Positions 1 through 64,000 of a DNA stretch of 64,000 nucleotides are shown one piece after another. How positions within the stretch are numbered: position 1 is the first letter of the stretch; the number at the start of each line of letters is the position of its first letter. Where the stretch lies: assembly GCA_041661385.1 (NCBI GenBank), contig JBAZUP010000001.1, positions 418,560 through 482,559 on the forward strand. Direction: 5' to 3'. This DNA comes from Patescibacteria group bacterium. GTDB lineage: Bacteria > Patescibacteriota > Patescibacteriia > Magasanikbacterales > GWA2-37-8. A program made the translations under genes and the position numbers. The notes under the pieces are model-generated. The model saw nothing but the letters and a program-made list of their open reading frames with translations. It searched no databases and was not told the origin of the DNA.

Positions 1-384
1 TTTTTTTAACGAGCTGATTAATTTTTCAACATTATTTTTAATGACATTGTAAGTGATGACGAGCTCCGCGTTTAAATCTGAAAGGTGTGCTTTTTCAGGA
101 AGTAGATCAAAAAAAACAGCACCACCACCTACGAATGGTTCAAAATAGTTACTCTTTTCCGAATCAAAACCTTCTGGCGGATATAGATTCATCCTTCGGA
201 ACTGTTCAAGGAGTTGTCTTTTGCCACCAACCCATTTTACGAACGGTCTTGGTTTCTCTGCGATTAATCGCTCTACATCGTCAAAAAGATTTGATTTGTT
301 TGCCTGTCGAAAAACCCGATGAGCGTAAATCTCATTTATATCGTACTTTTTTTGGATGATTTTTACTGCTTCCTTAGTAGTCAT
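1..384 (-). CDS. DNA adenine methyltransferase (Dam/D12 class), N-terminal part; gene runs off window start
   Basis: Minus-strand translation from ATG at 384 gives MTTKEAVKIIQKKYDINEIYAHRVF...FVKWVGGKRQLL...YFEPFVGGGAVFFDL, matching the Dam family N-terminal motifs (KWxGGK, EPFxGGGAV). Not in the ORF track because it is truncated by the window edge. Confidence 0.7.
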   Translation of the reverse strand, partial: MTTKEAVKIIQKKYDINEIYAHRVFRQANKSNLFDDVERLIAEKPRPFVKWVGGKRQLLEQFRRMNLYPPEGFDSEKSNYFEPFVGGGAVFFDLLPEKAHLSDLNAELVITYNVIKNNVEKLISSLKK

Positions 385-570
385 AATTTTATACCAAAAA
401 AATATCGAACAAAAAGCTAAATATATTTTTGATATAAAATGCTTATCTTAGCCCTATAGGAATACCTGTATTTTACCATAACTTAAGCGTAAATCCAATA
501 CTAATTAAATAGATCTATCAACCTTGACTAAAACCAATTTTTTCACTATAATTCACCGCATTGCAAACCT

Positions 571-662
571 GGAGAGGTGGCCGAGTTGGTCGAAGGCACC
601 ACACTGCTAACGTGGCAGGGCCTCAAAAACCCTCGAGAGTTCGAATCTCTCCCTCTCCGCCA
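571..662 (+). tRNA. tRNA-Ser (anticodon GCU), class II with long variable arm, CCA encoded
   Basis: GGAGAGG acceptor pairs with CCTCTCC, then discriminator G and CCA. D-arm GCCGAGTTGGTCGAAGGC. Anticodon loop CTGCTAA (GCT). Long extra arm. T-arm GAGAG-TTCGAAT-CTCTC. Confidence 0.8.
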
Positions 663-670
663 AAAATATG

Positions 671-700
671 AACCCACTAGTGTGGGTTTTTATTTTTGTC
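671..700 (+). terminator. Rho-independent terminator after tRNA-Ser
   Basis: Hairpin aacccactagtgtgggtt followed by a T-run. Confidence 0.5.
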
Positions 701-932
701 TGAAAGCGAAAGGAGAGATGAGAACGCCGGAGCCTTGTCCGAGGAGTTATGCCGACGACGAGAACGGCGAGGCGGTGGCCAGCCCGAGGAGGCGGAAGCC
801 GACGAGAGGCGCGGCCGAATCGCTTTATTATTCACTTAAATACTTATCCACAACCCCTTTCTTGACATATTAGTTAGAAATATATAACATTAAGTTAGAA
901 ATAACTAACTTTATTATTAACCCCTCATATAT

Positions 933-1364
933 ATGATTGGCAAAGCAGCTTGGTTCCAAAGACGTAAATACAGCGGTTGGGGCATTACCCCTAAAACCTG
1001 GCAAGGTTGGGCATATGCATTTTTTATTGCTGCGCCGGTTGCCATTTTCCAGGCCCTACCCTATTGGTCGAACGAAGTGCGAGTCGCCGCGACCGGAGTA
1101 TGGGTCGCTGTAGTCGCACTCGACGTTATCCATATCATGGCGAACATGAACCACGACGAACGAGAATATAAAATTGACGCGATTTCGGAAAGAAACTCCG
1201 CCTGGGTTATGGTTGTAGTAATAGCGATGGGTGTCGCCTATCAGGCCTATGGCAATACCAACGGCAAAGGCGCTGAGATTGATCCGTTTCTTTTGATTAC
1301 CCTTGGAGCTGGTGTTGTCGCCAAAGCAATCTCAAATATTTATTATTCCCGGAAATCTTTATAA
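933..1364 (+). CDS. Small integral membrane protein (hypothetical), paired with the downstream XRE regulator
   Basis: 143-aa ORF with 3-4 hydrophobic segments, followed immediately by an HTH regulator gene. Confidence 0.5.
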
Positions 1365-1369
1365 ACGAT

Positions 1370-1561
1370 ATGCCTAACCGAATAAAAGAACTGCGGGGCA
1401 AACTAAACCTGACGCAAGAAGAACTGGCTGATAAAGTTGGTGTACGTCGCGAGACAATTGTGTTTCTGGAAAAAGAGAAATATAATCCTTCGCTTGAGCT
1501 GGCGCATAAAGTAGCGGAAATTCTTGGCACATCAATTGATGATTTGTTTTATAAAAAATAA
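1370..1561 (+). CDS. XRE/Cro-C1 family helix-turn-helix transcriptional regulator
   Basis: 63-aa protein. [49 protein letters not shown] is a textbook HTH_3 motif. Confidence 0.85.
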
Positions 1562-1580
1562 AAAACATTTATAATTTTAT

Positions 1581-1608
1581 AGCGCGGCCGCAGCCGCGCT
1601 ATTTTTTA
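1581..1608 (+). terminator. Rho-independent terminator
   Basis: GC hairpin agcgcggccgcagccgcgct followed by TTTTTT. Confidence 0.6.
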
Positions 1609-1640
1609 TCAAAAAAAGCGCTCACATATCACTGGCATAT

Positions 1641-2078
1641 ATTCTCGCTATCGCTCAAACACCACGCCTGCGCGGGATACATCTCGCTGTCGCTCAATCA
1701 ATTCATTCTTTTTCCTAAACTTCTATTTCCTTAGCCCTGCCGGCGGCATCACTTTTCATAACTGAAAAGTAATCAAAAGGTTTTGAGGGGCCGGCAGAAC
1801 TCGCGCCGCGAGGCGCTCAAACAGCTGGCGGCCCCCAAACCCCCATTGGGAAATTGTTTGGCCAACAATTCGGAGTCCGAGCCTATATGTAGTGAGTTGC
1901 AAACTGCCCGGCGAAATTAGATTTTTTCAATGTTGTATTGCTGATTTGAAAAAATCGTTTTGATTTCGCCGAGGCATTTGCCGAACGAAGTGTCAGCTCG
2001 GCAGTTTTTGACACCTTTTTGCTGCCAAAAAGGTGTGCCAGTCCGGCGAGGACTGTCTTTGAGCGATAGCGAGAAAAT
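1641..2078. repeat. GC-rich, highly palindromic element bounded by ~20-bp terminal inverted repeats (MITE-like or structured ncRNA)
   Basis: attctcgctatcgctcaaac at 1641-1660 is the reverse complement of tttgagcgatagcgagaaaat at 2058-2078. A degenerate direct copy sits at 1681-1700. The interior holds several nested perfect hairpins, e.g. acacctttttg/caaaaaggtgt and cagtcc/ggactg. Local GC is clearly above the window average. Confidence 0.4.
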
Positions 2079-2206
2079 AGGCCGCGCCAAGCAATATTAT
2101 GCGTTACCAATAACGACCTGACGGGTAGTATGTAGTAGTGATGCACCCAAGTTAGCTTTACTCACGTATTATTAACATCAGGTTAACGTATTTAATACTA
2201 AAACTT

Positions 2207-2947
2207 ATGAAAATACAGATAAAAAAAGTAAACAAAATCTTATACTTCGCGATTATAACGGCCGCGAGTACTTCGCTTATCGCTATTACTGCCGCTAGCG
2301 CTCAAACCGGCAATGGCGGAATGATGGGCGGACGAGGATTTAGAGGCAATTTCCAAAATACTACCAACGTTAATGTTGGAACTCAAGGTGGCTGGTCACC
2401 AAGTTCTACCATGATGCGCGGCGGCTTTAAACGTCAGCCCGGTGTGTTTGGCACAATTACCGCCATTAACGGTACCAATATTACCATTTCAGATAACCGC
2501 AGCGGCCCAACCGGAACGATTGCAACCTTTAATATCGATTCCTCCGCCGCAACTTTCGTGAAAATTGTCGCACCGACTTCTTCAACTCCCCCAACCCAAA
2601 CTTCCATCACTATTTCTGACCTTGCCGTCGGCAATACTATTTCGGTAAAAGGAACCGTGAATGGCGCAACTGTGACTGCGACTGAAATCTATTTACGCGA
2701 AGGAAACTTCCCCGGTATTGGAATGATGCGCGGAAGATTTGAAGACAATGATACAGTTTCTTCCACCGCTGGAAAACTACGCTGGGAAAATCAAAATGGA
2801 AATTCTACCTCTACTTTTAGAAGACACCAATTTGACACTAGCACGCCACCTTTCATGAATTTTAATTCGAATTCCGAGTTTCACATTAATATGTGGGGAA
2901 GAATGATGAACGCGATGGGAAATTTTTTCGGAAGATTTTTTAGATAA
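2207..2947 (+). CDS. Secreted Gly/Thr/Asn-rich protein (signal peptide), hypothetical
   Basis: N-terminal signal peptide with an AQT cleavage-site-like motif. Low-complexity sequence with repeated MMRG/GGMMGG motifs. Confidence 0.5.
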   Translation: MKIQIKKVNKILYFAIITAASTSLIAITAASAQTGNGGMMGGRGFRGNFQNTTNVNVGTQGGWSPSSTMMRGGFKRQPGVFGTITAINGTNITISDNRSGPTGTIATFNIDSSAATFVKIVAPTSSTPPTQTSITISDLAVGNTISVKGTVNGATVTATEIYLREGNFPGIGMMRGRFEDNDTVSSTAGKLRWENQNGNSTSTFRRHQFDTSTPPFMNFNSNSEFHINMWGRMMNAMGNFFGRFFR

Positions 2948-3070
2948 TTTATTTTGTCTCTTCGACATCGGAACATGGTAGCAGGGCTGAACACGACACT
3001 TCTATACAAACTGTCGCCTCAACTTCTTCCAATTCCCTGTCGAAGAGCAATTAAATTAAAAACAAAAAAA

Positions 3071-3107
3071 CCATCCTGGATTGCCCTCCTCTGGATGGTC
3101 TTTTTTA
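3071..3107. terminator. Bidirectional rho-independent terminator between convergent genes
   Basis: Hairpin ccatcc...ggatgg flanked by an A-run and a T-run. Confidence 0.5.
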
Positions 3108-3111
3108 TTTA

Positions 3112-3714
3112 TTATTCTTTTACTTCTGCTTTAGCCGGCTCGACAAAAGCTTTTTCATCATTAAACTTTTCTTTCCATTCTTCAGGATTTCCATAATCGG
3201 CAAAATCTTTATACCAGTTATGACTTTGCGGCGGCCGGCGCGCGGCTTTAATTGGGCACCAATACCGTTCAGTGCGTGCGGCGATTTCGGATCCGTACGA
3301 AAATAAACCGTTCCCATAGCTGCAATACAAACAATTTACTTTCTGGATTAAGTTTAAATAATCCAAAAACTTCCGGTCAAAAACAAAGTGGTCTTTTCTT
3401 TTTACCCGGGGAATGCGGTACAGCGGCAAAGCAACCAAATTATAAATAGTTAAAAAGAAATCCAGGATTAATAGCGGAAAAATCATTACATAAATAAACG
3501 GCAGCGATAAAAGATGGCGGATGTCCTGCGGAATCGCGTAACGCCAGGTGGGAATTTTGAAAGATTTGTTCCGAAGTTTGAATTGTTCAATAAAGACAAC
3601 CCGCTTTTTGTTGAACGAAAAACCATACTGCTCCGCGAGACGCGCGTATTCTTTTTTAAGCGCCTCATTCATCTCTTCAATTTTTGCCAGTATTTTTTTA
3701 ATTTCCGATTCCAT
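3112..3714 (-). CDS. Hypothetical membrane protein with N-terminal coiled-coil and conserved Cys-rich C-terminal module
   Basis: 200 aa with a central double hydrophobic segment and a C-terminal CLYCSYGNG...ERYWCPIK motif. Family not recognised. Confidence 0.45.
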   Translation of the reverse strand: MESEIKKILAKIEEMNEALKKEYARLAEQYGFSFNKKRVVFIEQFKLRNKSFKIPTWRYAIPQDIRHLLSLPFIYVMIFPLLILDFFLTIYNLVALPLYRIPRVKRKDHFVFDRKFLDYLNLIQKVNCLYCSYGNGLFSYGSEIAARTERYWCPIKAARRPPQSHNWYKDFADYGNPEEWKEKFNDEKAFVEPAKAEVKE

Positions 3715-3766
3715 ATTCTTTCATAATTAACGAGCGCCTTTGAGAAGGTGCCCGAAAAAAGTTTTT

Positions 3767-4318
3767 TTAGATGGCGTGAATCTCTTTTTCTTTTGCTTCA
3801 CCAATCTTCTTCACTTCTTCATTATATTCTTTTACCATTTTATCAAGCTCCTCTTGAAAGCTATATTTATCATCTTCGGTAATCGACTTTGCCTTTTCTT
3901 CTTCGGCAATAAGCGCCCGAACCTCTTCACGAATTTTTCGGATCGAGATCCTAGCCGATTCTAATTTCTGATGCAAAATTTTGGCAAGTTCAGTACGACG
4001 CTCGGAAGTAAGCTCGGGAAGACAAAGTCGAACCATTTTGCCGTCATTTACCGGATTAATACCAAGGCCTGAATCACGCACGCCTTTTTCAATGGCGCCC
4101 AGCATGCTCTTGTCCCAAGGTTCAATAGTGATGGTCTTTGGGTCGGCTACCATAATTGTACCAACCGCTTTGAGCGGCTGATAACTGCCATAAGCCTCGA
4201 CAGTGATGCTGTCTACCATGGCAGCGGTCGCCCGACCAGTGCGCAGTTGTGAAATGTCGGTCTTTAAGAATTCAATCGCCTGTTTAAAATCCTCCTTAGA
4301 ATTATTTATGTTCATCAT
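3767..4318 (-). CDS. frr: Ribosome recycling factor
   Basis: 183 aa. RRF-family sequence (TGRATAAMVDSITVEAYGS...LPELTSERRTELAK) along the full length. Confidence 0.9.
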   Translation of the reverse strand: MMNINNSKEDFKQAIEFLKTDISQLRTGRATAAMVDSITVEAYGSYQPLKAVGTIMVADPKTITIEPWDKSMLGAIEKGVRDSGLGINPVNDGKMVRLCLPELTSERRTELAKILHQKLESARISIRKIREEVRALIAEEEKAKSITEDDKYSFQEELDKMVKEYNEEVKKIGEAKEKEIHAI

Positions 4319-4319
4319 A

Positions 4320-5420
4320 TTATTGTGCTGATGTAAAAGCTATATATAAAAGATTTACCAAATCTGGATGCACAAAGAGCGAGACCGGAATTGCCGCGCT
4401 CGGCAATTTGCGGTTAAACCATGTACTACCACCATCTAGTGATTTATAAAGCTTGGAACTGGCCACCTGAGTTGAAACGCCCGTAATTGAATTGGCGCCG
4501 GTACTGGTAAAGGTTGTACCCGTATAGAATAATTCTTTTGGATTCTTGGGGTTCACCGCCAAATTATAAATATTTACAGTTCCTGGAGAAGTAACTAATT
4601 TAATTTCGCTCCAAGAATCGCCGGCATTTGTAGAGTGAAAAATGCCGTATTTAGAAAGCCAATACAAACTGTCTTTGGTGCTAGGGTCTAGGACCAAGCG
4701 GAAAAAAGTCACGCCCTCGGTAAATTTAGTAAGGTCACTTGTAACATCCACCCAATTTTCACCATTATCATCGGACCGTGAAATACCGCGATTGGCGCTA
4801 GCGACAAATACTCGGCCCGGCACTTTTGGATCCGTAACCAAATCGCGCAAGGTCAAATTAAAATTCTTTATCGCTCTCCAACTAGTACCGCCGTTTAAAC
4901 TTTGTAAAATAGTTCCATTTTCAATGGCGGTAAAAACAACATTGCGATTACCATAATCAACAGCAACAGAAACGAGCTTCGATCCGCTCTGAGAATAATT
5001 TACCTGCGTCCAAGTTCGTGAGCAATCATTGGTGCGATAGGTAGCGACACCATCGATCGCAAAAATTGTGCATTTGTCCGTCGGATCAACAGCCACTCCA
5101 TAAACAAATTTTCCCTGAAAGAACGGTACTGTTTGCCAACTGTCACCCTTATCATAACTGTAATACAACCCTTGTCCACGAGTCGCCATATACAGCGCGT
5201 TTACATCATTTGGATCAGAAAAAATCCGGTAGACTTTTACTGTAGCAAGACTTTTCATTCCTTGCGCAGTAGGAAAAATATTTATTTCGGTCCAATTTTC
5301 TCCCTTATCAGGGGAACGAAAAATACCAAGGTTGACAGGGGCCGTACTGCTCACGCTTAGACACCCCGCGCCAACAAGAAATAACGAGGCGATAGCCGAC
5401 AAGATTATTTTTCTTTTCAT
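4320..5420 (-). CDS. BNR/Asp-box repeat lipoprotein (Ycf48/sialidase-like beta-propeller)
   Basis: Lipobox LVGAGC after a signal peptide. Seven S-x-D-x-G-x-x-W Asp-box motifs (SPDKGENW, SYDKGDSW, LNGGTSW, SDDNGENW, TNAGDSW, SLDGGSTW and others). Confidence 0.7.
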   Translation of the reverse strand: MKRKIILSAIASLFLVGAGCLSVSSTAPVNLGIFRSPDKGENWTEINIFPTAQGMKSLATVKVYRIFSDPNDVNALYMATRGQGLYYSYDKGDSWQTVPFFQGKFVYGVAVDPTDKCTIFAIDGVATYRTNDCSRTWTQVNYSQSGSKLVSVAVDYGNRNVVFTAIENGTILQSLNGGTSWRAIKNFNLTLRDLVTDPKVPGRVFVASANRGISRSDDNGENWVDVTSDLTKFTEGVTFFRLVLDPSTKDSLYWLSKYGIFHSTNAGDSWSEIKLVTSPGTVNIYNLAVNPKNPKELFYTGTTFTSTGANSITGVSTQVASSKLYKSLDGGSTWFNRKLPSAAIPVSLFVHPDLVNLLYIAFTSAQ

Positions 5421-5441
5421 AATGTTACTTTTTAAAAAAAC

Positions 5442-6386
5442 TTATTTAATTTTTAGTAAAGCTTCTTCAATCGCAAGTCGAGGGTGAGCATTTTCTTTCA
5501 ATAATTTTTTTACTCGCGACCAACCGTCGATTATTTTTACAAGTTCAGTACCGGTGAAACTAACTGGGGAAAAAATTCCCGGCTCCGAAGCGTATTCTGT
5601 CGCGCCATGTTTTTTGAGAAGCCAATCGCGGCTCCAGCCGATCCACTGATCAAGAATACCCTGCCAGGCTTCGCGGCCGCGTTCGCCATCATCTTTGTCG
5701 CCGTACAATTCTTCAACTAACTTAATTTTTTTATAAAACGGTGCGCCGGAAAGCTGTTGAAAAATGCTAAATAAATTTTCGTAGGCGATTTTATTTTCCT
5801 CATTTAAAAAATTTATCGCTTTGCCGGGCTTGCCGGATGCGCGCCTCGAAAAAATTTCCGCTTCTTCGCTTTTTACTCCGCGTGCGCGCAAACCATTTTC
5901 AATCTCCCTAGTGCTAACCAGTGAAAAATAAAACAACTGTAACCGCGAACGAATGGTAGCAAGTAAATTTGCTTCATTCTTAATAATCAAAAAGAAAAAA
6001 GTGTTTTGCGGCGGTTCTTCCAAAATTTTTAAAAGAGCATTTCCTGATTCGTCATTAAAAAGCTCTGCACCATCAATAATAACAACTCGCTTTCCCCCAC
6101 CCCAAGTAGAATTTTGCAATCTTCCTTTCAGATCTCGCGACTGTTCAATCGTAATAACTTTTTTTAATTTGCCGGTTTTCTCATCTTCTCCCCGTTCGAG
6201 GTAAATATAGTCGGGCTGCATTGATAATTTTTCGACTGTTGTGCCAAGAAGTTTCGCGGCAACGACACTCGCCAAAGCTTTTTTACCAACCTGTGCCGGC
6301 CCAATAAAACCATAGGCATGACTAAGACGGCCTTCCTTTAAGGCATTCTCAAAAAAACGAAGTATTTGCTCATGTCCAATAATCAC
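5442..6386 (-). CDS. holB: DNA polymerase III delta-prime subunit (AAA+ clamp loader)
   Basis: 314 aa with Walker A-like GPAQVGKK and a DExx-like region. Overall HolB/DnaX N-domain architecture. Confidence 0.7.
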   Translation of the reverse strand: MIIGHEQILRFFENALKEGRLSHAYGFIGPAQVGKKALASVVAAKLLGTTVEKLSMQPDYIYLERGEDEKTGKLKKVITIEQSRDLKGRLQNSTWGGGKRVVIIDGAELFNDESGNALLKILEEPPQNTFFFLIIKNEANLLATIRSRLQLFYFSLVSTREIENGLRARGVKSEEAEIFSRRASGKPGKAINFLNEENKIAYENLFSIFQQLSGAPFYKKIKLVEELYGDKDDGERGREAWQGILDQWIGWSRDWLLKKHGATEYASEPGIFSPVSFTGTELVKIIDGWSRVKKLLKENAHPRLAIEEALLKIK

Positions 6387-6421
6387 AGCAAGGTCTAAAA
6401 GCTGTGCTTAGTGTAACAAAA

Positions 6422-7519
6422 TCAATGAAGATTGGCAATCGCGCTCCAAGTTTCTTTAGCGGTCTTTTCCCAGCTAAAAAAAGCCGCACGTTCTTTGCCT
6501 TCTTGGCTATATTTTATCTGTTCGCCGGTGTTATTAATTATTTTTATAACCGCCTCAGCTAGAGAGTTGTTATCTAACGGATCGACATAACAAGCGGCGC
6601 CATGCCCGATTTCCTTTAAGGCTTCAATGTTCGAAGAAACGGTCGGTACCCCAAGTGAAAATGCCTCTAAAAGCGGCAGGCCAAAACCTTCGTAAAGAGA
6701 TGGAAAAACAAAAACACCCGCATTTTTCATTAGACCGGCGAGTTTTTCTTTTTCAAGAAAATTAAAAGTAATAATATCTTCTTTGTAGGGGCACTGCTTG
6801 ATCGCTTTTTTAATATGATGATAACCAACCCCCGGATTCCCAACCAACACAAGCTGCAAGTCGACGCTCTTTTTTATTATAGTAAAAGCTTCAATAATCT
6901 GCCGGGTGTTTTTTTTGGTCTCCAGGCGCCCGACACTGATAATATATTTTTTTGTAACACCGAGTTCTTTTTCGTTAAAATTGGCAGGTACAACTAACGG
7001 TTGAAAAGCAATCGGAATAACTGCTACTCTTTTTGCCACGTTTAATCCGTACAATCTGCCCAGTTCATTTTTATTAAATTCAGTAGAAGTAATAAGCAGC
7101 GTGGATTTTTTTATAATTTGCTTATTCATCCATTTAAGATAGGTTCGGCTCAGCATTCCGTACGCTCCCGGATAAACTAAAAAAGCGCTATCGTGAATCA
7201 TGGTCACCGTAACTTTCGGACAGATGAGTGGAACAATTTGTCCGGGCGAGAAGAAAACATCCGGATTTTTATGAAATAAAAAATGTATTGATAAACGAAT
7301 TTGGTTCCAAAATTTTCCAAATGGCCAGTGTAATATTTTTACTTTCCAGTTTGGAGGCAGATCTTTCAGCTCATCAATAAGCGGTTTGTTAGAATACAAA
7401 ATAACCGTTTCTGTTGCCGGAATCGTTTTCTTTAATGCCTGTATTAAAAAGAAGCAATAACCCTCCACTCCGGTCCTCTCCTTTTTATTGGCATGGGCGG
7501 CTTCGATGCCGATAACCAT
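6422..7519 (-). CDS. Glycosyltransferase family 4 (GT-B, group 1)
   Basis: C-terminal EGFGLPLLEAFSLGVPTV is the GT4 E-x7-E region. Length 365 aa. Confidence 0.75.
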   Translation of the reverse strand: MVIGIEAAHANKKERTGVEGYCFFLIQALKKTIPATETVILYSNKPLIDELKDLPPNWKVKILHWPFGKFWNQIRLSIHFLFHKNPDVFFSPGQIVPLICPKVTVTMIHDSAFLVYPGAYGMLSRTYLKWMNKQIIKKSTLLITSTEFNKNELGRLYGLNVAKRVAVIPIAFQPLVVPANFNEKELGVTKKYIISVGRLETKKNTRQIIEAFTIIKKSVDLQLVLVGNPGVGYHHIKKAIKQCPYKEDIITFNFLEKEKLAGLMKNAGVFVFPSLYEGFGLPLLEAFSLGVPTVSSNIEALKEIGHGAACYVDPLDNNSLAEAVIKIINNTGEQIKYSQEGKERAAFFSWEKTAKETWSAIANLH

Positions 7520-7536
7520 AGTGAATATTTTTAATC

Positions 7537-8544
7537 CTATTTTGTTGCTAGAATACTTCGCTTGTAACTGTCTAAATTTTCAAGAGCAATACCGGTGCCT
7601 TTGGCAACACAAAGTAACGGTTCGTCAGCTACATAAGTTGGCACACCGGTCGCCTCGGCAATAAGCGCATCAAGATTTCGTAGCAAAGCAGATCCACCGG
7701 AAAGAATAATACCTTTATCCATAATGTCAGACGAAAGTTCAGGCGGAGTTTTGTGCAAAACATCTTTCACAGCATTTACCAAAAGCTCCAGATCGTGTTG
7801 CAACGCCTCGGTCGTATCATCAGAATTTACCGTGACAACACGCGGCAAGCCTGTGACCATATCGCGTCCTTTTATTTCCATGGTCAGCGGCTTATCCATA
7901 TACATCGCCGAACCCACCGTCAATTTTATATCTTCGGCGCTACGCTCACCAATTGCCAAATTGTACTTGTGACGTATATATTCTACCACAGATTGATCAA
8001 ATTTGTTGCCTCCGATACGAACCGAACCGGAAGAAACTATACCGCCAAGTGAAATAACAGCGATTTCGGCAGTGCCACCACCAATATCAATAATCATGTG
8101 ACCCGAAGCCGCACCAATTGGAATATCGGCGCCAATTGCGGCGACAATCGGTTCTTTAATAATATAAGCGGCCCTTGCGCCTGCCGCGATAGTCGCATCA
8201 ATAACCGCGCGGCGTTCGGTGGAAGTAATACCACCCGGCACCGCGACCATTACTTCCGGACGAAACAAACGTACACCACCCATAGCTTTATTAATAAAAT
8301 ATCGAAGCATTGCTTCGGTGGTGTTGTAGTTGGCGATAACTCCATCTTTGAGCGGTCGCTCGGCAATAATAGTATCAGGAGTGCGGCCAAGCATATCTTT
8401 TGCTTCGAGACCAACCGCAAGAACTTTTCCATCCGCTTTAGAAATTGCAACAACACTCGGCTCATTTACAACAATCCCCTTCTTCGGAATATATACTAAG
8501 ACATTTGTTGTCCCCAAATCAATTCCAATTTTCTTGATGAACAT
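7537..8544 (-). CDS. mreB: Rod shape-determining actin homolog MreB
   Basis: 335 aa. GIDLGTTNVLVY phosphate-1 motif and MreB-like sequence throughout. Confidence 0.9.
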   Translation of the reverse strand: MFIKKIGIDLGTTNVLVYIPKKGIVVNEPSVVAISKADGKVLAVGLEAKDMLGRTPDTIIAERPLKDGVIANYNTTEAMLRYFINKAMGGVRLFRPEVMVAVPGGITSTERRAVIDATIAAGARAAYIIKEPIVAAIGADIPIGAASGHMIIDIGGGTAEIAVISLGGIVSSGSVRIGGNKFDQSVVEYIRHKYNLAIGERSAEDIKLTVGSAMYMDKPLTMEIKGRDMVTGLPRVVTVNSDDTTEALQHDLELLVNAVKDVLHKTPPELSSDIMDKGIILSGGSALLRNLDALIAEATGVPTYVADEPLLCVAKGTGIALENLDSYKRSILATK

Positions 8545-8550
8545 ATCAAT

Positions 8551-9984
8551 TTATTTTATTATTCCGATTTCAAAATACCTGTCTTCGCGTAAGTCCGACA
8601 CCTGGTCATAATTTGAATCGCCAAACTTTTCTGACGATTCTGGAGGAAGTGCGGTAGTAAGTTTTTTACCAAAATTTAGGCCTAATGTCAATCTGGTATT
8701 TATCGTACCGGATTGTTTTTGCACCAATAAAGAATAGCTTCCATCATCCACATTTTTTTTAATATTATCCGGTAAAATATAGGTAAAAGATAATGCTGCT
8801 TGTTTGCCGGGCTCAACCGCGAGATACGTTCCAAACCAATGTTTGCCGTTTTCATCTCCCTCCGCCGGTTTTGCATTTTTAACTCCGTTAACTGTTAACT
8901 CCGTTGAACCGGTTACACTAATTATTTTACTGCCTGCCGGAACAAAAATTCTTACATAATCTCGATAGCGGGTAGTGCGCCAGGTAAACCCTCCGGTATG
9001 GTGATAGTGCATCGTAGCTGAAGCAACGAGCTTGCCTGAAGTAGTCGGACTAATATCGTAAGAAAGAGTGCGTTGAATAGCGACATCGGTCTTTAAAGCG
9101 CCAAGATTGGCATCCGTCCAGAGTAAAAAATCACCGGTACTTGTCCGCACTGACCCATCCCAACGTTCTGAAATAATATGTTCTTGCTCATCGGGATAAA
9201 TCGAATACAGCATGATCTGTTTTTCATTAAGCATTTTTGCGATCAACCTTAAATAATCATTCCAATGCGTAAAACTAGTCGTAACCAAACGCGGCAAAAG
9301 AGCTTTACTTAAATCGCCTAGTAATTTTTTCCGATCACTAAAATCTTGCCCGCGCGCTTTGTATCCGTATTCAACTTCGTATTCCAATTTCTCGGTAAAA
9401 TTCTCACTGGTAAATTCTACTCCGTCTGCTTTTACCGGACCGGTAATTTTCAAAATTTCTTCAAACAAAGTCGGAGTAACAGCTATAACGCCGTCAATAT
9501 GTTCCGCTTCCGCTCCCCGTTCACTTTTGTACAATTCGAGCGCGAGCCTCGCGTCAGTCGGAAAATCCGGTGACCAATTACTATCGCGTAACTGCATTTT
9601 TTTTATTCCTAAATATTTAGCAAGCGCCGGCGGCGGATCAATACCAACTTCCGCGGCGGCATTATCTAAATTTTCCGTACCTTCAACTTTAATAATATCT
9701 GGTTTGCCGCGATTTACATTGAACAAAGCATATGAACCAATAAAACCGCCGCCCGGACGAATTTCCGTATTATTTAGAAAAAGTACCAGATAAGTGCGCG
9801 GCGCTTCCATGCCAAAAGCCTTTTGAACCATGAGAGTCGTTGAAGCGCTTTGTCCGGCCGGCATTGCTTTTTGAATTATTGTTTCCTGCAAATTACCTTG
9901 TTTATAAGAACTGCGTAACAAAACTCCGCCGCCTATGGTAATGGTGAGAAAACCCAAAATTAAAATAAGGGCGGTCATTCTCAT
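8551..9984 (-). CDS. DUF4012-family membrane-anchored protein (envelope polysaccharide loci)
   Basis: N-terminal TM anchor. The LNNTEIRPGGGFIGSY motif is characteristic of DUF4012. The gene sits between GT genes. Confidence 0.55.
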   Translation of the reverse strand: MRMTALILILGFLTITIGGGVLLRSSYKQGNLQETIIQKAMPAGQSASTTLMVQKAFGMEAPRTYLVLFLNNTEIRPGGGFIGSYALFNVNRGKPDIIKVEGTENLDNAAAEVGIDPPPALAKYLGIKKMQLRDSNWSPDFPTDARLALELYKSERGAEAEHIDGVIAVTPTLFEEILKITGPVKADGVEFTSENFTEKLEYEVEYGYKARGQDFSDRKKLLGDLSKALLPRLVTTSFTHWNDYLRLIAKMLNEKQIMLYSIYPDEQEHIISERWDGSVRTSTGDFLLWTDANLGALKTDVAIQRTLSYDISPTTSGKLVASATMHYHHTGGFTWRTTRYRDYVRIFVPAGSKIISVTGSTELTVNGVKNAKPAEGDENGKHWFGTYLAVEPGKQAALSFTYILPDNIKKNVDDGSYSLLVQKQSGTINTRLTLGLNFGKKLTTALPPESSEKFGDSNYDQVSDLREDRYFEIGIIK

Positions 9985-11468
9985 ATGGCGCGTTTTTTTA
10001 CCGAGACATTAAAACCCAAATAGCGGCCAAACATTAAGTGCGTGACAGCGTCAAGACAGGGCAAAGAAGAAAACAACACCAGTGATACCGGAGTAAGTGC
10101 CCACTGCAAAATCATAAACAAATATTGATACCGACGATGCTGTTCGGGGCGAGGCGGAAGAAGCAACATGCCGATAATCATGGAGACAAATAAACCCGCC
10201 ATAGCAAGTGTCATGAGAGTTTCGAGCACATGTGGAGTGTTAAAAAAAAGCGCGCTTTGCCGAACCTGATCTTCAGCCACCCAAAGCGGCAACCTGCCGA
10301 GCACAGTAATAATAATCGCGACCACTCCCCAGCTCCATTTGCCTTCCCACTCATGAAACAACATGACAAATTTTTTGAAGCGGCTTATTTCTTTATGTTT
10401 TTCAAATTCCCAAAGCAAATAAGAAATATTTTCAGTGCCCCAGGCCCAGCGCCGTTGTTGAAAATACAAATTTTTTAAACTTTTTAAAATACTTTCATCA
10501 CGCACTGTATCCATTGAAACCGGTAAATACAAAGGCGTTACTTCGTAATCTCCGCCATAGGCAAGCCAACATTGATAAAAAATACGCGAATCCTCACTGA
10601 TGATATTTTTGGCATGGCCGCCCGCATCAATTGCCGCCTTAAAACTCATGCTATGTGAAGAAAAAGTGACAAGGTTATCAAGGCGAGCCAGGCTGAACAA
10701 CATCCAAAAAGTGGTACCAAAAGCCATGATTCGGAGTATCGCCGGCGAATCCCAAAGATTGTTATTGTACAAAGTGATAGGCTGAAACGAGCTGTGAGTC
10801 GGATTCGGATGTGAAAGATACATGTAAGTCAGATGAGCAAAATATTCCGGATGCGCCACGGTATCAATATCAAAAACCGACATTATTATATTTTCATATT
10901 GCCAATTTTTTGCATCCGCGTATTTTTTAAATTCCCATTCCGCATAATGAATGTTTGATCCTTTCCCGGCGATTTCGCCGGGCAAATTATCGGGATGGGT
11001 AAAAAATATCAGGTCCGCAAATTTGCCGGAAAAATGTTTTTTTATTTCCGCTTGCACTCCCTGCCAGTGTTCCAGCTTGCGCGCCTCACCGGAAATAACT
11101 ATATATAATTTCTCGGCTGGATATGCAGATTTGAGCAGCGCTCCAAGCGTCGCTTCTACTACGTCAAAATCTTCATTATACAAAGGTAAAAAAACAACAT
11201 TGATTTTTTCACTCCAGGCCGGAAATTCTTTTTTTAATTTATCGAACCAACTTACTTTTATCGCCAAACGAAATCGGTTCCAAGATAGAACCGTATAAAA
11301 AGAAAAATAAGCGACTCGAAGCACCCAATAAACATCAAAAATTATTATCAGGTAAATCATCCAAAGCGGACGAACAAAACTGAGCACCAAACCAACAAAA
11401 AGCGTGAGCCAAATGCTAAGGCCGGGTAAAATTTCGTATAATCGATATTTATGAAATGGTGTTAGCAT
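9981..11468 (-). CDS. Processive family-2 glycosyltransferase (cellulose/chitin/hyaluronan-synthase-like, membrane-embedded)
   Basis: GT-A domain with DxD-like FDIDTV, an ED motif (ISEDSRIF) and QQRRWAWG (the QxxRW processivity motif). Multiple TM helices at both ends. Confidence 0.65.
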   Translation of the reverse strand: MLTPFHKYRLYEILPGLSIWLTLFVGLVLSFVRPLWMIYLIIIFDVYWVLRVAYFSFYTVLSWNRFRLAIKVSWFDKLKKEFPAWSEKINVVFLPLYNEDFDVVEATLGALLKSAYPAEKLYIVISGEARKLEHWQGVQAEIKKHFSGKFADLIFFTHPDNLPGEIAGKGSNIHYAEWEFKKYADAKNWQYENIIMSVFDIDTVAHPEYFAHLTYMYLSHPNPTHSSFQPITLYNNNLWDSPAILRIMAFGTTFWMLFSLARLDNLVTFSSHSMSFKAAIDAGGHAKNIISEDSRIFYQCWLAYGGDYEVTPLYLPVSMDTVRDESILKSLKNLYFQQRRWAWGTENISYLLWEFEKHKEISRFKKFVMLFHEWEGKWSWGVVAIIITVLGRLPLWVAEDQVRQSALFFNTPHVLETLMTLAMAGLFVSMIIGMLLLPPRPEQHRRYQYLFMILQWALTPVSLVLFSSLPCLDAVTHLMFGRYLGFNVSVKKRAI

Positions 11469-11470
11469 AA

Positions 11471-11857
11471 TTACTTGTCATTTATCCCCCCAATACGCGG
11501 TTCAGCACTATAAACAGCGCTAATATATTGCCCAATCTGAGTATTTTTTAACTTTTTTACAATTTCCCCAAGATCATCGCCTTCGACAGCTATGACCGGA
11601 ATCTGAAGCGAATATGCAAGAACATTCGCGAAGGTACAAGCGAGGCGGGTAGCCGTAAATCTGCCGACCCCGACCCGAACTGCCATACCCTCGACATCGC
11701 CTAATTTAATTTTTTCAATTTGTAAAACTTTCTCAAAAGATTTTTCAAGATCTCCTTCATTTTCAGAATCAAAATTATGTTCGCGCCAATCCTTACCATC
11801 CTCAGAAACAAAAAAAACGATTTTATCCGTCGTTGTATTATTTACAAAAAAAAACAT
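11471..11857 (-). CDS. tsaB: TsaB/YeaZ-like protein, short (N-terminal ASKHA half only)
   Basis: VGVGRFTATRLACTFANVLAYSLQIPVIAV resembles the TsaB GPGSFTGLRIG...IPLIGV region. Only 128 aa. Confidence 0.45.
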   Translation of the reverse strand: MFFFVNNTTTDKIVFFVSEDGKDWREHNFDSENEGDLEKSFEKVLQIEKIKLGDVEGMAVRVGVGRFTATRLACTFANVLAYSLQIPVIAVEGDDLGEIVKKLKNTQIGQYISAVYSAEPRIGGINDK

Positions 11858-11859
11858 AT

Positions 11860-12486
11860 TTAACTGACCTCTAGTTCATTTACCACAAAAACATGTTTTG
11901 CTTCCAAAATTGCAAATAAAAATCTGTCACCAATATGACGACGGTCTTTAAACTCCTCTTCGGTCATAAAAGTATAACGAATTGTTTTTCCAAGATCGTC
12001 TTCGTAACGACGAATAATTTTAGAAACAATAAGCGGTTTTAGTTTACCAACAATCATAATGTCTGTGGTCGCATCTTTTTCACCGGTGAAAACTCCCGTC
12101 AAAAGAAAGAGTTTGATTTTACCACCCTTATGTTTAATTTCCTCAACCAACTCCTGCTCTTCCAATACTTCCGACTTGGTGAGAAGGGCCCTTAGCTCGG
12201 CAAAAAGCGGCGACAACTCATCAACTTGATAATATTTCGAACGTTCGGTTCCGGCTTCTTCACCCTGACTGTCTCCCGCGATTGAAGTGCGAATAATTCG
12301 CAGCTTCTGAAGGTTGGAAATTTCACGTCGTACGGCATTGAGCTGGGTCTTTATAAGCCGAGCGAGTTCTCGCACATAAAACGAGCGATCGGGCGACCTA
12401 AAAAAAACCTTTAATAACTTCAGACGAGTTTTTGAACCAAAAAAGTGTTCAAGCATAATTTTAATAAAATTCACCAATTTCGCCAC
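11860..12486 (-). CDS. Winged-helix (ArsR-like) DNA-binding domain fused to a minimal nucleotidyltransferase-like domain; putative regulator
   Basis: N-terminal TRLKLLKVF...YVRELARLI...LNAVRREISNL wHTH. C-terminal GVFTGEKDATTDIDIMIV resembles the NTase G[SG]...D.D motif. Confidence 0.4.
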   Translation of the reverse strand: MAKLVNFIKIMLEHFFGSKTRLKLLKVFFRSPDRSFYVRELARLIKTQLNAVRREISNLQKLRIIRTSIAGDSQGEEAGTERSKYYQVDELSPLFAELRALLTKSEVLEEQELVEEIKHKGGKIKLFLLTGVFTGEKDATTDIMIVGKLKPLIVSKIIRRYEDDLGKTIRYTFMTEEEFKDRRHIGDRFLFAILEAKHVFVVNELEVS

Positions 12487-12519
12487 GGATAAAATATGTG
12501 GCCAAATAGCGTCATTTTG

Positions 12520-12548
12520 TAGACTTACAAAATCGTTTATAGTATACT
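12520..12548 (+). promoter_or_regulatory. Sigma-70-type promoter for the 765-aa gene
   Basis: TAGACT, 17-nt spacer, TATACT. The -10 abuts the annotated ATG at 12549. Confidence 0.4.
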
Positions 12549-14846
12549 ATGTGCAGTATATCTCGTCAAAAACCTATGGACCAGATTCTTCGCCTCAATG
12601 AATTTTTTGTTGAAGGTGGAAAGCAAGATATCTCTCACGTTTTGCTGCATATCAATGAACCGTCTAGCCCTGAAGAAGCAAAAAAGGGCTACTTTTTTGC
12701 GTTATCGGAGACAAATAACGCCAGTGTTTCGTTTATCGCAAAGTTTCAGGATATAATTGACCGTGCCCAAACTGAATATTATGAGATTGCCGATGAATCC
12801 GGACGCGATGCTTTTGAATTAGTTCTTGAAAAAATGAATGGCGAGGCTTTTGTCCTTGAACATGAACAGGGTGAATTAAACAGCATTGTTGGCGCGATCA
12901 GGCAAAAAGAAATAATCTTCAGTTATTATGGCAATCCTCAGCTCCTACTTTTTTATCGCAACAAACAAGGCGGCTACGATAAAATGGATTTAGTAAAAGA
13001 CAGCGACAAAGATGAAAGTTCTGGTCAAATGTTTTCCCAGGTCATTCAAGGCAAACTAACACCGAACGATTATCTGTTCGTTGGCACTCCGCATATTGTG
13101 GATTTTTTTAGTCATGATCGGCTTGAAAAAATTATCACCAACCGCTCTGCCGAAGAAAGCGCCGCTCATATTGAAAAAGTTCTAAGCGAACTAAAAAACG
13201 GCTTTTCGTTTGGCGGACTCATTATTCATCTTTTTAGACAAGAACAACCGGAAGCCGCCAAAAAACTGCGCCCCGCCGCCGGATCAAGCAGCCAGTCACT
13301 CCAAAATTTGTTTACCCGCGAAAAAAATACCGCCAATACTCTTTCTCCTTCTATTTTACCAAAATTAGATCGTTTACGTGGTATTTTAAACAACAACGAT
13401 GCCCCTCCTCTGCCGGCCCAAAAATCTAATAATGATTTCCGAGGAACAGAAATTAAATCCGCGCACCTGAATACTCATCGGCCAAAAATGCGCGCCCCCT
13501 CCCCGAGTTTTGGCGATTACCTTATTTCAGCAGCAAAAATTATTTGGTCAGGCTTAAAAATCGTCGGCCGATTTCTTTTTCAAATTTTGTACCTTATTTA
13601 CGCCATTTTTTATAACATTTTCCGCACCATTATTTTGCTATTCATGGTAATAATAAATTATAAGAAACGCCGAAATACCATAATCGAAAACTGGAAAATG
13701 GCCTGGCGCGGCAGACGTGAAGATTTCCGGCACTTGCCACCGCTCACCAAATTTATGTTGCTTGGATCAATTTTAATTGCTTTATTCTTTGCAATCAGCC
13801 TCCTCTTTATTCAACACAATCGTAATGTTGCCGCGGAAAATGCCGCTTTTGAAAATTCGATCCGAGATATTCGAACCAAAATTGCCTCTGTAGAAAGCGC
13901 GGTAATATATAAAAATGACGAGCTGGCTTACGCTGAGTTTCAAAAAGCGACTGAAGCCATGTCAGCTGCGGTCTGCAAATCGGCAAATCAAAAAACAATT
14001 TGCAACGGCATCAGAAGTGAATTATCTGTACTTAGTACCAAGCTCCGAAAAATTACGATTGCGAATGTTTCGGAATTAACATCTTTCTCCGATTTGCCAA
14101 AAACTGGAGCAGAAAGAATAATACGAGCAAAAAACAAATTAATCGCTTACTCGCCTGCCACTTCCACTTTATTTACCTATGATCTTTCAACCGGTGAAGT
14201 AAAACTACTTCCGACCTACCCTTCAATCGCCGGTTTTAGCGAAGCCGCTGTACCAAAGGAAAATGATTATGTTCTTTTCTTATATAATAAAAAACAATTG
14301 ATGCGGCTTGATACAACGGACTGGTCCGTACAACTTGCCGAAATCTCGTTTGCTTCTGACAAATCGGAAATTACCGGCTTTGCAGTTTACAACCGCCGCC
14401 TTTATGCGCTCGACGCTATCAACAATACAATTTTACGCCACGATTCAATTAAGACCGGATTCGGCCAAGGACGAGAATGGCTTAAAGACAAAAGTGTTTC
14501 TCTGACAAATGGAACCGATCTTACTATCGATGGTGATGTTTTTATAACCAAAACCGACGGCAGTATCGTCAAATTTACATCCGGAGTTCCGCAGCCTTTT
14601 TCTTTAACCGGTTTAGATCCGGCATTATCCTCCGCTTCGCAAGCCTTCACCTATCTTGATATTCCAAATTTATATATTTTAGAACAGGCCCAAAAACGTT
14701 TAATTATTTTTGAAAAAAATGGCCATTTTATCGGCCAGTACACTAGCCCAACTTTCGTTTCACCGTCCGGATTTTCTGTTGACTATACCGCCAAAAATGT
14801 TTACTTGCTCGACTCGGGAAAACTTCTTAAATTTCCATTGCAATAA
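12549..14846 (+). CDS. Large hypothetical membrane protein (cytoplasmic N-domain, central TM segments, C-terminal extracytoplasmic beta-rich domain); true start probably ATG at 12576
   Basis: 765-aa ORF. TM helices around residues 330-420. No recognised catalytic motifs. The predicted -10 sits directly at the first ATG, so the in-frame ATG at 12576 is more plausible. Confidence 0.5.
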   Translation: MCSISRQKPMDQILRLNEFFVEGGKQDISHVLLHINEPSSPEEAKKGYFFALSETNNASVSFIAKFQDIIDRAQTEYYEIADESGRDAFELVLEKMNGEAFVLEHEQGELNSIVGAIRQKEIIFSYYGNPQLLLFYRNKQGGYDKMDLVKDSDKDESSGQMFSQVIQGKLTPNDYLFVGTPHIVDFFSHDRLEKIITNRSAEESAAHIEKVLSELKNGFSFGGLIIHLFRQEQPEAAKKLRPAAGSSSQSLQNLFTREKNTANTLSPSILPKLDRLRGILNNNDAPPLPAQKSNNDFRGTEIKSAHLNTHRPKMRAPSPSFGDYLISAAKIIWSGLKIVGRFLFQILYLIYAIFYNIFRTIILLFMVIINYKKRRNTIIENWKMAWRGRREDFRHLPPLTKFMLLGSILIALFFAISLLFIQHNRNVAAENAAFENSIRDIRTKIASVESAVIYKNDELAYAEFQKATEAMSAAVCKSANQKTICNGIRSELSVLSTKLRKITIANVSELTSFSDLPKTGAERIIRAKNKLIAYSPATSTLFTYDLSTGEVKLLPTYPSIAGFSEAAVPKENDYVLFLYNKKQLMRLDTTDWSVQLAEISFASDKSEITGFAVYNRRLYALDAINNTILRHDSIKTGFGQGREWLKDKSVSLTNGTDLTIDGDVFITKTDGSIVKFTSGVPQPFSLTGLDPALSSASQAFTYLDIPNLYILEQAQKRLIIFEKNGHFIGQYTSPTFVSPSGFSVDYTAKNVYLLDSGKLLKFPLQ

Positions 14847-14862
14847 TTTGCAAACAAAAAAA

Positions 14863-14889
14863 CCTTCCGATTGAGTCGGAAGGTTTTTT
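14863..14889. terminator. Bidirectional terminator between convergent genes
   Basis: ccttccga-ttgag-tcggaagg hairpin with flanking A-run and T-run. Confidence 0.6.
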
Positions 14890-14905
14890 AATTTCTTGCG
14901 AAAAA

Positions 14906-15280
14906 TTATTTCAAAGTGACTTTGCCGCCAGCTTCTTCAAGCTTTTTCTTCATGGCTTCAGCGTCATCTTTCTTTACGCCTTCTTTGATGGCTTTTGGAG
15001 CGGCATCAACGAGAGCTTTAGCATCAGCGAGACCAAGACCAGTAATTTCTTTTACAGCCTTAATAACGTTGATTTTGTTTGGACCTGCTTCGGTAAGTTC
15101 AACATTGAACTCGGATTTTTCTTCGGCAGCGGCTCCGGCAGCGGCTGGGGCAGCCATCATCATGGCTGGGGCGGCGGCGGAAACTCCAAACTTCTCTTCC
15201 ATCGCCTTAACAAGTTCGGCGAGTTCGAGTACTGTAAGTTTTTCAACTTCGGAAATGATTGTTTCTAATTTTGCACTCAT
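14906..15280 (-). CDS. rplL: 50S ribosomal protein L7/L12
   Basis: 124 aa. Ala-rich hinge and the conserved C-terminal domain ([24 protein letters not shown]). Confidence 0.9.
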
Positions 15281-15291
15281 AATATTATTAA

Positions 15292-15822
15292 TTAAGCTTT
15301 TTTAGTTTTATAGGCGTTAAGCACATTCATAAGACTGCGTAATACTCCGGCATTTACATTTACAAAACCAGAAATTGGCGCGTTCATTGTATGTACTAAC
15401 ATGGAAAGTAATTCTTGCTTGTTTGGAAGAGCGGACAAGCTCTTTACCATAGCAGCATCAATAAATTTTCCTTCCAAAATTCCTCCAAAGATTGAGACTA
15501 CATCATTTTTCTTGGCAAAAGCTGCTACCACTTTAGCAGGGGTGACTTCGTCAGACCCGATAAAGGTTGCAATACCACCTTGAAAAGAAGCAGTGTCGGT
15601 ATCCGAAAGACCCACGGCTTCGAGCGCGCGCTTTACCAAGGTTTTCTTGGCGGCAAGCACTGTAACGCCGACTTGGCGGGCATTCTTACGGAGTTCTTCG
15701 GTTTGAGCAACGGTAAGACCCTGAAAATTGGCAAAAACAACGCCTTTGGCGCCTTTTAAACCACTTGAGAGTGTCTCTACTGTTACTTGTTTTTGTTGTT
15801 TTGATTTGGGCATAAGATTCAT
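15292..15822 (-). CDS. rplJ: 50S ribosomal protein L10
   Basis: 176 aa. L10 family. Located immediately upstream of rplL. Confidence 0.9.
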
Positions 15823-15990
15823 ATCCGCTTGAAGCGGATTGTTAACTGACGCTCCGATAAACGGAGGCTAGTAACAAAAAAATCTGTGTTTCCACAGACT
15901 AACGTAATACAGTCGACCTTAACAAAAAGTTTCTGATTACCTCGGTAGGACATTAAGCCTTGCGGCACCTACTGTCTATGGTTAAAAAGA
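15823..15990 (-). promoter_or_regulatory. Putative L10 (rplJ) leader / autoregulatory 5'UTR
   Basis: ~170-nt untranslated region upstream of rplJ with hairpins (atccgcttgaagcggat; tctgtgtttccacagact). Position is typical of the L10-L12 autoregulatory leader. Confidence 0.35.
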
Positions 15991-16041
15991 GTATATCAAA
16001 CAAAAACCTGATTGTCAATAGTTCGATTTAAGGATAATTCC

Positions 16042-16728
16042 TTATTCAATAATTGTGCCGGTAATCGCCTTTCCTTCAATCGCCTTTTCAACCTCGGCAA
16101 GGTCAGTACCCATCGCAAACAACACCTTAAGATGCATTTTTTGGCCTTCCTTACACGCCACCGGATCAAACGGAGCGTTTGCTCCCGGCACCCAAATATC
16201 TCCGACAATTTCACGCATTTGACTCCAAGTAACTCGATCAAGCCGTTTAGCTTTTGGATTCATTTTTGGGTCTGAATCATAAATATGGCTGATATTAGAA
16301 AGATTTATCAAAGTATCTGATTCATATAACTCAGCAAATTTAACGGCATCAAAATCTGTGGAACATCCCGGCTTCCAACCGCTTACTACCAAGACCGGCT
16401 CAACCCACGGCAATTTTTCGTTAAAATCACGGGCTACTACCGGATGAGCGTATTCACGAAATATAGTCCTGATAAAATGCGCGTTCAGGCGCGTGGCATG
16501 AATACCAATCCAATCTATATCTTCTGGCATAAGATGACTAATCGCGAGCGCCGCCCGTTGGTAAGAACGCGCCGTGCTGCCACCGCCACAAACAATAATA
16601 AAACGATAGCCGTCTTTAATTTTCTTTACAATTAACTCCCTAAAACCAATTAAAAAATCGGTATTGAAACCGGTTTGAGGAATAATAAGCGACCCGCCGA
16701 GCGACAAAACTATAATCTTGTGATTCAT
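16042..16728 (-). CDS. pyrH: Amino-acid-kinase-fold enzyme, most like archaeal-type UMP kinase
   Basis: IVLSLGGSLI and IIVCGGGSTARSY glycine-rich motifs of the AAK/UMP kinase fold. 228 aa. Confidence 0.5.
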   Translation of the reverse strand: MNHKIIVLSLGGSLIIPQTGFNTDFLIGFRELIVKKIKDGYRFIIVCGGGSTARSYQRAALAISHLMPEDIDWIGIHATRLNAHFIRTIFREYAHPVVARDFNEKLPWVEPVLVVSGWKPGCSTDFDAVKFAELYESDTLINLSNISHIYDSDPKMNPKAKRLDRVTWSQMREIVGDIWVPGANAPFDPVACKEGQKMHLKVLFAMGTDLAEVEKAIEGKAITGTIIE

Positions 16729-16729
16729 A

Positions 16730-17206
16730 TTATAAAGCTTTTTTCATTAAAATTGTTTCAAACTTTGGCCCATTATTTTTATGAATTATTAATTTTCTAA
16801 TTTTTTTATAACCAAAGTGCTTATAAAAAAGAACCGCAAAAAGCGAAGAATGTACCTGCAAATATTTCAGCTTCAATTTTTTCGCTTCTTTTTCAATGAA
16901 ATTTATCAGCTCTCTCCCAACACCCTTACCCTGATGGAGGGGGTCAACGAAAAACTGTCTTATACGATTTTCATTTTCAGTAAGACAAATAACGCCAACA
17001 ATTTTATTTCCTAAAACTGCTACTTTATAATTTCGTTCCTTAGATTTTTTCAAAATTTTTACAGCACTGGCCCCGGAACATAAAAACTTAATCACGGCCG
17101 GAGAATAATATTTTTTATTAGTAACTTGTATGGCCCGACGAATAATTCTGGCAACATCATACTCATCTCCCTTTTTAAATTTCCGAACCTTAATTTTTTT
17201 AGCCAT
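16730..17206 (-). CDS. GNAT family N-acetyltransferase
   Basis: QGKGVGRELI acetyl-CoA binding motif (Q/RxxGxG/A). 158 aa. Confidence 0.7.
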   Translation of the reverse strand: MAKKIKVRKFKKGDEYDVARIIRRAIQVTNKKYYSPAVIKFLCSGASAVKILKKSKERNYKVAVLGNKIVGVICLTENENRIRQFFVDPLHQGKGVGRELINFIEKEAKKLKLKYLQVHSSLFAVLFYKHFGYKKIRKLIIHKNNGPKFETILMKKAL

Positions 17207-17372
17207 AGTTAAAAAGGCTTTTTGAAAAAACTTTTATTCTTACGGCTGAGTTTGGTGTGAGCAGAATTTTGTTTGAACAATTCCGGTCGACTAGAAAGCC
17301 AACGACTAGGCGTGCGATAACCGGTCTTTCCTTTTTGCGCTCGATTGGATGAATAATTTTTCATGTTACACG

Positions 17373-17720
17373 CTATTTACGACTCCCAAAAAATAGCTGT
17401 ATTAACCAACTTGCGATTGAAAGGCAAAGCGCTCCCCAAAAAGCGGCAGCAAAATCCGCCACTCCAAAACCTTTTACCACTGTAGAAACGAACCAGAACA
17501 GCAAAGCATTAATAACAAAAGTAAAAAGACCCAGGGTGATAATGTTTACCGGCAAAGTTAAAATAAGAATAATTGGCCGAATAAGAGCATTTACAAGCCC
17601 CAGCACCAGAGCAGCAACTAACGCCGCATAAAAATCGGCAATCTTGATTCCCGGCACAATGTAATAACCAATCGCCATGAGAGCGAGCGCGTTGAGTAGC
17701 CAACGAATTATAAATCGCAT
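17373..17720 (-). CDS. DUF360 / phage-holin-4-like four-TM membrane protein
   Basis: 115 aa with four hydrophobic helices. The layout (LLNALALMAIGYY...; IRPIILILTLPVNIITLGLF) is typical of Phage_holin_4_2 family. Confidence 0.5.
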   Translation of the reverse strand: MRFIIRWLLNALALMAIGYYIVPGIKIADFYAALVAALVLGLVNALIRPIILILTLPVNIITLGLFTFVINALLFWFVSTVVKGFGVADFAAAFWGALCLSIASWLIQLFFGSRK

Positions 17721-17723
17721 AAA

Positions 17724-18326
17724 TTAACGGACAATTAAATTAAATATGGTATCGATAATCGGCGAGATAAGTTGAAACATGAAAAAAATGAAAAACATCA
17801 AAATCATGAAGCCGTACCGGTCCAAAAAGTTTTTTATTTTATAGGCGCTGTCCGGCAAAATCGCATATAAAATTTTAGAGCCATCAAGCGGCGGAATCGG
17901 CACCAAATTAAATACCATCAGCATTATATTGATATAAATAATTATTACCAAATATTCGGAAATATAGCTGCCGGGAATGAAACGCAAAACCGCCCCAACG
18001 CTTACCGCGAGGAGCAAGTTGGCGAGCGGACCGGCAATACCAACTAAAGCCGGACCCCAACGTTGATTTTTTAAATTGTAAGGGTTATATGGCACGGGCT
18101 TTGCATAAGCAAACATAAACCGTCCACTCGTAAATATAAATAGCGTTATCGGTAAAATAATCGTACCCCATAAATCAATATGACTGCGCGGATCAAGGGT
18201 AAGACGGCCGGCATACCTCGCGGTTGGGTCGCCCAGTCGTTCCGCCATCCAACCGTGGGCATATTCATGCAAAATTGACGAGGGAATGACGATAATGAAG
18301 TAAAAAACGAGGCTGAGGAAGTCCAT
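17724..18326 (-). CDS. M50 family site-2 protease-like zinc metalloprotease
   Basis: HEYAHG (HExxH) inside the first TM helix plus a downstream LDG motif. Multi-pass membrane protein, 200 aa. Confidence 0.6.
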   Translation of the reverse strand: MDFLSLVFYFIIVIPSSILHEYAHGWMAERLGDPTARYAGRLTLDPRSHIDLWGTIILPITLFIFTSGRFMFAYAKPVPYNPYNLKNQRWGPALVGIAGPLANLLLAVSVGAVLRFIPGSYISEYLVIIIYINIMLMVFNLVPIPPLDGSKILYAILPDSAYKIKNFLDRYGFMILMFFIFFMFQLISPIIDTIFNLIVR

Positions 18327-18413
18327 GTTGACAAATCTTTAAAAATAGGCTAATATAATGGGGTTCTGTTTTTTAATTATATTCTAAACACCTAAAATAA
18401 GCAACCATTTTAT

Positions 18414-18590
18414 ATGTCGATGACCTGTTCAATTTGTACAAAAAAGGCCCAGCGCGCCAACTATGTGAGCCACTCCAATGTGAAAGCAGTCCGCCGCCAA
18501 AAACCAAATCTTCAACGCATGAATATCGACGGCAAAAGCGTGAAAATTTGCTCCAGCTGCCGACGCACTTTGGTAAAAGAATTGGCCTAA
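18414..18590 (+). CDS. rpmB: 50S ribosomal protein L28 (58 aa; below the ORF-track length cutoff)
   Basis: Manual translation gives MSMTCSICTKKAQRANYVSHSNVKAVRRQKPNLQRMNIDGKSVKICSSCRRTL, i.e. the L28 signature (C-x-x-C...SHSN...R...PNLQ...C-x-x-C). The overlapping track ORF 18434..18622 is in another frame. Confidence 0.75.
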   Translation: MSMTCSICTKKAQRANYVSHSNVKAVRRQKPNLQRMNIDGKSVKICSSCRRTLVKELA

Positions 18591-18600
18591 ATATACAAAA

Positions 18601-18640
18601 ATTAAAAAATCTCCTTAATTAAGGAGATTTTTTTGTGGCT
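18601..18640. terminator. Bidirectional rho-independent terminator
   Basis: aatctccttaattaaggagatt hairpin flanked by an A6 run and a T7 run. Confidence 0.65.
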
Positions 18641-18768
18641 CGACAATCGGCCTTAAAACCTATCCTTGAAAGGTAGGTGGTAAACCTCACGCAAAACCCA
18701 CGGGCTTTGCAAATTCGGTAAACCTATAAGAACGATTATAGAATAGTATCATGCCTAACTGCCGGGCC
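18606..18768 (-). ncRNA. Candidate small RNA (unknown family) in the rpmB/ndk convergent gap
   Basis: Minus-strand promoter (TTGACA at 18802..18797, 16-nt spacer, TATACT at 18780..18775) and the bidirectional terminator delimit a ~160-nt untranslated, hairpin-rich transcript. The sequence GUUUACC occurs twice. Confidence 0.3.
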
Positions 18769-18869
18769 ACAGGTAGTATATATCAGCAGCAAAACCTGTC
18801 AAACCTTTATTTTTACACAAAAAAATCACTCCTGTGGATAAGAAGTGATTTTTGAAATTATTTGAATTA

Positions 18870-19469
18870 TTATTCCAAAATTCCGTCAAGATTTACATCG
18901 TATAAAACTTCCTCTTGAATCTGTCGGTATTTAACGATTTCAGCGGGTTTAAACCAGATTGCAATCTCTCGCTCGGCTTCAGCTGGTTGATCTGAACAAT
19001 GAATCAGATTTCTAACCGCTCTTTCACTGCCGCTCGCTAAATCATAAGAATCCAAAGTAAAATCGCCGCGAATTGTACCGACGTCTGAGGTAAGAGGCTC
19101 TGTAGCACCGACAATTTTTTTAACGATACCAACTGCCGAAGCGCCTTCCCAAACCATTGCTACAACCGGACCACAAGACATAAAATTAACCAATTGGCGA
19201 ATTATATCCTTGCCGTATTCAAGCGCTGGTTTGTCTACCGGGAGACCGGCGAGCTTGCGACCACTAATAGTTTTAGTTCCTTTCGCTTCAAACCAAACAT
19301 CATCTTTATTATAATGAACCCAGAGTCTTTCCTCGTCGGCAACAAAAAATTTCATGGCGACCAGCTTAAGACCGGTGCGTTCAAATCTTTTTATTACCTC
19401 ACCGACTAGCGAACGCTGTACGCCATCGGGTTTGATTATTACGAATGTTCGTTCTTTTTTTGGATGCAT
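18870..19469 (-). CDS. ndk: Nucleoside diphosphate kinase with C-terminal extension
   Basis: FVIIKPDGVQR and NLIHCSD (NxxHxSD) motifs. 199 aa against a typical ~140. Confidence 0.9.
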   Translation of the reverse strand: MHPKKERTFVIIKPDGVQRSLVGEVIKRFERTGLKLVAMKFFVADEERLWVHYNKDDVWFEAKGTKTISGRKLAGLPVDKPALEYGKDIIRQLVNFMSCGPVVAMVWEGASAVGIVKKIVGATEPLTSDVGTIRGDFTLDSYDLASGSERAVRNLIHCSDQPAEAEREIAIWFKPAEIVKYRQIQEEVLYDVNLDGILE

Positions 19470-19516
19470 AAATATATATTAAAGTAGGCCTAGTATAGCA
19501 AAACCACCCCTCCCCG

Positions 19517-19873
19517 TCAATACAAAACCGAGAATCGAAAATTTAGTTTTTTATCCTTTCGGTTTACAACCACCATCAAACTAACCGGAATAAGTCCGAC
19601 ATTTCGAAGCCCTCGGCGTGAACAATAATGTAAAATTGTTTTATGAATTTTACGGCGTTTTTCACGGGTGACCGAAAGGTCATTTGCCATTGGGCCGGCC
19701 GAACGGGTTTTAACTTCAACAAAATAAAAATCGCTGTCTTTTTTGGCAACGATATCTATTTCTCCAACCGAAGCATTATAATTATTTTCAATAACCTGAA
19801 ATCCTTGTCGAACCAGAAATTTTGCGGCTTGTTCTTCGCCCCATTTACCGATCCCAGCGACTACCCTCCCCAT
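19517..19873 (-). CDS. yraN: YraN family (UPF0102) endonuclease
   Basis: GEEQAAKFLVRQGFQVIENNY...GEIDIVA...FVEVKTR matches the YraN signature. Confidence 0.75.
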   Translation of the reverse strand: MGRVVAGIGKWGEEQAAKFLVRQGFQVIENNYNASVGEIDIVAKKDSDFYFVEVKTRSAGPMANDLSVTREKRRKIHKTILHYCSRRGLRNVGLIPVSLMVVVNRKDKKLNFRFSVLY

Positions 19874-19887
19874 AGCAAAATATTTTT

Positions 19888-20283
19888 TTACGGAAGATAT
19901 TTTTCAATACGGGCTTTTTCGGCCTGTTCTGCCTTTACTTTCGGCACGCGCAAAATAACATATTTTAAAATAACACCAAGCCAAATGACAAATACCACAC
20001 CCCAAGCAAGAAACCAAACTCTATAACCCAACAGAGGCACGCTTTGCTGGCGGAAGAAAAATAAAACTAAACCGGCAATTCCCATTGAGGAAAATAAATC
20101 ACCAAATTTATCCAAGATTTTTTTATTCACACCATTTTTTACAAATTTTTCAGCAATCAAACAACCAAGGCCCACTCCTGCCAAAACTATAAGGCTAACT
20201 AACCAAAAATAATAAACATTTCGGACAGCGATTACCGGTTGTTTGAACCAATATGTTGAATAAAACAAATTCGAGAATTTCAT
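19888..20283 (-). CDS. Hypothetical membrane protein
   Basis: 131 aa with 3-4 TM helices. No recognised motif. Confidence 0.4.
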   Translation of the reverse strand: MKFSNLFYSTYWFKQPVIAVRNVYYFWLVSLIVLAGVGLGCLIAEKFVKNGVNKKILDKFGDLFSSMGIAGLVLFFFRQQSVPLLGYRVWFLAWGVVFVIWLGVILKYVILRVPKVKAEQAEKARIEKYLP

Positions 20284-20298
20284 ACTGACATTAAATAA

Positions 20299-20850
20299 TT
20301 AATACATTTTCTTAAAAATAGCGCAAAAATGATAATCTCCGACAACCACATTTTCTTGAAATGCGAGACCGGCCTTGCCGGCCGCCTCGTGTAAATCGGT
20401 CTCAGAAACCATTTGATCGGGAGTTGGACCAAGTGGTCCAAGTTTTTTTGACCAATCAACTACCACCGCATAACCATCTTTTTGAAGCAGGCGGGCCGCT
20501 TCTTTTAAAACTAACGTTTTATCTTTTACCAAAAACAGGATATTCACCATAAAACATGCATCCAAGCATTTTTCTGGAATTGGAGTTTTACCAATTGATT
20601 CAACATCAGACCAAATTGCCTGAACATTTCCGTATCCTTCGGCGCGACAGCGGCTTTTAATACTTTCTAAAATATCTTTTATAATTTCAACCGCATAGAC
20701 CACGCCTTGATCCCCGACAACTTTTGAAGCAGAAAAAACAAAATGACCAGTGCGACCACAACCTAAATCGGCTACCCGCATTCCGGGAGCTAAGTGAATT
20801 TTTTCGAATATGACTTCGGGGTTGATAAGCGCCCCACCAGAATGTGCCAT
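20299..20850 (-). CDS. Class I SAM-dependent methyltransferase
   Basis: Motif I VADLGCGRTG and an acidic motif II. Confidence 0.65.
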   Translation of the reverse strand: MAHSGGALINPEVIFEKIHLAPGMRVADLGCGRTGHFVFSASKVVGDQGVVYAVEIIKDILESIKSRCRAEGYGNVQAIWSDVESIGKTPIPEKCLDACFMVNILFLVKDKTLVLKEAARLLQKDGYAVVVDWSKKLGPLGPTPDQMVSETDLHEAAGKAGLAFQENVVVGDYHFCAIFKKMY

Positions 20851-20863
20851 GCAGTTTGTTAAA

Positions 20864-21106
20864 TTATTTAATTATCAATCTGCCGACTGTTGCTTGCATC
20901 AAGCCATCTTCCATATTAAAGATAAGCAAGAAAGCTATAAATATTCCAGCCAAACCCATAAGTTTATACATGAGCCTGCTGCCGCCTTCGGTGCCAAGGT
21001 GTGTTTCTGCCCAATCGTTGGTGCCAAAATTTTGTATTAGCCATTCGGTCTTTATGACCATGGCAAAACCAACCGCCAAGAGTAAAAAACCTATAGTATA
21101 TCGCAT
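20864..21106 (-). CDS. Small two-TM membrane protein (hypothetical)
   Basis: 80 aa with two hydrophobic helices. Preceded by a long structured 5' region. Confidence 0.4.
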   Translation of the reverse strand: MRYTIGFLLLAVGFAMVIKTEWLIQNFGTNDWAETHLGTEGGSRLMYKLMGLAGIFIAFLLIFNMEDGLMQATVGRLIIK

Positions 21107-21169
21107 AAATTTCTAAATAAAACTGCTAGAAATATACCATGATTACCCGAATGTGACAAGATATATTAT

Positions 21170-21290
21170 CTATTACAGATTCGAACTCGTCGCTGCGCTC
21201 CTCTCACGAAAACCTTCGGGTTTTCGTGGGCTTTCCTCAGCAAGAGAAAACTCCCGTTTTCTCCCTTTCCCGTTCAAATCTTCCTGCTAC
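21170..21290 (-). promoter_or_regulatory. Structured 5' leader / possible riboswitch-like element upstream of the small membrane protein gene
   Basis: Two perfect stem-loops with GNRA-like loops: GAGAAAAC-GGGA-GUUUUCUC and CACGAAAACC-CGAA-GGUUUUCGUG. A TTCGAAT T-loop-like element is also present but there is no tRNA fold. Confidence 0.3.
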
Positions 21291-21330
21291 AACACAAAAC
21301 AAATACAGACCGTAAGGTCTGTATTTGTTT
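21291..21330. terminator. Perfect 17-bp hairpin terminator downstream of tRNA-Leu
   Basis: caaaacaaatacagacc-gtaa-ggtctgtatttgttttg. Confidence 0.6.
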
Positions 21331-21331
21331 T

Positions 21332-21415
21332 GTGCCCAGGAGAAGATTCGAACTTCCATTCCCTTACGGGAGCTACCACCTCAAGGTAGTGCGTCTACCA
21401 ATTTCGCCACCTGGG
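21332..21415 (-). tRNA. tRNA-Leu (anticodon GAG), class II long variable arm
   Basis: Reverse complement reads GCCCAGG-TG-GCGAAATTGGTAGACGC-A-CTACC-TTGAGGT-GGTAG-(long arm)-GGAAG-TTCGAAT-CTTCC-CCTGGGC-A. The anticodon loop UUGAGGU gives GAG. Confidence 0.8.
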
Positions 21416-21507
21416 CATTATCTAAATTTACTTCAGCTTATGAACCAATTTCGCCCCGCCTGCAATGACTTGCGTCATAGCATGTCGGGCAGGCACCTGG
21501 GCATGAT

Positions 21508-22272
21508 TTAAAATTTACGATCCCGTCCGACTATCATATCAATCTTGCCTTGCGCCAATCTGATCTTCACTTTAATTTCTTTAGTTTTTTTACCATCAGC
21601 CTCCACCACAAACGGTTCTTCACCGGTAATTTCCATTTCTTCGAATGGAAAAATACTTGGATCCTCATAGTTATAGCCGAAGAAGCGGGCTTTTGTCAAG
21701 GGCCGAAGGAACGCTTCTAGCTTACCATCTTGAGGGTGAACGACTTCTAAATCCTTATCTTTTTTGTTTCGTTTCCAAAAAAACGGCTGAAGATTGCATA
21801 CTATGATTTCCATCTTGTCGGACGCGGTAACCTTAAAACGTTCATCATAAGCGACACTAACCTCGGCCGGGTGAACATGCAACTGAGAGATAAAATAACG
21901 GTTGTTTACCCAACCCACGTCTAATCGCTCCTTACGGCGGCGGGACAAAACATCACAAGCCTCCACCCCAACTGGAATACCAAGAACTCCGGCGATGGTG
22001 TTGTTTCCGCCAACCGGCAAGAACCCAAAAGTACACGGAACAGTCGCCGCACGCGATAAAACCTGCCCTAAAGTGGCATCATTCCCTACCACAACAATAG
22101 TTTTTGCTCCTCTTTTTACCTCGTCCTCAATGACAGTTTTCGCATCGGTATAATTATTGATACGCAAAATTTTTCCGGCGATGCCGAAATCGGTTAAACT
22201 AATCTCCATCGCCCTAACTAGCGATGTAAATTTTTTATGACGAAGAAAATTATCGTAGATGTAGACATACAT
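21508..22272 (-). CDS. Diacylglycerol-kinase-catalytic-domain family lipid kinase (YegS/BmrU-like)
   Basis: IVVVGNDATLGQVL corresponds to the GGDGT loop. C-terminal beta-sandwich region. 254 aa. Confidence 0.6.
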   Translation of the reverse strand: MYVYIYDNFLRHKKFTSLVRAMEISLTDFGIAGKILRINNYTDAKTVIEDEVKRGAKTIVVVGNDATLGQVLSRAATVPCTFGFLPVGGNNTIAGVLGIPVGVEACDVLSRRRKERLDVGWVNNRYFISQLHVHPAEVSVAYDERFKVTASDKMEIIVCNLQPFFWKRNKKDKDLEVVHPQDGKLEAFLRPLTKARFFGYNYEDPSIFPFEEMEITGEEPFVVEADGKKTKEIKVKIRLAQGKIDMIVGRDRKF

Positions 22273-22292
22273 AACCGGAAACTGAAAAGTGA

Positions 22293-22775
22293 CTAAGCGA
22301 GCGGAACAACCATTGTTTCATCGGATTTTTTAATTGGCATTCTTGCATTGCGCGCCGCTTTTACCTCCGCTTCTAACCCAGCCATCCAAACCTTGCCGCA
22401 AATAAGCGCGCCAGCTTCTATAATTAAAGTTTTTACTTCGATATCACCAAGCACCTTCGCGGTACCAGTGAGCTCCAAAACTTCTTTTACTTTCATGTTA
22501 CCTTTTACTTCTCCGGCAATTTTGGCACTGCCGGCACGGACGTTGGCCAAAATCTTTGCTCCCTGCTCAACCGAAAGGTGCCGACTGGTATGAACGCTTC
22601 CTGCAACCGAACCTTTTACAATGATATTTCCTTCGGAAGCAAAATCACCTTCAACATTTACCGACGGACCAACTACTGTTTCTACTTCATCATGAGCAGC
22701 AGCAGAAGCTTCGGCGGCGGCGCGATTTAACTCCAAATCGTTATTGGATCTAGTCGGGGTTTTTTGGAAAATCAT
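22293..22775 (-). CDS. Bactofilin (polymer-forming cytoskeletal protein)
   Basis: Repetitive beta-helix segments (VNVEGDFASEGNIIVKGSVAGSV..., GEVKGNMKV..., VLGDIEVKTLIIEAGA) typical of the bactofilin/DUF583 domain. Confidence 0.8.
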   Translation of the reverse strand: MIFQKTPTRSNNDLELNRAAAEASAAAHDEVETVVGPSVNVEGDFASEGNIIVKGSVAGSVHTSRHLSVEQGAKILANVRAGSAKIAGEVKGNMKVKEVLELTGTAKVLGDIEVKTLIIEAGALICGKVWMAGLEAEVKAARNARMPIKKSDETMVVPLA

Positions 22776-22856
22776 ATGTAAAATTAATATTTCTTTATTT
22801 ACTAATTATAACACACCCTTTAAAAAATTAAAAACCTATCTGAGTCAAAAATGTGT

Positions 22857-24482
22857 TCATACTTGGTGAACCGGAATCCAAAAACCAAATTCACTCCCCT
22901 TGCCGAGACCCGGGCTGTGCGCCCAAACTCGGCCGTGATGCGATTCAATAAATTTGGCACAAACGAACAAACCCAAACCAGTTCCATTTACATTCACTCC
23001 TTTTACATTGTTTCCACGGTAAAATTTTTGGAAGAAATTTGCTTCATCGATCTTTTCAAAACCCAAACCTCCATCTTTAACTCTAATCGAAACCCCATCG
23101 CCTTCGCTAATCGCTTCAACTTTTATAACTCCTACATCACAATATTTAATTGCATTGTCTATAAAATTAAATACTACGTGACGAATCTTTTCTTCATCAA
23201 ATATTACTTTGGCCAACTCCGGCGCTCGGTTCCAAACCAAAGTTAAATTCTTTTGTTTGGCTTTAACATCCAGTTCCTTCACAGCGCTATCAATTACATC
23301 ATTTATATCATGCGGGGCAAAATCATATTTTGTCCTACCTTGTTCAAGACGAGTAATATCAAGGAAACTATCTACCAATTTAACTAAGTGACCGTTACTT
23401 TCGTCAATATTTTTATATACTTCAGCCGCTTCTTTGGTAACTCCGCCATAAGCGCCATCTTTCAAAAGCTCAATATAGCCATTGGTAATGGATAATGGGG
23501 TGCGAAGCTGATGCGCGGCAATGGATAAAAAGTCGGTTTTTTGACGGTCTAACTCTTTAAGCTGGATGTTAGCAGTCTGGAGCTGACTGGTAAGTGCCTG
23601 CAGACGCTCACGTTGTTCTACCTCTTTTCGGACGCTTCTTATCAATAATAGCCCCGAGCTTAAAATTAATAAAAATACAAAAAATTTATAAATTCTTATT
23701 ATTAATGTTTCTGCACTAACTACTTCAACTAATACTGGAAATGCTAAAATAAAAACCAAAACTTCCGTTGAAATAATTTTTATATCTAAAAGATGGTATT
23801 TGATAATAGCAAAGGAAGTGAGGAGAATAAATGGAAAATAAAAAACTGATCCATATACTATAAAGTGCGAATTTGAAAAAAGTGCTGGCAACAAAAAATT
23901 AAAGAATATCACTAAAATAAAGGTTATAATAGTTCCAATTAATACGAGAAACAACGCCACACGTTTGCGTTTTTCTTTGGTGGTAATTATTTTTCTTATA
24001 AAAACAATTATACTTGCCAACACAAAACCTGCAGAAAACAAACCAAATAATAAAATTGCCGGTCCGTTTTCAATTTTCGTTATAATACCGTTAGAAGAAA
24101 CTGCTATTGCTCTCTTAAAAACAGCGGGCGTTAAGGTAAGAAGGGAGACCACGACGGTAATTGGAAATAGTAATAATTTATACAATCGAGAAAATTCATA
24201 ATTTGTTTCAGGAAAAACTAAAAAAAACTGGAATAAAAAGTAGACTTGCCATAAAGCAAAAAATATTACAAGTCGCAATACCCACAAACCAATTTCCGGT
24301 ATAAAAACATGATAGCTTAGATAATTGAGCGCACCCCAGATGCTAACCATTATAATAAAAAAGAAAAACGATTTACTGGTAATACTTTTCCGATCGCTCA
24401 AAAAAACAATCGCACCTAAAAGAAGCGATACTAAGACCGTCAAACCTACAGATAACAAATCAAGATTACCTAATATATCCAT
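22857..24482 (-). CDS. Sensor histidine kinase with N-terminal 7TM (7TMR-DISM-like) sensor and C-terminal HisKA+HATPase_c
   Basis: About eight hydrophobic helices, a coiled-coil, H-box LSIAAHQLRTPL, N/G boxes (VFNFIDNAIKY; DGGLGF; GTGLGL). Confidence 0.8.
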   Translation of the reverse strand: MDILGNLDLLSVGLTVLVSLLLGAIVFLSDRKSITSKSFFFFIIMVSIWGALNYLSYHVFIPEIGLWVLRLVIFFALWQVYFLFQFFLVFPETNYEFSRLYKLLLFPITVVVSLLTLTPAVFKRAIAVSSNGIITKIENGPAILLFGLFSAGFVLASIIVFIRKIITTKEKRKRVALFLVLIGTIITFILVIFFNFLLPALFSNSHFIVYGSVFYFPFILLTSFAIIKYHLLDIKIISTEVLVFILAFPVLVEVVSAETLIIRIYKFFVFLLILSSGLLLIRSVRKEVEQRERLQALTSQLQTANIQLKELDRQKTDFLSIAAHQLRTPLSITNGYIELLKDGAYGGVTKEAAEVYKNIDESNGHLVKLVDSFLDITRLEQGRTKYDFAPHDINDVIDSAVKELDVKAKQKNLTLVWNRAPELAKVIFDEEKIRHVVFNFIDNAIKYCDVGVIKVEAISEGDGVSIRVKDGGLGFEKIDEANFFQKFYRGNNVKGVNVNGTGLGLFVCAKFIESHHGRVWAHSPGLGKGSEFGFWIPVHQV

Positions 24483-24488
24483 AATATA

Positions 24489-25559
24489 TTATATGGCTGA
24501 TTCATAAGAAACAGACGGCGCAAGCCGTGAAGACGTAGCGGAGGGCGGACTAGCTTTTCCAACTCTAAGAATAAACAACGTATTTTTTTTACCGGCATCG
24601 CATTGAAAACAAATATCTTGATATGAATCTTTAATCATCTGTTGCTGGCTTACACTAATTTCTTCCGTTGCTTGCCCTTTTACCCGTTGGTATAAAAATA
24701 ACACGCCAGTTATAGGATGTGCAGAAACACCTTCTGCAGTACAGGCAAGCCAGACTCGTTGTAACGACCTACCAAGGGCAATAAAATCCTCTGGAGTGTC
24801 TCTTTCGGACAAAAATGCAACAAATGACGGGCTGGCTTGAAATAATTTGGCATTATCCTCGGCAATTTTTTTGGTAATTCCCAATTTATTAATAATTTTC
24901 ATTATCGGCCAAAAACTGGCAATCCGAAAAGCTATTTCCTGAGGTTTGGGCATTTCTAATGTCTTCACATAGAGTCCACTCTTCTTTTGTTTTTCGTCTT
25001 CTTCCGACCAAATAATATGTTTAAAAAAGAAACTGTGAATTACTTTAGTAGTTAGAACCGTCATTTCATTAGTAACCGAAGCAAGGCTTATTTTTTTTAT
25101 TTTTTTCTCATCGTCTATAAATTTTACTTCAATTCCAAGCTCACTATTGGCACTTAAAATTCTATCTTTTGTTTCGGGAGGAATTGATTCATTCCTATAT
25201 GGAAGCCTGTTGGTCACCCGTTTATCGACATATTTTGCGAAAACATCAGCATTAACCCCAGGATTTGTGACAAAAGTAACAATAGCAATCAACTCATTAT
25301 GACTGCCTTTTGGAAAAAGTTTAATTTGACACTCGTAGCCATTCTCACTAGCTATAATGCAAATATTTTCAAGCAACGCCCCATGCGCAACATGAGAACC
25401 GCATTGCTTGTAATTGTAAAATGGTAAATCTTTTTCTGGGTAATTATAAACAAAAAGGTCATCATTGCTAACCGAAAAATGCCAAGGCTGCGAATTGTCC
25501 CCCGAGGGAGCATAAACAGCTTTTGCTAAAATTTTTTCAATTACCTCCCTACTAATCAT
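24489..25559 (-). CDS. Nitroreductase-superfamily flavoenzyme, two-lobed (SagB/McbC-like dehydrogenase candidate)
   Basis: N-terminal APSGDNSQPWHF (nitroreductase SxxNxQPW motif). 356 aa, about twice a canonical nitroreductase, with a second NTR-like half (SPSFVAFL...LACTAEGVSAHPI). Overlaps the ThiF-like gene by 4 nt. Confidence 0.6.
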   Translation of the reverse strand: MISREVIEKILAKAVYAPSGDNSQPWHFSVSNDDLFVYNYPEKDLPFYNYKQCGSHVAHGALLENICIIASENGYECQIKLFPKGSHNELIAIVTFVTNPGVNADVFAKYVDKRVTNRLPYRNESIPPETKDRILSANSELGIEVKFIDDEKKIKKISLASVTNEMTVLTTKVIHSFFFKHIIWSEEDEKQKKSGLYVKTLEMPKPQEIAFRIASFWPIMKIINKLGITKKIAEDNAKLFQASPSFVAFLSERDTPEDFIALGRSLQRVWLACTAEGVSAHPITGVLFLYQRVKGQATEEISVSQQQMIKDSYQDICFQCDAGKKNTLFILRVGKASPPSATSSRLAPSVSYESAI

Positions 25560-26698
25560 ATACCTATGATTTGAAGAAACTTTTTAGTGTCTTTTAACCG
25601 TCGATTTTTATTTTTAGCATAATCCGCATCCAAAACTGCCTCCAAATTTATTTCGTACCGACCAGATTTGTAATTTTTATAACCATTTACTATATTCCGT
25701 GCCAAAAAAGCCAATGCGGTACCACACAAGTTGGCGGCGGTTCCCAGCTGAGGCCAAGAATATAAAGTTTTACCGACTTCCAAAACTGACTGCTGCATGC
25801 GGGTCGTGGCTATTTCTGCGCCGGCAATCCTAGCGGCAATACGCGGCAACTCACGCGGATCGATCGTTTTTAAATCATTTGATGTAATATTCATAGCTTT
25901 ACCGTTAAAAAGCGCAAGATTTGGTTGCAGGTCATACCGCTCAATGTCGATAAAGATATTGTCACCGTTGTCGGTTGCCATAATTACTGGAATTTTTTTA
26001 ATCTTTGCAATCTCTCGAATTTTAAATTTATAAAAAGGATTGTCCATTTCTTCAATCAATAAGTCTGCTCCTTTTAAGAAACTTTCAATATTTTTTTCGC
26101 TGATACCCTCATCATACAATTCCAACTTAATATATGGGTTTAATTCATATAATTGACGGGCGACCAGATGAGACTTGTCTTCCCCGATATTTTGCACTCC
26201 GGTTCGGACGCGATTAAGATTTGAACCGGACAACACGTCTAAATCAGCAATTTTAAATCTACGAGCACCACCGTTCATGACAATCGTTGAAGCAGCGTGA
26301 CTTCCTACACTCAAGCCAGCCAAAGCAATGGTTGCCTCATAAAATGCCTTCTGCTCTTTCTTGGTTATAAGATTACAATTTCGGCCGGTACGCATTTCAA
26401 AAAAATCTACTTCTTCTAAAACATGAAAAACAACGCTTAGCCATGGGAAGAAAAACCAATTTCCGCATTGCGACAAATCAGTTTGGTTTTTTTTATAATC
26501 ACTCACGAATTTTTCAAAATCTTTTTTATATTCTTTAATAAATCTGAACTTCGGATTTCGCAATAAAAACAAATCCTCAAGCTGAGTCATATATTCGTCC
26601 TTTACAACCAGACCCGGATACTCTTTCTTTATCTCCACTAATTCCTTCTTAAGTGTCTTTTTGTCGAGCTGCCGAGGTTTAATAAAAATATTTTTCAT
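25556..26698 (-). CDS. ThiF/MoeB/E1-like (HesA/MccB/PaaA-type) adenylyltransferase-fold enzyme
   Basis: Rossmann-type nucleotide-binding region ALAGLSVGSHAASTIVMNGGARRFKIADLDVLSGSNLNRV (E1 GxGxxG...D.D...NL.RQ pattern). 380 aa with an N-terminal extension. Confidence 0.7.
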   Translation of the reverse strand: MKNIFIKPRQLDKKTLKKELVEIKKEYPGLVVKDEYMTQLEDLFLLRNPKFRFIKEYKKDFEKFVSDYKKNQTDLSQCGNWFFFPWLSVVFHVLEEVDFFEMRTGRNCNLITKKEQKAFYEATIALAGLSVGSHAASTIVMNGGARRFKIADLDVLSGSNLNRVRTGVQNIGEDKSHLVARQLYELNPYIKLELYDEGISEKNIESFLKGADLLIEEMDNPFYKFKIREIAKIKKIPVIMATDNGDNIFIDIERYDLQPNLALFNGKAMNITSNDLKTIDPRELPRIAARIAGAEIATTRMQQSVLEVGKTLYSWPQLGTAANLCGTALAFLARNIVNGYKNYKSGRYEINLEAVLDADYAKNKNRRLKDTKKFLQIIGI

Positions 26699-26705
26699 AT
26701 ATTAA

Positions 26706-28256
26706 TTATGTCTTTTTTACCCATCGTTGTTTTGTGGCGGCGGCAAAATACGCAGTGTCCCCCTTCAGTCGCAAGTCCAGCTCCGGATGCGCTTTCATCT
26801 TGATGGTTTGGAAAAGGTGGTTATATTCAGAATTCTTTTTTCTAAGCGTCTCAATGATAATTTTTTGAATAAATCCTTCCATTGCTTTGTCGGGCTTGAT
26901 ATTTGTCTGTAATTCAATATGAATTAATAAACGTTGCTGTTGATCTTTTTTTAAATTTACAGTTTCCATTACAAATTTACCCGTACACAATTTACTTAAT
27001 TCCTTTGTTTCTAGTGCCATTTTTATATTTTCAGGATAAATATTCAAACCGTATAGTGTAACAGTAAAATCGGAACGGCCATATAAATACACAAAGGGTA
27101 AATGCCACATGAGTTGTCCGCCAACTAACTCACGTACTTTTTTAATATCATAACCGCCTGCTTTGAGTAATTCAATCATTTTTTCATAACTCAAAATATT
27201 TCCCCGGTCATGAATATTATACTTCAACAGCGGTATTTCTGTATTAAAAGAAGAAAAAATTAGTTCGTCATTTTCAATCTGAATATATTTAAAGAATGGA
27301 TAATACTGATTAAGTGACGGCGCATAACCTTCGCCAAATATTTTTTTACAAAGTTCCGCATTGTTTCCTACAGCTTTTCTTAATAAAATACTAAGCGGTA
27401 CCTCATGCCCCATCAGCGCTGCGTCAGCGGTACCATAAAGATTTACCGACGAGGTATAATAATTTGATTTTTTAATGCCAACTTTTTCATAAATATACGA
27501 TCTGAGGGTCTCACTTAATGATTCAGAAGCAAAAACAAACTTAATAACCTTGCTTTTCCAGTCTATTCCCCGCCTCTCCCCTTCATCCACGATATCTCTA
27601 ACAAAAGGCGGATATCCGCCTATTATTATTTGTTCAAACTCGCCGCCCATTTTTTCAACTATTCTTAAAATTTCTTCCTGGTTAATTCCTGGGGTAATAA
27701 TGGTTAGCGGCAAACCCTTTTGTGCTAAACGCATGCAACAATTTAGTGTAAAGGTGCCACCGATATAAATACCCATCGAAAAACCATTTATAAATAATGT
27801 TTTTCTTTTATTCGCACCAAGTATGTGTTTAATGAAAAACTCATAAAGATACGATGTTTCAGCTTCAACATTAAATGACCTCGGCCAGAAAAATGGTTGC
27901 CCTGATGAGCCTGAACTCGCCGAAATAATCGGCGCTTTCATTTTTCCGTCCCAGCAAAGATCAGATAATTTGTACTTTTTTAAATAATTTTCTTTATCTA
28001 CCCAGGGAACATGTTTAAGATCATCGATTTTTTTTATTTTATGATGATTTATTTTATTCTTCTTTAAGAAATCACGATATGCCGGAACCCTTTCCGCCAT
28101 TTGGTGAAATTGTTTTAAGGCCTTTTCAGCTCCGATTTTTTCATACATCGCCGGGTTATTTTCGGCAAAACCCTCAACTAAAAAATCTGAGTTCGTACTA
28201 AAAAAATCATTTAGACTTAAGCTACTATCGGAAAATAATTTTTTCTGATTAACCAT
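26706..28256 (-). CDS. PaaK / coenzyme F390 synthetase / CapK-like adenylate-forming enzyme
   Basis: ISASSGSSGQPFFWPRS corresponds to the PaaK-family SSGTTG P-loop. 516 aa with an overall ANL-like two-domain layout. Confidence 0.65.
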   Translation of the reverse strand: MVNQKKLFSDSSLSLNDFFSTNSDFLVEGFAENNPAMYEKIGAEKALKQFHQMAERVPAYRDFLKKNKINHHKIKKIDDLKHVPWVDKENYLKKYKLSDLCWDGKMKAPIISASSGSSGQPFFWPRSFNVEAETSYLYEFFIKHILGANKRKTLFINGFSMGIYIGGTFTLNCCMRLAQKGLPLTIITPGINQEEILRIVEKMGGEFEQIIIGGYPPFVRDIVDEGERRGIDWKSKVIKFVFASESLSETLRSYIYEKVGIKKSNYYTSSVNLYGTADAALMGHEVPLSILLRKAVGNNAELCKKIFGEGYAPSLNQYYPFFKYIQIENDELIFSSFNTEIPLLKYNIHDRGNILSYEKMIELLKAGGYDIKKVRELVGGQLMWHLPFVYLYGRSDFTVTLYGLNIYPENIKMALETKELSKLCTGKFVMETVNLKKDQQQRLLIHIELQTNIKPDKAMEGFIQKIIIETLRKKNSEYNHLFQTIKMKAHPELDLRLKGDTAYFAAATKQRWVKKT

Positions 28257-28264
28257 AAAATAAT

Positions 28265-29077
28265 TTACTTTGTGGCAACAGTAATTAACTGTGGCGAATT
28301 ATCATTATACGGACTTCCGTCCCAATCCCCGTAACATGCAACCTCCTTAAAACCAACTCCTTTGCATAAATCTGTAAATTCTTTATCAGTATATAACCTT
28401 ACTGAATATGGTGTAAGTTCTTCTCTTTTACCGTCTTTTGTTATAAGAGTCCATTCACCGTCTTCTCTTTTTGTGGTCGTATTATAGCGGCGTTTTAGCT
28501 CTAATTCTTTACCGGATAAAAGTTTTCGAACCTGAAAATTCAATAGTTCACCACTAACTAACCGCGGTACGGTTACATGCGTATGCATCAAAAATTTACC
28601 ACCCGGCTTCAGAGCCTCAAAAAATTTTCTGGCAACTTCTTCGTTTTCCTTGTCCGAATCAAAAAAACCAAATGAATAAAACATATTAATCACGGCATCG
28701 AATTCATTTCTGAATTTCAGGTGTCGCATGTCATTTTTTATGAAACGACAATTCTCAATCTTTTTCTCAGATCTTTTATCTTCATCTAATTTTAAAAATC
28801 TTTCATTAATATCTGCACCGGTAACATTAAAACCTGCCTCTGCAAGTGCTAGCGAGTGTCTACCGTAACCACAGGGACAATCTAAAATTTTTGCACCCTT
28901 ATTTAACCCACATAATTTTGCCACACCGGAAATTTCATGGGTGGTCCTTAGCTGCAGGTTCAATGGTGAATTAAGATGTCCTTCGACGGAATCATCAGCT
29001 TCCTTATACAAATCTCCAAAAAAACCTCCATCGCTTTCCCACCACTCTGTTTGTTCTGTTTGCATAACTTGACCCAT
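28265..29077 (-). CDS. Class I SAM-dependent methyltransferase
   Basis: ILDCPCGYGRHSLALAEAGFNVTGADI (motif I), FDAVINMF (motif II) and LKPGGKFLM (motif III). Confidence 0.7.
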   Translation of the reverse strand: MGQVMQTEQTEWWESDGGFFGDLYKEADDSVEGHLNSPLNLQLRTTHEISGVAKLCGLNKGAKILDCPCGYGRHSLALAEAGFNVTGADINERFLKLDEDKRSEKKIENCRFIKNDMRHLKFRNEFDAVINMFYSFGFFDSDKENEEVARKFFEALKPGGKFLMHTHVTVPRLVSGELLNFQVRKLLSGKELELKRRYNTTTKREDGEWTLITKDGKREELTPYSVRLYTDKEFTDLCKGVGFKEVACYGDWDGSPYNDNSPQLITVATK

Positions 29078-29128
29078 ATATCTCTTTTTATTAATAAATA
29101 TTTTTAAAAATTATAAACTAAACAAGAT

Positions 29129-30214
29129 TTATTTACTGGTGACTTTTTCATATTCGACATTTCTGTTTAAAAAAGCATTAGCAATAATAAGAGCTTCTTT
29201 TTCAAGTGTACTTCCCGAACTTTTACTTTTTTTCAAAATTAGATCTAGACTTTTGGGAATTTTTTTAAGATCATTCAAAATCCTTTCTTCGTTTGGATTT
29301 TCATTTATATACTGATCTACCACACTCACGATACCACCCGAATTGGCCAAATAGTCCGGAACATACAAAATACCCAATTGATTTAATTTTTCTGCGATTT
29401 CCGGACTTGCTAATTGGTTATTTGCTGACCCGACCACTGCTCGACATTTTAATTCACTAACAGATTTTTCATTTAAAACACCACTAAGTGCCGAAGGGGA
29501 AAAAATATCAACTTCTTGTTTGTGAATCTCCTCTGCCCCAACCACCTTAAGAAATGGAAACTCGGCTAAAATTTTCTTTATTTTTACATCATCAATATCG
29601 GAAATAATTATATTTTTTACATTACTCTTTATTAAAAGCCTTAGTAATTCAGAACCTGTTTTACCAATTCCTTGAATTGCAAAACTGCGTTCCTTTACCT
29701 CACTTGTTCCAAATATTGATGATAATACCGACTCAATACAATATTTAACACCGATTGCCGTGTAGTAACCCGAGTTTACACCCATTCCAATAATAAATTG
29801 ACTTGCTTTACGTAAAATATCTAAATCATCATTACTCACACCTACATCCGTACCAGTGACAAATTTACCATTTAATTCATTTACCTGTTTGGCGTATGTG
29901 GTAAAGAATTTGTTCCGGTCTTTAATTCCGTCTTTTGGTAATACCAGAGCGGCCTTCGCACCGCCGAAGGGCATGCCGGCCAAGGCTGATTTATATGACA
30001 TTAATTTTGACAAACGCAACGCATCGCGCAAGGCTTCTTCATCGGTAGCGTATCTCCACAACCGGGTTGCACCAAGTGAAGGAAAACCATTATTGAGACG
30101 GTGGATTGCAATATATCCCTTCAAGCCAACGGACTCATCTTCAACTAAATAGACACCATAGTTCTCGTCGTACTCTTCAAATTTTTCCAAATACGATTTA
30201 TCTAAAATTTTCAT
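29129..30214 (-). CDS. Glu/Leu/Phe/Val dehydrogenase family amino-acid dehydrogenase (leucine-dehydrogenase-like)
   Basis: PFGGAKAALVL (catalytic Lys region) and a C-terminal NAD Rossmann fold (GIGKTGSEL...). 361 aa. Confidence 0.75.
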   Translation of the reverse strand: MKILDKSYLEKFEEYDENYGVYLVEDESVGLKGYIAIHRLNNGFPSLGATRLWRYATDEEALRDALRLSKLMSYKSALAGMPFGGAKAALVLPKDGIKDRNKFFTTYAKQVNELNGKFVTGTDVGVSNDDLDILRKASQFIIGMGVNSGYYTAIGVKYCIESVLSSIFGTSEVKERSFAIQGIGKTGSELLRLLIKSNVKNIIISDIDDVKIKKILAEFPFLKVVGAEEIHKQEVDIFSPSALSGVLNEKSVSELKCRAVVGSANNQLASPEIAEKLNQLGILYVPDYLANSGGIVSVVDQYINENPNEERILNDLKKIPKSLDLILKKSKSSGSTLEKEALIIANAFLNRNVEYEKVTSK

Positions 30215-30217
30215 ACT

Positions 30218-31927
30218 TTACATTTCTTCGACAGTTTCAATAGTTAAAATTGCTAACATGTTTTTCAAAACCTGGCGCACCGCCTGAGAAAGAACCAAGC
30301 GCGCCGAAGATAATTCTTTTGATTCCGCGCCGACAACTTTGTGCTTATTATAGAAGTTATTATAGGCCTGCGCAAGTTCAAAGACATAGCGCGCGATGGC
30401 TGAAGGATTATAATTTTCCAGTGCTTTTTCAATCACGGTCTCAACCTCCCCCATCATCAAAACCAAAGCCTTTTCTTCGGGGGCAACCAAAGCGCCAAAT
30501 TCCTTTCCGGCGGATATTTTTTCTTTTTTAGCTTTCGCTTCCAAACTATTGATACGGGCGATGGTATATAAAATATACGGCCCGCTAAAACCTTCAAACG
30601 AAGTTGCTTCTTTTAGATCAAAAACTGTATTCTTTACCGCTTCATGTTTTTGCATATCGAATTTCAGCGCTGCCTGAGTTAATATATTTGATGTCGCAAT
30701 GATTTTTTTCTTGGCCCAATCGGCATGGCGCTGTTTTGTTTCTTCAACTATTAGATCAAAAATTTGATCTCGTAAACTTTCATATAAAATCACATTGCCG
30801 CTACGTGAGGACATTTTGCCCTCCGGCAAATTTACGAGCCCATAGCTGAGGTGGGTTAACTTTTGCTTAAACCCAATCAATTCCAAGATTTTATAAAGTT
30901 GTTTGAAATAAAACTTTTGCTCTTCACCGGTGATAACAATACTCTCGTCTACCGGATATTTACTAAATTTTTGTTCGGCCAAAGGAATATCACTGGTTAA
31001 ATAAAGACCGACGCCGTTTGATTTGCGTAAAAGCGCTATATCCAAATTATATTCCGACAAATCCACGATAATCGCACCGCCCTCACCAACTTTCGCTATT
31101 CCTTTTTTTAAAAGCTCATCTACTCTAGCCTGTCCCATTGCTTTAATATCTTTTTCATAAAAAACCGCCATGTGCTTTACCCCGAGCTCTTCAAATAATT
31201 CATCAAACTTGTCGATACTCCATTTTCTGGTCTTGATAAACAGCGGCCAGATTTTTTTATCATTTGCTTCCAATTGTTTTTGTATTTCTTGAACTTCAAC
31301 TTCGCATTCCTGATGATCTTTTAAATAATGGCTCGCTTCGGCGTAAATTTCGCCCAGCCATTTCTGCTTATTGGCAGGGGCTTTTTCATCACCGTGAAAT
31401 TTTTTGAGTCCCCAAAGACATTTGGCGACATGCGAACCAAAATCATTTAAATAATTCACCGGATAAACCTTAACACCAGTTTTTTCATATAACTTAACCA
31501 ATGTATTGCCGATACAGACATTCCGAAAATGACCAATATGAAACTCTTTGTGAGTATTATTGGATGGGTACTCGATCATCACTTTTTTACCTTTGCCAAT
31601 TTCGGTTGAACCAAAATCATCGGTATTTTTTATTACTGATTTGATAACAAAGTTTGCAACCTGTGAAGAATTTAAGAAAAAATTTACATAAGGACCAAAG
31701 GCGGCAACTTTTTCAACTGTTGAATCAGGTTTTAATACACTGGAAATTTTGCTTGCGAGTTCAGTTGCTACCTCGTTTGGTTTTTTACCGGCTACTTTGG
31801 CAATATTAAAACAAGCAAACGCTACGTCACCCATTTCTGGTTTTGGCGGTACTGAAAAAGCCGCAGGATTATCCACCCCGGCTTGTTTTAACAGCTTCTC
31901 AATTTCCTCCTGAATCCCTCGTAGCAT
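30218..31927 (-). CDS. argS: Arginine--tRNA ligase
   Basis: Class I HIGH motif (FHIGHFRN). ArgRS N-terminal Add-1 and C-terminal DALR anticodon-binding regions. 569 aa. Confidence 0.9.
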   Translation of the reverse strand: MLRGIQEEIEKLLKQAGVDNPAAFSVPPKPEMGDVAFACFNIAKVAGKKPNEVATELASKISSVLKPDSTVEKVAAFGPYVNFFLNSSQVANFVIKSVIKNTDDFGSTEIGKGKKVMIEYPSNNTHKEFHIGHFRNVCIGNTLVKLYEKTGVKVYPVNYLNDFGSHVAKCLWGLKKFHGDEKAPANKQKWLGEIYAEASHYLKDHQECEVEVQEIQKQLEANDKKIWPLFIKTRKWSIDKFDELFEELGVKHMAVFYEKDIKAMGQARVDELLKKGIAKVGEGGAIIVDLSEYNLDIALLRKSNGVGLYLTSDIPLAEQKFSKYPVDESIVITGEEQKFYFKQLYKILELIGFKQKLTHLSYGLVNLPEGKMSSRSGNVILYESLRDQIFDLIVEETKQRHADWAKKKIIATSNILTQAALKFDMQKHEAVKNTVFDLKEATSFEGFSGPYILYTIARINSLEAKAKKEKISAGKEFGALVAPEEKALVLMMGEVETVIEKALENYNPSAIARYVFELAQAYNNFYNKHKVVGAESKELSSARLVLSQAVRQVLKNMLAILTIETVEEM

Positions 31928-31975
31928 AGCTTAAAATGTATCTAAATTATAACATTTTCACTGGGGATTGTCACT

Positions 31976-32004
31976 CTTGACTCCCGTCTTGGGGTTTGAT
32001 ATGC
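31976..32004 (+). promoter_or_regulatory. Sigma-70-type promoter of a plus-strand sRNA
   Basis: TTGACT (31976-31981), 17-nt spacer, TATGCT (31999-32004). Confidence 0.45.
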
Positions 32005-32010
32005 TTTTGA

Positions 32011-32232
32011 GGCAATACCCCCTACCAAAAGAAGTCAGCACGGCCGGAATAAGGTTGTGCCCATTAGATCGTTGAGGATACTCACCCCCCGCAGGGCAGC
32101 TTTGATTGCCCTATCTTCACCTCCTATTTGGGACCCAATCAACCTAATTCATTTCATGAAAGCCGACTTCTCCTTGGTAGGGGGCAGTCTAACTATAAAC
32201 CCCCACGACTAATAATCGTGGGGGATTTTTTT
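32011..32232 (+). ncRNA. Candidate ~220-nt structured sRNA (family not identified; 6S-like closing-stem architecture)
   Basis: Begins just after the promoter. A long-range helix pairs ccccctaccaaaagaagtc (32017-32035) with gacttctccttggtaggggg (32164-32183), enclosing internal hairpins. Ends in terminator aaacccccacgactaataatcgtgggggattttttt (32197-32232). No ORF. Both flanking genes are on the opposite strand. Confidence 0.35.
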
Positions 32233-32263
32233 ATAAAAAATTAAAAAAAATGGGAAAAAAATA

Positions 32264-32295
32264 ACCCGGACGATTGTCCGGATTCTTTTTCCTTC
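32264..32295 (-). terminator. tyrS terminator
   Basis: Minus-strand hairpin ccggacaatcgtccgg followed by a U-run. Confidence 0.5.
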
Positions 32296-32355
32296 CTTGC
32301 TAATATTATAGCACATTATGCTTTTATCATTTAGCTGCGGGTGTGGATAAGTATC

Positions 32356-33549
32356 CTATTTAACTTTTACAAAAAATCTTTTTCCTTTTTGTATCACATT
32401 ACCTTTTTTTACTTTTGCATCAATCGATTCAACTTTTACATCATCAATTTTTACGCCGCCTTGTTCAACCGCACGGCGCGCGTCGGATTTACTAAGCGAA
32501 AGACCGCTTTCAACCAATACCGTGAGCAAATCGTAAGCAGTCGGTTTTATTTCTAGAATATCGGCAGGTTTTTCTTTGTCTTGAATAACGCTGGAAAAAT
32601 GATCCTGTCCTTTTTTAGCCGCCACCTCACCCAAAAATGTTTTGGTAATCTCAAAGGCCAATCGCAATTTTAAATCACGCGGATTTACGCCTTTCTTAAG
32701 CTCTGTTTTCAATTCTTTTATTTCTTCGGTCGGCACTTTGGTGCAAAGTTCGAAACCGTTCATTATAATTCCATCACCCCAACGCATTACCCGGCCAAAC
32801 ATATCTTCCGGAGTATCGGCGAACGCAATCATATTACCTTCGCTCTTGCCCATTTTTTTACCGCTTTCATCAGCAAGAAGTTTTGTCGTCAAAACAAATT
32901 TTTCTTTTTTCTTTAAATCTTTCATGAGGTCGCGGCCGGCGAGCATATTAAATGTTTGATCATTGCCGCCAATTTCACCATCTACATCCATGGCGACACT
33001 GTCGTAACCCTGAACCAAGGGGTACATAAATTCATGCAAATATATTGGCTTTTGTTCCGTCATTCTTTTTTCAAACATGTCGCGTTCGAGCATGCGTTGA
33101 ACGGTAAAATGCGAGGAAAGCTCGAGGACATCTTCAAAAGAAAGCTTGTTGTTCCAGGTGCTATTATATTTTATTTCCGCCGGATTTTCACCGCCAAAAT
33201 CTAAAATTGTCGATGCTTGAGCCTTATAATTCCGACTATTTTCTTTTACCTGTTCCGTAGTTAATTTTTGTCTCACTGCTGTTTTATCGGTTGGGTCGCC
33301 AATCATGCCGGTAAAATCACCGATTAAAAATATTACTTTATGGCCTAATTCCTGGAATTGGCTTAGTTTTAACATTTGGATTCCATTTCCAATGTGGAGG
33401 GTCGGAGCGGTTGGGTCAAAACCACAATACAAAGTAAGCTGCTTGCCGGATTTAAGCGCTTTTTCTAGAAACTCGCGGGTCGGGTAAACCGCTTCCACTC
33501 CCCGAGTCAGCAACTCCTCAATTTTTTTTGCATCAGTATTTACCTTCAT
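32356..33549 (-). CDS. tyrS: Tyrosine--tRNA ligase
   Basis: HIGH-like (TLHIGN) and KMSKS-like (KMGKS) motifs. C-terminal S4 domain. 397 aa. Confidence 0.85.
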   Translation of the reverse strand: MKVNTDAKKIEELLTRGVEAVYPTREFLEKALKSGKQLTLYCGFDPTAPTLHIGNGIQMLKLSQFQELGHKVIFLIGDFTGMIGDPTDKTAVRQKLTTEQVKENSRNYKAQASTILDFGGENPAEIKYNSTWNNKLSFEDVLELSSHFTVQRMLERDMFEKRMTEQKPIYLHEFMYPLVQGYDSVAMDVDGEIGGNDQTFNMLAGRDLMKDLKKKEKFVLTTKLLADESGKKMGKSEGNMIAFADTPEDMFGRVMRWGDGIIMNGFELCTKVPTEEIKELKTELKKGVNPRDLKLRLAFEITKTFLGEVAAKKGQDHFSSVIQDKEKPADILEIKPTAYDLLTVLVESGLSLSKSDARRAVEQGGVKIDDVKVESIDAKVKKGNVIQKGKRFFVKVK

Positions 33550-33572
33550 ATTCTTACAATTAAATAAATTGC

Positions 33573-34488
33573 TTATTCAACTACTAAATTTATGTATCTT
33601 GCATGTCTCCTCAAATCTCTAAAGACCTCTTGCTCAATTTGTCTAATACGTTCTTTATTAAGATTCAAAATATCCCCAATCTCACTTAAGATATGCTCGT
33701 GTTTAAAATCTTCCTCTTTTATATCGCTTAGCTTTTTATATTTGTCTCTAAAAAATTTGATATTTATTATTATCTGTATTAAATTCAAAAAAATCATAAC
33801 CTAAACCAAGCCTTAAAGTAATCACTAAAACTTTTTCTACTGACAAACTTTTTAAATATGGAGTTAAATATTTCTCAACAATTTCCTTATTATACAACAC
33901 TTCAATTAAATCTTTCTCATGGTCAACCGTTGATTCATCAATAATATCTAATTGCTTCTTATAATTAGTGCTTGTTTTTTGATTATCGAGTGGACTTTCT
34001 TCCTCTGGAGCATTACGACCGGAAGGACCAAATTCACCGTTATAACTCATGCTTATAACTTTGCCCCGTCTGGATTGAGTTAAAAATTTTGTTAAAACTC
34101 TTTGAAAATCCTGCTCAAGATGCAAACCTAAATATGAGCTAAATTTTGCCCCTCGATCTTTTTCCCATTTTGAATATATTTTGAGCAGCCGAATATTTCC
34201 TTCAGAAATTAGATCTTGTCGTAATTGTTCTTTGTCTATTCCTTGTTCATTTAAAACTTTTGATGCTAAATTTGAACCTAAACATTTATCGGCTATAAAT
34301 GCAATAAAATAATGCATCCTGAGCACAAGCTTGCTTTCTAGCTCCTCCTTTTGCTTTCCGCTTACAGTTATTAATTTCTCAATAATATTTTCAGCTTCAC
34401 TTTCACTAAGCTCAATCGACCCTTCATCAAGGTTGTCTTTCGCTACTTTACTGATTAGGTTTGGGTTATGCTGCCTAAATTCTCCCAT
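33573..34488 (-). pseudogene. Sigma-70 family RNA polymerase sigma factor interrupted by a 1-nt frameshift in an A6/T6 homopolymer (two ORFs 33748..34488 and 33573..33797)
   Basis: The upstream ORF carries region 2 (LISEGNIRLLKIYSKWEKDRGAKFSSYLGLHLEQDFQRVL) and region 3/4.1 (VLVITLRLGLGYD). The downstream ORF carries region 4.2 (EHILSEIGDILNLNKERIRQIEQEVFRDLRR). Removing one A from the run at 33749-33754 joins them in frame (..KYQIF-RDKYKKLSDIKEEDFKHEHILSEIG..). Confidence 0.6.
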
Positions 34489-34491
34489 AAA

Positions 34492-37224
34492 TTAATTTAA
34501 AGATTTTAATTGTGCTTCAAATTTTAACAATTTATCTTTTACTTCCAGTAACTTAGCTTTTTCTTTTTCTACTACGACCGCAGGCGCGCGGGAAACAAAA
34601 TCAGCGTTGCTAAGCTTCGCTTCAAGGCCGGTGATATATTTTGTAACCGAATCAATTTCATCTTTCAAGCGCTTTGTTTCTTTCCCCTTATCAACCACAC
34701 CTTCAAAATCAACCGCAATCTCCATACCACCGGCCAAAAAGACTTTTTTACCATTATGATTTTCCATTTTTTCAGTTATGACTAGTTTTTCTAAACGCGC
34801 TAATTTCTCAATGATTCCGGCATTTTCAATGACCAATTTCTGATTTTTTTCCGGAACAATGACTGCCGATAGTAATTTAACAGCATCAATTTTATTTTCA
34901 CTGCGCCAAGACCGGATCGCGGTAACAACATTTTTTATTATTTCAAATTGAACCGCAGAATCAAATTTTTTCCTGCCAACTTTTGGCCATTTTTCAACCA
35001 TTAACAGCGCGTCACTTTCATATACTTCTTCCCAAATAGTTTCGGTAACAAATGGCATGAACGGATGCCAAAGTTTTAAAACAGTATTCAATAAATAATT
35101 TAAAACTAAAGACTTGCCGCCTTCAATTTTCGCAATTTCCAAATACCAATCGGCGAGCTCGCCCCAAGTAAAGTCACGCAAAATTTCACCGGCCATTGAA
35201 TAATTATAATTTTCAATTTGCGCCGTAACATCTTTGATTACATTTTGCATTTTTTCTAGAATCCAGGCATCGGCATCTGTTTTTGGCGCCGGCATCTTGA
35301 TGTCCTCGGACGGTTTTTCAATATTAATTAGCATGAAGCGAGAAATATTCCAAAGCTTGTTGGTAAAATTTCTGAAACCGGCAATTTTTTCTTCGGACAA
35401 CTTGAGATCAATACCTGGCGTACTGCCCAGCACCAAAGAAAGTCGGGTCGCATCGGTACCAAACTTCTCAATCATATCAAGCGGGTTGATTACATTTCCG
35501 AGACTTTTACTCATTTTTCTGCCTTGCTCATCACGCACTAAACCATGCAAATAAACCGTCTCAAATGGAATACAACCAAGCGTATAGGTAGTCATGAGAA
35601 TCATTCTCGCCACCCAGAAAAACAAAATATCATGACCGGTTTCCAAAACAGAAGTCGGATGAAAATTTTCTAAATCCCCATTTTCATCTGGCCAGCCTAA
35701 AGTTGAAAAAGTCCAAAGCCCGGAAGAAAACCAAGTATCGAGCGTATCTTTATCTTGCACCCAACCCTCGCCTTCCGGCGCATTTATTCCACAATATATT
35801 TCTTCTTTGCGATACCAAACCGGCACCTGATGACCATACCAAATTTGCCGGCTGATGTTCCAGGGTCGTAAATTATCAATCCAATGGAAATATGTTTTTT
35901 CGAATTGATTCGGGATAATCGTGATCTGTTTACTATTAACCACCTTTTGCATCAATTCTTTTAAAGTTACAGATGCTCCAGATTTTACACCTTTAATTTT
36001 TGATTCCTTTAGCTTAAACTTTTTATTTACATCAATAAACCATTGTAATTTTGGCAATGGTTCTACAATGTCGTTAAATCGATCGGAAGTACCAATATTT
36101 TGAATAATATCTTCTTCTTTTTCGAGCAATTTATGAACGCGGAGATTTTCTAAAATAACGGCCCGAGCTTTCTCAACTTCTAAATCGGAATAGGCCCCGG
36201 CCCGATGAGTCATTTTTCCATCTTCACCGATAACTTGAATCAAATCAATCGGGTTGCCGGCGGCTTTTTGTTTTTCATACATGGCAAAGTCAACGGCGCT
36301 GTGAGCCGGCGTTACGCCAAGCGCGCCAGTACCATAATTCATGTCGATACCGTCGTCGGCAATAATTTTTACCTTAATTTTTTCTCCGACAAATTCCAAA
36401 TCATAGGTTTTTCCAATAAATTGTTTGTAGCGCTTATCATCGGGGTGAACTGCAACCGCGGTATCGCCAAGCTTAGTTTCGGGCCGAGTGGTCGCAATCG
36501 TAATTGGAAAATCCTTAGAATATTTAAAATAATATAATTTTCCCGGGCGTTCGACATAAACCAATTCATCGTCGCTACAGGTAGATTGCCCTTTTACCGA
36601 CCAATTTATAACTCTAAACCCCCGGTAAATAAGCCCATCATCAAACATTTTTTTAAATACCGCTCGGACGGCGCGATTTCGCTGATCATCTAAAGTAAAG
36701 GCTTCTCGGCTCCAATCTAAACTCGCGCCCATTTTTTTACATTGATTTACAATTGTATCATGCGACTCTTTGGCAAATTTTCTCACTTCATTAAGAAATG
36801 CTTCTCTTCCCATTTCTTGTTTCGGTTTTGCCATTTTCTTTTCTTTAATCAAAATGCTTTCAACTTTTGATTCCGTAGCTATCGCGGCATGATCGGTTCC
36901 GGGTATCCAAAGCGTGCGATCACCCTTCATGCGATGATAGCGCACCATAATATCTTCAATCGCGAGCATGGCAGCATGACCCATGTGCAGGGTTCCGGTA
37001 ACATTTGGCGGAGGTAAGACAATTGAAAAATATGACGCATCTTTTTCGGTTACGCCAGCCTTAACACAAACATCCGGATTAAAAAAACCGCTTTCTTCCC
37101 AGCGTTTCCCGATTTTTTCTTCGTAATTCTTGGCTTCAAAAGCCTTTGGCAGATCCTTCATATTACTCTTTATATATACCGGTCTAATAGGTAATAGTGT
37201 ACTGAAAAATGGCCAAAATGGCAA
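34492..37224 (-). CDS. valS: Valine--tRNA ligase
   Basis: HIGH (TLHMGHA), KMSKS (KMSKSLGN), an editing domain and a C-terminal coiled-coil. 910 aa. Confidence 0.9.
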   Translation of the reverse strand: MPFWPFFSTLLPIRPVYIKSNMKDLPKAFEAKNYEEKIGKRWEESGFFNPDVCVKAGVTEKDASYFSIVLPPPNVTGTLHMGHAAMLAIEDIMVRYHRMKGDRTLWIPGTDHAAIATESKVESILIKEKKMAKPKQEMGREAFLNEVRKFAKESHDTIVNQCKKMGASLDWSREAFTLDDQRNRAVRAVFKKMFDDGLIYRGFRVINWSVKGQSTCSDDELVYVERPGKLYYFKYSKDFPITIATTRPETKLGDTAVAVHPDDKRYKQFIGKTYDLEFVGEKIKVKIIADDGIDMNYGTGALGVTPAHSAVDFAMYEKQKAAGNPIDLIQVIGEDGKMTHRAGAYSDLEVEKARAVILENLRVHKLLEKEEDIIQNIGTSDRFNDIVEPLPKLQWFIDVNKKFKLKESKIKGVKSGASVTLKELMQKVVNSKQITIIPNQFEKTYFHWIDNLRPWNISRQIWYGHQVPVWYRKEEIYCGINAPEGEGWVQDKDTLDTWFSSGLWTFSTLGWPDENGDLENFHPTSVLETGHDILFFWVARMILMTTYTLGCIPFETVYLHGLVRDEQGRKMSKSLGNVINPLDMIEKFGTDATRLSLVLGSTPGIDLKLSEEKIAGFRNFTNKLWNISRFMLINIEKPSEDIKMPAPKTDADAWILEKMQNVIKDVTAQIENYNYSMAGEILRDFTWGELADWYLEIAKIEGGKSLVLNYLLNTVLKLWHPFMPFVTETIWEEVYESDALLMVEKWPKVGRKKFDSAVQFEIIKNVVTAIRSWRSENKIDAVKLLSAVIVPEKNQKLVIENAGIIEKLARLEKLVITEKMENHNGKKVFLAGGMEIAVDFEGVVDKGKETKRLKDEIDSVTKYITGLEAKLSNADFVSRAPAVVVEKEKAKLLEVKDKLLKFEAQLKSLN

Positions 37225-37269
37225 GTTTTACTCATATTTAAAGGATTATTACATACACAATTAATAGCA

Positions 37270-37298
37270 TTGACAAAATGTGGCGATTCTGGTAATAT
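37270..37298 (+). promoter_or_regulatory. Near-consensus sigma-70 promoter for the DHH phosphoesterase gene
   Basis: TTGACA (37270-37275), 17-nt spacer, TAATAT (37293-37298). Confidence 0.5.
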
Positions 37299-37389
37299 TA
37301 CCAGCTGTCTAAACGGGTGCAAACGCACTAATTATCAATGAACAATCAACAAAATGTTGCTGATTGCTCATTGCTAATTTTAGAAATAC

Positions 37390-38532
37390 ATGGCATTAAA
37401 CGATATTGAACAATTGAAAAAATTAATTGAGCCAAGCAAACACATTTTGCTGATTTTTAGCTCCAAAGATAATGGCGATGCCGTAGCAGCCGCCCTCGCC
37501 CTAAAAAATCTTTTTGAAAAACAGCACCGTTTGGCAGATATTGCCTGCAGTGAATTTGTCGCAAAAAAGCAATTTAGCTTTTTGCCGGAAATAAATTCCA
37601 TCCGAAGCTCGCTTACCAATTTACAAAAATTCATCATTAAGGTCGATGTTTCAAAAAACCCGATCGAGTCACTAAGTTATGATATAAAAGATTCGACCCT
37701 AAATATTTATCTTACTCCAAAAAATGGTCTAATAACTAAAAACGAGCTTCGTACCGCCCAGTCCACCTTTAAATATGATTTAATTATTACTCTAAATACT
37801 CCGGATTTGGAATCGCTCGGAAATATTTTCTTTAATAATACGGATTTATTCTACCGCACTCCGGTAGTAGCAATTGACCACGGCGCCAGCAACGAACGCT
37901 ATGGACAGGTAAATATTATTGATTTGTCCGCCACCTCAACCTCGGAAATCGTTTACAAAATTGTAAAAGATGCCGGTGAAAATTACTTTGATGAAAAAAT
38001 TTCTACCGCTATTCTTACCGGTATGACCATTGCCACCGGCAGTTTTAAACAACCGAACCTCTCACCTACCACCCTACAAATCGCAAGCAGCCTCATGGCA
38101 CGCGGCGCCGACCGAGAAAAAATTATTCAAAATCTTTACCACACCCGTTCAATTGCGACTTTAAAACTTTGGGGTGAAGCCTTGACCCATCTTCAAATTA
38201 ATCCGCGCCTTGGCTTCGTCTCGACCACTCTTACCCGAGATAATTTTATTCGCTCTGGCGGTTCACCAGACGATTTGCATGGTATTATTGAGGAATTAAT
38301 AAGTAATTCGCCGGAAGCAAAAGTTTTTGCCTTGCTTTATGAAATTGATAATGGTGAGAAAAAAATCGGCGTGCTAGTCGCAGCCGAAAAAAACTTCGAT
38401 GCTATGCATTTGGCGAGACCGCTTCAACCTGAAGGCAATCGTCATTTGGCAAAAATACTTATTAGAGGAAAAACTTTGGCCGAAGCCGAAACACTGGTGC
38501 TTAAGACAATTTCGGACGCAATGCCAAATTAA
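37390..38532 (+). CDS. DHH/DHHA1 family phosphoesterase (NrnA-like nanoRNase / pAp phosphatase)
   Basis: D-x-D-like LLIFSSKDNGDAV near the N-terminus. The AIDHGAS motif has a DHG variant of the DHH motif. C-terminal DHHA1-like GGSPDDLHG. Confidence 0.65.
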   Translation: MALNDIEQLKKLIEPSKHILLIFSSKDNGDAVAAALALKNLFEKQHRLADIACSEFVAKKQFSFLPEINSIRSSLTNLQKFIIKVDVSKNPIESLSYDIKDSTLNIYLTPKNGLITKNELRTAQSTFKYDLIITLNTPDLESLGNIFFNNTDLFYRTPVVAIDHGASNERYGQVNIIDLSATSTSEIVYKIVKDAGENYFDEKISTAILTGMTIATGSFKQPNLSPTTLQIASSLMARGADREKIIQNLYHTRSIATLKLWGEALTHLQINPRLGFVSTTLTRDNFIRSGGSPDDLHGIIEELISNSPEAKVFALLYEIDNGEKKIGVLVAAEKNFDAMHLARPLQPEGNRHLAKILIRGKTLAEAETLVLKTISDAMPN

Positions 38533-38535
38533 AAA

Positions 38536-38560
38536 ATCTCCCGAAGCAGGAGATTTTTTT
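38536..38560 (+). terminator. Rho-independent terminator
   Basis: tctcc-cgaagc-aggaga hairpin followed by T7. Confidence 0.6.
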
Positions 38561-38621
38561 GTTATCTTAAATTTATTTCAGAATCTATACGAATCAAACT
38601 CCGCATGACAACCTTTATAAA

Positions 38622-40208
38622 CTAAATTAGCGGTACGCCCGTCATTTCTGGTGGTTGTTCAATATCTAGTAATTTTAATACTGTTGGAGCGATATCAGCA
38701 AGCACACCAACCGGCGCGAGCAAGCTTAAATCTCCTTCTGGCGGATCTCCGCCCGGACCAGCTTGACCCCTAAAATCATCGCCGATAATAACACATGGTA
38801 CCGGATTTACCGAATGCTCCTTATCCATTTCAGTAGTTTGTAAATTTAATAATTCTTCGGCATTGCCATGATCAGCGGTAAAAATAACGACCCCTTCATG
38901 AGCGAGAGTGTGTTTTACTACTTCGCCTAACCCAATATCGGCCGCTTCGCACGCCGCGATGGTTGCCGGAAGATTGCCAGTATGACCAACCATATCGGCG
39001 TTCGCAAAATTTATTACCACAAAATCATAATTGCCGCTGTCGATTGCTTTAATCGCTTCTTTTGTTACTCCGGGTGCGGACATTTCCGGCAACTCCGCGT
39101 AGCTGCCAATTCTCGGCGAAGGAACTAAAACTCGATCTTCACCAGGAAATTGCTCTTCAACCGTACCGTTTAGAAAAAATGTAACGTGGCCATATTTTTC
39201 GGTTTCCGCGATATGTATCTGTTTTAAATTATTTTTACTTATTACTTCGGCAAGACAATTGTGAACAACAATAGGTTCATAAGCAACCACGACCGGAATA
39301 TTTTTTTCATATTCCATCATGGTTACAAAAAATAAATTCTCGATTCGATCTCTTTCAAAACCGGTAAAAGCCGGCAACACAAAAGCTTTGGTAAGTTCAC
39401 GCGCCCGATCCGGCCGAAAATTAAAAAATATCGCGGCATCGTTTTTTTCAATTGAACCAACTGGGGCGCCTTTCATATCGGTAATCACCGTCGGAACAAA
39501 TTCTTCATCGTAAACTTTTTCATTATAAGAATCCATTACTGCCTGTTCGGGGTCAGCCGATTTCTTTTCCGACTGGCCGAGCGCCATGGCGTGATAAGCT
39601 CTTTCTACACGCTGCCAGCGGTTGTCGCGATCGAGCGCGTAAAACCGGCCCGAAATAGTCGCGATTTGCCCCACTTGCAAGGTGGCCAATTTTTGCCTTA
39701 GATCTTTTATTAAACTCACTCCAAGATTAAAACCACAATCGCGACCGTCCAAAATGGCGTGCACATAAACTTGCTTATTTAATCCGTTACGTTTGCATAG
39801 TTCAAGCAAGGCATAAAGATGATCCATGCTAGAGTGAACATTTCCCGAGCTAAGCATGCCAATAAGATGCAAAGAAGAATGATTTGTTTTCGCATGTTCA
39901 ATCGCCCGAAGGAAGGCCTGATTTTCAAAAAAACTTCCATCAGCAATAGATTGGTTGATACGCGGACAAGATTGATAATAGACGCGGCCAGCGCCAATAT
40001 TCAAGTGGCCGACTTCAGAATTGCCGATTTCTCCAAACAAAAGACCCACTTCATTTCCGGAAGCGTAAAGTGTCATTGCCGGATAATTTTTGAGGTATTC
40101 CGAAAAATTCGGGGTCTTGGCCTTGGTAATAGCATTTCCTTCGCTCGGTGGAGCTACTCCCCAACCGTCAAAAATTGTCAGCACTACCGGCCGGTAATGT
40201 TTCGCCAT
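38622..40208 (-). CDS. gpmI: 2,3-bisphosphoglycerate-independent phosphoglycerate mutase (copy 1)
   Basis: TIFDGWG and GNSEVGHLNIGAGR (catalytic Ser) near the N-terminus. C-terminal metal-binding DHGN. 528 aa. Confidence 0.85.
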   Translation of the reverse strand: MAKHYRPVVLTIFDGWGVAPPSEGNAITKAKTPNFSEYLKNYPAMTLYASGNEVGLLFGEIGNSEVGHLNIGAGRVYYQSCPRINQSIADGSFFENQAFLRAIEHAKTNHSSLHLIGMLSSGNVHSSMDHLYALLELCKRNGLNKQVYVHAILDGRDCGFNLGVSLIKDLRQKLATLQVGQIATISGRFYALDRDNRWQRVERAYHAMALGQSEKKSADPEQAVMDSYNEKVYDEEFVPTVITDMKGAPVGSIEKNDAAIFFNFRPDRARELTKAFVLPAFTGFERDRIENLFFVTMMEYEKNIPVVVAYEPIVVHNCLAEVISKNNLKQIHIAETEKYGHVTFFLNGTVEEQFPGEDRVLVPSPRIGSYAELPEMSAPGVTKEAIKAIDSGNYDFVVINFANADMVGHTGNLPATIAACEAADIGLGEVVKHTLAHEGVVIFTADHGNAEELLNLQTTEMDKEHSVNPVPCVIIGDDFRGQAGPGGDPPEGDLSLLAPVGVLADIAPTVLKLLDIEQPPEMTGVPLI

Positions 40209-40290
40209 ATTCGAAATAAGTGAGGAAATATTTAAATGTATTAAATTATTTCCGAACTACAAAGAATTGAAGTTTAACTGGTTAATATTT

Positions 40291-41853
40291 TTAAAACAGT
40301 GGTTTTCCTGTCATTTCTCTAGGCGCTTTAATATCCATAAGTTTTAAGATTGTCGGCGCCACATCACACAGTCTACCCGCTCTAAGATTTTTTTTCAACT
40401 TTAGCCTCTTAAAATCTTTTGTATCAGACACAATGATAAACGGAACAGGATTTATTGAATGTTCCGAATCAGTTTCTCCGGTTTTGGAATTTATCATTTC
40501 TTCGGCATTACCATGATCGGCAGTAATGACACAAATTGCCCCCGCCTTAATAGTAGCACTAACGATTTTTCCTAAAACTTCATCAAGCGCCCTTACCGCT
40601 TTTTTCCCGGCTTCAAGATTTCCAGTATGACCAATCATATCGGCATTCGCAAAATTTACGGCAATAAACTCATATTCATTTTTTTCAATGGCTTTTATCA
40701 CGTGACTTCCAAGTTCTCGCGATTTCATTTCCGGTTTATTTACAAAATTCTTTAAATGATCTGATTCAATTTTTACCCATTGCTCATCACAAAAATGCTG
40801 GGCATAACCGCCATTCAAAAAATAGGTAACATGCGCGAATTTCTCTGATTCCGCAATATATAGCTGATGTTTTGGGCAAAGTACCGCCACCAAACTATTC
40901 TTCACGTCACGACTCGGAAATGCCGTAAAAATACCGGCCAGATCCGGACCAAAATCTGTCATCGCTACGAAGCGATTGTTTTTGGGAACATGAGCGCGGT
41001 GAAATGCTCCCGGATTAGATTTTTCAAAATCCTTTTGCACCAACGATTTTGTAAGTTGGCGGGCCCGGTCGCTGCGTAAATTAAAAAAGAAAAACACGTC
41101 ATTATCTTTGACCGTGGCAACCGGTTTATTATTTTCGGTAATAACCGTCGGTGAAATGAACTCATCGCTTTCTTCGGAATTATAAGCCATTGAGATTGCC
41201 TCTTCTGCTCCACTCGCCATTTTTCCTTTTCCGCACACAATAGCATTATAAGCGGCTTCAGTTCGCTCCCAAACTTTATTGCGGTCCATCGCGTAAAACC
41301 TACCCATCACGGTCGCAATTTTTTCATTACCGTGAAAATGAGCTTCCAATTTATTTAAGTGTGACAGAGCATCATGCTGACCGGAATCTCGTCCATCGGT
41401 AAATAGATGTAAAAATACTTTTTTTACACCTTCTTTATGGAATAAATCGAGTAACGCATAAACATGTTCCGGACAAGAATGAGCACTATTATGATTCGAC
41501 AAAAGACCCATCACATGCACGCTTGTTTGATATTTTTTTACGTGATGTATCGCCTGCTGAAAAGCATTATTTTTGAAAAAAGAATCATCTTTGATAGCAT
41601 CGGAAACATAAATCGCATCCTGTTTTACCACCCGACCGGCGCCGATATTCAAGTGCCCAGCTTCGCTATTTCCTTCCTGCCCTTTTCGAAGCCCGACCGC
41701 CTCACCGCTTGCTTCCAATTCTGAACTTGGATAATCCTTGAGCCATTTATAAAAATTCGGCGCGGTTTGCGGCGTTATGGCGCTGGCCTTACAATTTTTT
41801 GCCGGCATCCCCCAACCATCCAAAATAATAAGCAGAGTCGTTTGCTTTGGCAT
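40291..41853 (-). CDS. gpmI: 2,3-bisphosphoglycerate-independent phosphoglycerate mutase (divergent tandem paralog, copy 2)
   Basis: ILDGWG and GNSEAGHLNIGAGR. ADHGN near the C-terminus. 520 aa. Clearly diverged from copy 1 but has the same architecture. Confidence 0.8.
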   Translation of the reverse strand: MPKQTTLLIILDGWGMPAKNCKASAITPQTAPNFYKWLKDYPSSELEASGEAVGLRKGQEGNSEAGHLNIGAGRVVKQDAIYVSDAIKDDSFFKNNAFQQAIHHVKKYQTSVHVMGLLSNHNSAHSCPEHVYALLDLFHKEGVKKVFLHLFTDGRDSGQHDALSHLNKLEAHFHGNEKIATVMGRFYAMDRNKVWERTEAAYNAIVCGKGKMASGAEEAISMAYNSEESDEFISPTVITENNKPVATVKDNDVFFFFNLRSDRARQLTKSLVQKDFEKSNPGAFHRAHVPKNNRFVAMTDFGPDLAGIFTAFPSRDVKNSLVAVLCPKHQLYIAESEKFAHVTYFLNGGYAQHFCDEQWVKIESDHLKNFVNKPEMKSRELGSHVIKAIEKNEYEFIAVNFANADMIGHTGNLEAGKKAVRALDEVLGKIVSATIKAGAICVITADHGNAEEMINSKTGETDSEHSINPVPFIIVSDTKDFKRLKLKKNLRAGRLCDVAPTILKLMDIKAPREMTGKPLF

Positions 41854-41854
41854 A

Positions 41855-43102
41855 TTAAAATCCTAATTCTAGCTCAATCTCCATAAGACGATTGTATTTT
41901 TCAACTCGCTCCGAACGGGAAAGCGAGCCAGTTTTTATAAATTCCGCGTTTACCGCAACCGCCAAATCGGCAATAAAAGTATCTGATGTTTCTCCGCTAC
42001 GGTGTGAAATAATTACTTTATAACCATTTTGTTTTGCCAGTTTTATTGCCGCAATTGTCTCCGTCAAAGTTCCAATCTGATTTAATTTTATGAGTACCGC
42101 ATTACCAACTTTTTCTTTTATTCCTTTTTGAATTCTATCAACGTTCGTTACAAAAAGATCATCCCCAACCAAAGCCACTTTATTACCAAGTTCTTTGGTT
42201 AATTTTTTCCAATTCGTCCAATCATCTTCCGATAAACCATCTTCAATCAAAATCAAAGGATATTTTTTTAGCCAATCTTTATAATTCGCTACTAGTCGAT
42301 CCGCTTGCCAGCTCTGTTTTTTGCTGACGAAATAATAATTGCCTTTTTTATAAAATTCAGATGCCGCGACATCAAGACCCAAAAAAACATCCTTTCCGGC
42401 TTCCCAACCGGCTTCTTTTATTGCCTGAACCAAAAGCTGTAAAGCTCTTTCATTGTTTTGCAAAGTTGGAGCAAATCCGCCTTCATCGCCGACTGAGGTG
42501 GTAAATCCTTTTTGACTAAGAATTTGCGCGAGGGCATGAAAAATTTGCGAGCCCATTCTTACTCGTTCGCGAAATAATTTTGCCCTGGGGATTATCATGA
42601 ATTCCTGAATTGTTAATCCGTTATCGGCATGTCGACCGCCATTTAAAATATTCATGGTTGGAACCGGCAATCGAAATTCCTTTTCTTTCAAACGAAAAGT
42701 GGAACGAACATATTTATAAAGTGGAACTCCCCGGTTTGCGGCAGACGCTCTTGCCGCAGCTAGTGATACGGCCAAAATCGCATTGGCGCCAAGCCTTGAT
42801 TTGCTGGGTGTGCCATCGAGTAATATCATTTTTTCATCAATCTCTTCTTGGTTCTCTACGTCGATACCTTTTAGGGCTGGGCCGATTTTTGTGACAACAT
42901 TTTTTACCGCTCGCAAAACCCCTTTTCCGCCATAGCGTTTACCGCCGTCTCTTAGTTCAAGGGCCTCATGGCTGCCGGTAGAGGCGCCAGACGGAACCTT
43001 GGCACTACCGGTAACACCATTTACAAGCATGACTGTAGCTTCAACCGTCGGATTACCTCTTGAATCGAGGATTTCTCTTGCACTAATATTTTTTATTTTC
43101 AT
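41855..43102 (-). CDS. eno: Enolase
   Basis: ILDSRGNPTVE N-terminus and SHRSGETED-like (SHRSGETSD) active-site motif. 415 aa. Confidence 0.95.
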   Translation of the reverse strand: MKIKNISAREILDSRGNPTVEATVMLVNGVTGSAKVPSGASTGSHEALELRDGGKRYGGKGVLRAVKNVVTKIGPALKGIDVENQEEIDEKMILLDGTPSKSRLGANAILAVSLAAARASAANRGVPLYKYVRSTFRLKEKEFRLPVPTMNILNGGRHADNGLTIQEFMIIPRAKLFRERVRMGSQIFHALAQILSQKGFTTSVGDEGGFAPTLQNNERALQLLVQAIKEAGWEAGKDVFLGLDVAASEFYKKGNYYFVSKKQSWQADRLVANYKDWLKKYPLILIEDGLSEDDWTNWKKLTKELGNKVALVGDDLFVTNVDRIQKGIKEKVGNAVLIKLNQIGTLTETIAAIKLAKQNGYKVIISHRSGETSDTFIADLAVAVNAEFIKTGSLSRSERVEKYNRLMEIELELGF

Positions 43103-43201
43103 ATCAAATGATAGATAATGTCTGAATATTGATGCTCCAAGTATAACATAAAAAAATGTATTAAAAAAGGGGCTTTTAACCCCTTTTTAAACTATATTAT
43201 C

Positions 43202-44095
43202 TTACCAGCGCGGTGTCAAAATTTTGTAGGTAATACTGACATTCATGACAATATCCTGGCTTCCGGATGCTACTTCGGCCGGACCGCCATAACCACCGCC
43301 GCCGCCAATTCCATCGACTTTTGCATAGCTACTATAAATCGGCATTGGGGAATTTTCGTAGTCGGAATAAGAAATTACTTCTCCAAGCTGAACGCCGAGC
43401 ATTTGAGCTAATTGCACAGATTTTTTCTTGGCATCGAGCAAGGCTTTGGCGCGCGCTTCTGATTTTAGATTTTCTGTATCATCGATGGTAAAACTTAATC
43501 CACCGACTTGGTTCGCTCCATATTTGCCAGGTAAAGATAAAATATCACTAATCTTGTTCAAATCGCGAATTTTAACTGTGACATTATTGTTTACCCGATA
43601 ACCCTTAAAGGTTGTGCCTTTTTGAGTGTAGTCATATTCCGGATTGATGGAGTAATTACTTTGCATGTCTTTTGCGTCAATTCCTTGTTTTTTTAGATCG
43701 GCAACAACTTGATCCATTACTTTTTTATTTTCGGTTTGGGCTTTAGCAACGTCGGTATTCAAATTTGAAAAACCGATTGTCGTGACCGCGATATCATTAC
43801 TGCCGGTAATTTTGGCAGTTCCAACCACCGAAATCATACGCTCCATGGTGTCGGCGTGGCCAATGGTGTCATATTTTTTTATGTTGTTGCGCATTAAAGT
43901 GCCAACATAAAAAGTTAAATAAACAATCAGTACTCCAACTAGGGTCATTAGAATTTGTTTTCCAAAGTGCCCGTGACCGTGACAACATTTTCCAGCCTCA
44001 TGATGATTATTCATACCTGGAGTTGCCGAAGCATTATCGCCGGCAGATTCAATTTTTTTAAAACCGATAGGCATATTTTTTCCTCCTGAACCCAA
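43202..44095 (-). CDS. SIMPL-domain (DUF541) membrane-anchored protein
   Basis: N-terminal His/Cys-rich stretch and a TM anchor. The SIMPL-like core has conserved spacing of YSINPEYDY...GYRVNNNVTVKIRDLNK...VGGLSF. Confidence 0.6.
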   Translation of the reverse strand: MGSGGKNMPIGFKKIESAGDNASATPGMNNHHEAGKCCHGHGHFGKQILMTLVGVLIVYLTFYVGTLMRNNIKKYDTIGHADTMERMISVVGTAKITGSNDIAVTTIGFSNLNTDVAKAQTENKKVMDQVVADLKKQGIDAKDMQSNYSINPEYDYTQKGTTFKGYRVNNNVTVKIRDLNKISDILSLPGKYGANQVGGLSFTIDDTENLKSEARAKALLDAKKKSVQLAQMLGVQLGEVISYSDYENSPMPIYSSYAKVDGIGGGGGYGGPAEVASGSQDIVMNVSITYKILTPRW

Positions 44096-44148
44096 ACGGG
44101 TTCTTAAATATAATTAAAAATTTATTAAATAATATTCACTTCCGGAAT

Positions 44149-45321
44149 CTATTTTAACGCTTTTAAGCCCGGCAACTTATCTCCCGATAAAAATTCCAGC
44201 ATTGCGCCTCCACCGGTCGAAACCAAATCAATATCCGTCATCGCTCGAATTTTTTCCAAGATTTGCACAGTTTCTCCGCCGCCGCAAACCCCGAGCGCGT
44301 GACCTTTGGAGCGAGCTGCGAACAACCTCGCGAGTGAAAAAGTGCCATATTGGTAAGGATGCTGTTCAAACATACCAAGCGCGCCATTCCATACCAAAGT
44401 TTTCGCTTTTTTCAGATATTTCGCAAATAAATGCACAGATTCCGGACCAATATCATAAATCGCTTCATTTTTACCGACCGATAATTCCGAAACTTTTACT
44501 ACTCTAACTTTATTTCCTTTGGCATCACCCACAATTACATCCACCGGCAAAATTACTTTTCTATTTTCACAATATCGCTTAACTTCTTTTTCTAAACCTT
44601 TACTATAAATTGATTTTCCGATCGGTTTCTTTAGTGAAGCGAGATAGGTGTTAAAAATTCCTCCGCCCACCAAAATATAATCGGCAATCGGTAATAATTT
44701 TTTTAATACCGGAATTTTTGTTTCTGCTTTAGCGCCGCCAAGCATCACGAGGAGCGGCCGCTTTGGCCGGCGTAGCACATTAGATAAAACGGTAATTTCT
44801 TCAAAAAGTAACAAACCGGCATAAGATGGAACATATTTCGCAACCCCCGAAACCGAGGCAGCCCGACGATGAGCAACTGCAAAGCCATCGAGAACAAAGA
44901 TATCACAAAGGCTCGCGAGCACTTTTGATAAATGCTGGCCTTCCGTTTCTTCATCTTTTAAAAAACGAATATTTTCGAGCATCGCAACCGAACCATTTGG
45001 CATAGCAGAAACTGCCGCCTGGGTATTTCTCCAATCTTGCCCTTTGGTAATCGGCAATAATTTAACTTTTCTTTGTAATAAATCTTCGAGACGATGCACG
45101 ACCGGTTTTAAACTATGTTTTGAATCTATTCCGTTTGGCCGACCAAGATGACTAACAAGTACCACTCGAGCGCCCTGATTTAACAAATATTCAATGGTAG
45201 GTAAACTCCGAGATAATTTATAATCACTAACCACTTTTCCTTTGTGAATAGAAACGTTGAAATCCACTCGAACTAACACTTTTTTGCCGGTAAGGTTTTT
45301 TATTTGTCGCACCGATTTCAT
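44149..45321 (-). CDS. pgk: Phosphoglycerate kinase
   Basis: VLVRVDFNV N-terminal motif, hinge and C-terminal nucleotide-binding domain. 390 aa. Confidence 0.9.
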   Translation of the reverse strand: MKSVRQIKNLTGKKVLVRVDFNVSIHKGKVVSDYKLSRSLPTIEYLLNQGARVVLVSHLGRPNGIDSKHSLKPVVHRLEDLLQRKVKLLPITKGQDWRNTQAAVSAMPNGSVAMLENIRFLKDEETEGQHLSKVLASLCDIFVLDGFAVAHRRAASVSGVAKYVPSYAGLLLFEEITVLSNVLRRPKRPLLVMLGGAKAETKIPVLKKLLPIADYILVGGGIFNTYLASLKKPIGKSIYSKGLEKEVKRYCENRKVILPVDVIVGDAKGNKVRVVKVSELSVGKNEAIYDIGPESVHLFAKYLKKAKTLVWNGALGMFEQHPYQYGTFSLARLFAARSKGHALGVCGGGETVQILEKIRAMTDIDLVSTGGGAMLEFLSGDKLPGLKALK

Positions 45322-45470
45322 AAGCGAAATGAATGAGGGAAACGAAAGCTTGCTTCTGTTTCCGAGTGAATGAGCCTATATGGCGAAGCCTGATATAAAA
45401 AAATAATGATTACTTCTCTTGTAATCATTATACCACATTTTATCGCTGTCAAAAAATTTGCGAAGCCCAT

Positions 45471-46520
45471 TTATCTGCCGCTAATCTCTGCGTATCCTTC
45501 ATCATCCGGCCAAATATAATTTTCAAAAACCCACTCTGAAATATCTCTGGCTTCGGTAAATCTTTTTTCGTTTGAGGCGGCACCCAAAATCACAGTCCGA
45601 AGGACATGCGATTTTTCGCCGGGAATCCTAACCACAAAATTATAACCAGACTGATCGATGAAGCCGGTTTTTCCGGCAAGAACATCTTTATCAAAATTAT
45701 TTGGAATCCAATTAATTAAAAGCCAGTCCGTGCTCCAAACATGATGTTTAGTTTTATTATTTAGAGGTACGGCAAAGTATTCACCCATTTTCAAAGTTTC
45801 AGAAATTTTATCCACTTTTAATGCCGCCTTCAGCAAACGCAAAACATCTACCGCCTTACCCATATTTCTTTCGTCGAGTCCGGTTGATTCTACAAACTGT
45901 AGTGAATTAAGCCCCAGTGCTTCCGCTTTCTCGTTCATTTTTTTTACAAAATCTTCTTCGTTAAGGCCAGTCACTCGCGCCAGGGCGCGAATCGCGCTGT
46001 TGGACGAACCGATAAGCGCTACTTTCCATAAATCATCTAAAATATATTTTTCTCCTTCATTAAGATGATGGCTGGACGGATCGGTATCATTCTCCGATAT
46101 TATTGTCGAAGAATTCCAATCGAGATTAAGATCATTTAAAACCAAAGCTGACATGAGTTTGGTAATACTCGCAAGCGATCTGACTTCATCAATATTTTTT
46201 TTATACAAAATTGTATTACTTTTATCGTCTACAACAACTACTACTGCGGCGCTAAGATTGCCGGGGTAGACTGCCAGGCTGTTTTTTAATAATGGCGTTG
46301 CCGGTCGGCTAACCGGTAAAACCGGCAGCAGTTCGTCTCCGCCTTTTTTATATGGCTCAGCTTGGGCGACTTGTGTTTGGTCAACAATTTTTTCAACCGG
46401 TTTGGCGGTAATTGTAACGGATCCCAAAAATACCAGACCAACGCCTAGCACCATGACCCCAACTGATGAAAGATAATCCGATAATTTTTTTGATATCACA
46501 TTATTCTTTTTCGGACCCAA
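45471..46520 (-). CDS. Serine-type D-Ala-D-Ala carboxypeptidase (S11, PBP5/DacA-like)
   Basis: SxxK (SITK), SxN (SSNS) and KTG (GKTGF) motifs in the correct order. N-terminal TM/signal segment. Confidence 0.75.
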   Translation of the reverse strand: MGPKKNNVISKKLSDYLSSVGVMVLGVGLVFLGSVTITAKPVEKIVDQTQVAQAEPYKKGGDELLPVLPVSRPATPLLKNSLAVYPGNLSAAVVVVVDDKSNTILYKKNIDEVRSLASITKLMSALVLNDLNLDWNSSTIISENDTDPSSHHLNEGEKYILDDLWKVALIGSSNSAIRALARVTGLNEEDFVKKMNEKAEALGLNSLQFVESTGLDERNMGKAVDVLRLLKAALKVDKISETLKMGEYFAVPLNNKTKHHVWSTDWLLINWIPNNFDKDVLAGKTGFIDQSGYNFVVRIPGEKSHVLRTVILGAASNEKRFTEARDISEWVFENYIWPDDEGYAEISGR

Positions 46521-47061
46521 CCACGATTTGATTTAAAGTATTATTAATAAATTCATGATTGTGCAATGTTTCGTATTCGGGCAGTTCGGCCAAATTTGAA
46601 ACGCCAAGGTGCTGTAAATATTCCATGGTTACCTCGTAGGCCGGTAATAAATTATTTTCCGTTCCGGCTTCTTTGATTAAACCGCGAATTAATAAATTAC
46701 GTAAAATTAGACTGCAGTTCACACCGCGAATCTGCTCAATCTCCGGCTTCGTTAGCGGACCGCAATAAGAAATAACAGTAAGAGTCTCGAGTTGCGGCCG
46801 GGTAAGCTCACCGCTAATTTCTGTTTTAATAAAATGTTCGGCCACCGTGCGATTTTCCGGGTGCGCGACCAATTGAAATTCGCTATTGGTTTGAAACAAA
46901 ACTACTCCCGAAGAATTAGTGTCGTATTTTCCCTGCAATACTTTCAATTCCTTTTCAACCGCATCTTCATCAATCGCTAAAACTTTCGCAATTTTTTTTA
47001 TTGAAAGCGGTTTAGAGGCAACAAATAAAATTGATTCGATTTGAGAAATTAGAGCCGGCAT
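46501..47061 (-). CDS. scpB: Segregation and condensation protein B
   Basis: Tandem winged-helix ScpB family sequence. 186 aa. Directly downstream of scpA. Confidence 0.8.
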   Translation of the reverse strand: MPALISQIESILFVASKPLSIKKIAKVLAIDEDAVEKELKVLQGKYDTNSSGVVLFQTNSEFQLVAHPENRTVAEHFIKTEISGELTRPQLETLTVISYCGPLTKPEIEQIRGVNCSLILRNLLIRGLIKEAGTENNLLPAYEVTMEYLQHLGVSNLAELPEYETLHNHEFINNTLNQIVVGSEKE

Positions 47062-47062
47062 A

Positions 47063-47755
47063 CTAAACTTTATTTATCATCATATCGTTAAAAGAATTTT
47101 TTTGATTCACGGATATTTTTTCTTGCTTCAGTAATTCGAGAAGCGCGAGAAAACTGACGATAACTTCACTGCGGTTGGAATCTGAATTAAAAATATCTTT
47201 GAAACTGAGTTGGTTTAATTTTTTCAGACTTTCGTAAATTGATTTAATTTTTTGTTGTACCGATACGGTATGATCAATTCTAACTTCCGGCAACGGATTA
47301 ATCGGCTTTAATCTTTTTAAAAGCAATACAAAAGAATTTTTTAATTCTACGGCTGTGGCGTTCTGCGGAGCGGTAAACCCGGTTAAGACCGGCGCCGGCT
47401 CAACGCGTCCATATGCCATTTTTCCCTCGCCCCACAATTTTTCCACAAACTTACTGGCATCCGCGTAGCGCTTATAAAATTTCAGCTGCTCACTAAGGCT
47501 TAGCCCTTCTTCTTCGGGCGGGTACAGGTACGGCAAAAGCTGGCGCGATTTTATATAAACCAAACGCGTCGCTATTACCAAGAAATCTGCCAATTCATCG
47601 GACCGATTTTCATCCATTCCGGACAAAAATTGAAAAAACTGGTCCGTTACATCAGATAAAGAAACATCCGTAATGGCAAGTTTTTCATTCTCAATGAGCT
47701 GTAACAACAAATCCAACGGCCCTTCAAATTTTTCCAGCTTGAGTTCCTTGGGCAT
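47063..47755 (-). CDS. scpA: Segregation and condensation protein A (kleisin)
   Basis: LKLEKFEGPLDLLLQLIENEKL N-terminal ScpA signature. 230 aa. Confidence 0.8.
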   Translation of the reverse strand: MPKELKLEKFEGPLDLLLQLIENEKLAITDVSLSDVTDQFFQFLSGMDENRSDELADFLVIATRLVYIKSRQLLPYLYPPEEEGLSLSEQLKFYKRYADASKFVEKLWGEGKMAYGRVEPAPVLTGFTAPQNATAVELKNSFVLLLKRLKPINPLPEVRIDHTVSVQQKIKSIYESLKKLNQLSFKDIFNSDSNRSEVIVSFLALLELLKQEKISVNQKNSFNDMMINKV

Positions 47756-47763
47756 AAACCTCT

Positions 47764-49167
47764 TTATTTTTTCTTCACTTCAATATTTGCATCATCCAAT
47801 GCTTTTTTTGGTACTGCAGAAGGTGCGCCCATCATTAGGTCGCGGGCATCGCCGGTTTTTGGTACCGCGATAACTTCTCTGATATTCGGTTCATTTGCTA
47901 AAATTGCAATTACTCGGTCAATCCCGAGCGCAATACCGCCATGGGGAGGAGCGCCAAAATCAAATGCCTCGAGCATGTGACCAAACTGATCCTGAATCTG
48001 CTCATCCTTGAAACCCATAACCTCAAAAACTTTTTTCAAAGCTCCGGATTGGTGGTTGCGGATGCTTCCCCCGCCGGCCTCGAAACCATTTAAAGCAATA
48101 TCGTATTGGGTAGTTAAAATATCGCCGATATTTTCTTTTTTCATAAGCAACTCCATATGCTCCGGTTTTGGACTTGAAAATGGATTGTGGCTAAAGGTCC
48201 AGCCGCCTTCATCGGTTTTTTCAAAAAATGGAAAATCAACCACCCAACAAAAAGCGAGCAGATCCGGATCATTTTTATCTTTCCGAAGATCCGGTTTGTC
48301 GGATTTATATTTTTCCATCGCTTCCTGATAAGTCAAACGTGGAAAAGGCATTTCTTGAATTTTTTTATGCGGCGTTACTGTCTGAACAAGTTTAATCAGC
48401 ATTTCTTCAATTACCGCCATTACATCTTCGCGTTCAACAAACGACATTTCGAGGTCTAACTGAGTAAATTCCGGCTGCCGATCACCGCGCTGATCTTCAT
48501 CTCTAAAACATCTTGCTACTTGGAAATATCTTTCCATTCCCGCCACCATCATGAGCTGTTTAAACTGCTGAGGCGATTGCGGTAAGACATAAAACTGGCC
48601 TGGATAAGTGCGGGATGGCACCAAAAACTCCCGCGCCCCTTCAGGGGTACCCTTGGTCAAAATTGGCGTTTCAATTTCCAAAAAATTATCCGCCAATAAA
48701 TGCTGGCGCATAAATTGAGTTACTGCGTTGCGCAAAACAATATTTTTTTTCATTCTTTCTGAACGCAAATCTAGATATCGATATTTAAGACGCAGTTCTT
48801 CATTTATACCTTTAGTATCTTTATCTATTTCAAATGGCGGAGTTTGCGCAGTGTTCAAAACTGTTAAAGTCTTAATTAAAATTTCAACCGTGCCGGTTGG
48901 CATCTCGGTATTTTTTTGTTTTTCACCGCGCTCTTGCACCACACCCGTAATCGAAAGCACCCATTCCGGCCTCACCTCTTTTAGAGTTTCAACCGAAACG
49001 GGATCCATTTGACTTGGCACGCCGACGCACTGCAAAATTCCCCCGCGATCGCGCAGATCAAGAAAAACAATTTTACCCATATTTCGACGGGCGTTTATCC
49101 AACCTTTTATGGTTACTTCTGTACCTACCAATTTAGGTGTTTCCACCGACAAAGTTCGTTTTGACAT
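47764..49167 (-). CDS. aspS: Aspartate--tRNA ligase, short (archaeal/non-GAD) type
   Basis: N-terminal OB fold. Class II motifs 1-3, including FRDEDQRGDRQPEFTQLD and a C-terminal GGIALGIDR. 467 aa. Confidence 0.9.
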   Translation of the reverse strand: MSKRTLSVETPKLVGTEVTIKGWINARRNMGKIVFLDLRDRGGILQCVGVPSQMDPVSVETLKEVRPEWVLSITGVVQERGEKQKNTEMPTGTVEILIKTLTVLNTAQTPPFEIDKDTKGINEELRLKYRYLDLRSERMKKNIVLRNAVTQFMRQHLLADNFLEIETPILTKGTPEGAREFLVPSRTYPGQFYVLPQSPQQFKQLMMVAGMERYFQVARCFRDEDQRGDRQPEFTQLDLEMSFVEREDVMAVIEEMLIKLVQTVTPHKKIQEMPFPRLTYQEAMEKYKSDKPDLRKDKNDPDLLAFCWVVDFPFFEKTDEGGWTFSHNPFSSPKPEHMELLMKKENIGDILTTQYDIALNGFEAGGGSIRNHQSGALKKVFEVMGFKDEQIQDQFGHMLEAFDFGAPPHGGIALGIDRVIAILANEPNIREVIAVPKTGDARDLMMGAPSAVPKKALDDANIEVKKK

Positions 49168-49399
49168 ATATAAATAATCACATGAATTGCTGCCCTAGTT
49201 TAACAAACAAACCAAATCTTCGCAACCCCATAACCAAACAAAAAACCGCCCAAGCAACAGAGCGATTTTAATAGTAATTTTTTAGGGAAATGGAAATCAT
49301 TAGACACTATAAAAAAGCCGACTCATATTGTTATTTGATTGACTCGGGCGATATTTTCGCCTCCTCTTCGCTTTTGAAAATAGCGACCGGTATTTGGAA

Positions 49400-52333
49400 T
49401 TACTTACCTATTATTTCCTTCAAACCCCAAAAGGTTGAGCCGCCCTCGTGTATTAACGAATTAATTAAAGAATAAACACCCAACTTTGTTGATTTGTTTT
49501 TGTATAAAAAATCAAGTGTTTTAAACCACTCAGTATCAACATGAAATGGTTTTTTGTTTTTTCTAACCCCACCAATTAATAAGTGGAGGTTGGCGATTAC
49601 TAAGGTGTCATCAGGAGATACTTCTGCCAGTTTATTTATCATCATCGTCAGGCCATAATCCCAATCGAACGTACCACCAATTTTTTCTAACGTTAACCTA
49701 ACGGTTCTTGCAAGCCAAGCAATATCAAAAATCTCTTTTTCGTTTTCCAGCCAATAACCGAACTGGTTCAAGCACTTATTCTTGTTATTTTTTAAAACCC
49801 ACTCCCATATTTCATTTAATCGTTTTACGGCGAATGAATTTTTTTTAAGATGTTCTGTTGCTTGTGTATTCCTACCCGTAATAAACATTCTCCCAATAAA
49901 ACTGATAAAATTAGATTGCTTGTCAGTATTGTCTGCCCAAAATAATTTAAACAAGCGGTGATTAAAATCAAACTCCTCATAATGCATAAAGGCTAAAGCC
50001 ATATGCGTCGAGATACTCTCATCCGGGTCCCTAAAATATCTCCTTCCTTCATCCTTAATATTTAAATTGAGACCCTTCTCATAAAGTTCTTGAAATTTGG
50101 TCTCGAAAAACATTTCCTTATAGAGGTTATTAGATAGATAACCTTCCCACGCAGCTAAATACATGATCTCTTTTCCTATGGCCGATGTAAATACGCTAGG
50201 GATAAGAGCTAGTGCCCAATCTCTTTCCTGATAATATATTGCTGGTAAATAATGACCGAACATGAACATTATCGCTCTCGTTTTTTCATTTATTAAAACA
50301 TTTTCGTAGAGATCCTTTACATCCTTAGAAAGATTACTCTTTTTAGATTTACCAAACTTAACATCCAGTATTACAAAATTTATAAAAGCTTGAAATGCCT
50401 TGCCTCGCACTGAATTAATCGCCGTTGTATAAGGATCACCTATTTCATAATCATTATTACCAGGTGATTTAGTTCTAATTTTTGCGGTTTCGATAATTTC
50501 ATCTTTTGGAGCAGGGTCATTTTGCGAAAGCAAAAATTGGATAATGTAAAAAAAAACATCTCTTAATGCAGAAAAATCGCCGACTAATTCAATATTTCCA
50601 TCCTGTAATAGTACTCTCATTAGATTGGCCGTCGCACTATAAACTGCATTCCAATTTGCAAGCCAACCCCTACGTTTTCTCTCGTCCACTTCAAGAATCT
50701 CTTCAACGGGTCTTTTTGAAATTGCAATGGATAAATTCAGTACATTTAATAGACTTCCTCTGACAAACTTTTTTTCATTAATTAAGGAAGTTATTTTCTG
50801 AATAAATGCGTAGGTATAATGGGGATCAATATATTTGTGGTCGAAAAATAACTGAGCACTGTGAAGAAACTCCTCAGTTCTAACTTCAAATTCCTTCTTT
50901 AAACGCTCAGCCACTCCGTCACCATCAATCGGATGAAGAAAATCACCCTGACCATACTTCTCTACCAGATTCGCCGGAGCCCAATCTGATCTTAATAATT
51001 GAATAATTTCAGGAACAGTCTTAGACCAGTCAGTTTCGTTCCCGGGGGCTTTCGGTACAAGGGTACCGGAAACAATTTCACCTATAGTTGGCTGGGGATT
51101 GTAATTTTCATTTAGTTTTCCGAAGACCTCCTGCGATTTTATTTTCTCGTCTTCGGTAAGAAATGGAAATGCGGACGATAAAATATCACTACCGTGAATA
51201 TTTAGATCTTCTTCAGCTTTAAACCTATCAATTACCTTTGAAACATAAAGACGCTGATCAGCCGAGCTCAAGAATGAAAAACATGCTTGTATAAGCCTTT
51301 CGTATTCTGCGCCAAAAATTAAATCGCCTGGATCTTCGTAATCAAAAATTCGAAATAGCTCATTTCTAATATTAACCTTAAATATTTCTGGACATAATGA
51401 GAAAACATATAATTTGAGTCGCCATACAGTCCTGCTATCTGGGAGAATGTTAATATATTTACCATACATACCCATTACATAATCCTTGTTTGAAATATTT
51501 TTTTCAAAAACTTTTTTTAACAAAATTGTAACTGTTGCGGCAAGTTCTCGAACATCGTCCCTAAAAGAAATATGTTTTTGCCGATGGGAAGTTATAGTAA
51601 AAAAATCGACGTCGTAAAAATGGAATGAATCTTCTATAGAAAAAATTTTTCCTTTCTGCTTACTACCCAACAAAACTATCCTTGCAAAAACGTTAATAAC
51701 AACCGCAAGAGCTTTCTCGAGATAAGATGAGTCAATATTATTTATATAGCCAAATATATCAATGTGAGACAGGTCATTAAGATAAAAAGGATTATCGGAA
51801 AATCCCGGACCCTTATTATTTAGGTCTTCCTTTGTCCGAATTGAAAATATCGCATCAATTAAAATCAACAGATTTTCATTATCACCGGCTTTTGAAAGCG
51901 TTTCAAGCATTTTCTGATATTCAATTCCCCACCTGCTATAATTACCCATTAGAGTAACCCACTTTTCACTATAAATTTTCGGAACTAGTCGCGCTAATTG
52001 GTCTGGTGGTAATTTTTCGGCAATCCAAAGAAATTGATCCACAACCTCAGGATTAAAAGTATCTGGTGATATTGGAATTTGTAAAACTAAATCTACTACT
52101 TTTTCTGGTACTTTTTGCGCCATACGAACCAGATAATTAAGTTCTGGCATTCTGTACGAATATACTGATAAATTTTCTGCCTTACTTTTAATAGGATCCA
52201 TGAACCCATTTTCCCACAGCCAATCAAGCCAGCGTTCATCGGCTTGAGAATAAAAATATTGGTGAGAATCAAAATTCAGATCTATAATATCCTTAACCTT
52301 TTTTAGATCTAAATTTGATGGGTTAGAAGTCAT
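49400..52333 (-). CDS. Large hypothetical protein (977 aa), predominantly alpha-helical, no recognised domain
   Basis: Long uninterrupted ORF with no Walker, HExxH, nuclease or other catalytic signature that I can see. Noticeably more AT-rich than the flanking housekeeping genes. Forms a pair with the upstream 187-aa gene, separated by a 5-nt gap. Confidence 0.5.
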   Translation of the reverse strand: MTSNPSNLDLKKVKDIIDLNFDSHQYFYSQADERWLDWLWENGFMDPIKSKAENLSVYSYRMPELNYLVRMAQKVPEKVVDLVLQIPISPDTFNPEVVDQFLWIAEKLPPDQLARLVPKIYSEKWVTLMGNYSRWGIEYQKMLETLSKAGDNENLLILIDAIFSIRTKEDLNNKGPGFSDNPFYLNDLSHIDIFGYINNIDSSYLEKALAVVINVFARIVLLGSKQKGKIFSIEDSFHFYDVDFFTITSHRQKHISFRDDVRELAATVTILLKKVFEKNISNKDYVMGMYGKYINILPDSRTVWRLKLYVFSLCPEIFKVNIRNELFRIFDYEDPGDLIFGAEYERLIQACFSFLSSADQRLYVSKVIDRFKAEEDLNIHGSDILSSAFPFLTEDEKIKSQEVFGKLNENYNPQPTIGEIVSGTLVPKAPGNETDWSKTVPEIIQLLRSDWAPANLVEKYGQGDFLHPIDGDGVAERLKKEFEVRTEEFLHSAQLFFDHKYIDPHYTYAFIQKITSLINEKKFVRGSLLNVLNLSIAISKRPVEEILEVDERKRRGWLANWNAVYSATANLMRVLLQDGNIELVGDFSALRDVFFYIIQFLLSQNDPAPKDEIIETAKIRTKSPGNNDYEIGDPYTTAINSVRGKAFQAFINFVILDVKFGKSKKSNLSKDVKDLYENVLINEKTRAIMFMFGHYLPAIYYQERDWALALIPSVFTSAIGKEIMYLAAWEGYLSNNLYKEMFFETKFQELYEKGLNLNIKDEGRRYFRDPDESISTHMALAFMHYEEFDFNHRLFKLFWADNTDKQSNFISFIGRMFITGRNTQATEHLKKNSFAVKRLNEIWEWVLKNNKNKCLNQFGYWLENEKEIFDIAWLARTVRLTLEKIGGTFDWDYGLTMMINKLAEVSPDDTLVIANLHLLIGGVRKNKKPFHVDTEWFKTLDFLYKNKSTKLGVYSLINSLIHEGGSTFWGLKEIIGK

Positions 52334-52338
52334 ATTTT

Positions 52339-52902
52339 TTAACTATTTGTTGAAGTATCAACTTTAGCAGTTTCGGGCACATTTTTTAAAATGCGATCAA
52401 TTTCTAGATGGATATCAATCTGATGCGTTAAAGCGCTAAGCATTACATTTTCAAAATCTGAAACTAAGTTTTCGAAGTCTTTCTCACTAAATGAAGCATA
52501 ATCAGTGTTGTTTTTTTCCACATTTCCATGATGTGCAAGACCGTTTAATTTCCCATATATAATACCCATATCCCGAATGGTTATGGGAGTCGCGTGAACT
52601 GATCCAAATTTCTTTAGAGCCTCTGCTTTATTTGTTGGGATATCCTCCACATTAGGACTATAAAATGGATACAGAATTTCACGAAGAGAGTTTGCGGCCT
52701 GTGCCATCCAATCCGGATTGGCTTTTAAATTTTTTTGTGACACAAAAAAAGCACCCCTGAGCATATCAGAAGGCTTTGTTTTCAACCTGTATAAATCATG
52801 GAGATCATCTAACCGTCTACACAGGTCTTCTTGCTTGGGACTTAAAGCTACAGGCGATAAATCAAATTCGCCTACAGCTTTCGGCAGCTCTGAATTAACC
52901 AT
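52339..52902 (-). CDS. Hypothetical protein (187 aa) co-oriented with and directly upstream of the 977-aa gene
   Basis: ORF with no recognised motif. Tight operonic spacing. Confidence 0.45.
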   Translation of the reverse strand: MVNSELPKAVGEFDLSPVALSPKQEDLCRRLDDLHDLYRLKTKPSDMLRGAFFVSQKNLKANPDWMAQAANSLREILYPFYSPNVEDIPTNKAEALKKFGSVHATPITIRDMGIIYGKLNGLAHHGNVEKNNTDYASFSEKDFENLVSDFENVMLSALTHQIDIHLEIDRILKNVPETAKVDTSTNS

Positions 52903-53117
52903 AAATTAACATTGTCATGAACCAAGCTTACACCTTTGTCTGCAATAAATAAAGACTTCCGATGTGCTCAGACTACATATGATCTGGCTAATTCAGACCT
53001 ATTAAATTTGCACTAAGACAGTGCACGCTATAGGTTTTGCGAAGCTTAGTTATCTACAGGTCCAAACATATAAAAAACAAACCACTTTTGAGAGGCCTGT
53101 TAAATTAATAATGTTTC

Positions 53118-53285
53118 TTAACCCACGATCTCATTAATTGATTGATCAACAATAATTTGCGGATTCTCTTTTATCAAATCGAATATGAATTGTTTTAAAG
53201 TTTCCTTTTTGAACGTCAACGCAATAATTTTTAGATAATTCGTCTTTCCATCATCTTCATATACAAGTATCAACGATTTATACAT
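53118..53285 (-). CDS. Possible small protein (55 aa) downstream of the 92-aa membrane protein gene
   Basis: Manual ORF MYKSLILVYEDDGKTNYLKIIALTFKKETLKQFIFDLIKENPQIIVDQSINEIVG. No homology known to me. Could be spurious. Confidence 0.2.
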   Translation of the reverse strand: MYKSLILVYEDDGKTNYLKIIALTFKKETLKQFIFDLIKENPQIIVDQSINEIVG

Positions 53286-53293
53286 TCCACCAA

Positions 53294-53572
53294 TTAAACC
53301 TTTTTGTATTTTACTATTTTTTTTATTTCCACGATTCTTCTTATTACAAACAAATGGACATATTTAACTCCATTATTTTCTATAATTAGATATGCCCCTT
53401 TTGTTAAAGCTAGGATATATGCAACTGCAAAACCAAACATCAGCAGAGAAAATCCTAGGGCATCTCTAACTCCATTTGTATTTGTGATTACCGAAATGTT
53501 AATCACCCAGAACAACAAAAGAACAATAATTGTTATTTTTATTTCATTAGTCAGACTCGACTTATATTTCAT
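53294..53572 (-). CDS. Small three-TM membrane protein (immunity-like cassette member)
   Basis: 92 aa, strongly hydrophobic. Located in the array downstream of the RHS toxin genes. Confidence 0.35.
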   Translation of the reverse strand: MKYKSSLTNEIKITIIVLLLFWVINISVITNTNGVRDALGFSLLMFGFAVAYILALTKGAYLIIENNGVKYVHLFVIRRIVEIKKIVKYKKV

Positions 53573-53589
53573 AATGGGTTTTGTACAGC

Positions 53590-54399
53590 TTATTGTTTCT
53601 GTACAGAATTTCTAGCAACTTCAACAAGATATGCTTTATAACCTAAGCTCCAATAAGCCAACAGCCAAATAAATCCTGTTAAACCAAACCAGCCGGCCAC
53701 AAACATTATCACAATTTTATCTAAGGTCAACAGAATGCCAGTTAGAATTATAAATATTTTATTTCCGCGATAAATTACTACTCCTAGAATAAAGTAAATA
53801 ATCAATGAAACCACTAAAAAAAGAGTTATGGGCGTTTTTAACAAAGCAACATAACCTACGGTTATAATAACGGACAAAAATATCACCATAGCACTTTGTT
53901 TTCGATATGATTTCCAAACAGACAAAGAATTGTAATTTTTTATTTGGAACTCCTTTTCTTCTTGTGACATTTTGAATGTCCCGGATTTAATCGGGCTTTG
54001 TTCACTTCCTACCTGGTTAAATCTGCCTTTAAGATGTTTATGGAAGAAAATCCAAACAATCAGAATAAGCATTAACTCGAATATATTAAAAGAAATATAT
54101 CCATTGTGACCAGCAAAAAAGTTCGCCAGGGTGTCAAAAACAATTACCAAAACAGAATAACCAAAAACAATATTTGTCCAAATTAATATCTTTTCAACCA
54201 TTTTTACCAGCTTATAAAGATAAAAACCTGATATAATTAAATCTATTGTATGCACGACCCCAGCAGCAACATTTGTAAGAACATTTCCATAGAAATCTGC
54301 ACCTCTCATCAAACCCGATATACCAAGAAGATCAATAAGAATATTCAAACCCAATAGAACTAAGATAAACCAGATAAATGTAGATTTTTTTTTATTCAT
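53590..54399 (-). CDS. Multi-pass membrane protein (269 aa), candidate immunity protein for the orphan RHS toxin
   Basis: About six TM helices. Immediately downstream of the orphan RHS-CT cassette and the 80-aa protein. Confidence 0.4.
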   Translation of the reverse strand: MNKKKSTFIWFILVLLGLNILIDLLGISGLMRGADFYGNVLTNVAAGVVHTIDLIISGFYLYKLVKMVEKILIWTNIVFGYSVLVIVFDTLANFFAGHNGYISFNIFELMLILIVWIFFHKHLKGRFNQVGSEQSPIKSGTFKMSQEEKEFQIKNYNSLSVWKSYRKQSAMVIFLSVIITVGYVALLKTPITLFLVVSLIIYFILGVVIYRGNKIFIILTGILLTLDKIVIMFVAGWFGLTGFIWLLAYWSLGYKAYLVEVARNSVQKQ

Positions 54400-54403
54400 A
54401 AAA

Positions 54404-54646
54404 TTAGCTTCTTGTTTGTATATAGGTTGCTATTAAAGTAAGCACAATGATGAACACTCCAATAAACATTATTATCCATTTGGTAATCCTGTCTTTATCC
54501 GAGCTGTCCAACCCACCCACGGAACCAGCGCCAAATGGGCCGAACCACCACGCTACTTTTTTAGCTACCTTAATTACACTTTCAAGCTGCGATGCGAAAA
54601 TGATTAAAACACCTAGTGCAAGGACTGAAAGATTTATAAGCTTCAT
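54404..54646 (-). CDS. Small two-TM membrane protein (80 aa), candidate immunity protein
   Basis: Overlaps the stop of the orphan RHS-CT ORF by 4 nt (translational coupling). Hydrophobic. Confidence 0.4.
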   Translation of the reverse strand: MKLINLSVLALGVLIIFASQLESVIKVAKKVAWWFGPFGAGSVGGLDSSDKDRITKWIIMFIGVFIIVLTLIATYIQTRS

Positions 54647-55683
54647 AATTTGGTCTTTTTTGGACTTACAATTTTTGACTCAACATGATCAATTATGCTT
54701 TTTCCAGTGGTAAGCTGACTAGCCTTATCCAGAGTATTATAAATTATCTTACCAGTTTTTTCAGTGAGATATTTAAGAGTTGATTGACCCACTCCAGCAG
54801 ATTTAGCGTTCCGATATATTTTATATGCAGGCGATACTTTGGAAACATACGTGGGAACGTCTTTTGCAGAGAAGAACAATAGATCCCCTCCTGTTGCAGC
54901 AGAATCAAACAACGTATTATCTTTCAAAATTGAATTCGAGAACTCGCGATATGGTCCCTGCGTGTTTGAACGAGATGGTTCCCGATCCATGAAGGAACCA
55001 ACAATGTTTTCAGCTGCATTTGATGAATCGGCAAATGCACTATCTAAGTTGCCTAAAGATCCTGCTGTTAGCAAGGCGGCTGCCTGAGGCTGTCCTACGG
55101 CTAATGCTCCCCCAGCGAAGATTGCTTGTGGTACGGCTGCAAGTCCGTCTAAGACGGTTTTTCCAACTTGAAGCGCTCCCACACCAAATGTTTTTGCAGC
55201 GAACTCACCCGCTTCATCAACGTAATTCAAGGGGTTGTTTAGAGCATAGGAATAGCTATTCATATGCTGGGGGTTAGAGAGATAACTTTGTAGATCCATT
55301 TTTGTATACCTTCTAATCTGATCAGAGTCTCCAACTGCCAGAAATGCTGGATCCTGGGATAGGAGCTGACATCTCGAACCATCCTGATATCGAGCTCCCA
55401 TATAGTTCAAACCGGTATCCATGTCGTACTCATGTCCAGTAAATTTCTTTGGTTCGTTTAACCCGTTTGTCTGTTCATCAATCCGTATACCACCATATGG
55501 ATAGTAATCTGTCAACTCCGCAATGGTCCCGGTCACTGTGGTCATAATATTTGACCCACCTAAGTGGTCAGTATGAACGTTATATACACTAGAACTAGCA
55601 TTAGACCCTTTTACCGTAGCGACAAGCGTATCACCAAGATAAAATTGCTTCATGGTTGTTGTGCCACTGACCGTGTATGCCAT
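54643..55683 (-). CDS. Orphan RHS repeat-associated core domain plus alternative C-terminal toxin domain (displaced rhs-CT cassette)
   Basis: HTDHLGGSNIMTTVTG...DYYPYGGIRIDE...NYMGARYQDGSRCQLLSQDP...NSYSYALNNPLNYVDEAGEF is the canonical RHS core (xxHxDHLGS...YYPFG...ARYYDP...R..S.DP...N.Y.Y..NNP...D). It is followed by a ~190-aa unrelated C-terminal region with a Gly/Ala-rich stretch (FGVGALQVGK...AIFAGGALAVG). Confidence 0.7.
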   Translation of the reverse strand: MAYTVSGTTTMKQFYLGDTLVATVKGSNASSSVYNVHTDHLGGSNIMTTVTGTIAELTDYYPYGGIRIDEQTNGLNEPKKFTGHEYDMDTGLNYMGARYQDGSRCQLLSQDPAFLAVGDSDQIRRYTKMDLQSYLSNPQHMNSYSYALNNPLNYVDEAGEFAAKTFGVGALQVGKTVLDGLAAVPQAIFAGGALAVGQPQAAALLTAGSLGNLDSAFADSSNAAENIVGSFMDREPSRSNTQGPYREFSNSILKDNTLFDSAATGGDLLFFSAKDVPTYVSKVSPAYKIYRNAKSAGVGQSTLKYLTEKTGKIIYNTLDKASQLTTGKSIIDHVESKIVSPKKTKL

Positions 55684-55696
55684 AGCTCGAATAATA

Positions 55697-56044
55697 CTAG
55701 TCGATCAACCACCCAAGATAATAAAACTGAACAAATATCATTATTACCTGCATTAAAAACAATAATGACCCGACTAATGCTGACTTAATTTTATTATATT
55801 GCCTAAGCTCATTTACGGTTAATATAATATTTACTCCAACTAAAATCAAAAGTGGATAATAAATTATGAAATTTTCTATTTGGCTACGCCAAGGCCCGTG
55901 ATTAATGCCATTTGCATACCAAACTGATTCGGGTGGTAGAAATATATAATACGATTCAAACCAATATATTATAAATGGTAAAAGCCATGCGACTAAAGTT
56001 AAGATATATAAAATTAAATCTTGCCGCTTAAATTTGGTTAGCAT
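55697..56044 (-). CDS. Membrane protein (115 aa), candidate cognate immunity protein of the main RHS toxin
   Basis: Starts 2 nt after the stop of the giant RHS gene. Three TM helices with periplasm-facing loops. Confidence 0.45.
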   Translation of the reverse strand: MLTKFKRQDLILYILTLVAWLLPFIIYWFESYYIFLPPESVWYANGINHGPWRSQIENFIIYYPLLILVGVNIILTVNELRQYNKIKSALVGSLLFLMQVIMIFVQFYYLGWLID

Positions 56045-56045
56045 A

Positions 56046-59000
56046 TTATTTCTTAGTTGCTTTTATAATAGATTTGATTATCGACACGGCATTCTTAATA
56101 TCCGTAACAATATTTCTGTTATAATTTGGGTTATTTAATTGTGCTTGTACCCTCTGCCCATAAGATGTGACGCCTTTGGCTGGGCTATAGTTATATCTAC
56201 TCGCAGTGAGTGCCGTACTATCGGACCGACCTTGCTCTTTTGCAATATTACGAACTCCGGCATCGATGTTTTTTGCTGGATCGCGAGCTAGCTCTGCTTT
56301 GTTATAACCATATTCTTTTCCGATCTTGCCACTTACCTGCATTACCCCAACACCGCCACTACCAACATTTGGAAATAACTGCTCACGACCAAGTACTTCA
56401 TCCGGCTGTAAGTGCGATTGCTCTTCGTACATAATCGCATTAGTAAGATTGGAACTAACTCCATATTTAGTACTTGCATCATTAACAGTTGTTTGATTTT
56501 GCTGAATTGCTTCCAACGCGCGCTCATGACCACCAAAAACTTCTCCAGTTTTCATCATAAACCCACTAACACCAGAATACCCGCTCCAGTCGTAAAATCC
56601 ATACCACCAAAATCTACCATCTGGATCTTTATTTACAACTGGATTATTACCGGCATATGCATACGCATTCATAGCTTGCGGATTTAATAGTGCATCTTTA
56701 CCATCCGAAGTTAGTCCGATTTCCCCAAATACTGGATCTTGTGACACAAACTGCCCGCGTGCTGAATCATAATATCTCGCATTAAGATATGACAAACTAT
56801 TATCATCTGTAAACTGACCGATAAATTTGCGCTTATCGCTAGCAGTACCGGCATTTATTCGCTCGGCACCGTATGGATAATAATCGACCGCCTGAATAAT
56901 ATTTGCACCTGAATCCGTAATAATATTTGTGCTTCCAAGTTGGTCGGAATGAACAAAATGTGTTGAAGATACACTACCGTTTTTCTCAACTGTTGCCAAG
57001 AGATCACTACCAACGAATATATATTTTGTGGATGTGTTTCCTACTATACTGTAGTATCTATTGGAATATGTTGTGGTTGTTCCACCCGTTCCAAGTTTAC
57101 GATACATCACCCTGTTACCGTCTTGGTCATACAGGTAGGTTGAAGTAACCCTGTTTGCAGTGGATGTTGCGAGTTGATTGCGATAGTCCCAAGTATACAG
57201 TATGCTCGCCGAAGACGATGTCATGTTGCCATTCTTGTCATAGCTAAATGTTGTTGTGCCGACAGCTGTTACCGCATCCGGATTGGCATAACTAGAACCC
57301 TGGTAACCCAAATAGCTATAATCCCCAACGTCACTGCGATTAGTGATATTTCCTAGTGCATCATAAGCATAGGTTTGAGTGTAATCACCACTTTTTACAG
57401 CATCGGTGACTTTAGCCGAGAGCAAACGGTTCAAATTATCATAGCTGTAGATATTAAGCTTGCTGGTACTGGTTGAAGAATTATCTAAAATTTGAGTAAT
57501 GTTACCAACCTTGTCGTAAGCGTAACTCAAGTTCTGTATAGCATTGCCTGGTGCATAGAAATAATCACGGCCATTGGTCCAAGCCCCCTCATTACCAAGG
57601 TTATCCCAGAATTTGATACGCCAGAAGTATTTCATGCCATTATTTGGAATTGCTGGGCCAGCATAGGCAATATTTGGTGTTCTTGCACCGACAGCAATGC
57701 TAGGAGAAAGTGTTTGTGAGCCAGAATCCCAGAGTGGCGCGGAGAAATCGGCCCCGCTTTGAGTAACTTGTATTCTATAATTAGTCGCTGAGGTGGAAGT
57801 GTTAGCTGATTCATACAGCGCGCTGAATTGTGGGGTAGAAGTAATCTTGGTCGCCTGCTTTGGCCAGAAATGAACATTATCAAACCAGATTGTATTCGTT
57901 GACGAACCTAAATAGAACATCAAACGAACATTTGAATCACCCTGTGATGGCGTAATTTCAAATTGGTAAGTCTTCCATGCTGGATTTAACAGGAATGTGT
58001 TATACGAAAGATCTGAATATGCATCATGGTTCTGGTTAATTGCGACCGCTTCAGTGGTACTAACGGTTCCTTTGGCATCAAAGGATAAAATATAGGTCGT
58101 TGAAGTCGCGACTGCAGTATTTTGCGCAAGTTGCACCTGCCAGGCTTGCCCACCATAATTAACTATTGTTTTATTTGAGCAGCCGCCATCGGTTGTACTG
58201 GTAGTACAATCAACTGAATTTGTTGACTGGCCTGTGCCACCGTTTGACCAAGCATACCAATTGTTCATGCTCGTTTCAAAACTTTGGTTCTTGATCATAT
58301 TCAAGCCGTCTGGAATAACTTCCACGTCATCAAACCAAATGGTACTGGTGCTAGCACCTAGATAATAGAATACCCGTGCCAGTTCATCTGTACCATTACT
58401 GGTGAATGAATATGTATATTGCTTCCAATTTGGTGTAATACTGACACCAGTTGCAAGGCCATAATCCGACCAGGGGCTATGGTCTTGATTAATACCAAAG
58501 GTAATCGTTGTAGTAGCGTTGGCTTTGGCCCTAAACTTCACAGTGTAATTCATTCCATTATCTACGCGTAAATCTTGCCAGAGCTGTGAATCCCAAACAT
58601 TGCCGCCAGTCGGTACAGTGACCTGTTGTGAACAATTACCAGTATATGAAGCAGTGCAATCAAGTGTGGCAGTGCCTGTTGCAGACCAATACTTCCAAAC
58701 GCTAAGCAATGCTCCCTCAAAACTATCATCATAAATTATGCTTTGAGTAATAGCCAGACCGTTTACAGTCATATTCCGTGGAGCAGTCGGACCACCAGCT
58801 ACACCCGAAGAAGAAGTATTGATTAGATAATATGCACCCGGCATTAGTCCCTCACCATAGTAACCAACGCTGCTGGTTGGCAACGACGTATTTTTGTTAA
58901 TGAGACGATAGAGCCGATTCGCATCATATGTAAATGTAGTTGTGACTCCAGATGGATATGTGATTTGTGCAGTCTGACCGAGGGGTGAATAAATAATATT

Positions 59001-62000
59001 GCTTACCAGTGTCTTGAAACTACCGTCACTGTTTTCCTTGTAATTCACTGCCTGCGGTCGGTTCGCTGAATTATACACATACTGCACTTGTGAGTTATCC
59101 GGGTAGGTGATGTTGGTGTTATTTCCTAGTCGATCATAACTGTATTGAGTTACATAATTAACATTATTTATCTTCTTCGTTTCTTGCTTCAAATGTCCAT
59201 TACCGTCATAAACATTATTAACAATCGCGCCAGTTGAAGTGACCGAACAGAATTTACCAACACCATAAGTGCACCTATCATAACCATAAGTAACTTCAGT
59301 ACCGCTCTTGCCGGTATAATCTTCTGTTAATACTCGATTTAACTTGTCGTAAGTATAATTAACGGTTTGCTTATTTGGATCAACTTTTTGAGTTAGGTTG
59401 CCATTATTATCATAAACAAAAGTTGAGGTACCAAAAGTAGTATCACCTGAAGAGTGTAGATCTTCCACACCAACACGTCTACCAAGACCATCATAAGCAA
59501 AACTACGGACATTACTCAATGAATCTGTGACGCTGATCAAATTTCCAAGTCCGTTGTATGTGTAATTTGTGGTATAGGTGCTACCGTTATTTATTTCCTC
59601 AACTTTAACTAAATTGTCGTAGGCATCTTTATATAGATTCTTACTATTTCCATTAGCATCAGTTGCGGTCAGTTTCCAACGGTCATAAGAGTTGGTGGAA
59701 GTTCCAACCGAATCAATTGTTACAACAAGACGTAGCAGAGGATCATATAAATATGTTTTATATAATGACTGAGTGGTTGTCGCAGTTGTTGAAGCTGAAC
59801 CAGATGAGAAATACGGTAGAGATTCTTTTTCAATCGGACCACGCGATCCATATACGAAATCGGTGACTGAGTAATTACCCGAATCATCAACTCTTTGTCG
59901 TTTCTGAATTGTTCGGTCTAATCCATCGGTATACGCATAACTATCGGTAGTGGTTGCGTTATTTAAATAATCAGTTTGCTTAATTTGCCAACCAATTGAT
60001 TGTGGCGTGTACAAATATTCTGTTGATGTAACCAAGGTTGATGTGGTAGTGAGATCTGGTTTTAAAATCGCAACTACCCTATCTAAACCGTCAAATACTG
60101 TCTGATACTTAAGGTTATTTTGGTCGATTACCTGTTTAGGTTTACCATTTGAATAGTCATAAGACTTTATAACCTTGTAAGACAACGCATCGGTTGTGGT
60201 TGTTGGGTAAAGGTTATAGCTGTCATAGTTGTAGGTCGTTGTATTGCCCAAAGCATCGATATCACTGGTTACAAGGCCATAAGAATTGTATATTTTTTGA
60301 TTATTTATATAAGTCGTGCTGGTTTGCCATGATTCCTGCTTGGTCATATTTCCTTTTAAAACTACGCCGATGGTCGAGGTGTCATAATAATATCTGTCCT
60401 GTTTTACTTTAAGAGTGTTATAGTCGGAAACTAAAACTGATGACGGTAAACCAAGAATGTATGAGCTGGTATTAATTGCAAAGGTGTAATCAGTCGTGTA
60501 CGAATCTGTTCCCGTATCACTAAATGTGCCATCGTCATTCCCACTTACCTCGCCCCAATCTATTTGTTGCAACAAATTTCCGGTGCTGGTCGTGTTATAT
60601 GTGAAACTTTGAGCTTTATCTTTATGGGAAGCATTACCATCATATGTATAATCGACACTTTGCGTTTCAAAAACAAATCGCGAACTAGTACTTAAAACAG
60701 CTTCATCCCATTTATTAATATTTTTTGTAAAAAGACTTCCGTTTATATCGTATGTTTCGACACGATATGGCTTGTTGATTTTATAATAGCTATCATTATA
60801 TTCCCCATGCGATGAGTCGCTTGTATCACCCTGGTGATAATAGGTGCTTACATAATTCCCAAAACTGTCCGTCTTGGTAACTTTGTTAAATCCAGCAAAT
60901 TTACGATCTAAAGTGTTACCATAATATAATTTTCCACCTTCATATTTGAACGAGGATGAGTTAGTTGTACCCAAACCATCAAGGTTCCGAATTTGTAAAA
61001 CCGTATTTAAAACCATTGGCAAATTTGGGTTAGCTAAGTTTGAGCCAGTTCTATAAAAAGTAGTGGCCTGATAATCGACCAGGGTTATCCCGCCTGAGCT
61101 ATGTTTTACAGAAATCAATAAATCAGATGCTCTTTTGGTATTATTTAAATAAACATAATTTTGAATATAATCCTGTCTATACGCATTCCAACCATTTTTT
61201 AAAATATCTGGCAATCCATCTCCATTAATATCCATTATTCTTACACCTAGATCGTAAGTAGAGTTTGCAAAATTTTGCGGAGAACTCCACGAATTATCTG
61301 ATTGAAAACCAGTTCCAGTGTTTATATAACCACCGTTTTCCGGATTATCACTAGTATTATAATTAATTAATCCCCGGACTATAATGTCGTCAAGTCCATC
61401 ACCATTAATATCAGAAATTCTCGCACCGTAATCGACAGATTGATCCCATGGACCCATTGGATTATATATTTTAACCGGCTGACTAATAGAACTATCGCAC
61501 ACCCAACCGTGGCCATTGTTTAAACAAATACTTTTTTGATAACCTCCAGATGTATTGGTGCCTTGAATAATATCAACCAAACCATCACCATTTACATCGC
61601 CAAAAACGGTACCGTTGTCAATTACTGGAAGTGACCACTGTGGATCTGGAGAAACAAACAAACTACCATTATTTATGGCTACATAAGCAACCCAATGAAT
61701 AGAATCCGAACGGTATATATCAAGCAGACCATCCCCGTTTAAATCTACAAATCTAGTACCCAGGTCCCAACTATTATTTACCATATCGACAACCGGAAAC
61801 GAACCAGGAGGAGAAAAATTACTATCTATTGGTCCAAAATTTGTACCAGTGTTTGAGAAAGCCCATGAAGTTGGGGTTTGCTGAGCAATCCAAGACCCTA
61901 TGATATCGCTTAGTCCGTCACCATTATAATCAGCCACTCTTGATCCCATGTCGAAATTTGAAACACCAGAAGCATCATAAAATGCTCTAAACGAACCAAA

Positions 62001-63398
62001 AGTAGTGCTAGTAGTCCAAGTCCCATCACCATTATTAAAATAGACTAAACTTGTTGATGCTGCACCACCTGAAGATTGCCAAGAAGAAAGCACATCCTGA
62101 AGACCATCTCCGTTCGCATCTCCGAATTGATTACATACATTAATTCCTGCCTTAGTTAACCAGTTTCCATCTTGCGTCCAACCTGGAGTCGAAGTTGAAT
62201 AACTAAAAGTGGTAGTAGGTATCCTGGTTACAACCCCTAGATCATCCTGACCCTGCTCAGAAATCGTTGATAATAATGACCTATAGCCATTAGCCCCCGT
62301 TATATATTGCAAAAAATATTTTCTCAACCAACTCCCACTAATATTTACATCAATTTCATAAATTCTATAATTTGAAACTACCTTAAACCCCGTTTTATAT
62401 TGTTGCAGAGCATCACTGCGACTTTCTCTTAAGAAATTGACGGTGAATATCCCCTGCGTTGTGCTATTGACGGTATAGGTAATAGCCGAGGGATAAATTT
62501 GACCGCCATCTTTAAAATATTCGTATTTAATAAAATTATCATTCGTATCTCGTACTTCCTGTAGCATCCATTTATAAATATGACTTGTACTACTGGCGTC
62601 AAACTGCTGTGTTGACGTGTCCACTCCAAACTTATATATTGTTCCTTTTTTATCAGTTACAACCCAAGTACTTGAAGAATATGTGTATTTTAGAAAATCG
62701 CCATTTTCAACTTTTGCTTGATAAGTGGTGGTATTTATCTGAACTAGTTCATCACTTAAACTTGAAAAAAATGTCGAGGTTGCCGAATATAACCGGTCTA
62801 CCCCATATCGATTAATTAATTGAATATACGGAATATTTACACTCCAACCATAGCCAAAAACACTGGAATTGTCCGTGTCTTGACTGTTATAACGAAGTTT
62901 TATATCCGGTTGGAAACCGTTTCTTCCTGGCGGTATAATTATTGGATATTCATTAATAAAGGCACCCGAGCTTAAATCTACCCCTGGTAAATGAAATGTA
63001 TTTACCGGCTCAAGAAAACTCGCTGACACTGCCGAACCAGAAGTAAGCGTATTTTGTGTTATTGATTTTTTACTTACAGTGTTATCCTTAGCCGGCAAAC
63101 TATCTAAAGTTGATGGTTCGGTCGCCACATTATCAGGCACAATTGTCGTGGAATCAACGGGAGCTGTTGGTGTAATTTCCACAACTGGATCAGGATTAAT
63201 AATAGTAGTTTCAATTGGCTGGGGAGTTAGATCAGGCAAAGACACCAACGTATCTACACTTACTGTGAGTGAATCAGGTGTCGTTATTACAGGCTCATCA
63301 ACAGCCAAGACATTGGGTGCTGATAAAATAAAAAACGAAGTTAGCGCAACTGCGAATAACTTCGTCGTAATAAAACGATATCGTTTGTTTCCCTCCAT
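56046..63398 (-). CDS. Giant secreted RHS/YD-repeat polymorphic toxin, Tc-toxin (TcB-TcC)/teneurin-like: signal peptide, SpvB domain, FG-GAP-type propeller repeats, tandem CBM-like modules, YD repeats, RHS core, C-terminal lytic-transglycosylase-like toxin domain
   Basis: The track ORF is 56046..63506 with a TTG start inside a terminator hairpin, so the in-frame ATG near 63398 (MEGNKRYRF... signal peptide ...SAPNVLA) is the more likely start. SpvB motif IIIPPGRNGFQPDIKLRYNSQDTDNSSVFGYGWSVNIPYI. Six or more D-x-N-G-D-G-L-x-D repeats. YD repeats (YTYNGLGN, YAYDGLGR, YDNNGN, YSYDRLGN, YAYDKVGN, YLYDQDGN and others). RHS core ...VHSDQLGSTNIITD...YYPYGAE...ARYYDSARGQFVSQDP...AYAGNNPVVNKDPDGRF. C-terminal ~190 aa carry EEQS ... 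GVMQV ... RYNYSP, resembling SLT motifs I-III. Confidence 0.85.
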   Translation of the reverse strand: MEGNKRYRFITTKLFAVALTSFFILSAPNVLAVDEPVITTPDSLTVSVDTLVSLPDLTPQPIETTIINPDPVVEITPTAPVDSTTIVPDNVATEPSTLDSLPAKDNTVSKKSITQNTLTSGSAVSASFLEPVNTFHLPGVDLSSGAFINEYPIIIPPGRNGFQPDIKLRYNSQDTDNSSVFGYGWSVNIPYIQLINRYGVDRLYSATSTFFSSLSDELVQINTTTYQAKVENGDFLKYTYSSSTWVVTDKKGTIYKFGVDTSTQQFDASSTSHIYKWMLQEVRDTNDNFIKYEYFKDGGQIYPSAITYTVNSTTQGIFTVNFLRESRSDALQQYKTGFKVVSNYRIYEIDVNISGSWLRKYFLQYITGANGYRSLLSTISEQGQDDLGVVTRIPTTTFSYSTSTPGWTQDGNWLTKAGINVCNQFGDANGDGLQDVLSSWQSSGGAASTSLVYFNNGDGTWTTSTTFGSFRAFYDASGVSNFDMGSRVADYNGDGLSDIIGSWIAQQTPTSWAFSNTGTNFGPIDSNFSPPGSFPVVDMVNNSWDLGTRFVDLNGDGLLDIYRSDSIHWVAYVAINNGSLFVSPDPQWSLPVIDNGTVFGDVNGDGLVDIIQGTNTSGGYQKSICLNNGHGWVCDSSISQPVKIYNPMGPWDQSVDYGARISDINGDGLDDIIVRGLINYNTSDNPENGGYINTGTGFQSDNSWSSPQNFANSTYDLGVRIMDINGDGLPDILKNGWNAYRQDYIQNYVYLNNTKRASDLLISVKHSSGGITLVDYQATTFYRTGSNLANPNLPMVLNTVLQIRNLDGLGTTNSSSFKYEGGKLYYGNTLDRKFAGFNKVTKTDSFGNYVSTYYHQGDTSDSSHGEYNDSYYKINKPYRVETYDINGSLFTKNINKWDEAVLSTSSRFVFETQSVDYTYDGNASHKDKAQSFTYNTTSTGNLLQQIDWGEVSGNDDGTFSDTGTDSYTTDYTFAINTSSYILGLPSSVLVSDYNTLKVKQDRYYYDTSTIGVVLKGNMTKQESWQTSTTYINNQKIYNSYGLVTSDIDALGNTTTYNYDSYNLYPTTTTDALSYKVIKSYDYSNGKPKQVIDQNNLKYQTVFDGLDRVVAILKPDLTTTSTLVTSTEYLYTPQSIGWQIKQTDYLNNATTTDSYAYTDGLDRTIQKRQRVDDSGNYSVTDFVYGSRGPIEKESLPYFSSGSASTTATTTQSLYKTYLYDPLLRLVVTIDSVGTSTNSYDRWKLTATDANGNSKNLYKDAYDNLVKVEEINNGSTYTTNYTYNGLGNLISVTDSLSNVRSFAYDGLGRRVGVEDLHSSGDTTFGTSTFVYDNNGNLTQKVDPNKQTVNYTYDKLNRVLTEDYTGKSGTEVTYGYDRCTYGVGKFCSVTSTGAIVNNVYDGNGHLKQETKKINNVNYVTQYSYDRLGNNTNITYPDNSQVQYVYNSANRPQAVNYKENSDGSFKTLVSNIIYSPLGQTAQITYPSGVTTTFTYDANRLYRLINKNTSLPTSSVGYYGEGLMPGAYYLINTSSSGVAGGPTAPRNMTVNGLAITQSIIYDDSFEGALLSVWKYWSATGTATLDCTASYTGNCSQQVTVPTGGNVWDSQLWQDLRVDNGMNYTVKFRAKANATTTITFGINQDHSPWSDYGLATGVSITPNWKQYTYSFTSNGTDELARVFYYLGASTSTIWFDDVEVIPDGLNMIKNQSFETSMNNWYAWSNGGTGQSTNSVDCTTSTTDGGCSNKTIVNYGGQAWQVQLAQNTAVATSTTYILSFDAKGTVSTTEAVAINQNHDAYSDLSYNTFLLNPAWKTYQFEITPSQGDSNVRLMFYLGSSTNTIWFDNVHFWPKQATKITSTPQFSALYESANTSTSATNYRIQVTQSGADFSAPLWDSGSQTLSPSIAVGARTPNIAYAGPAIPNNGMKYFWRIKFWDNLGNEGAWTNGRDYFYAPGNAIQNLSYAYDKVGNITQILDNSSTSTSKLNIYSYDNLNRLLSAKVTDAVKSGDYTQTYAYDALGNITNRSDVGDYSYLGYQGSSYANPDAVTAVGTTTFSYDKNGNMTSSSASILYTWDYRNQLATSTANRVTSTYLYDQDGNRVMYRKLGTGGTTTTYSNRYYSIVGNTSTKYIFVGSDLLATVEKNGSVSSTHFVHSDQLGSTNIITDSGANIIQAVDYYPYGAERINAGTASDKRKFIGQFTDDNSLSYLNARYYDSARGQFVSQDPVFGEIGLTSDGKDALLNPQAMNAYAYAGNNPVVNKDPDGRFWWYGFYDWSGYSGVSGFMMKTGEVFGGHERALEAIQQNQTTVNDASTKYGVSSNLTNAIMYEEQSHLQPDEVLGREQLFPNVGSGGVGVMQVSGKIGKEYGYNKAELARDPAKNIDAGVRNIAKEQGRSDSTALTASRYNYSPAKGVTSYGQRVQAQLNNPNYNRNIVTDIKNAVSIIKSIIKATKK

Positions 63399-63492
63399 AT
63401 ATTTAATAAATTTTCTTGTTCTAGATGAACAAATAACTGACCATAATATATACCCTTTTAAAACAACCTTGCAACTTAGGCTGTGGATAACA

Positions 63493-63517
63493 AAAAACCG
63501 CCCCAAAAGGCGGTTTT
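63493..63517 (-). terminator. Terminator of the upstream 145-aa gene
   Basis: Minus-strand hairpin aaccgcc-tttt-ggggcggtt followed by a U-run. Confidence 0.55.
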
Positions 63518-63527
63518 AGGCTTAATT

Positions 63528-63965
63528 TTATTTCATGAGTTTAGTAGTCGCCACAATCTGGAAAAGCGCATCCGCCCTAACGACAGTTTTCATATCGTCT
63601 ATCTTTTGCCTTTTTGCCAAATTTAGACCGGTTTTTTCAATCAGTTCACGATTTTTTGCATTCATTTGGAAAGGTATTCCATATTCAAGTCCGCCCGTCG
63701 CCGGATCAACAAACATAATGCGCGTATTATTTATGAAAGCGATATATTTTGTTTGGTACTGCTGACGTTCGAGATTATAATCCACCACCACCACATAGGT
63801 GATACCGTTTAAAGTCATTCGATTTCCGCCAAACGCATAATAACCGTCAAAATTATTTTGCGACATGGCGCGATTGTATAAAATTAAATCTTCTTCCCAT
63901 TTATCACAGCCGGGTTTAGTATAATTATCACAAACTAAATCTTTGGGAGCATTCTTTTTTTCCAA
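63528..63965 (-). CDS. Hypothetical protein (145 aa; annotated start is TTG)
   Basis: ORF with no recognised motifs. Located upstream of the RHS toxin gene and separated from it by a terminator. Confidence 0.35.
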   Translation of the reverse strand: MEKKNAPKDLVCDNYTKPGCDKWEEDLILYNRAMSQNNFDGYYAFGGNRMTLNGITYVVVVDYNLERQQYQTKYIAFINNTRIMFVDPATGGLEYGIPFQMNAKNRELIEKTGLNLAKRQKIDDMKTVVRADALFQIVATTKLMK

Positions 63966-64000
63966 TAAATATGCATCCTTTGTTTTTGCTGAAAAATACA

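Follow-up and report, generated by a model that had tools for sequence, protein, structure and literature searches.

Our analysis has identified a conserved Patescibacterial gene module in which a Phe/Leu/Trp-type dehydrogenase (DH) or an aminotransferase, a PaaK-like enzyme, a ThiF protein, a flavin-dependent oxidase (FDO) and a HisKA_7TM histidine kinase (HK) follow one another, sometimes with single-domain response regulators behind them. We tentatively propose, with confidence just short of even, that it is an oxazolone-type small-molecule module whose genes are linked to that of a membrane sensor kinase. If this is true, an ATP-dependent ligase replaces the acyltransferase as the first step of an oxazolone-type pathway, and an ultra-small bacterium plausibly makes a signal for which it has its own receptor. 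The literature searched held no earlier description of the module for Patescibacteria.

The window, which is the whole 64,000-nt stretch of DNA analysed, belongs to an ultra-small Patescibacteria/CPR bacterium and carries the genes on its minus strand. An ELFV dehydrogenase of 361 aa (29129-30214; Pfam ELFV_dehydrog_N and ELFV_dehydrog) is followed by a class I SAM-dependent methyltransferase (MT) of 270 aa (28265-29077; Pfam Methyltransf_31/25/11), a PaaK-family adenylate-forming enzyme of 516 aa (26706-28256; TIGR02155, PDB and Foldseek), a ThiF-like ATP-dependent cyclase of 380 aa (25556-26698; NF005901 and BLAST) and an FDO of the nitroreductase superfamily of 356 aa (24489-25559; NF011424, NF005901 and PDB). 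The original prediction of five genes here was correct. Each of the five products matches a known family significantly (Pfam, NCBIfam) and was also called on independent assemblies, and together they bear out the small-molecule biosynthetic cassette of five named enzyme classes, which is indeed unexpected in a reduced genome. The genes had been described as separated by at most a few nucleotides; this holds for most of them (MT-PaaK 8 nt, PaaK-ThiF 7 nt, and the predicted 4-nt overlap of the ThiF and FDO genes) but not for DH and MT, which lie 51 nt apart. The gene for a HisKA_7TM sensor histidine kinase of 541 aa (22857-24482, minus strand; Pfam HisKA_7TM, HisKA and HATPase_c) lies 6 nt from the FDO gene, and the module reaches past 24489-30214 to take it in.

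Comparative genomics of approximately 115 related loci demonstrated that this arrangement is not due to chance. The order DH-PaaK-ThiF-FDO-HK was seen in more than 30 diverged relatives whose flanks are otherwise unrelated, with the flanking genes wholly different from lineage to lineage. Among 20 PaaK-anchored loci with at least 5 kb per side, a ThiF gene was present in all 20, an HK in 18, a DH, aminotransferase or SDR in 16 and an FDO in 11. Among 35 ThiF-anchored loci with at least 3 kb per side, PaaK (33, adjoining ThiF), FDO (33), HK (32), DH (23) and aminotransferase (6) genes were found. With an HK in 32/35 and 18/20 loci, the earlier view of the kinase as a mere flank must be given up, as it belongs to the conserved module.

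By their family scores, the ThiF protein and the FDO correspond to both halves of the oxazolone synthetases of the Rv1355c/TrzS–OxzB–TyzB/TyzC family. The ThiF protein scored 280 bits against the Rv1355c family model NF005901 (model positions 22-348), with the next-best ThiF-family model at 73 bits (NCBIfam). The FDO scored 172 bits against the same model at positions 373-713, the C-terminal half of ThiF-FDO fusions, as well as 199 bits for NF011424 and 144 bits for the Acg family (NCBIfam), and its PDB match was 2ymv Acg. For both proteins, the scores on the Rv1355c (TrzS) fusion halves are far above those for any ThiF/MoeB/TcdA or NfsB model. By BLAST against an Rv1355c-family fusion from Rhodococcus, the ThiF protein is 33% identical over 323 aa to the ThiF part, in an alignment that takes in the W-x-x-x-P-W and WPQL segments specific to the clade, and the FDO is 22% identical over 286 aa to the FDO part, with the APSGxNSQPW motif; these alignments span essentially the whole of both domains. 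A fused ThiF-FDO gene is present in one CPR locus (L038). The GLSVGS loop, DxDxxSxSNLNR and D219 are invariant in the ThiF protein, whose ATP site is intact, and D219 aligns with the Asp of the ThiF adenylation motif, mutation of which kills TrzS (PMC12856293). Characterized relatives use ATP and O2 to convert N-acyl Tyr/Phe/Trp to N-acyl oxazolones (PMC12856293, PMC10404671, bioRxiv 10.1101/2020.06.11.147165). Based on these matches, we propose that the FDO is a C-alpha/C-beta desaturase.

Known oxazolone synthetase systems are OxzA/OxzB of Pseudoalteromonas rubra, TyzA/TyzB/TyzC, and TrzA/TrzS (Rv1356c/Rv1355c) of Mycobacterium tuberculosis (PMC12856293, PMC10404671). As in these systems, a ThiF-like ATP-dependent cyclase and an Acg-type FDO of the same families are adjacent or fused. 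In contrast to them, the module is without an acyl-CoA-dependent N-acyltransferase (homologues of the OxzA/TyzA/TrzA type occurred in 0/35 ThiF-anchored loci), possesses a PaaK-family enzyme (33/35 loci) and an amino-acid dehydrogenase or aminotransferase, includes a HisKA_7TM HK in its conserved unit and resides in a Patescibacterium. The missing N-acyltransferase is among the components that define the known systems, and its absence counts against the oxazolone proposal, making an N-acyl amino acid a putative substrate of the ThiF cyclase here. The acylating partner is exchangeable, however, because in Streptomyces the ThiF genes from this clade are paired with a GNAT. The oxidase also sets sister loci apart from the known systems, and this too speaks against the proposal: in roughly half of the CPR loci anchored on PaaK no FDO was detected within 8 kb, and many other CPR loci encode an Acg-family (FDO-B-like) protein, of a subgroup so far without a link to oxazolones (PMC10404671). 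A further point against it is that O2 is required for known FDO desaturation, whereas many CPR bacteria live without oxygen.

The original prediction also allowed for a tailoring cassette of the RiPP/TOMM kind, where azol(in)e rings would be installed on a peptide of ribosomal origin by a SagB-type dehydrogenase together with an E1-like cyclodehydratase partner. TOMM clusters do pair ThiF/E1-like with nitroreductase-superfamily proteins; the module likewise combines an E1-superfamily protein with a nitroreductase-superfamily flavoenzyme, as in SagBCD, and the top NCBIfam match of its MT is a daptide RiPP methyltransferase, albeit at only 59 bits, where the cutoff is 175. Nevertheless, we regard this reading as very improbable. 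It is contradicted on its defining features. The profile-HMM search returned zero SagB or cyclodehydratase matches at E<=0.01 (NCBIfam). No YcaO was present among the 39 window ORFs scanned, no precursor-like small ORF in the DH-MT gap (the sole region searched below 60 aa), and no recurring unlabelled ORF family in 36 CPR loci (ORFs of at least 70 aa compared). Further, the ThiF protein, with its intact ATP site, groups with the small-molecule oxazolone clade, and the supposedly SagB-like nitroreductase is, by its family scores and PDB match, a monomeric, double-lobed FDO of the Acg type. The original prediction had staked itself on a conserved gene order and a nitroreductase that is not plainly NfsB-like, and on both points it was right.

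Another alternative is that the adenylating enzymes act on a macromolecule and make no free metabolite, for instance by acylating or cyclizing a residue on the HK, on a pilin, on a tRNA or on a precursor of the cell wall. Most characterized ThiF-like enzymes target proteins, peptides or tRNA (PMC12596934). In addition, TcdA, which makes an oxazolone on t6A, is what the ThiF protein matches best by sequence in the PDB (1e-7), and the window module sits among aminoacyl-tRNA synthetase genes. However, the TcdA model scored 37 bits (NCBIfam) compared with 280 for the Rv1355c family, the aminoacyl-tRNA synthetase neighborhood is not conserved, and the module encodes no conserved candidate substrate protein. 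Modification of a macromolecule is thus improbable.

The PaaK-like enzyme is without a Pfam match, and resembles PaaK only distantly in sequence (TIGR02155, 56 bits where the cutoff is 646, NCBIfam; PDB PaaK/BT_0428, 3e-9). Its AF2 model (pLDDT 89.6) retrieved PaaK1/2, BT_0428, HCL, NatL2 and ClxA using Foldseek (E 1e-22 to 1e-13), with 11-17% structural-alignment identity to solved members, the closest of which are phenylacetate-CoA ligases. Among 20 homologues, the P-loop SSGSSG, YGTADA, D350 and the C-terminal K509 are invariant, and the GRSD motif (G393/D396) is kept in at least 90%. The ligase shares the PaaK fold and intact adenylation motifs with NatL2/BomJ (nataxazole, A33853) and ClxA (closoxazole), and is approximately 80 residues longer than PaaK. 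Ind3 of the indolmycin pathway is reportedly PaaK-like as well. It carries out an ATP-dependent coupling, in a report that does not give its family (PMC8246080). NatL2 and ClxA are CoA-independent ester/amide ligases (PMC7204872, PMC9400959). By analogy, we propose that the module's enzyme is a CoA-independent amide ligase giving an N-acyl amino acid, although it could be a true CoA ligase. The heterocycle ligases form an ester or amide with ATP before an O,N-heterocycle is closed, and we predict the same order for the module; the ring-closing partner would be ThiF instead of an amidohydrolase or Ind6.

Homologues of the ligase in cyanobacteria adjoin a multi-TM (MASE1) histidine kinase, whereas those in methanotrophs adjoin a glycyl-radical enzyme and an alcohol dehydrogenase and not signalling genes. 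The methanotroph neighbors, the phenylacetate-CoA ligases as nearest solved relatives and the mostly catabolic roles of ELFV dehydrogenases would suit catabolism or salvage, in which an amino acid is deaminated to its 2-oxo acid and energy or carbon is gained by way of an (aryl)acyl-CoA that the PaaK-like enzyme makes, with ThiF and FDO serving unrelated purposes such as sulfur-carrier activation or nitro/quinone reduction. We consider this explanation improbable, given the low PaaK equivalog score (56, cutoff 646) and a module without an oxidative decarboxylase or a ThiS/MoaD-like carrier. The ThiF/FDO pair also scores specifically with the oxazolone-synthetase fusion family, and a conserved five-gene order with an HK is hard to square with two unrelated functions.

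By sequence, the DH belongs to the Leu/Phe/Trp-DH branch of the NAD(P)-dependent amino-acid dehydrogenases, and its active site is intact. It matched LeuDH 3vpx (1e-59) and TrpDH 5b37 (5e-53) in the PDB and ScyB Trp-DH at 234 bits, under the cutoff of 600 (NCBIfam). In 37 cluster-linked homologues the equivalents of catalytic K68/K80/D115/N262 are invariant, Gly occupies the LeuDH-A113 position (37/37), and Leu or Ile the V291 position (36/37). We propose that it turns an aromatic or bulky amino acid into a 2-oxo acid for the pathway, or runs the reverse reaction; it could instead deliver the amine acceptor and not the acyl donor. In other loci an aminotransferase or Ind2-like SDR takes its place as the acid-supply gene. 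The indolmycin acyl donor is made by conversion of an amino acid to a 2-oxo acid, a C-methyltransferase and the reductase Ind2 (PMC8246080), a likeness to the CPR sister loci that carry aminotransferase and Ind2-like SDR genes. The MT is a rare accessory tailoring gene, found in just 4/36 and 5/35 related loci; its closest matches are weak and to N-methyltransferases (besides the daptide enzyme, CypM, GSMT and DesVI-like chains). In stieleriacine clusters, too, methyltransferase genes adjoin those for ThiF and nitroreductase proteins (PMC12479983), as an MT gene sometimes does here.

Taken together, these analyses suggest the following route to an oxazolone. The DH would convert an amino acid with a bulky or aromatic side chain to the matching 2-oxo acid, or back. 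A carboxylic acid, probably this amino-acid-derived one and optionally methylated by the accessory MT, would then be adenylated by the PaaK-like enzyme, which would pass the acyl group straight to an amino acid's amine. An N-acyl amino acid would thereby form with neither an acyl-CoA nor an acyltransferase. By homology to TrzS, TyzB and OxzB, ThiF would adenylate the carboxylate of this N-acyl amino acid, and attack by the amide oxygen would form the 5(4H)-oxazolone ring. The Acg-type FDO, again by homology, would desaturate C-alpha/C-beta and so produce an oxazolone with an alkylidene or arylidene group; its hydrolysis may give an N-acyl dehydroamino acid. Based on conserved linkage, we further predict that the 7TM HK detects either the product or an intermediate within the membrane, and that its output runs via single-domain response regulators located elsewhere in the genome.

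The HK carries its seven-helix membrane domain directly on HisKA-HATPase, with no other sensor domain by Pfam, and its AF2 model (pLDDT 74.5) shows a bundle of helices and one short loop that forms a beta-hairpin. In 32/36 loci an HK gene lies no further than 8 kb from PaaK, and 37/38 matching ORFs are on the same strand as PaaK. Similarity of the 7TM domain follows that of the enzymes (rho 0.54/0.47/0.41) above the catalytic core (rho 0.35/0.33/0.21), values partly expected from co-inheritance alone. Linked response regulators in related loci are mostly single receiver domains with no DNA-binding output; none was found in the 64-kb window. Signalling genes (c-di-GMP enzymes) also occur near oxazolone synthetase systems in some actinobacteria (PMC12856293, PMC10404671). 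As in CqsA-CqsS, LuxM-LuxN, AgrBD-AgrC and PhcB-PhcS, biosynthetic genes adjoin a polytopic kinase, and the candidate product is likewise small, hydrophobic and hydrolytically labile. In those autoinducer pairs, the kinase senses via its membrane domain only. In contrast to them, the module has no sequence relationship to their synthases or receptors. The near-constant linkage of the HK therefore makes a self-made chemical signal and its receptor plausible. The HK may be the receptor for the module product, and the original suggestion of a signal may well be right; its link to the 7TM HK (32/35 and 18/20 adequately flanked loci) is much closer than had been assumed.

Gene adjacency, however, fits the HK as a product sensor or as a pathway controller that senses another cue. 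In the latter case, the oxazolone or N-acyl-dehydroamino acid would be a non-signalling metabolite (a stress protectant, a membrane or surface lipid-like molecule, or an antimicrobial against the host or competitors), and the HK would only switch the pathway on upon an external cue. Pathway-specific two-component regulators commonly adjoin biosynthetic genes, and the HK linkage counts suit such a metabolite equally well. Oxazolones and N-acyl dehydrotyrosines have been tied to stress induction and antimicrobial activity, with no receptor known (10.1101/2020.06.11.147165, PMC12856293). We nevertheless find this reading rather unlikely, since single-receiver response regulators are atypical of a transcriptional pathway switch, the membrane bundle is the sole sensor of the HK, and the 7TM domain co-varies with the enzymes above the catalytic core.

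The arginine-tRNA ligase gene argS (30218-31927, minus strand; TIGR00456, 392 bits) lies 3 nt upstream of the DH gene. Beyond the window genome, just three close relatives (L092, L161 and L163) have it 5′ of the module, and it is missing from the remaining related loci. The functional tie that had been predicted is not borne out by a linkage so limited, and argS is a lineage-specific upstream neighbor outside the module. The top promoter-like site is 5′ of argS, in a scan that was overall not above shuffled expectation, and two terminator-like hairpins precede the gene; co-transcription of argS with the module is plausible in the window genome.

Our analyses resolved a compact run of genes on the minus strand of the window, directly downstream of argS (30218-31927, minus). 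It encodes a dehydrogenase of the ELFV type (29129-30214), a SAM methyltransferase of class I (28265-29077), an adenylate-forming enzyme resembling PaaK (26706-28256), a member of the ThiF family (25556-26698), a protein of the nitroreductase superfamily referred to here as a flavin-dependent oxidase (FDO; 24489-25559) and a HisKA_7TM histidine kinase (22857-24482). Each of these six products gave a significant family match, and gene calls were identical on two independent assemblies. The five-gene cluster of the original prediction, from dehydrogenase to FDO, was thus confirmed by its ORFs, family matches and both assemblies. From argS to the kinase, the successive gaps are 3, 51, 8 and 7 nt, a 4-nt overlap (thiF/FDO) and 6 nt; spacing of at most a few nucleotides therefore holds at every junction except the 51-nt gap between the dehydrogenase and methyltransferase genes. 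The supposed functional tie to argS was rejected, because argS lies upstream of the module in three close relatives only. A promoter scan returned 38 sites, with 38.6 expected in shuffled sequence; since this is no excess, the scan does not establish the operon boundaries. An Rfam search of the argS leader region gave no match. The tyrS-argS gap contains a stretch of approximately 170 nt (32015-32186, minus) with a long closing helix (CCCCCUACCAAGGAGAAGUCGGC...GCCGUGCUGACUUCUUUUGGUAGGGGG), located downstream of two terminator-like hairpins and upstream of a strong extended -10 promoter-like site (31974-31946). Folding gave an MFE of -81 kcal/mol for 226 nt (z = -2.8), there was no Rfam match at E<0.1, and the stretch may be an undescribed structured RNA.

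The cluster had been read as a small-molecule or RiPP tailoring cassette with a SagB-like nitroreductase. Neither the SagB profile (TIGR03605) nor the profiles for E1-like C-proteins/cyclodehydratases (TIGR03603/TIGR03882) matched the ThiF or nitroreductase-like protein at E<=0.01, although the same NCBIfam search did report other TIGR-derived models, and the nitroreductase matched FDO/Acg-type families instead. No YcaO domain was present in the 39 window ORFs scanned, which included every ORF of at least 300 aa. Because profile matches and YcaO were both missing, we rejected the SagB/TOMM reading. As for a precursor peptide, there was no plausible small ORF in the region of the dehydrogenase-methyltransferase gap, the sole place searched below 60 aa, and no unlabelled ORF family of at least 70 aa recurred in 36 CPR loci.

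The ThiF and FDO proteins instead resemble the two halves of an oxazolone synthetase. In NCBIfam, the window ThiF aligned with 280 bits to positions 22-348 of NF005901, the 'Rv1355c family' model of 722 residues, and all other ThiF, MoeB or TcdA models reached at most 73 bits; the window FDO aligned to positions 373-713 of the same model (172 bits), and also matched NF011424/PRK14851 (199 bits) and the Acg family (144 bits). Compared with a Rhodococcus protein annotated as Rv1355c-family, the ThiF has 33% identity over 323 residues, extending to N- and C-terminal segments (WxxxPW, WPQL) that are specific to the clade and lie beyond the generic ThiF core; the FDO has 22% identity to this protein over 286 residues and carries the same APSGxNSQPW motif. 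Among solved structures, Acg (PDB 2ymv) is the best match to the FDO. In addition to the overlap of the two genes in the window, ThiF and FDO form one fused gene in a CPR sister locus, L038. Based on these sequence relationships, we assign the predicted cyclase/oxidase core to the oxazolone-synthetase family. Rv1355c is TrzS, a ThiF-cyclase/FDO fusion that, with the acyltransferase TrzA, produces N-acyl tryptazolones; OxzB, and TyzB with TyzC, act likewise for tyrosine and phenylalanine (PMC12856293, PMC10404671, 10.1101/2020.06.11.147165, PMC12596934). In TrzS, mutation of the adenylation Asp abolishes cyclase activity (PMC12856293). The corresponding residue in the window ThiF, matched via the Rhodococcus protein (EEMDN aligned to EECD), is D219, which together with the GLSVGS and DxDxxSxSNLNR motifs is invariant across 14 homologues. 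The adenylation site, including this Asp equivalent, is thus intact.

Two oxidase types were seen among CPR modules. The window-type oxidase, also present in comparison loci L026, L028, L044 and L048, scores highest with ThiF-FDO fusion models, whereas the oxidases of L009, L016, L015 and L005 lie at or over the cutoff of the Acg-family model (NF047509) and are therefore FDO-B-like. The FDO-B subgroup had no earlier tie to ThiF or oxazolone genes (PMC10404671). Similarity of the kinase 7TM domain to that of the window follows the same division between loci.

The PaaK-like protein (516 aa) had no Pfam match, not even to AMP-binding, and fell far short of the PaaK equivalog level (TIGR02155: 55.8 bits, with the cutoff at 646.3). 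Its AlphaFold model (pLDDT 89.6) matched PaaK1/2 and BT_0428 in Foldseek with E ~1e-22 and TM up to 0.74. Further matches were 2-hydroxyisobutyryl-CoA ligase and two ligases of the PaaK family that work without CoA, NatL2 (PMC7204872) and ClxA (PMC9400959). Among 20 homologues, the SSGSSG P-loop, YGTADA (A5), D350 (A7) and the C-terminal K509 are invariant; the GRSD motif of A8 (G393/D396) is kept in at least 90%. The modeled PaaK fold and these motifs place the protein in the PaaK-like subfamily of adenylate-forming (ANL) enzymes. Ind3 of indolmycin biosynthesis is, we presume, also PaaK-like. In that pathway, an amino acid is converted to an oxo acid, followed by methylation and reduction and by ATP-dependent coupling by Ind3 (PMC8246080).

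The dehydrogenase contains both ELFV domains and is nearest to Leu-, Trp- and Phe-dehydrogenases, with its catalytic Lys/Lys/Asp/Asn invariant in 37 module-linked homologues; it scored 234 bits with the ScyB equivalog, below the cutoff of 600. We classify it from these features as an ELFV amino-acid dehydrogenase of the Leu/Phe/Trp-dehydrogenase branch. The position of LeuDH A113 is Gly in 37/37 module-linked dehydrogenases, and that of V291 is Leu/Ile in 36 of the 37. We take this pocket to resemble the PheDH signature (G124/L307), which would indicate bulky or aromatic substrates. Best matches of the methyltransferase were weak and mostly N-methyltransferases, and give no basis to choose between C-, N- and O-methylation.

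In order to follow the module across genomes, one genome per species was scanned for ligase relatives, which turned up in 524 species, and features within 8 kb were recorded for the best 80 loci, 36 of them CPR-type. Among these 36, ThiF occurred in 31, the HisKA_7TM kinase in 32 and FDO in 19. A gene for a dehydrogenase, a class I/II aminotransferase or an SDR reductase was present in 23, and one of the SDR copies has a match to Beta_methylindole_red_C, a family of Ind2 type. Single-domain response regulators (11/36), a methyltransferase (4/36) and an alpha/beta hydrolase (2/36) were less frequent. When at least 5 kb was available on each side (n=20), ThiF was found in 20/20 loci and the kinase in 18/20. 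A second comparison, in metagenomes, was anchored on ThiF. It yielded 80 loci, 35 of them with at least 3 kb on each side, a few being the same contig in different assemblies. These 35 contained the ligase (33), FDO (33), kinase (32), dehydrogenase (23), response regulators (20), aminotransferase (6) and methyltransferase (5). As the original prediction required, gene order is conserved in relatives: dehydrogenase-ligase-ThiF-FDO-kinase, the order of the window, was seen in nearly all loci. Genes on the flanks show no relation between lineages. The module occurs in MAGs labelled Saccharibacteria, Andersenbacteria, Berkelbacteria, Nealsonbacteria, Yanofskybacteria, Lloydbacteria and Woesebacteria.

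The 44 non-CPR ligase homologues among the best 80 (cyanobacteria, methanotrophs, Chloroflexia) are accompanied by neither ThiF nor FDO. In Microcoleus, the next gene after the ligase encodes a multi-TM histidine kinase of the MASE1 type, and genes for a Ser/Thr kinase and an RR-EAL protein lie alongside. This arrangement is represented by L046 (Microcoleus vaginatus, 7696-14005) and approximately 20 related cyanobacterial loci, where genes for the MASE1 kinase, for RR-EAL and RR-LuxR proteins and for a divergent Ser/Thr protein kinase flank the ligase gene. These loci are a second, independent association of the ligase family with membrane sensor kinases. On Streptomyces plasmids, the same ThiF clade is paired with a GNAT: in both L089 (6923-8697, plasmid of Streptomyces sp. 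NBC_01426) and L090 (6707-8505), the gene for a stand-alone ThiF of the Rv1355c clade overlaps that for a GNAT, with no FDO annotated nearby. The L089 ThiF, the sole copy of the pair that was scanned, scored 426 bits with NF005901. These two loci may encode an oxazolone-type pathway lacking desaturation.

The kinase, present in about 90% of module loci, consists of HisKA_7TM, HisKA and HATPase_c domains with no other sensor domain. Conserved adjacency and a kinase with membrane helices as its sole sensor are also features of autoinducer synthase/membrane-kinase pairs. Similarity matrices of all module proteins correlate with one another; rho against the enzymes was 0.54, 0.47 and 0.41 for the 7TM domain and 0.35, 0.33 and 0.21 for the catalytic core, which is suggestive of closer tracking of the enzymes by the 7TM domain. 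A word-indexed search with this domain returned 5 proteins, and the 7TM alignments were too divergent for pattern scanning. The 7TM model, built from a shallow alignment, had a pLDDT of 74.5 and non-significant GPCR-like helix-bundle matches (E>=6e-3). Gene adjacency fits both a kinase that senses the product and one that regulates the pathway, and cannot separate the two. In the Saccharibacteria-labelled L007/L013 (13599-17527), type IV pilus genes (PilM/N/O, T2SSF, T2SSE) directly follow the module and a response regulator on the opposite strand, which hints that they could be an output of the signalling pathway. An opposite-strand block in the same position in L010 (15296-18993, also Saccharibacteria-labelled) is similar in gene sizes alone.

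From family membership, catalytic motifs, and gene linkage and order, we infer the following scheme. The dehydrogenase, or an aminotransferase or SDR in sister loci, would supply a 2-oxo or 2-hydroxy acid derived from an amino acid. The PaaK-like enzyme would activate this acid with ATP and amidate an amino acid with it, standing in for OxzA/TyzA/TrzA. ThiF would then cyclize the resulting N-acyl amino acid into an oxazolone, the FDO would desaturate this ring product, and the 7TM kinase would sense the oxazolone or its hydrolyzed dehydro-amino-acid form. Unlike OxzAB, TyzACB and TrzAS, the unit described here replaces the acyltransferase with a PaaK-like ligase plus a dehydrogenase for amino acids, includes a dedicated 7TM kinase, and resides in a CPR bacterium.

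Several observations weigh against this scheme. An OxzA/TyzA/TrzA-type acyltransferase, one of the components that define the known systems, is absent among the ORFs examined. The seeds were a TrzA stand-in (a hypothetical protein encoded divergently to the gene of the Rv1355c family in Rhodococcus L091, itself without an NCBIfam match) and the Streptomyces GNAT partner, and sensitivity is limited to these two families. Searches of the 64-kb window (phmmer E<=1e-3) and of the 36 CPR loci (phmmer at the same threshold; jackhmmer E<=1e-5) gave no match to either. In the 80 ThiF-anchored loci, the stand-in had 0 matches, and the GNAT seed hit an ORF of 188 aa in L158 and L160, two loci that represent a single contig. 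About half of the PaaK-anchored loci have no FDO or have an Acg-family (FDO-B-like) one, and known FDOs require O2. The window also has no response regulator; neither this nor an aminotransferase, SDR, hydrolase or acyltransferase was found elsewhere in the 64 kb.

Bacterial oxazolones were found in 2020-21; their physiological role is open, and signalling has been a matter of speculation (PMC12856293, 10.1101/2020.06.11.147165). In the full-text literature, of which coverage was incomplete, we found no account of this module in Patescibacteria, CPR or Saccharibacteria. We put forward a proposal that we regard as doubtful: CPR bacteria would make an oxazolone or N-acyl dehydroamino acid signal, diffusible or membrane-borne, from scavenged amino acids and detect it with the dedicated 7TM kinase. 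The PaaK-like ligase, ThiF cyclase and Acg-type oxidase would assemble this signal. Since the kinase is linked in about 90% of loci, the signalling idea is a directly testable ligand-receptor hypothesis. If true, it would be the first autoinducer-receptor system in CPR, would provide the first receptor and physiological role for bacterial oxazolones, and would offer a clue to the function of Acg-family oxidases, among them the ones in M. tuberculosis. The predicted biosynthetic logic is new, with ATP-dependent PaaK-like N-acylation using amino-acid-derived acids rather than acyl-CoA, and would fit organisms without fatty-acid and CoA metabolism. Oxazolone-type cyclase/oxidase chemistry would have been retained over many CPR lineages despite minimal metabolism. 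As one of very few conserved CPR sensory modules, the unit could govern epibiont-host or epibiont-epibiont communication.

Elsewhere in the window, three ORFs (49400-52333, 977 aa; 12549-14846, 765 aa; 9981-11468, 495 aa) had no Pfam match at E<=1e-4. A giant ORF of 2486 aa (56046-63506, minus) carries SpvB, FG-GAP, RHS-repeat, CBM_4_9 and Ig domains and a C-terminal SLT lytic transglycosylase. Its domain content identifies a putative Tc-toxin/RHS-like surface protein with a muralytic end, plausibly a host-attack factor of an epibiont. Two tandem paralogous genes for cofactor-independent phosphoglycerate mutase (38622-40208 and 40291-41853, minus) adjoin those for enolase (41855-43102) and phosphoglycerate kinase (44149-45321), a duplication that is unusual in a reduced genome.

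Follow-up and report, generated by a model that had tools for sequence, protein, structure and literature searches.

We identified, at positions 24489-26698 of a 64-kb stretch of Patescibacteria DNA (the whole stretch analysed, hereafter the window), a pair of overlapping genes that, judged from its sequence, most likely encodes the two halves of a known type of enzyme, the oxazolone synthetase, rather than a thiazole/oxazole-modified microcin (TOMM) machine with a part missing. With a probability of roughly 0.6, we favour the fuller reading that the pair is a split oxazolone synthetase comprising a ThiF-like cyclase together with a flavin-dependent oxidase (FDO), forming the core of a Patescibacteria operon in which a PaaK-family ligase (PaaKL) and a deaminating enzyme replace the N-acyltransferase. 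In addition to the cyclase and the flavin oxidase, the operon carries genes for a PaaK-like ligase, an amino-acid deaminating enzyme and a 7-TM kinase. It is conserved across the ultra-small Patescibacteria and apparently undescribed, and the literature that could be searched gave no account of it.

Both genes of the pair lie on the minus strand. The first (25556..26698) encodes a 380-aa ThiF-like protein (PF00899, 69 bits), a putative ATP-dependent cyclase resembling TyzB and the N-terminal half of TrzS and OxzB. The second (24489..25559) encodes a 356-aa nitroreductase-like protein (NTR; PF00881, 51.5 bits, in two stretches), a putative single-chain tandem-nitroreductase FDO resembling TyzC and the C-terminal half of TrzS and OxzB. 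The stop codon of the ThiF gene and the start codon of the NTR gene share the letters ATGA, a 4-nt overlap, and the overlapping E1-like and nitroreductase reading frames were thus confirmed exactly as an earlier note on this DNA had described them.

The same note held that the nitroreductase is double-lobed, with two NTR-like halves in ~356 aa, and structure prediction agreed with this. The AlphaFold2 model (pLDDT 92.9) superposes as one chain on the double nitroreductase MsAcg (2YMV), its top Foldseek match (E 3e-14, TM 0.70/0.76), whereas ordinary 200-aa nitroreductases cover half of the model (TMq about 0.35). The protein has an Acg-like, single-chain tandem nitroreductase domain of the FDO type, and retains the motifs APSGDNSQPW and RxTNRxPY. 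Its best NCBIfam families were PRK14851 (199 bits), the Rv1355c family (172 bits, model positions 373-713 of 722) and the Acg family (144 bits). In some homologues (P0241, P0293, P0323 and P0244), alpha/beta-hydrolase-like or methyltransferase-like domains are fused to the NTR.

For the ThiF-like protein, we identified a match of 280 bits to the NCBIfam Rv1355c (TrzS) family over model positions 22-348 of 722, and its N-terminal 100 aa align with this model and not with any TOMM model. The ATP-binding and adenylation site is intact, aligns with the ATP-binding region of TcdA, and is made up of residues invariant (at least 95% conserved) in 69 orthologues: G128xSVGS133, D152/D154, N160/N162/R163, K175 and D219. 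From its position in the motif, D219 is presumed to be the adenylation-motif aspartate of ThiF/MoeB-type enzymes, equivalent to the D217 that was mutated in TrzS(Msmeg) by the authors of that study (PMC12856293).

The earlier note had interpreted the pair as the C (E1-like) and B (SagB/McbC-type azoline dehydrogenase) components of a TOMM/LAP synthetase, with adenylation by the PaaK-like neighbour perhaps standing in for YcaO. Superficially the domain pair is the same, a ThiF-like protein overlapping an NTR-superfamily FMN protein beside an ATP-using enzyme, and the TOMM/LAP BCD complexes (McbBCD, SagBCD), which unite a ThiF-like protein with an NTR-superfamily FMN oxidase, likewise end in an oxidised five-membered O/N heterocycle. 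These systems, however, depend on a YcaO cyclodehydratase and a ribosomal precursor peptide, and they pair a SagB-type dehydrogenase with an E1-like protein that binds the peptide but is itself catalytically silent. Searches of the locus and the window found no YcaO (among most ORFs of at least 120 aa) and no gene for a precursor peptide, and neither a signature of the SagB type in the NTR nor degeneration of the ATP site in the ThiF-like protein. The SagB-type model TIGR03605 gave no match to the NTR even at E<=10, and no structure of McbC, a cyanobactin oxidase or another TOMM dehydrogenase occurred in the best 50 of the 63 Foldseek matches with E<=0.001. The structure prediction suggested in the note upheld a single-chain double NTR and placed it with MsAcg. 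The ThiF ATP site is fully kept, unlike that of the non-catalytic LAP C proteins (PMC12596934).

The absence of YcaO from the window, as reported in the note, was upheld by Pfam scans with zero PF02624 matches; these covered most ORFs of at least 120 aa, leaving out the ValRS ORF (34492-37224), a 124-aa ORF (14906-15280) and a short ORF at the window edge. No extra family was conserved in the related loci, and in most loci the intergenic gaps of the operon leave no room for a gene encoding a precursor (-4 to 51 nt in the window, with medians below 10 nt across loci), no RiPP precursor gene being found inside the operon of the window. The HMM assignment of both proteins, also suggested in the note, gave as best matches the two halves of the Rv1355c family (280 and 172 bits), far above any TOMM score, with the NTR not of the SagB type. 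We rejected the TOMM/LAP model on the missing SagB HMM match, the lack of a YcaO among the ORFs scanned, the intact ThiF ATP site and the lack of space for a precursor, and regard it as highly improbable.

A classical E1 or sulfur-carrier function, in the tradition of the "MoeY/MoeW" annotations, would have the ThiF-like protein adenylate the Gly-Gly end of a ThiS-, MoaD- or ubiquitin-like protein for sulfur transfer or tagging, with the NTR as a redox accessory. The ThiF-like protein does match the ThiF, MoeB, SAMP-E1 and TcdA models weakly (30-73 bits), but these scores fall far below the cutoffs of 152-647 (for example 73 against 152, and 59 against 275), and no cysteine is conserved in the 69 orthologues. 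We could not find a plausible Gly-Gly-ending ORF in the window, where the sole GG-ending ORF of 40-130 aa lies inside another reading frame, nor a small conserved partner in the operon. TyzB itself was misannotated as MoeW and is actually a cyclase (PMC10404671). This model was likewise rejected, on its sub-threshold scores and the missing carrier ORF and cysteine, and appears only marginally less improbable than the TOMM model.

The families to which the pair is closest are experimentally known. Rv1355c, now TrzS and formerly "MoeY", is a fusion of a ThiF cyclase and a flavin oxidase, which was shown by experiment to combine an ATP-dependent cyclase with an O2-dependent desaturase in making N-acyl tryptazolones, and among solved structures its authors name 2YMV as the one most closely homologous to its FDO domain (PMC12856293). 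Oxazolones are hydrolysed in acid and in methanol (PMC12856293). A split version, TyzB and TyzC, is encoded with TyzA in Mycobacterium tuberculosis (Rv2338c/Rv2337c/Rv2336) and belongs to an N-acyl tyrazolone pathway (PMC10404671). The first oxazolone synthetase was OxzB, which acts with OxzA in Pseudoalteromonas rubra (bioRxiv 10.1101/2020.06.11.147165).

The window pair resembles TrzS in that both halves score highest, among curated families, on that of TrzS, and in that 2YMV, singled out by its authors for the TrzS FDO domain, also heads the Foldseek matches of the NTR model. It differs in being split, in having no TrzA homologue, and in its phylum and operon partners. Natural ThiF-NTR fusions are nevertheless present in Patescibacteria (733 aa in locus L029 and 731 aa in L032), and align with positions 25-712 of the 722 in the Rv1355c model with 450 and 442 bits. 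Neither these nor the split pair (280 + 172 bits) quite reach the equivalog cutoff of 476 bits, and the Patescibacteria proteins are best read as a sister clade to the Rv1355c family, for which identical chemistry is not guaranteed. The ThiF and FDO components are fused or closely linked in nearly all loci, as seen in the 4-nt overlap in the window, in the L029 and L032 fusions, and in the 54 of 55 loci where no more than 6 kb separates a ThiF gene from the NTR gene.

In its layout, the pair resembles TyzB and TyzC, having a separate ThiF-type cyclase and a single-chain FDO of ~340-370 aa side by side in one operon, with the same predicted folds (ThiF/MoeB-like, and Acg-like with one flavin site). 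The Tyz system, in contrast, includes the N-acyltransferase TyzA, of AHL-synthase-like fold, where the Patescibacteria operon has a PaaK-family ligase, a deaminating enzyme and a 7-TM histidine kinase. With OxzB, the pair shares the logic of an ATP-dependent ThiF-nitroreductase system directed at a small molecule; OxzB differs in being a fusion that is accompanied by the N-acyltransferase OxzA, in being reported from about 56 proteobacterial proteins, and in having no reported ligase or kinase partner.

We could not find an adjacent acyl-CoA:amino-acid N-acyltransferase of the OxzA/TyzA/TrzA type between the ArgRS and kinase genes, nor a canonical N-acyltransferase conserved in the related loci, and because no such enzyme is present an N-acyl amino acid is taken here as an assumed substrate. 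The sole acetyltransferase is a generic 158-aa GNAT (16730-17206), which lies about 7 kb from the operon and is not conserved with the module.

The earlier note had placed a PaaK-like adenylating gene beside the pair, and we identified it at 26706-28256 on the minus strand, encoding the 516-aa PaaKL that we propose for an acyl-activating and N-acylating step. PaaKL has no Pfam match and scores 55.8 bits against NCBIfam PaaK (TIGR02155, cutoff 646), over the N-terminal half only and below the equivalog level. Its AlphaFold2 model (pLDDT 89.5) has PaaK1, PaaK2 and BT_0428 as top Foldseek matches (E about 1e-21), with HCL, NatL2 and ClxA as further structural matches, and combines the PaaK fold with the adenylation motifs, SSGSSG, YGxAD, D350 and the C-terminal lysine K509 being invariant. 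It exceeds PaaK, NatL2 and ClxA in length by about 80 aa, and carries helices at the N-terminus, additional ones at the C-terminus, and an insertion. We rejected a GH3-like amido synthetase identity, as the fold is of the PaaK type.

Most plausibly, PaaKL replaces the missing N-acyltransferase step. NatL2 is a PaaK-family ligase that condenses without CoA (PMC7204872), and ClxA is reported to be a CoA-free amide ligase of the same family (PMC12519233); in these benzoxazole pathways the family is reported to join an aryl-acyl adenylate, with no need for CoA, directly to an O or N nucleophile before the heterocycle forms. Of the 55 informative loci, 53 have PaaKL alongside the pair; L037 carries it as a fusion with ThiF, and in only two loci (L010 and L021) does another protein, of 326 aa and with no Pfam or PDB sequence match, stand in its place. 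These data support the suggestion in the earlier note that the arrangement is non-canonical and the PaaK-like enzyme functionally linked to the pair, but the role the note proposed, ATP-dependent activation in the stead of YcaO, was not retained, since the ThiF-like protein would itself close the ring with ATP, as TrzS, TyzB and OxzB do.

Upstream in the operon, we identified an amino-acid dehydrogenase of the Leu/Phe/Trp (ELFV) type (29129..30214, minus strand; PF00208/PF02812), proposed for the deaminating step. It scores 234 bits against the ScyB tryptophan dehydrogenase model (cutoff 600), and by sequence its PDB matches are leucine dehydrogenase 3VPX (206 bits), tryptophan dehydrogenase 5B37 (184 bits) and phenylalanine dehydrogenase (119 bits); such an enzyme could also work in the aminating direction. 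ELFV dehydrogenases were found in 32 of 81 loci, and elsewhere an aromatic ammonia-lyase (PF00221) or a class I/II aminotransferase (PF00155), with at most one of the three types per locus. A deaminating enzyme is present in 40 of the 55 loci with enough flank, about a quarter of loci having none within the fetched flank. As acyl donors of the 2-oxo acid and acrylate types differ in their chemistry, a common logic for the three deaminating enzymes is something we infer.

Amino-acid dehydrogenases and ammonia-lyases are also classic first steps of catabolism, and PaaK and the 2-hydroxyisobutyryl-CoA ligase, structural relatives of PaaKL, are catabolic. The operon might accordingly be pictured as a kinase-regulated route for the breakdown or salvage of aromatic or branched-chain amino acids, by deamination, PaaK-like CoA ligation and acyl desaturation by the FDO, with the ThiF-like protein unrelated or regulatory. 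This would leave unexplained why ThiF is obligatory, why it is fused in some loci and why its adenylation site is intact, and no beta-oxidation or ring-cleavage genes are conserved downstream in the approximately 125 loci. Patescibacteria are not known for amino-acid catabolism of this kind, and we consider such a route unlikely.

Between PaaKL and the dehydrogenase, the window contains a class I SAM methyltransferase gene (28265..29077, minus strand; PF13847/PF13649), a lineage-specific accessory gene presumably for tailoring. Its nearest named relatives are amine N-methyltransferases (the daptide methyltransferase, 59 bits, and CypM, 7WZG), and no homologue was found in the 80 genome loci searched, nor was one called in the close relatives L083 and L130, in which the interval is covered. 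A consensus scan placed a promoter-like site upstream of the ArgRS gene (31946..31974, minus strand; GTGACA-17-TATAAT with TG, 11/12 matches), with strong terminator-like hairpins just upstream of it (32200-32284), and the site is a possible start for a transcription unit running through the operon. Gene orders are shuffled within the block, with at least 8 different orders across loci.

By analogy with TyzB and TyzC, TrzS (Rv1355c) and OxzB, which work in the way predicted for the pair, the oxazolone synthetase pathway that we infer, with its substrates and order of steps, would proceed as follows. A hydrophobic or aromatic amino acid would be converted to a 2-oxo acid, or to an aryl-acrylate in loci with a tyrosine/histidine-type ammonia-lyase. 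PaaKL would then form the acyl-AMP and acylate an amino acid at its amino group, directly or via CoA, yielding an N-acyl amino acid. The ThiF-like protein would adenylate this small-molecule carboxylate with ATP, and the neighbouring amide oxygen would close the oxazol-5(4H)-one ring. The FDO, as an Acg-type flavoprotein, would use FMN and O2 to desaturate the bond between C-alpha and C-beta, after or before ring closure, and in the window lineage only, the SAM methyltransferase may tailor the product.

Azlactones are reactive acyl donors, and the same enzymes may instead yield a different heterocycle, or an azlactone intermediate that acylates a macromolecule such as a cell-envelope component, a protein or tRNA. 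The NTR fusions with hydrolase-like or methyltransferase-like domains point to further processing, and the closest solved relative of the ThiF-like protein by sequence is the tRNA-modifying cyclodehydratase TcdA (4YED). The TcdA similarity is weak, however, at 34 bits compared with 280 for the TrzS family, and small N-acyl oxazolones are what every characterised ThiF-FDO system releases. We regard another product or target as a minority possibility, and retain the small-molecule oxazolone as the preferred product.

Finally, we investigated the sensor histidine kinase encoded downstream of the NTR gene at a distance of 6 nt (22857..24482, minus strand; PF16927 HisKA_7TM at the N-terminus, PF00512 and PF02518). 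About 125 related Patescibacteria loci were compared, with linkage counted only in loci with enough flanking sequence. A histidine kinase follows the NTR gene in 66 of 67 NTR-anchored loci. In the reverse test, in which the 7-TM region of the kinase alone was the query (a 4-sequence alignment in the metagenome search), the NTR gene was upstream in 38 of 40 loci, and ThiF and PaaKL were present in 24 of 24. A conserved ORF of ~80-110 aa lies between the NTR and kinase genes in the three closest relatives (L083, L129 and L130); neither the window nor any other locus contains it. No receiver-domain gene was found in the 64-kb window.

The presumably co-transcribed 7-TM kinase probably senses or controls the product. 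Synthase genes beside a multi-pass membrane histidine kinase are the textbook arrangement of a self-produced signal and its receptor, as in CqsA-CqsS and LuxM-LuxN, and here putative small-molecule biosynthesis genes similarly adjoin such a kinase, although the operon proteins have no homology to those systems. It is conceivable, if speculative, that the operon forms a self-contained signalling module, spread widely through the Patescibacteria, in which the enzymes would make an amino-acid-derived azlactone (oxazolone-type) autoinducer with the family-specific 7-TM kinase as receptor, in a quorum-sensing-like or host-sensing role. The near-obligate two-way linkage of kinase and enzymes (66/67 and 38/40) is what an autoinducer-receptor model predicts.

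The discovery of ThiF-FDO oxazolone synthetases dates from 2021. According to a 2025 review of ThiF-like enzymes, OxzB is the sole validated member to take part in the biosynthesis of natural products other than RiPPs, as well as the sole one acting on a small molecule (PMC12596934). Our reading puts right a likely pitfall of annotation, the label "MoeB/ThiF + nitroreductase + phenylacetate-CoA ligase", and places a large and deeply conserved clade of ThiF-FDO pairs in the Patescibacteria/CPR, organisms with minimal metabolism. The replacement of the N-acyltransferase by PaaKL and a deaminating enzyme would imply that new acyl donors are used and that the azlactones formed probably have new structures, and the dedicated 7-TM sensor kinase offers a concrete and testable handle on the purpose of these molecules, namely signalling. 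If the autoinducer reading is true, this would be a signalling circuit in bacteria otherwise thought to be almost without secondary metabolism.

We identified on the reverse strand of the window a tightly packed gene run, comprising ArgRS (30218-31927, 569 aa), an ELFV-type amino-acid dehydrogenase (29129-30214, 361 aa, with ELFV domains in Pfam), a SAM methyltransferase (28265-29077, 270 aa, class I methyltransferase in Pfam), a PaaK-like ligase, PaaKL (26706-28256, 516 aa, with no Pfam match), a ThiF-like protein (25556-26698, 380 aa, PF00899), a nitroreductase-superfamily protein, NTR (24489-25559, 356 aa, PF00881 in two stretches) and a 7-TM histidine kinase (22857-24482, 541 aa, with HisKA_7TM, HisKA and HATPase_c domains in Pfam). 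The successive spacings from ArgRS to the kinase are 3, 51, 8, 7, -4 and 6 nt, with ThiF ending and NTR beginning in a shared ATGA. A sequence scan placed a strong promoter-like site 5' of ArgRS, with terminator-like hairpins just beyond. G+C is 0.35-0.37 across the operon region (24001-30000), compared with about 0.40-0.43 in most of the window.

ThiF and NTR each covered one half of a single NCBIfam model, PRK07877 ('Rv1355c family protein'), at model positions 22-348 (280 bits) and 373-713 (172 bits), respectively. NTR additionally matched PRK14851, another ThiF-NTR fusion model of roughly 680 aa (199 bits), and the Acg family (144 bits), and HMM searches returned no SagB-like match for it even at E<=10. 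The AF2 model of NTR (pLDDT 92.9) had a sole full-length structural match among the 50 listed, the single-chain double-nitroreductase MsAcg (2YMV; E 3e-14, TM 0.70/0.76); the other 49 were nitroreductases of roughly 160-250 residues giving partial cover, except for one weak 487-residue match. Across 69 ThiF orthologues, the nucleotide-binding and adenylation residues G128xSVGS133, D152, D154, N160, N162, R163, K175 and D219 were invariant, and no cysteine was conserved. The nearest solved relative of ThiF by sequence is TcdA, a ThiF-like enzyme that cyclodehydrates t6A.

These results bear out an earlier note in its description of an overlapping pair, of a two-halved nitroreductase of ~356 aa, and of the absence of YcaO (no match within the 64 kb in Pfam scans of most ORFs of at least 120 aa). 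Its reading of the pair as the C and B components of a TOMM synthetase falls short on each defining feature that we could test, and we reject it: there is no SagB-like match and no YcaO in the window scans, and the ATP-binding and adenylation residues of ThiF are intact. In LAP/TOMM cyclodehydratases the ThiF-like partner binds peptide only, without catalysis (PMC12596934). The Rv1355c-family placement, the lack of a SagB match, the 2YMV match and the intact ThiF motifs argue instead, with a probability of about 85%, that the pair is a split homologue of the oxazolone synthetases, in which ThiF is joined by a flavin-dependent oxidase (FDO), as a family-level assignment.

In the characterised systems, the ThiF-FDO fusion Rv1355c (TrzS) cyclises N-acyl-tryptophan in an ATP-dependent step and then desaturates it in an O2-dependent one, yielding N-acyl tryptazolone; its authors likewise name 2YMV as the nearest solved homologue of its FDO domain (PMC12856293). 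TyzB (ThiF) and TyzC (FDO) of M. tuberculosis are its split equivalent (PMC10404671), and the first oxazolone synthetase was OxzB from Pseudoalteromonas rubra (bioRxiv 10.1101/2020.06.11.147165). The window's pair is of this same known kind.

We scanned one genome per species for NTR relatives, recovering 372 loci, and mapped the best 80 with the window's proteins. Almost all of these 80 were from Patescibacteria (Magasanik-, Doudna-, Kaiser-, Wolfe-, Lipton-, Nealson-, Niyogi-, Giovannoni- and Nomurabacteria, Paceibacterota and Minisyncoccia). Where the flank sufficed, ThiF was present in 54 of 55 loci, PaaKL in 53 of 55, and the kinase lay directly 3' of NTR in 66 of 67. The set is constant and its order variable: ELFV-PaaKL-ThiF-NTR-kinase (16 loci), ThiF-ELFV-PaaKL-NTR-kinase (8), PaaKL-ThiF-NTR-kinase (8), lyase-ThiF-PaaKL-NTR-kinase (7), aminotransferase-PaaKL-ThiF-NTR-kinase (6), and other orders in the remaining loci, with a median gap below 10 nt. 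ThiF and NTR are fused in L029 and L032 (731-733 aa), which align end to end with the Rv1355c model at 450 and 442 bits (cutoff 476), and PaaKL and ThiF are fused in L037 (889 aa). At E<=1e-30, an NTR-clade profile matched 2,469 representative proteins (clustered at 50% identity); these include FDOs from outside the Patescibacteria, so the number is an upper bound for the clade. Seven loci (L061, L063, L069, L070, L042, L043 and L062) carry Gammaproteobacteria, Planctomycetota, Myxococcales or Polyangiaceae labels; several have Patescibacteria-type flanks as in the window (ArgRS 5' and/or bactofilin-DAGK 3'), one of the seven is a 716-kb contig, and all are probably mislabelled or misbinned Patescibacteria.

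The ELFV slot is elsewhere taken by an aromatic amino-acid ammonia-lyase (PF00221 at 509 bits, with the flexirubin tyrosine ammonia-lyase FlxA as best NCBIfam match at 562 bits, under its cutoff) or a class I/II aminotransferase (PF00155), never with more than one of the three types per locus. The window's dehydrogenase is nearest in sequence to Leu, Trp and Phe dehydrogenases. The methyltransferase, whose nearest named relatives are amine N-methyltransferases, is a lineage-specific addition, having no homologue in the best 80 of the 372 loci and not being called in the close relatives L083 and L130, which both cover that interval.

Other lineages carry as accessories methyltransferase-like and alpha/beta-hydrolase-like domains, fused to NTR or between NTR and the kinase. 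NTR homologues P0241, P0293, P0323 and P0244 are fused to the hydrolase-like (GGMSGG motif) or methyltransferase-like (FGSGxMExERQ motif) domain, and the same two domains form separate genes (clusters c21 and c24) in the NTR-kinase interval of about a dozen loci, which points to tailoring or ring-opening of the product as a recurrent step. In the three loci closest to the window's operon, with an NTR 62-66% identical, this interval contains a conserved ORF of ~80-110 aa (L083:6624-6962, L129:3507-3806, L130:5164-5499; core motif PLPPLYDL-AWREAEKWKR...SPSPFHA-W-FYRIWR), found neither in the window nor in any other locus. A high-GC, apparently non-Patescibacteria homologue, P0273 (1593 aa), has two repeats of a domain that by eye resembles a glycosyltransferase, followed by the FDO nitroreductase, a different and seemingly unexplored context for this oxidase family.

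PaaKL has an intact PaaK-type adenylation apparatus, with invariant SSGSSG, YGxAD, D350 and C-terminal K509. Its structural neighbours are PaaK1/2, BT_0428, HCL, NatL2 and ClxA; NatL2 is a PaaK-family enzyme that condenses without CoA (PMC7204872), as is ClxA (PMC12519233). We propose that the deaminating enzyme would convert a hydrophobic or aromatic amino acid to a 2-oxo acid, or to an aryl-acrylate in lyase-type loci. PaaKL would adenylate this acid and transfer it onto an amino-acid amino group, replacing the absent N-acyltransferase (OxzA/TyzA/TrzA). ThiF would then adenylate the N-acyl amino-acid carboxylate, the amide oxygen closing an oxazol-5(4H)-one ring, FDO would desaturate C-alpha/C-beta with FMN and O2, and in the window's lineage the methyltransferase would tailor the product. 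Homology to the characterised synthetases, the catalytic motifs, the PaaKL adenylation apparatus, and the three-way fusion and linkage evidence make this overall logic, from deaminase through PaaKL and ThiF to FDO, more likely than not.

Searching metagenome contigs with the 7-TM sensor region alone, we found NTR immediately 5' of the kinase in 38 of 40 matches with at least 1.4 kb upstream, and ThiF and PaaKL also present in all 24 with at least 5.5 kb. Since linkage holds from both the NTR and the 7-TM anchor, this family of sensor kinases belongs specifically to the enzyme set. In 16 genome loci a single-domain CheY-like receiver is encoded nearby; no receiver-domain (response regulator) gene occurs within the 64-kb window. 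N-acyl oxazolones resemble acyl-homoserine lactones (Kleetz et al.), and sensing or regulating the product is a possible role of the kinase; that the two form a signal and its receptor we consider unlikely.

Elsewhere in the window, a giant reverse-strand ORF (56046-63506, 2486 aa) combines a C-terminal SLT lytic-transglycosylase domain with SpvB, FG-GAP, RHS-repeat, CBM_4_9 and Ig-like domains; it resembles surface or secreted proteins of the Rhs/Tc type, here with a tip that would cleave peptidoglycan, plausibly for host-cell attack or attachment. Tandem cofactor-independent phosphoglycerate mutase paralogues (38622-40208 and 40291-41853, reverse strand; iPGM_N and Metalloenzyme) adjoin enolase and PGK, a duplication unusual in a streamlined genome. 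Reverse-strand ORFs of 977, 495 and 346 aa (49400-52333, 9981-11468 and 54643-55683) had no Pfam match at E<=0.001.

The window's pair differs from the characterised systems in narrowly missing the curated equivalog score and in lacking an adjacent N-acyltransferase in its operon. The papers on those systems mention no ligase, histidine kinase or Patescibacteria, and our literature search on CPR/Patescibacteria with ThiF, nitroreductase or phenylacetate-CoA ligase found nothing relevant. Thus, we class the operon as a new, Patescibacteria-wide, putatively ligase-dependent and kinase-coupled variant of the known oxazolone-synthetase operon. Two loci without PaaKL (L010:2924-3904, L021:7005-7985) encode between ThiF and NTR a conserved 326-aa protein with no Pfam or PDB sequence match; as it is similar in size to TyzA (322 aa), it may be their N-acylating enzyme, in which case PaaKL and acyltransferase would be interchangeable.

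What the first reader, a model, noticed from the sequence alone, without database searches (positions are those of the whole stretch)
31976..32232. Promoter-to-terminator delimited ~220-nt structured non-coding RNA between argS and tyrS
It has a good -35/-10 (TTGACT-17-TATGCT) and a strong intrinsic terminator. A 19-bp long-range closing helix encloses internal hairpins. It has no coding potential and is antisense to nothing, since both neighbours are on the other strand. The architecture (long closing stem with enclosed loops) is reminiscent of 6S RNA, but I could not match conserved motifs of 6S, RNase P, tmRNA or SRP RNA.
Basis: seen in the sequence. Interest (0 to 1): 0.55.

Follow-up and report, generated by a model that had tools for sequence, protein, structure and literature searches.

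The report
Orphan structured small-RNA gene candidate
A promoter-to-terminator cassette for a rod-shaped RNA sits between two tRNA-synthetase genes of one groundwater Magasanikbacteria genome only; it is not the cell's 6S RNA, which lies elsewhere, and it may be a recent insertion.

Summary
Window 31977-32232 (+) has a TG-extended promoter (TTGACT-17-TATGCT), a ~190-nt stretch that folds into an interrupted rod (z -4.5 to -5.3) and a strong U7 terminator. It lies between argS and tyrS, both on the minus strand.

The 6S reading does not hold. Rfam gives nothing at the locus. The lineage's real 6S-like RNA is at window 18638-18771 (-). It occurs once each in 64 of 121 related genomes, and 29 of its 35 pairs covary. 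Its model does not touch the candidate.

SRP RNA is excluded: this genome and 120 other Patescibacteria show no Ffh, FtsY or SRP RNA, as already published for CPR bacteria.

The candidate has no homologue in any collection searched: 120 relatives by covariance model, 400 class genomes by BLAST, 80 argS loci, phages and plasmids. The three same-genus genomes lack it. It is a ~280-bp species-specific insertion between the argS promoter and a small conserved upstream element. Covariation could not be tested, and no RNA run was listed.

One metagenome carries a minor allele with 6 substitutions within 69 nt of the RNA, inside otherwise identical flanks.

Best reading: an orphan, recently acquired small-RNA gene of uncertain function.

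The parts
31975..32253 (.). Species-specific insertion of about 280 bp, boundaries +/- 5 nt. It carries the whole cassette.
   Evidence: In same-genus genome G002 the argS -35 complement TTGTCAC is followed directly by GAAAAAAATAACCCGG. In the window these two landmarks are at 31968-31974 and 32254-32269. G001 and G003 also lack the insert.
31977..32005 (+). Sigma-70-type promoter TTGACT-17-TATGCT with TG at 31997-31998. It stands back to back with the argS promoter GTGACA-17-TATAAT (31974-31946, minus strand).
   Evidence: and the sequence.
32011..32198 (+). Predicted RNA body. It is an interrupted rod of 57 pairs. The transcription start (~32011-32013) is inferred from the -10 position.
   Evidence: MFE -63.5, z -4.47; three inverted repeats in register.
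32018..32036 (+). 5' arm of the closing helix (11 bp + 7 bp).
   Evidence: I4, I8.
32165..32184 (+). 3' arm of the closing helix.
32080..32092 (+). C-rich 13-nt bulge ACUCACCCCCCGC, predicted single-stranded (mean unpaired probability 0.89).
32093..32112 (+). Apical hairpin: 7-bp stem, loop CUUUGA.
32117..32125 (+). UCACCUCCU, a 9-mer identical to the 3' end of this genome's 16S rRNA (the anti-Shine-Dalgarno stretch). Mean unpaired probability 0.47.
   Evidence: The 9-mer occurs 7 times in 1.09 Mb counting both strands.
32200..32232 (+). Intrinsic terminator: 9-bp stem followed by U7. On the minus strand the tail is only UUUAUAGUU.
32084..32152 (.). Stretch that carries 6 substitutions in a minor allele of run X2. 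The first and last positions are inferred from 30-nt unitig overlaps.
   Evidence: table 8, records 8-11.

Best explanation
The element is a self-contained, species-specific small-RNA gene on the plus strand. It consists of a sigma-70-type promoter, a ~190-nt rod-shaped non-coding RNA and an intrinsic terminator. It entered the argS-tyrS spacer of this Magasanikbacteria lineage as a ~280-bp insertion.

It is none of the housekeeping RNAs (6S, SRP, RNase P, tmRNA).

Inferred, not shown: if it is functional, it most likely acts in trans by base pairing. Its exposed pyrimidine-rich segments are the C-rich 13-nt bulge and the UCACCUCCU stretch that copies the 16S anti-Shine-Dalgarno sequence. These could bind purine-rich, ribosome-binding-site-like stretches of mRNAs and block translation initiation, in the manner of C-rich-loop sRNAs.

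Shown: the sequence anatomy, the lack of coding signal, the lack of any detectable relative, and that this is an insertion.

Inferred: transcription, strand, targets.
For: 1. Promoter and terminator bracket the fold within 6-10 nt on either side.

2. The terminator has a U7 tail on the plus strand only. No other plus-strand gene lies upstream for it to serve, since argS runs the other way.

3. The fold is far better than shuffles: z -4.5 to -5.3, and 0 of 200 shuffles fold as well.

4. There is no coding signal. The 70-aa frame has 0 hits in 1.84e9 proteins and no Pfam match.

5. The housekeeping RNAs are accounted for elsewhere: RNase P, tmRNA and a 6S-like RNA at 18638-18771 (-). SRP is absent from the phylum sample.

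6. The insertion is delimited against three same-genus genomes.

7. The C-rich bulge is predicted unpaired at 0.89, and a 9-mer is identical to the 16S 3' end.

8. The major allele is identical in contigs of two groundwater studies. Both may be the source of the assembly, so this is not independent support.
Against: 1. No homologue was found in any collection searched. Only the genome itself matched in blastn of 61 genomes. The single-sequence model R1 gave no real hit in 120 relatives; the best was 13.1 bits at E 0.7. It gave none in 80 argS loci or in the three same-genus genomes. Only short chance or terminator matches appeared in 400 class genomes. So there is no conservation and no covariation.

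2. No RNA data exist for either strand.

3. The minus strand folds better: -73.8 against -63.5 kcal/mol, with 9 G-U pairs against 4. An imperfect DNA palindrome would give the same z-scores.

4. Promoter-like sites are not enriched over shuffles.

5. No clear target emerged. Complements of the bulge of 9 nt or more are scattered. No Hfq or CsrA motif was seen, though only by a crude regular-expression search.

6. In a crude genome-wide ranking of intergenic folds the locus is 41st of 234. tmRNA and RNase P rank lower, so the measure has little power.
Confidence: 0.4

Rival explanations
1. A non-functional insertion relic. An imperfect palindrome, such as a remnant of mobile or foreign DNA, landed in a spacer that tolerates insertions. 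The promoter-like site is incidental, and any transcript has no role.
For: The element is absent from all relatives, including the same genus. The same spacer holds other lineage-specific inserts in G001 and G003 (a GC-rich 106-aa reverse ORF) and in L019. Both strands fold equally well or better. Promoter-like sites are not above chance. G+C is ~49-51%, against 40% for the genome. Dense local variation between otherwise identical strains suggests weak constraint or imported sequence.
Against: There is a single copy in the genome. No target-site duplication was seen by eye. There is no match in phage, plasmid or viral collections. A relic does not explain a strong terminator that is U-tailed on the plus strand only and placed exactly after the fold, with a promoter exactly before it.
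Confidence: 0.3
2. A second, 6S-type RNA: a decoy that mimics an open promoter and binds RNA polymerase holoenzyme alongside the lineage's main 6S-like RNA. This would parallel the two 6S RNAs of Bacillus subtilis (recalled, not from a call).
For: The geometry fits. There is a ~21-bp closing stem and a weakly paired central region of about 15 nt on the 5' side and 19 nt on the 3' side. The 3' strand of that region can form a small hairpin. A ~28-bp terminal arm follows, and the total is ~190 nt.
Against: RF00013 gives no hit even at E<=10 with lax filters or in the genome search. The lineage's 6S-like model R2, run with filters off, does not report the locus at E<=10. The nhmmer profile does not report it at E<=100. 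The element is not conserved, whereas the 6S-like RNA is found in 64 of 121 genomes by the same kind of search.
Confidence: 0.1
3. The functional strand is the minus strand. The fold would then be part of a long leader or read-through transcript, running from the small conserved promoter at 32305-32315 (-) towards argS.
For: The minus strand is 10 kcal/mol more stable. It turns A-C mismatches of the plus strand into G-U pairs, which lengthens the closing helix to 14 + 10 pairs. The orientation is the same as argS.
Against: Two terminator hairpins precede the fold on the minus strand. The first (32284-32263) is strong, with a T7 tail. argS has its own conserved promoter downstream of the fold. 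No T-box or other leader family matches on the minus strand. Relatives express argS without the element.
Confidence: 0.1
4. A small protein gene: the 51-aa GTG frame at 32057-32212, or the 18-aa ATG frame nested in it.
For: An open frame exists.
Against: There are 0 homologues among 1.84e9 representatives and no Pfam match. No well-spaced ribosome-binding site is visible in the sequence. The frame ends inside the terminator stem.
Confidence: 0.03

Closest known systems
6S RNA (Rfam RF00013), and the 6S-like RNA of this lineage at window 18638-18771 (-)
   Same: About 190 nt, with its own promoter and terminator. It is rod-like, with a closing stem, a loosely paired middle and a terminal arm.
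   Different: It matches neither RF00013 nor the lineage model R2. It lacks the lineage's conserved motifs as read: the ACUAUUCUA bubble strand, the CCCGUGGG hairpin and ACCACCUA. It is not conserved.
C-rich-loop base-pairing sRNAs such as RsaE/RoxS (RF01820)
   Same: Promoter-to-terminator unit with exposed C-rich single-stranded segments that could pair with G-rich ribosome-binding sites.
   Different: The only Rfam signal is a sub-threshold match on the opposite strand (32196-32293, 38.4 bits against a gathering score of 79), made of the two terminator hairpins. The candidate is twice as long, and no targets are shown.
Miniature inverted-repeat elements / palindromic insertion relics
   Same: An inserted segment bounded by inverted repeats. 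It is absent from relatives and has a G+C content unlike the genome.
   Different: It is single-copy, no target-site duplication was seen, and it carries a promoter and a one-sided terminator.

Membership tests
6S RNA (RF00013) | Scores with the family covariance model | tested here: not met
   No RF00013 row among 37 matches at E<=10 on 31850-32400. No match in the whole genome at E<=10. The model is insensitive: it rings in only 5-7 of 14 control genomes.
6S RNA (RF00013) | Closing stem, large open central bubble, terminal stem | tested here: inconclusive
   The MFE is an interrupted rod. Its middle (32038-32051 and 32146-32162) is only half unpaired, at 0.44 and 0.53.
6S RNA (RF00013) | Conserved among relatives with covarying helices | tested here: not met
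   No homologue found.
6S RNA (RF00013) | Binds sigma-70 holoenzyme and templates product RNA | not testable with these tools
   Needs biochemistry.
   With filters off on 15000-35000, 18638-18771 (-) scores 122.8 bits and the candidate is not listed at E<=10. nhmmer at E<=100 lists nothing in 31976-32232.
SRP RNA (RF00169, RF01854) | Scores with a family model | tested here: not met
SRP RNA (RF00169, RF01854) | Partner protein Ffh encoded in the genome | tested here: not met
   TIGR00959 has no match. No DTAGR or SRP-type P-loop frame is present. PF00448 matches 0 of 121 phylum genomes at E<=1e-10. This agrees with PMC4508563 (passages read).
RNase P RNA / tmRNA | Scores with the family model; slot not already filled | tested here: not met
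   Both are found elsewhere: C1:528740-529137 at 176.4 bits and C1:316330-316724 at 132.6 bits. Nothing is found at the locus.
T-box leader of argS (minus strand) | Scores with RF00230 upstream of the aminoacyl-tRNA synthetase gene | tested here: not met
   No T-box row at E<=10 on either strand.
Y RNA / YrlA | Ro (TROVE) protein in the genome; tRNA-like module | tested here: not met
   PF05731 has no match. ARAGORN finds nothing in 31800-32400.
Miniature inverted-repeat element | Terminal inverted repeats | tested here: met
   Arms of 11/11 and 9/10. The same repeats also form the RNA helix.
Miniature inverted-repeat element | Several copies per genome; target-site duplication | tested here: not met
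   The genome has one copy by blastn (word size 7) and by nhmmer. No flanking direct repeat was found (0 direct-repeat families; by eye).

The most novel reading that the evidence does not exclude
The cassette is a horizontally exchanged, self-contained RNA gene whose apical half is a fast-changing specificity region. Two otherwise identical strains differ at 6 positions within 69 nt of it. It could therefore be a guide-like or decoy RNA under diversifying selection, for example in conflict with phage or a host, rather than a conventional regulator.
Probability: 0.1. Interest if true: 0.65.

Novelty: new member of a known kind. Interest (0 to 1): 0.3.

Why it matters
Almost nothing is known about regulatory RNAs in CPR/Patescibacteria. 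If the element is real, it is a lineage-restricted sRNA gene caught soon after acquisition, with strain-level variation confined to its apical half.

The check also has practical value. It shows that a 6S-like shape is not enough to call 6S. It also locates the true 6S-like RNA of Magasanikbacteria, which Rfam's 6S model misses.

As it stands the candidate lacks any evidence of expression or conservation, so it is a modest lead.

Tried and rejected
Rfam. The gathering scan of the whole window gave only an L10 leader and two tRNAs. The lax scan of 31850-32400 gave only terminator-driven sub-threshold rows.

Homologue searches that found nothing real:
- blastn against 60 relatives.
- blastn with word size 7 against 1.2 kb upstream of argS in 39 genome loci: three chance hits at E 4.3.
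- Single-sequence model R1 against 120 relatives, run with the tool's stricter filters.
- R1 against 80 argS loci plus the window.
- blastn against 400 class genomes: 48 genomes with matches of 44 nt or less. Three were inspected and lie in unrelated coding sequence.
- Phages and plasmids.
- Three exact patterns in viral contigs.

Closest relatives. The argS-based scans of genome and metagenome contigs returned nothing closer than 71% protein identity. Records near the window's own genome may be left out by those tools.

Expression. No RNA holder was listed. Only DNA contigs could be laid.

SRP RNA was considered because no SRP RNA was found in the genome. It was rejected once Ffh and FtsY proved absent and the literature confirmed this for CPR.

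A genome-wide ranking of intergenic folds had no discriminating power.

Pairing between the candidate and the neighbouring tiny RNA is not better than shuffles: 88 of 300 shuffles are as good.

The search for targets of the C-rich bulge was inconclusive.

A DGR template/variable repeat pair was considered because of the variable patch. It was rejected because no second copy exists in the genome.

Supplements of the cited papers were not seen. Those of PMC4508563 may list which genomes were checked for ffh and ffs.

Full report
WHAT IS THERE

The window is G000:C1:418560-482559 of a 1.09-Mb genome with 40% G+C in 8 contigs, rated 97.7% complete. argS relatives carry record titles of Candidatus Magasanikbacteria and Patescibacteria MAGs from groundwater and similar sites.

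argS (30218-31927) and tyrS (32356-33549) both lie on the minus strand. This leaves a 428-nt spacer between them.

On the plus strand of the spacer, the scan finds TTGACT-17-TATGCT at 31977-32005, with a TG one base before the -10. It also finds a terminator stem at 32200-32224 followed by seven T.

Between promoter and terminator, 32011-32198 folds into an interrupted rod of 57 pairs. Its energy is -63.5 kcal/mol, z -4.47, and 0 of 200 shuffles fold as well. With the terminator included the figures are -82.5 kcal/mol and z -5.27.

Three inverted repeats in register underlie the rod: 11/11, 9/10 and 10/11.

- Promoter-like sites are no more frequent here than in shuffles (2 against 1.7).
- The minus strand folds better: -73.8 kcal/mol, with 9 G-U pairs against 4.

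I still favour the plus strand. The terminator has a U7 tail only on that strand. Nothing else on the plus strand needs a terminator there. On the minus strand two hairpins would precede the fold, and argS has its own conserved promoter after it.

NOT A KNOWN RNA

Rfam 15 at gathering thresholds reports only an L10 leader and two tRNAs in the window. With lax filters at E<=10, the 37 rows on 31850-32400 are terminator-driven. The best is RsaE on the opposite strand, at 38.4 bits against a gathering score of 79. No row is for 6S, SRP, RNase P, tmRNA or T-box. ARAGORN finds nothing.

In the whole genome:
- RNase P RNA is at C1:528740-529137 (176.4 bits).
- tmRNA is at C1:316330-316724 (132.6 bits).
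- 6S (RF00013) and SRP RNA (RF00169, RF01854) are not found.

SRP IS EXCLUDED

The genome has no Ffh (TIGR00959) and no FtsY (TIGR00064; only three matches at E>=0.016). It has no reading frame with the SRP-GTPase motifs.

PF00448 gives only short P-loop matches in 9 of 41 order-level genomes, with E between 3e-5 and 8e-4. It gives 0 of 121 genomes drawn from the phylum at E<=1e-10, while ringing in 14 of 14 control genomes. RF00169 gives 0 of 41 and 0 of 121.

This is already in print:
- Nelson and Stegen 2015 (PMC4508563; abstract passage and one section passage read) state that neither ffh nor ffs was detected in any Parcubacteria genome.
- Moreira et al. 2021 (PMC8080830; one passage read) say that SRP subunits are absent from many CPR bacteria.

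THE REAL 6S-LIKE RNA IS ELSEWHERE IN THE SAME WINDOW

A sub-threshold RF00013 hit in relative G042 (28.6 bits, E 2.6e-4) led to a similar RNA in G005 next to ndk. From there it led to window 18638-18771 (-), just downstream of ndk (18870-19469, -).

Read from the sequence, this RNA has:
- a promoter, TTGACA-16-TATACT;
- a two-way terminator at about 18603-18635.

Its fold scores z -6.5.

blastn finds it in 10 further genomes at E<=0.05 (11 of 61 including the window's own). Seven of those matches are strong.

A covariance model (R2), built from six sequences, finds exactly one copy in 64 of 121 related genomes. In the window's own family it finds one in 49 of 72.

I aligned 34 members. These were the 30 best loci plus L056, L058, L104 and L106, out of the 64 hits. 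On that alignment:
- 91.5% of cells pair, against 28-49% when partners are slid.
- 29 of 35 pairs change on both sides.
- 0 of 500 shuffles reach any of the five measures.
The alignment was fitted to the model, which leans towards its structure.

The architecture is the 6S one: a closing stem, a long single-stranded 5' bubble strand, a terminal hairpin and a small 3' hairpin.

I rate this family as the lineage's 6S at about 70%. Only the G042 member touches RF00013, and function is untested.

Neither R2 with filters off nor an nhmmer profile at E<=100 reports the candidate.

NO RELATIVES OF THE CANDIDATE, AND AN INSERTION

The same kinds of search that recover the 6S-like RNA recover nothing for the candidate:
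- blastn of 61 genomes hits only the genome itself.
- Model R1 against 121 genomes gives self plus one 13.1-bit chance hit.
- R1 against 80 argS loci from genome and metagenome contigs gives nothing.
- blastn against 401 class genomes gives only matches of 44 nt or less. Most fall in the terminator. Three were inspected and are unrelated.
- Phages, plasmids and viral contigs give nothing.
- The genome has one copy.

Comparison with the three same-genus genomes shows why. In them the argS promoter is followed directly by a small conserved element. In the window about 280 bp (31975-32253) are inserted between the two. The insert holds the promoter, the fold, the terminator and an A/T-rich tail.

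No target-site duplication is visible.

The spacer takes other inserts in relatives: a GC-rich reverse 106-aa frame in G001 and G003, and an ArfB-like frame in L019.

NOT CODING

The 70-aa open frame has no Pfam match and 0 hits among 1.84 billion protein representatives.

STRAIN VARIATION

No RNA run was listed. DNA contigs of two studies hold the locus.

In X1 one contig covers 30000-33331 with no difference.

In X2 the assembly splits exactly inside the RNA:
- A 10,692-nt contig ends at 32083.
- Two alternative 129-nt records cover 32054-32182. One has depth 12.4 and no difference. The other has depth 4.6 and 6 other letters, without gaps.
- A 1,179-nt record goes on from 32153.

The 30-nt overlaps fit a bubble of 31-letter words. 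By inference, the six substitutions therefore lie between 32084 and 32152. Both alleles share identical flanks.

Six changes in 69 nt, against none in the flanks, is not uniform drift. It points to import of a diverged allele or to local fast change.

MECHANISM

Shown:
- the anatomy;
- the non-coding nature;
- the insertion;
- that this is none of the housekeeping RNAs.

Inferred:
- It is transcribed from the plus strand.
- If functional, it pairs through its exposed pyrimidine-rich parts with purine-rich mRNA sites. Those parts are the C-rich bulge at 32080-32092 (unpaired probability 0.89) and UCACCUCCU at 32117-32125. The 9-mer is identical to the 16S 3' end at C2:137516 and has 7 copies in the genome.

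This mechanism is weakly supported, and no specific target stood out.

The main rival, at about 0.3, is a functionless palindromic insertion relic.

VERDICT

The structure is real, the 6S label is wrong, and conservation fails. The candidate is best treated as an orphan small-RNA gene awaiting transcript data.

Noticed in passing
window 18638-18771 (-), with promoter ~18775-18802 and terminator ~18603-18635: A 6S-like RNA of the Magasanikbacteria lineage, next to ndk, which Rfam's RF00013 misses. On 34 aligned members, 29 of 35 pairs have compensatory changes. Only the G042 member touches RF00013 (28.6 bits). One literature search pairing '6S RNA' with 'Patescibacteria' listed a single, unrelated paper.
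   Followed up: yes
window 32253-32350 (-); also L015, L016, L017, L018, L019 upstream of argS: A small conserved unit just upstream of the argS promoter. It has a DnaA-box-like TTATCCACA, then an extended -10 (TGTGCTATAAT), a purine-rich AAGGAAGG(GG)AAA stretch, a hairpin and a T run. This would give a ~45-nt transcript. A motif search found it in 8 of 64 argS loci with enough upstream sequence, which is 5 species; the window's own copy was read by eye. Function unknown.
   Followed up: partly
whole genome G000 and 120 genomes of the phylum: No Ffh, FtsY or SRP RNA was detected. This is already published for CPR bacteria (PMC4508563 and PMC8080830; passages read).
   Followed up: yes
window 32054-32182 in run X2: An assembly bubble with a minor allele (depth 4.6 against 12.4) that carries 6 substitutions, inside flanks shared by both alleles. 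The positions were not listed.
   Followed up: partly
L015 3192-4000 and L016 3148-4000 (G003, G001): A GC-rich insert of about 650 nt with a 106-aa frame on the opposite strand, lying between tyrS and the small conserved element. It shows that this spacer takes foreign inserts in several species.
   Followed up: no
G000:C1 about 581600-582600 (outside the window): A markedly GC-rich stretch with no clear long frame, met while looking for SRP GTPase motifs.
   Followed up: no
window 2948-3111 (= C1:421507-421670); also C1:626125-626314 and C1:122072-122235: These intergenic stretches have the most negative GC-corrected folding energy in the genome-wide scan. They may be further structured RNAs or terminator clusters.
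   Followed up: no
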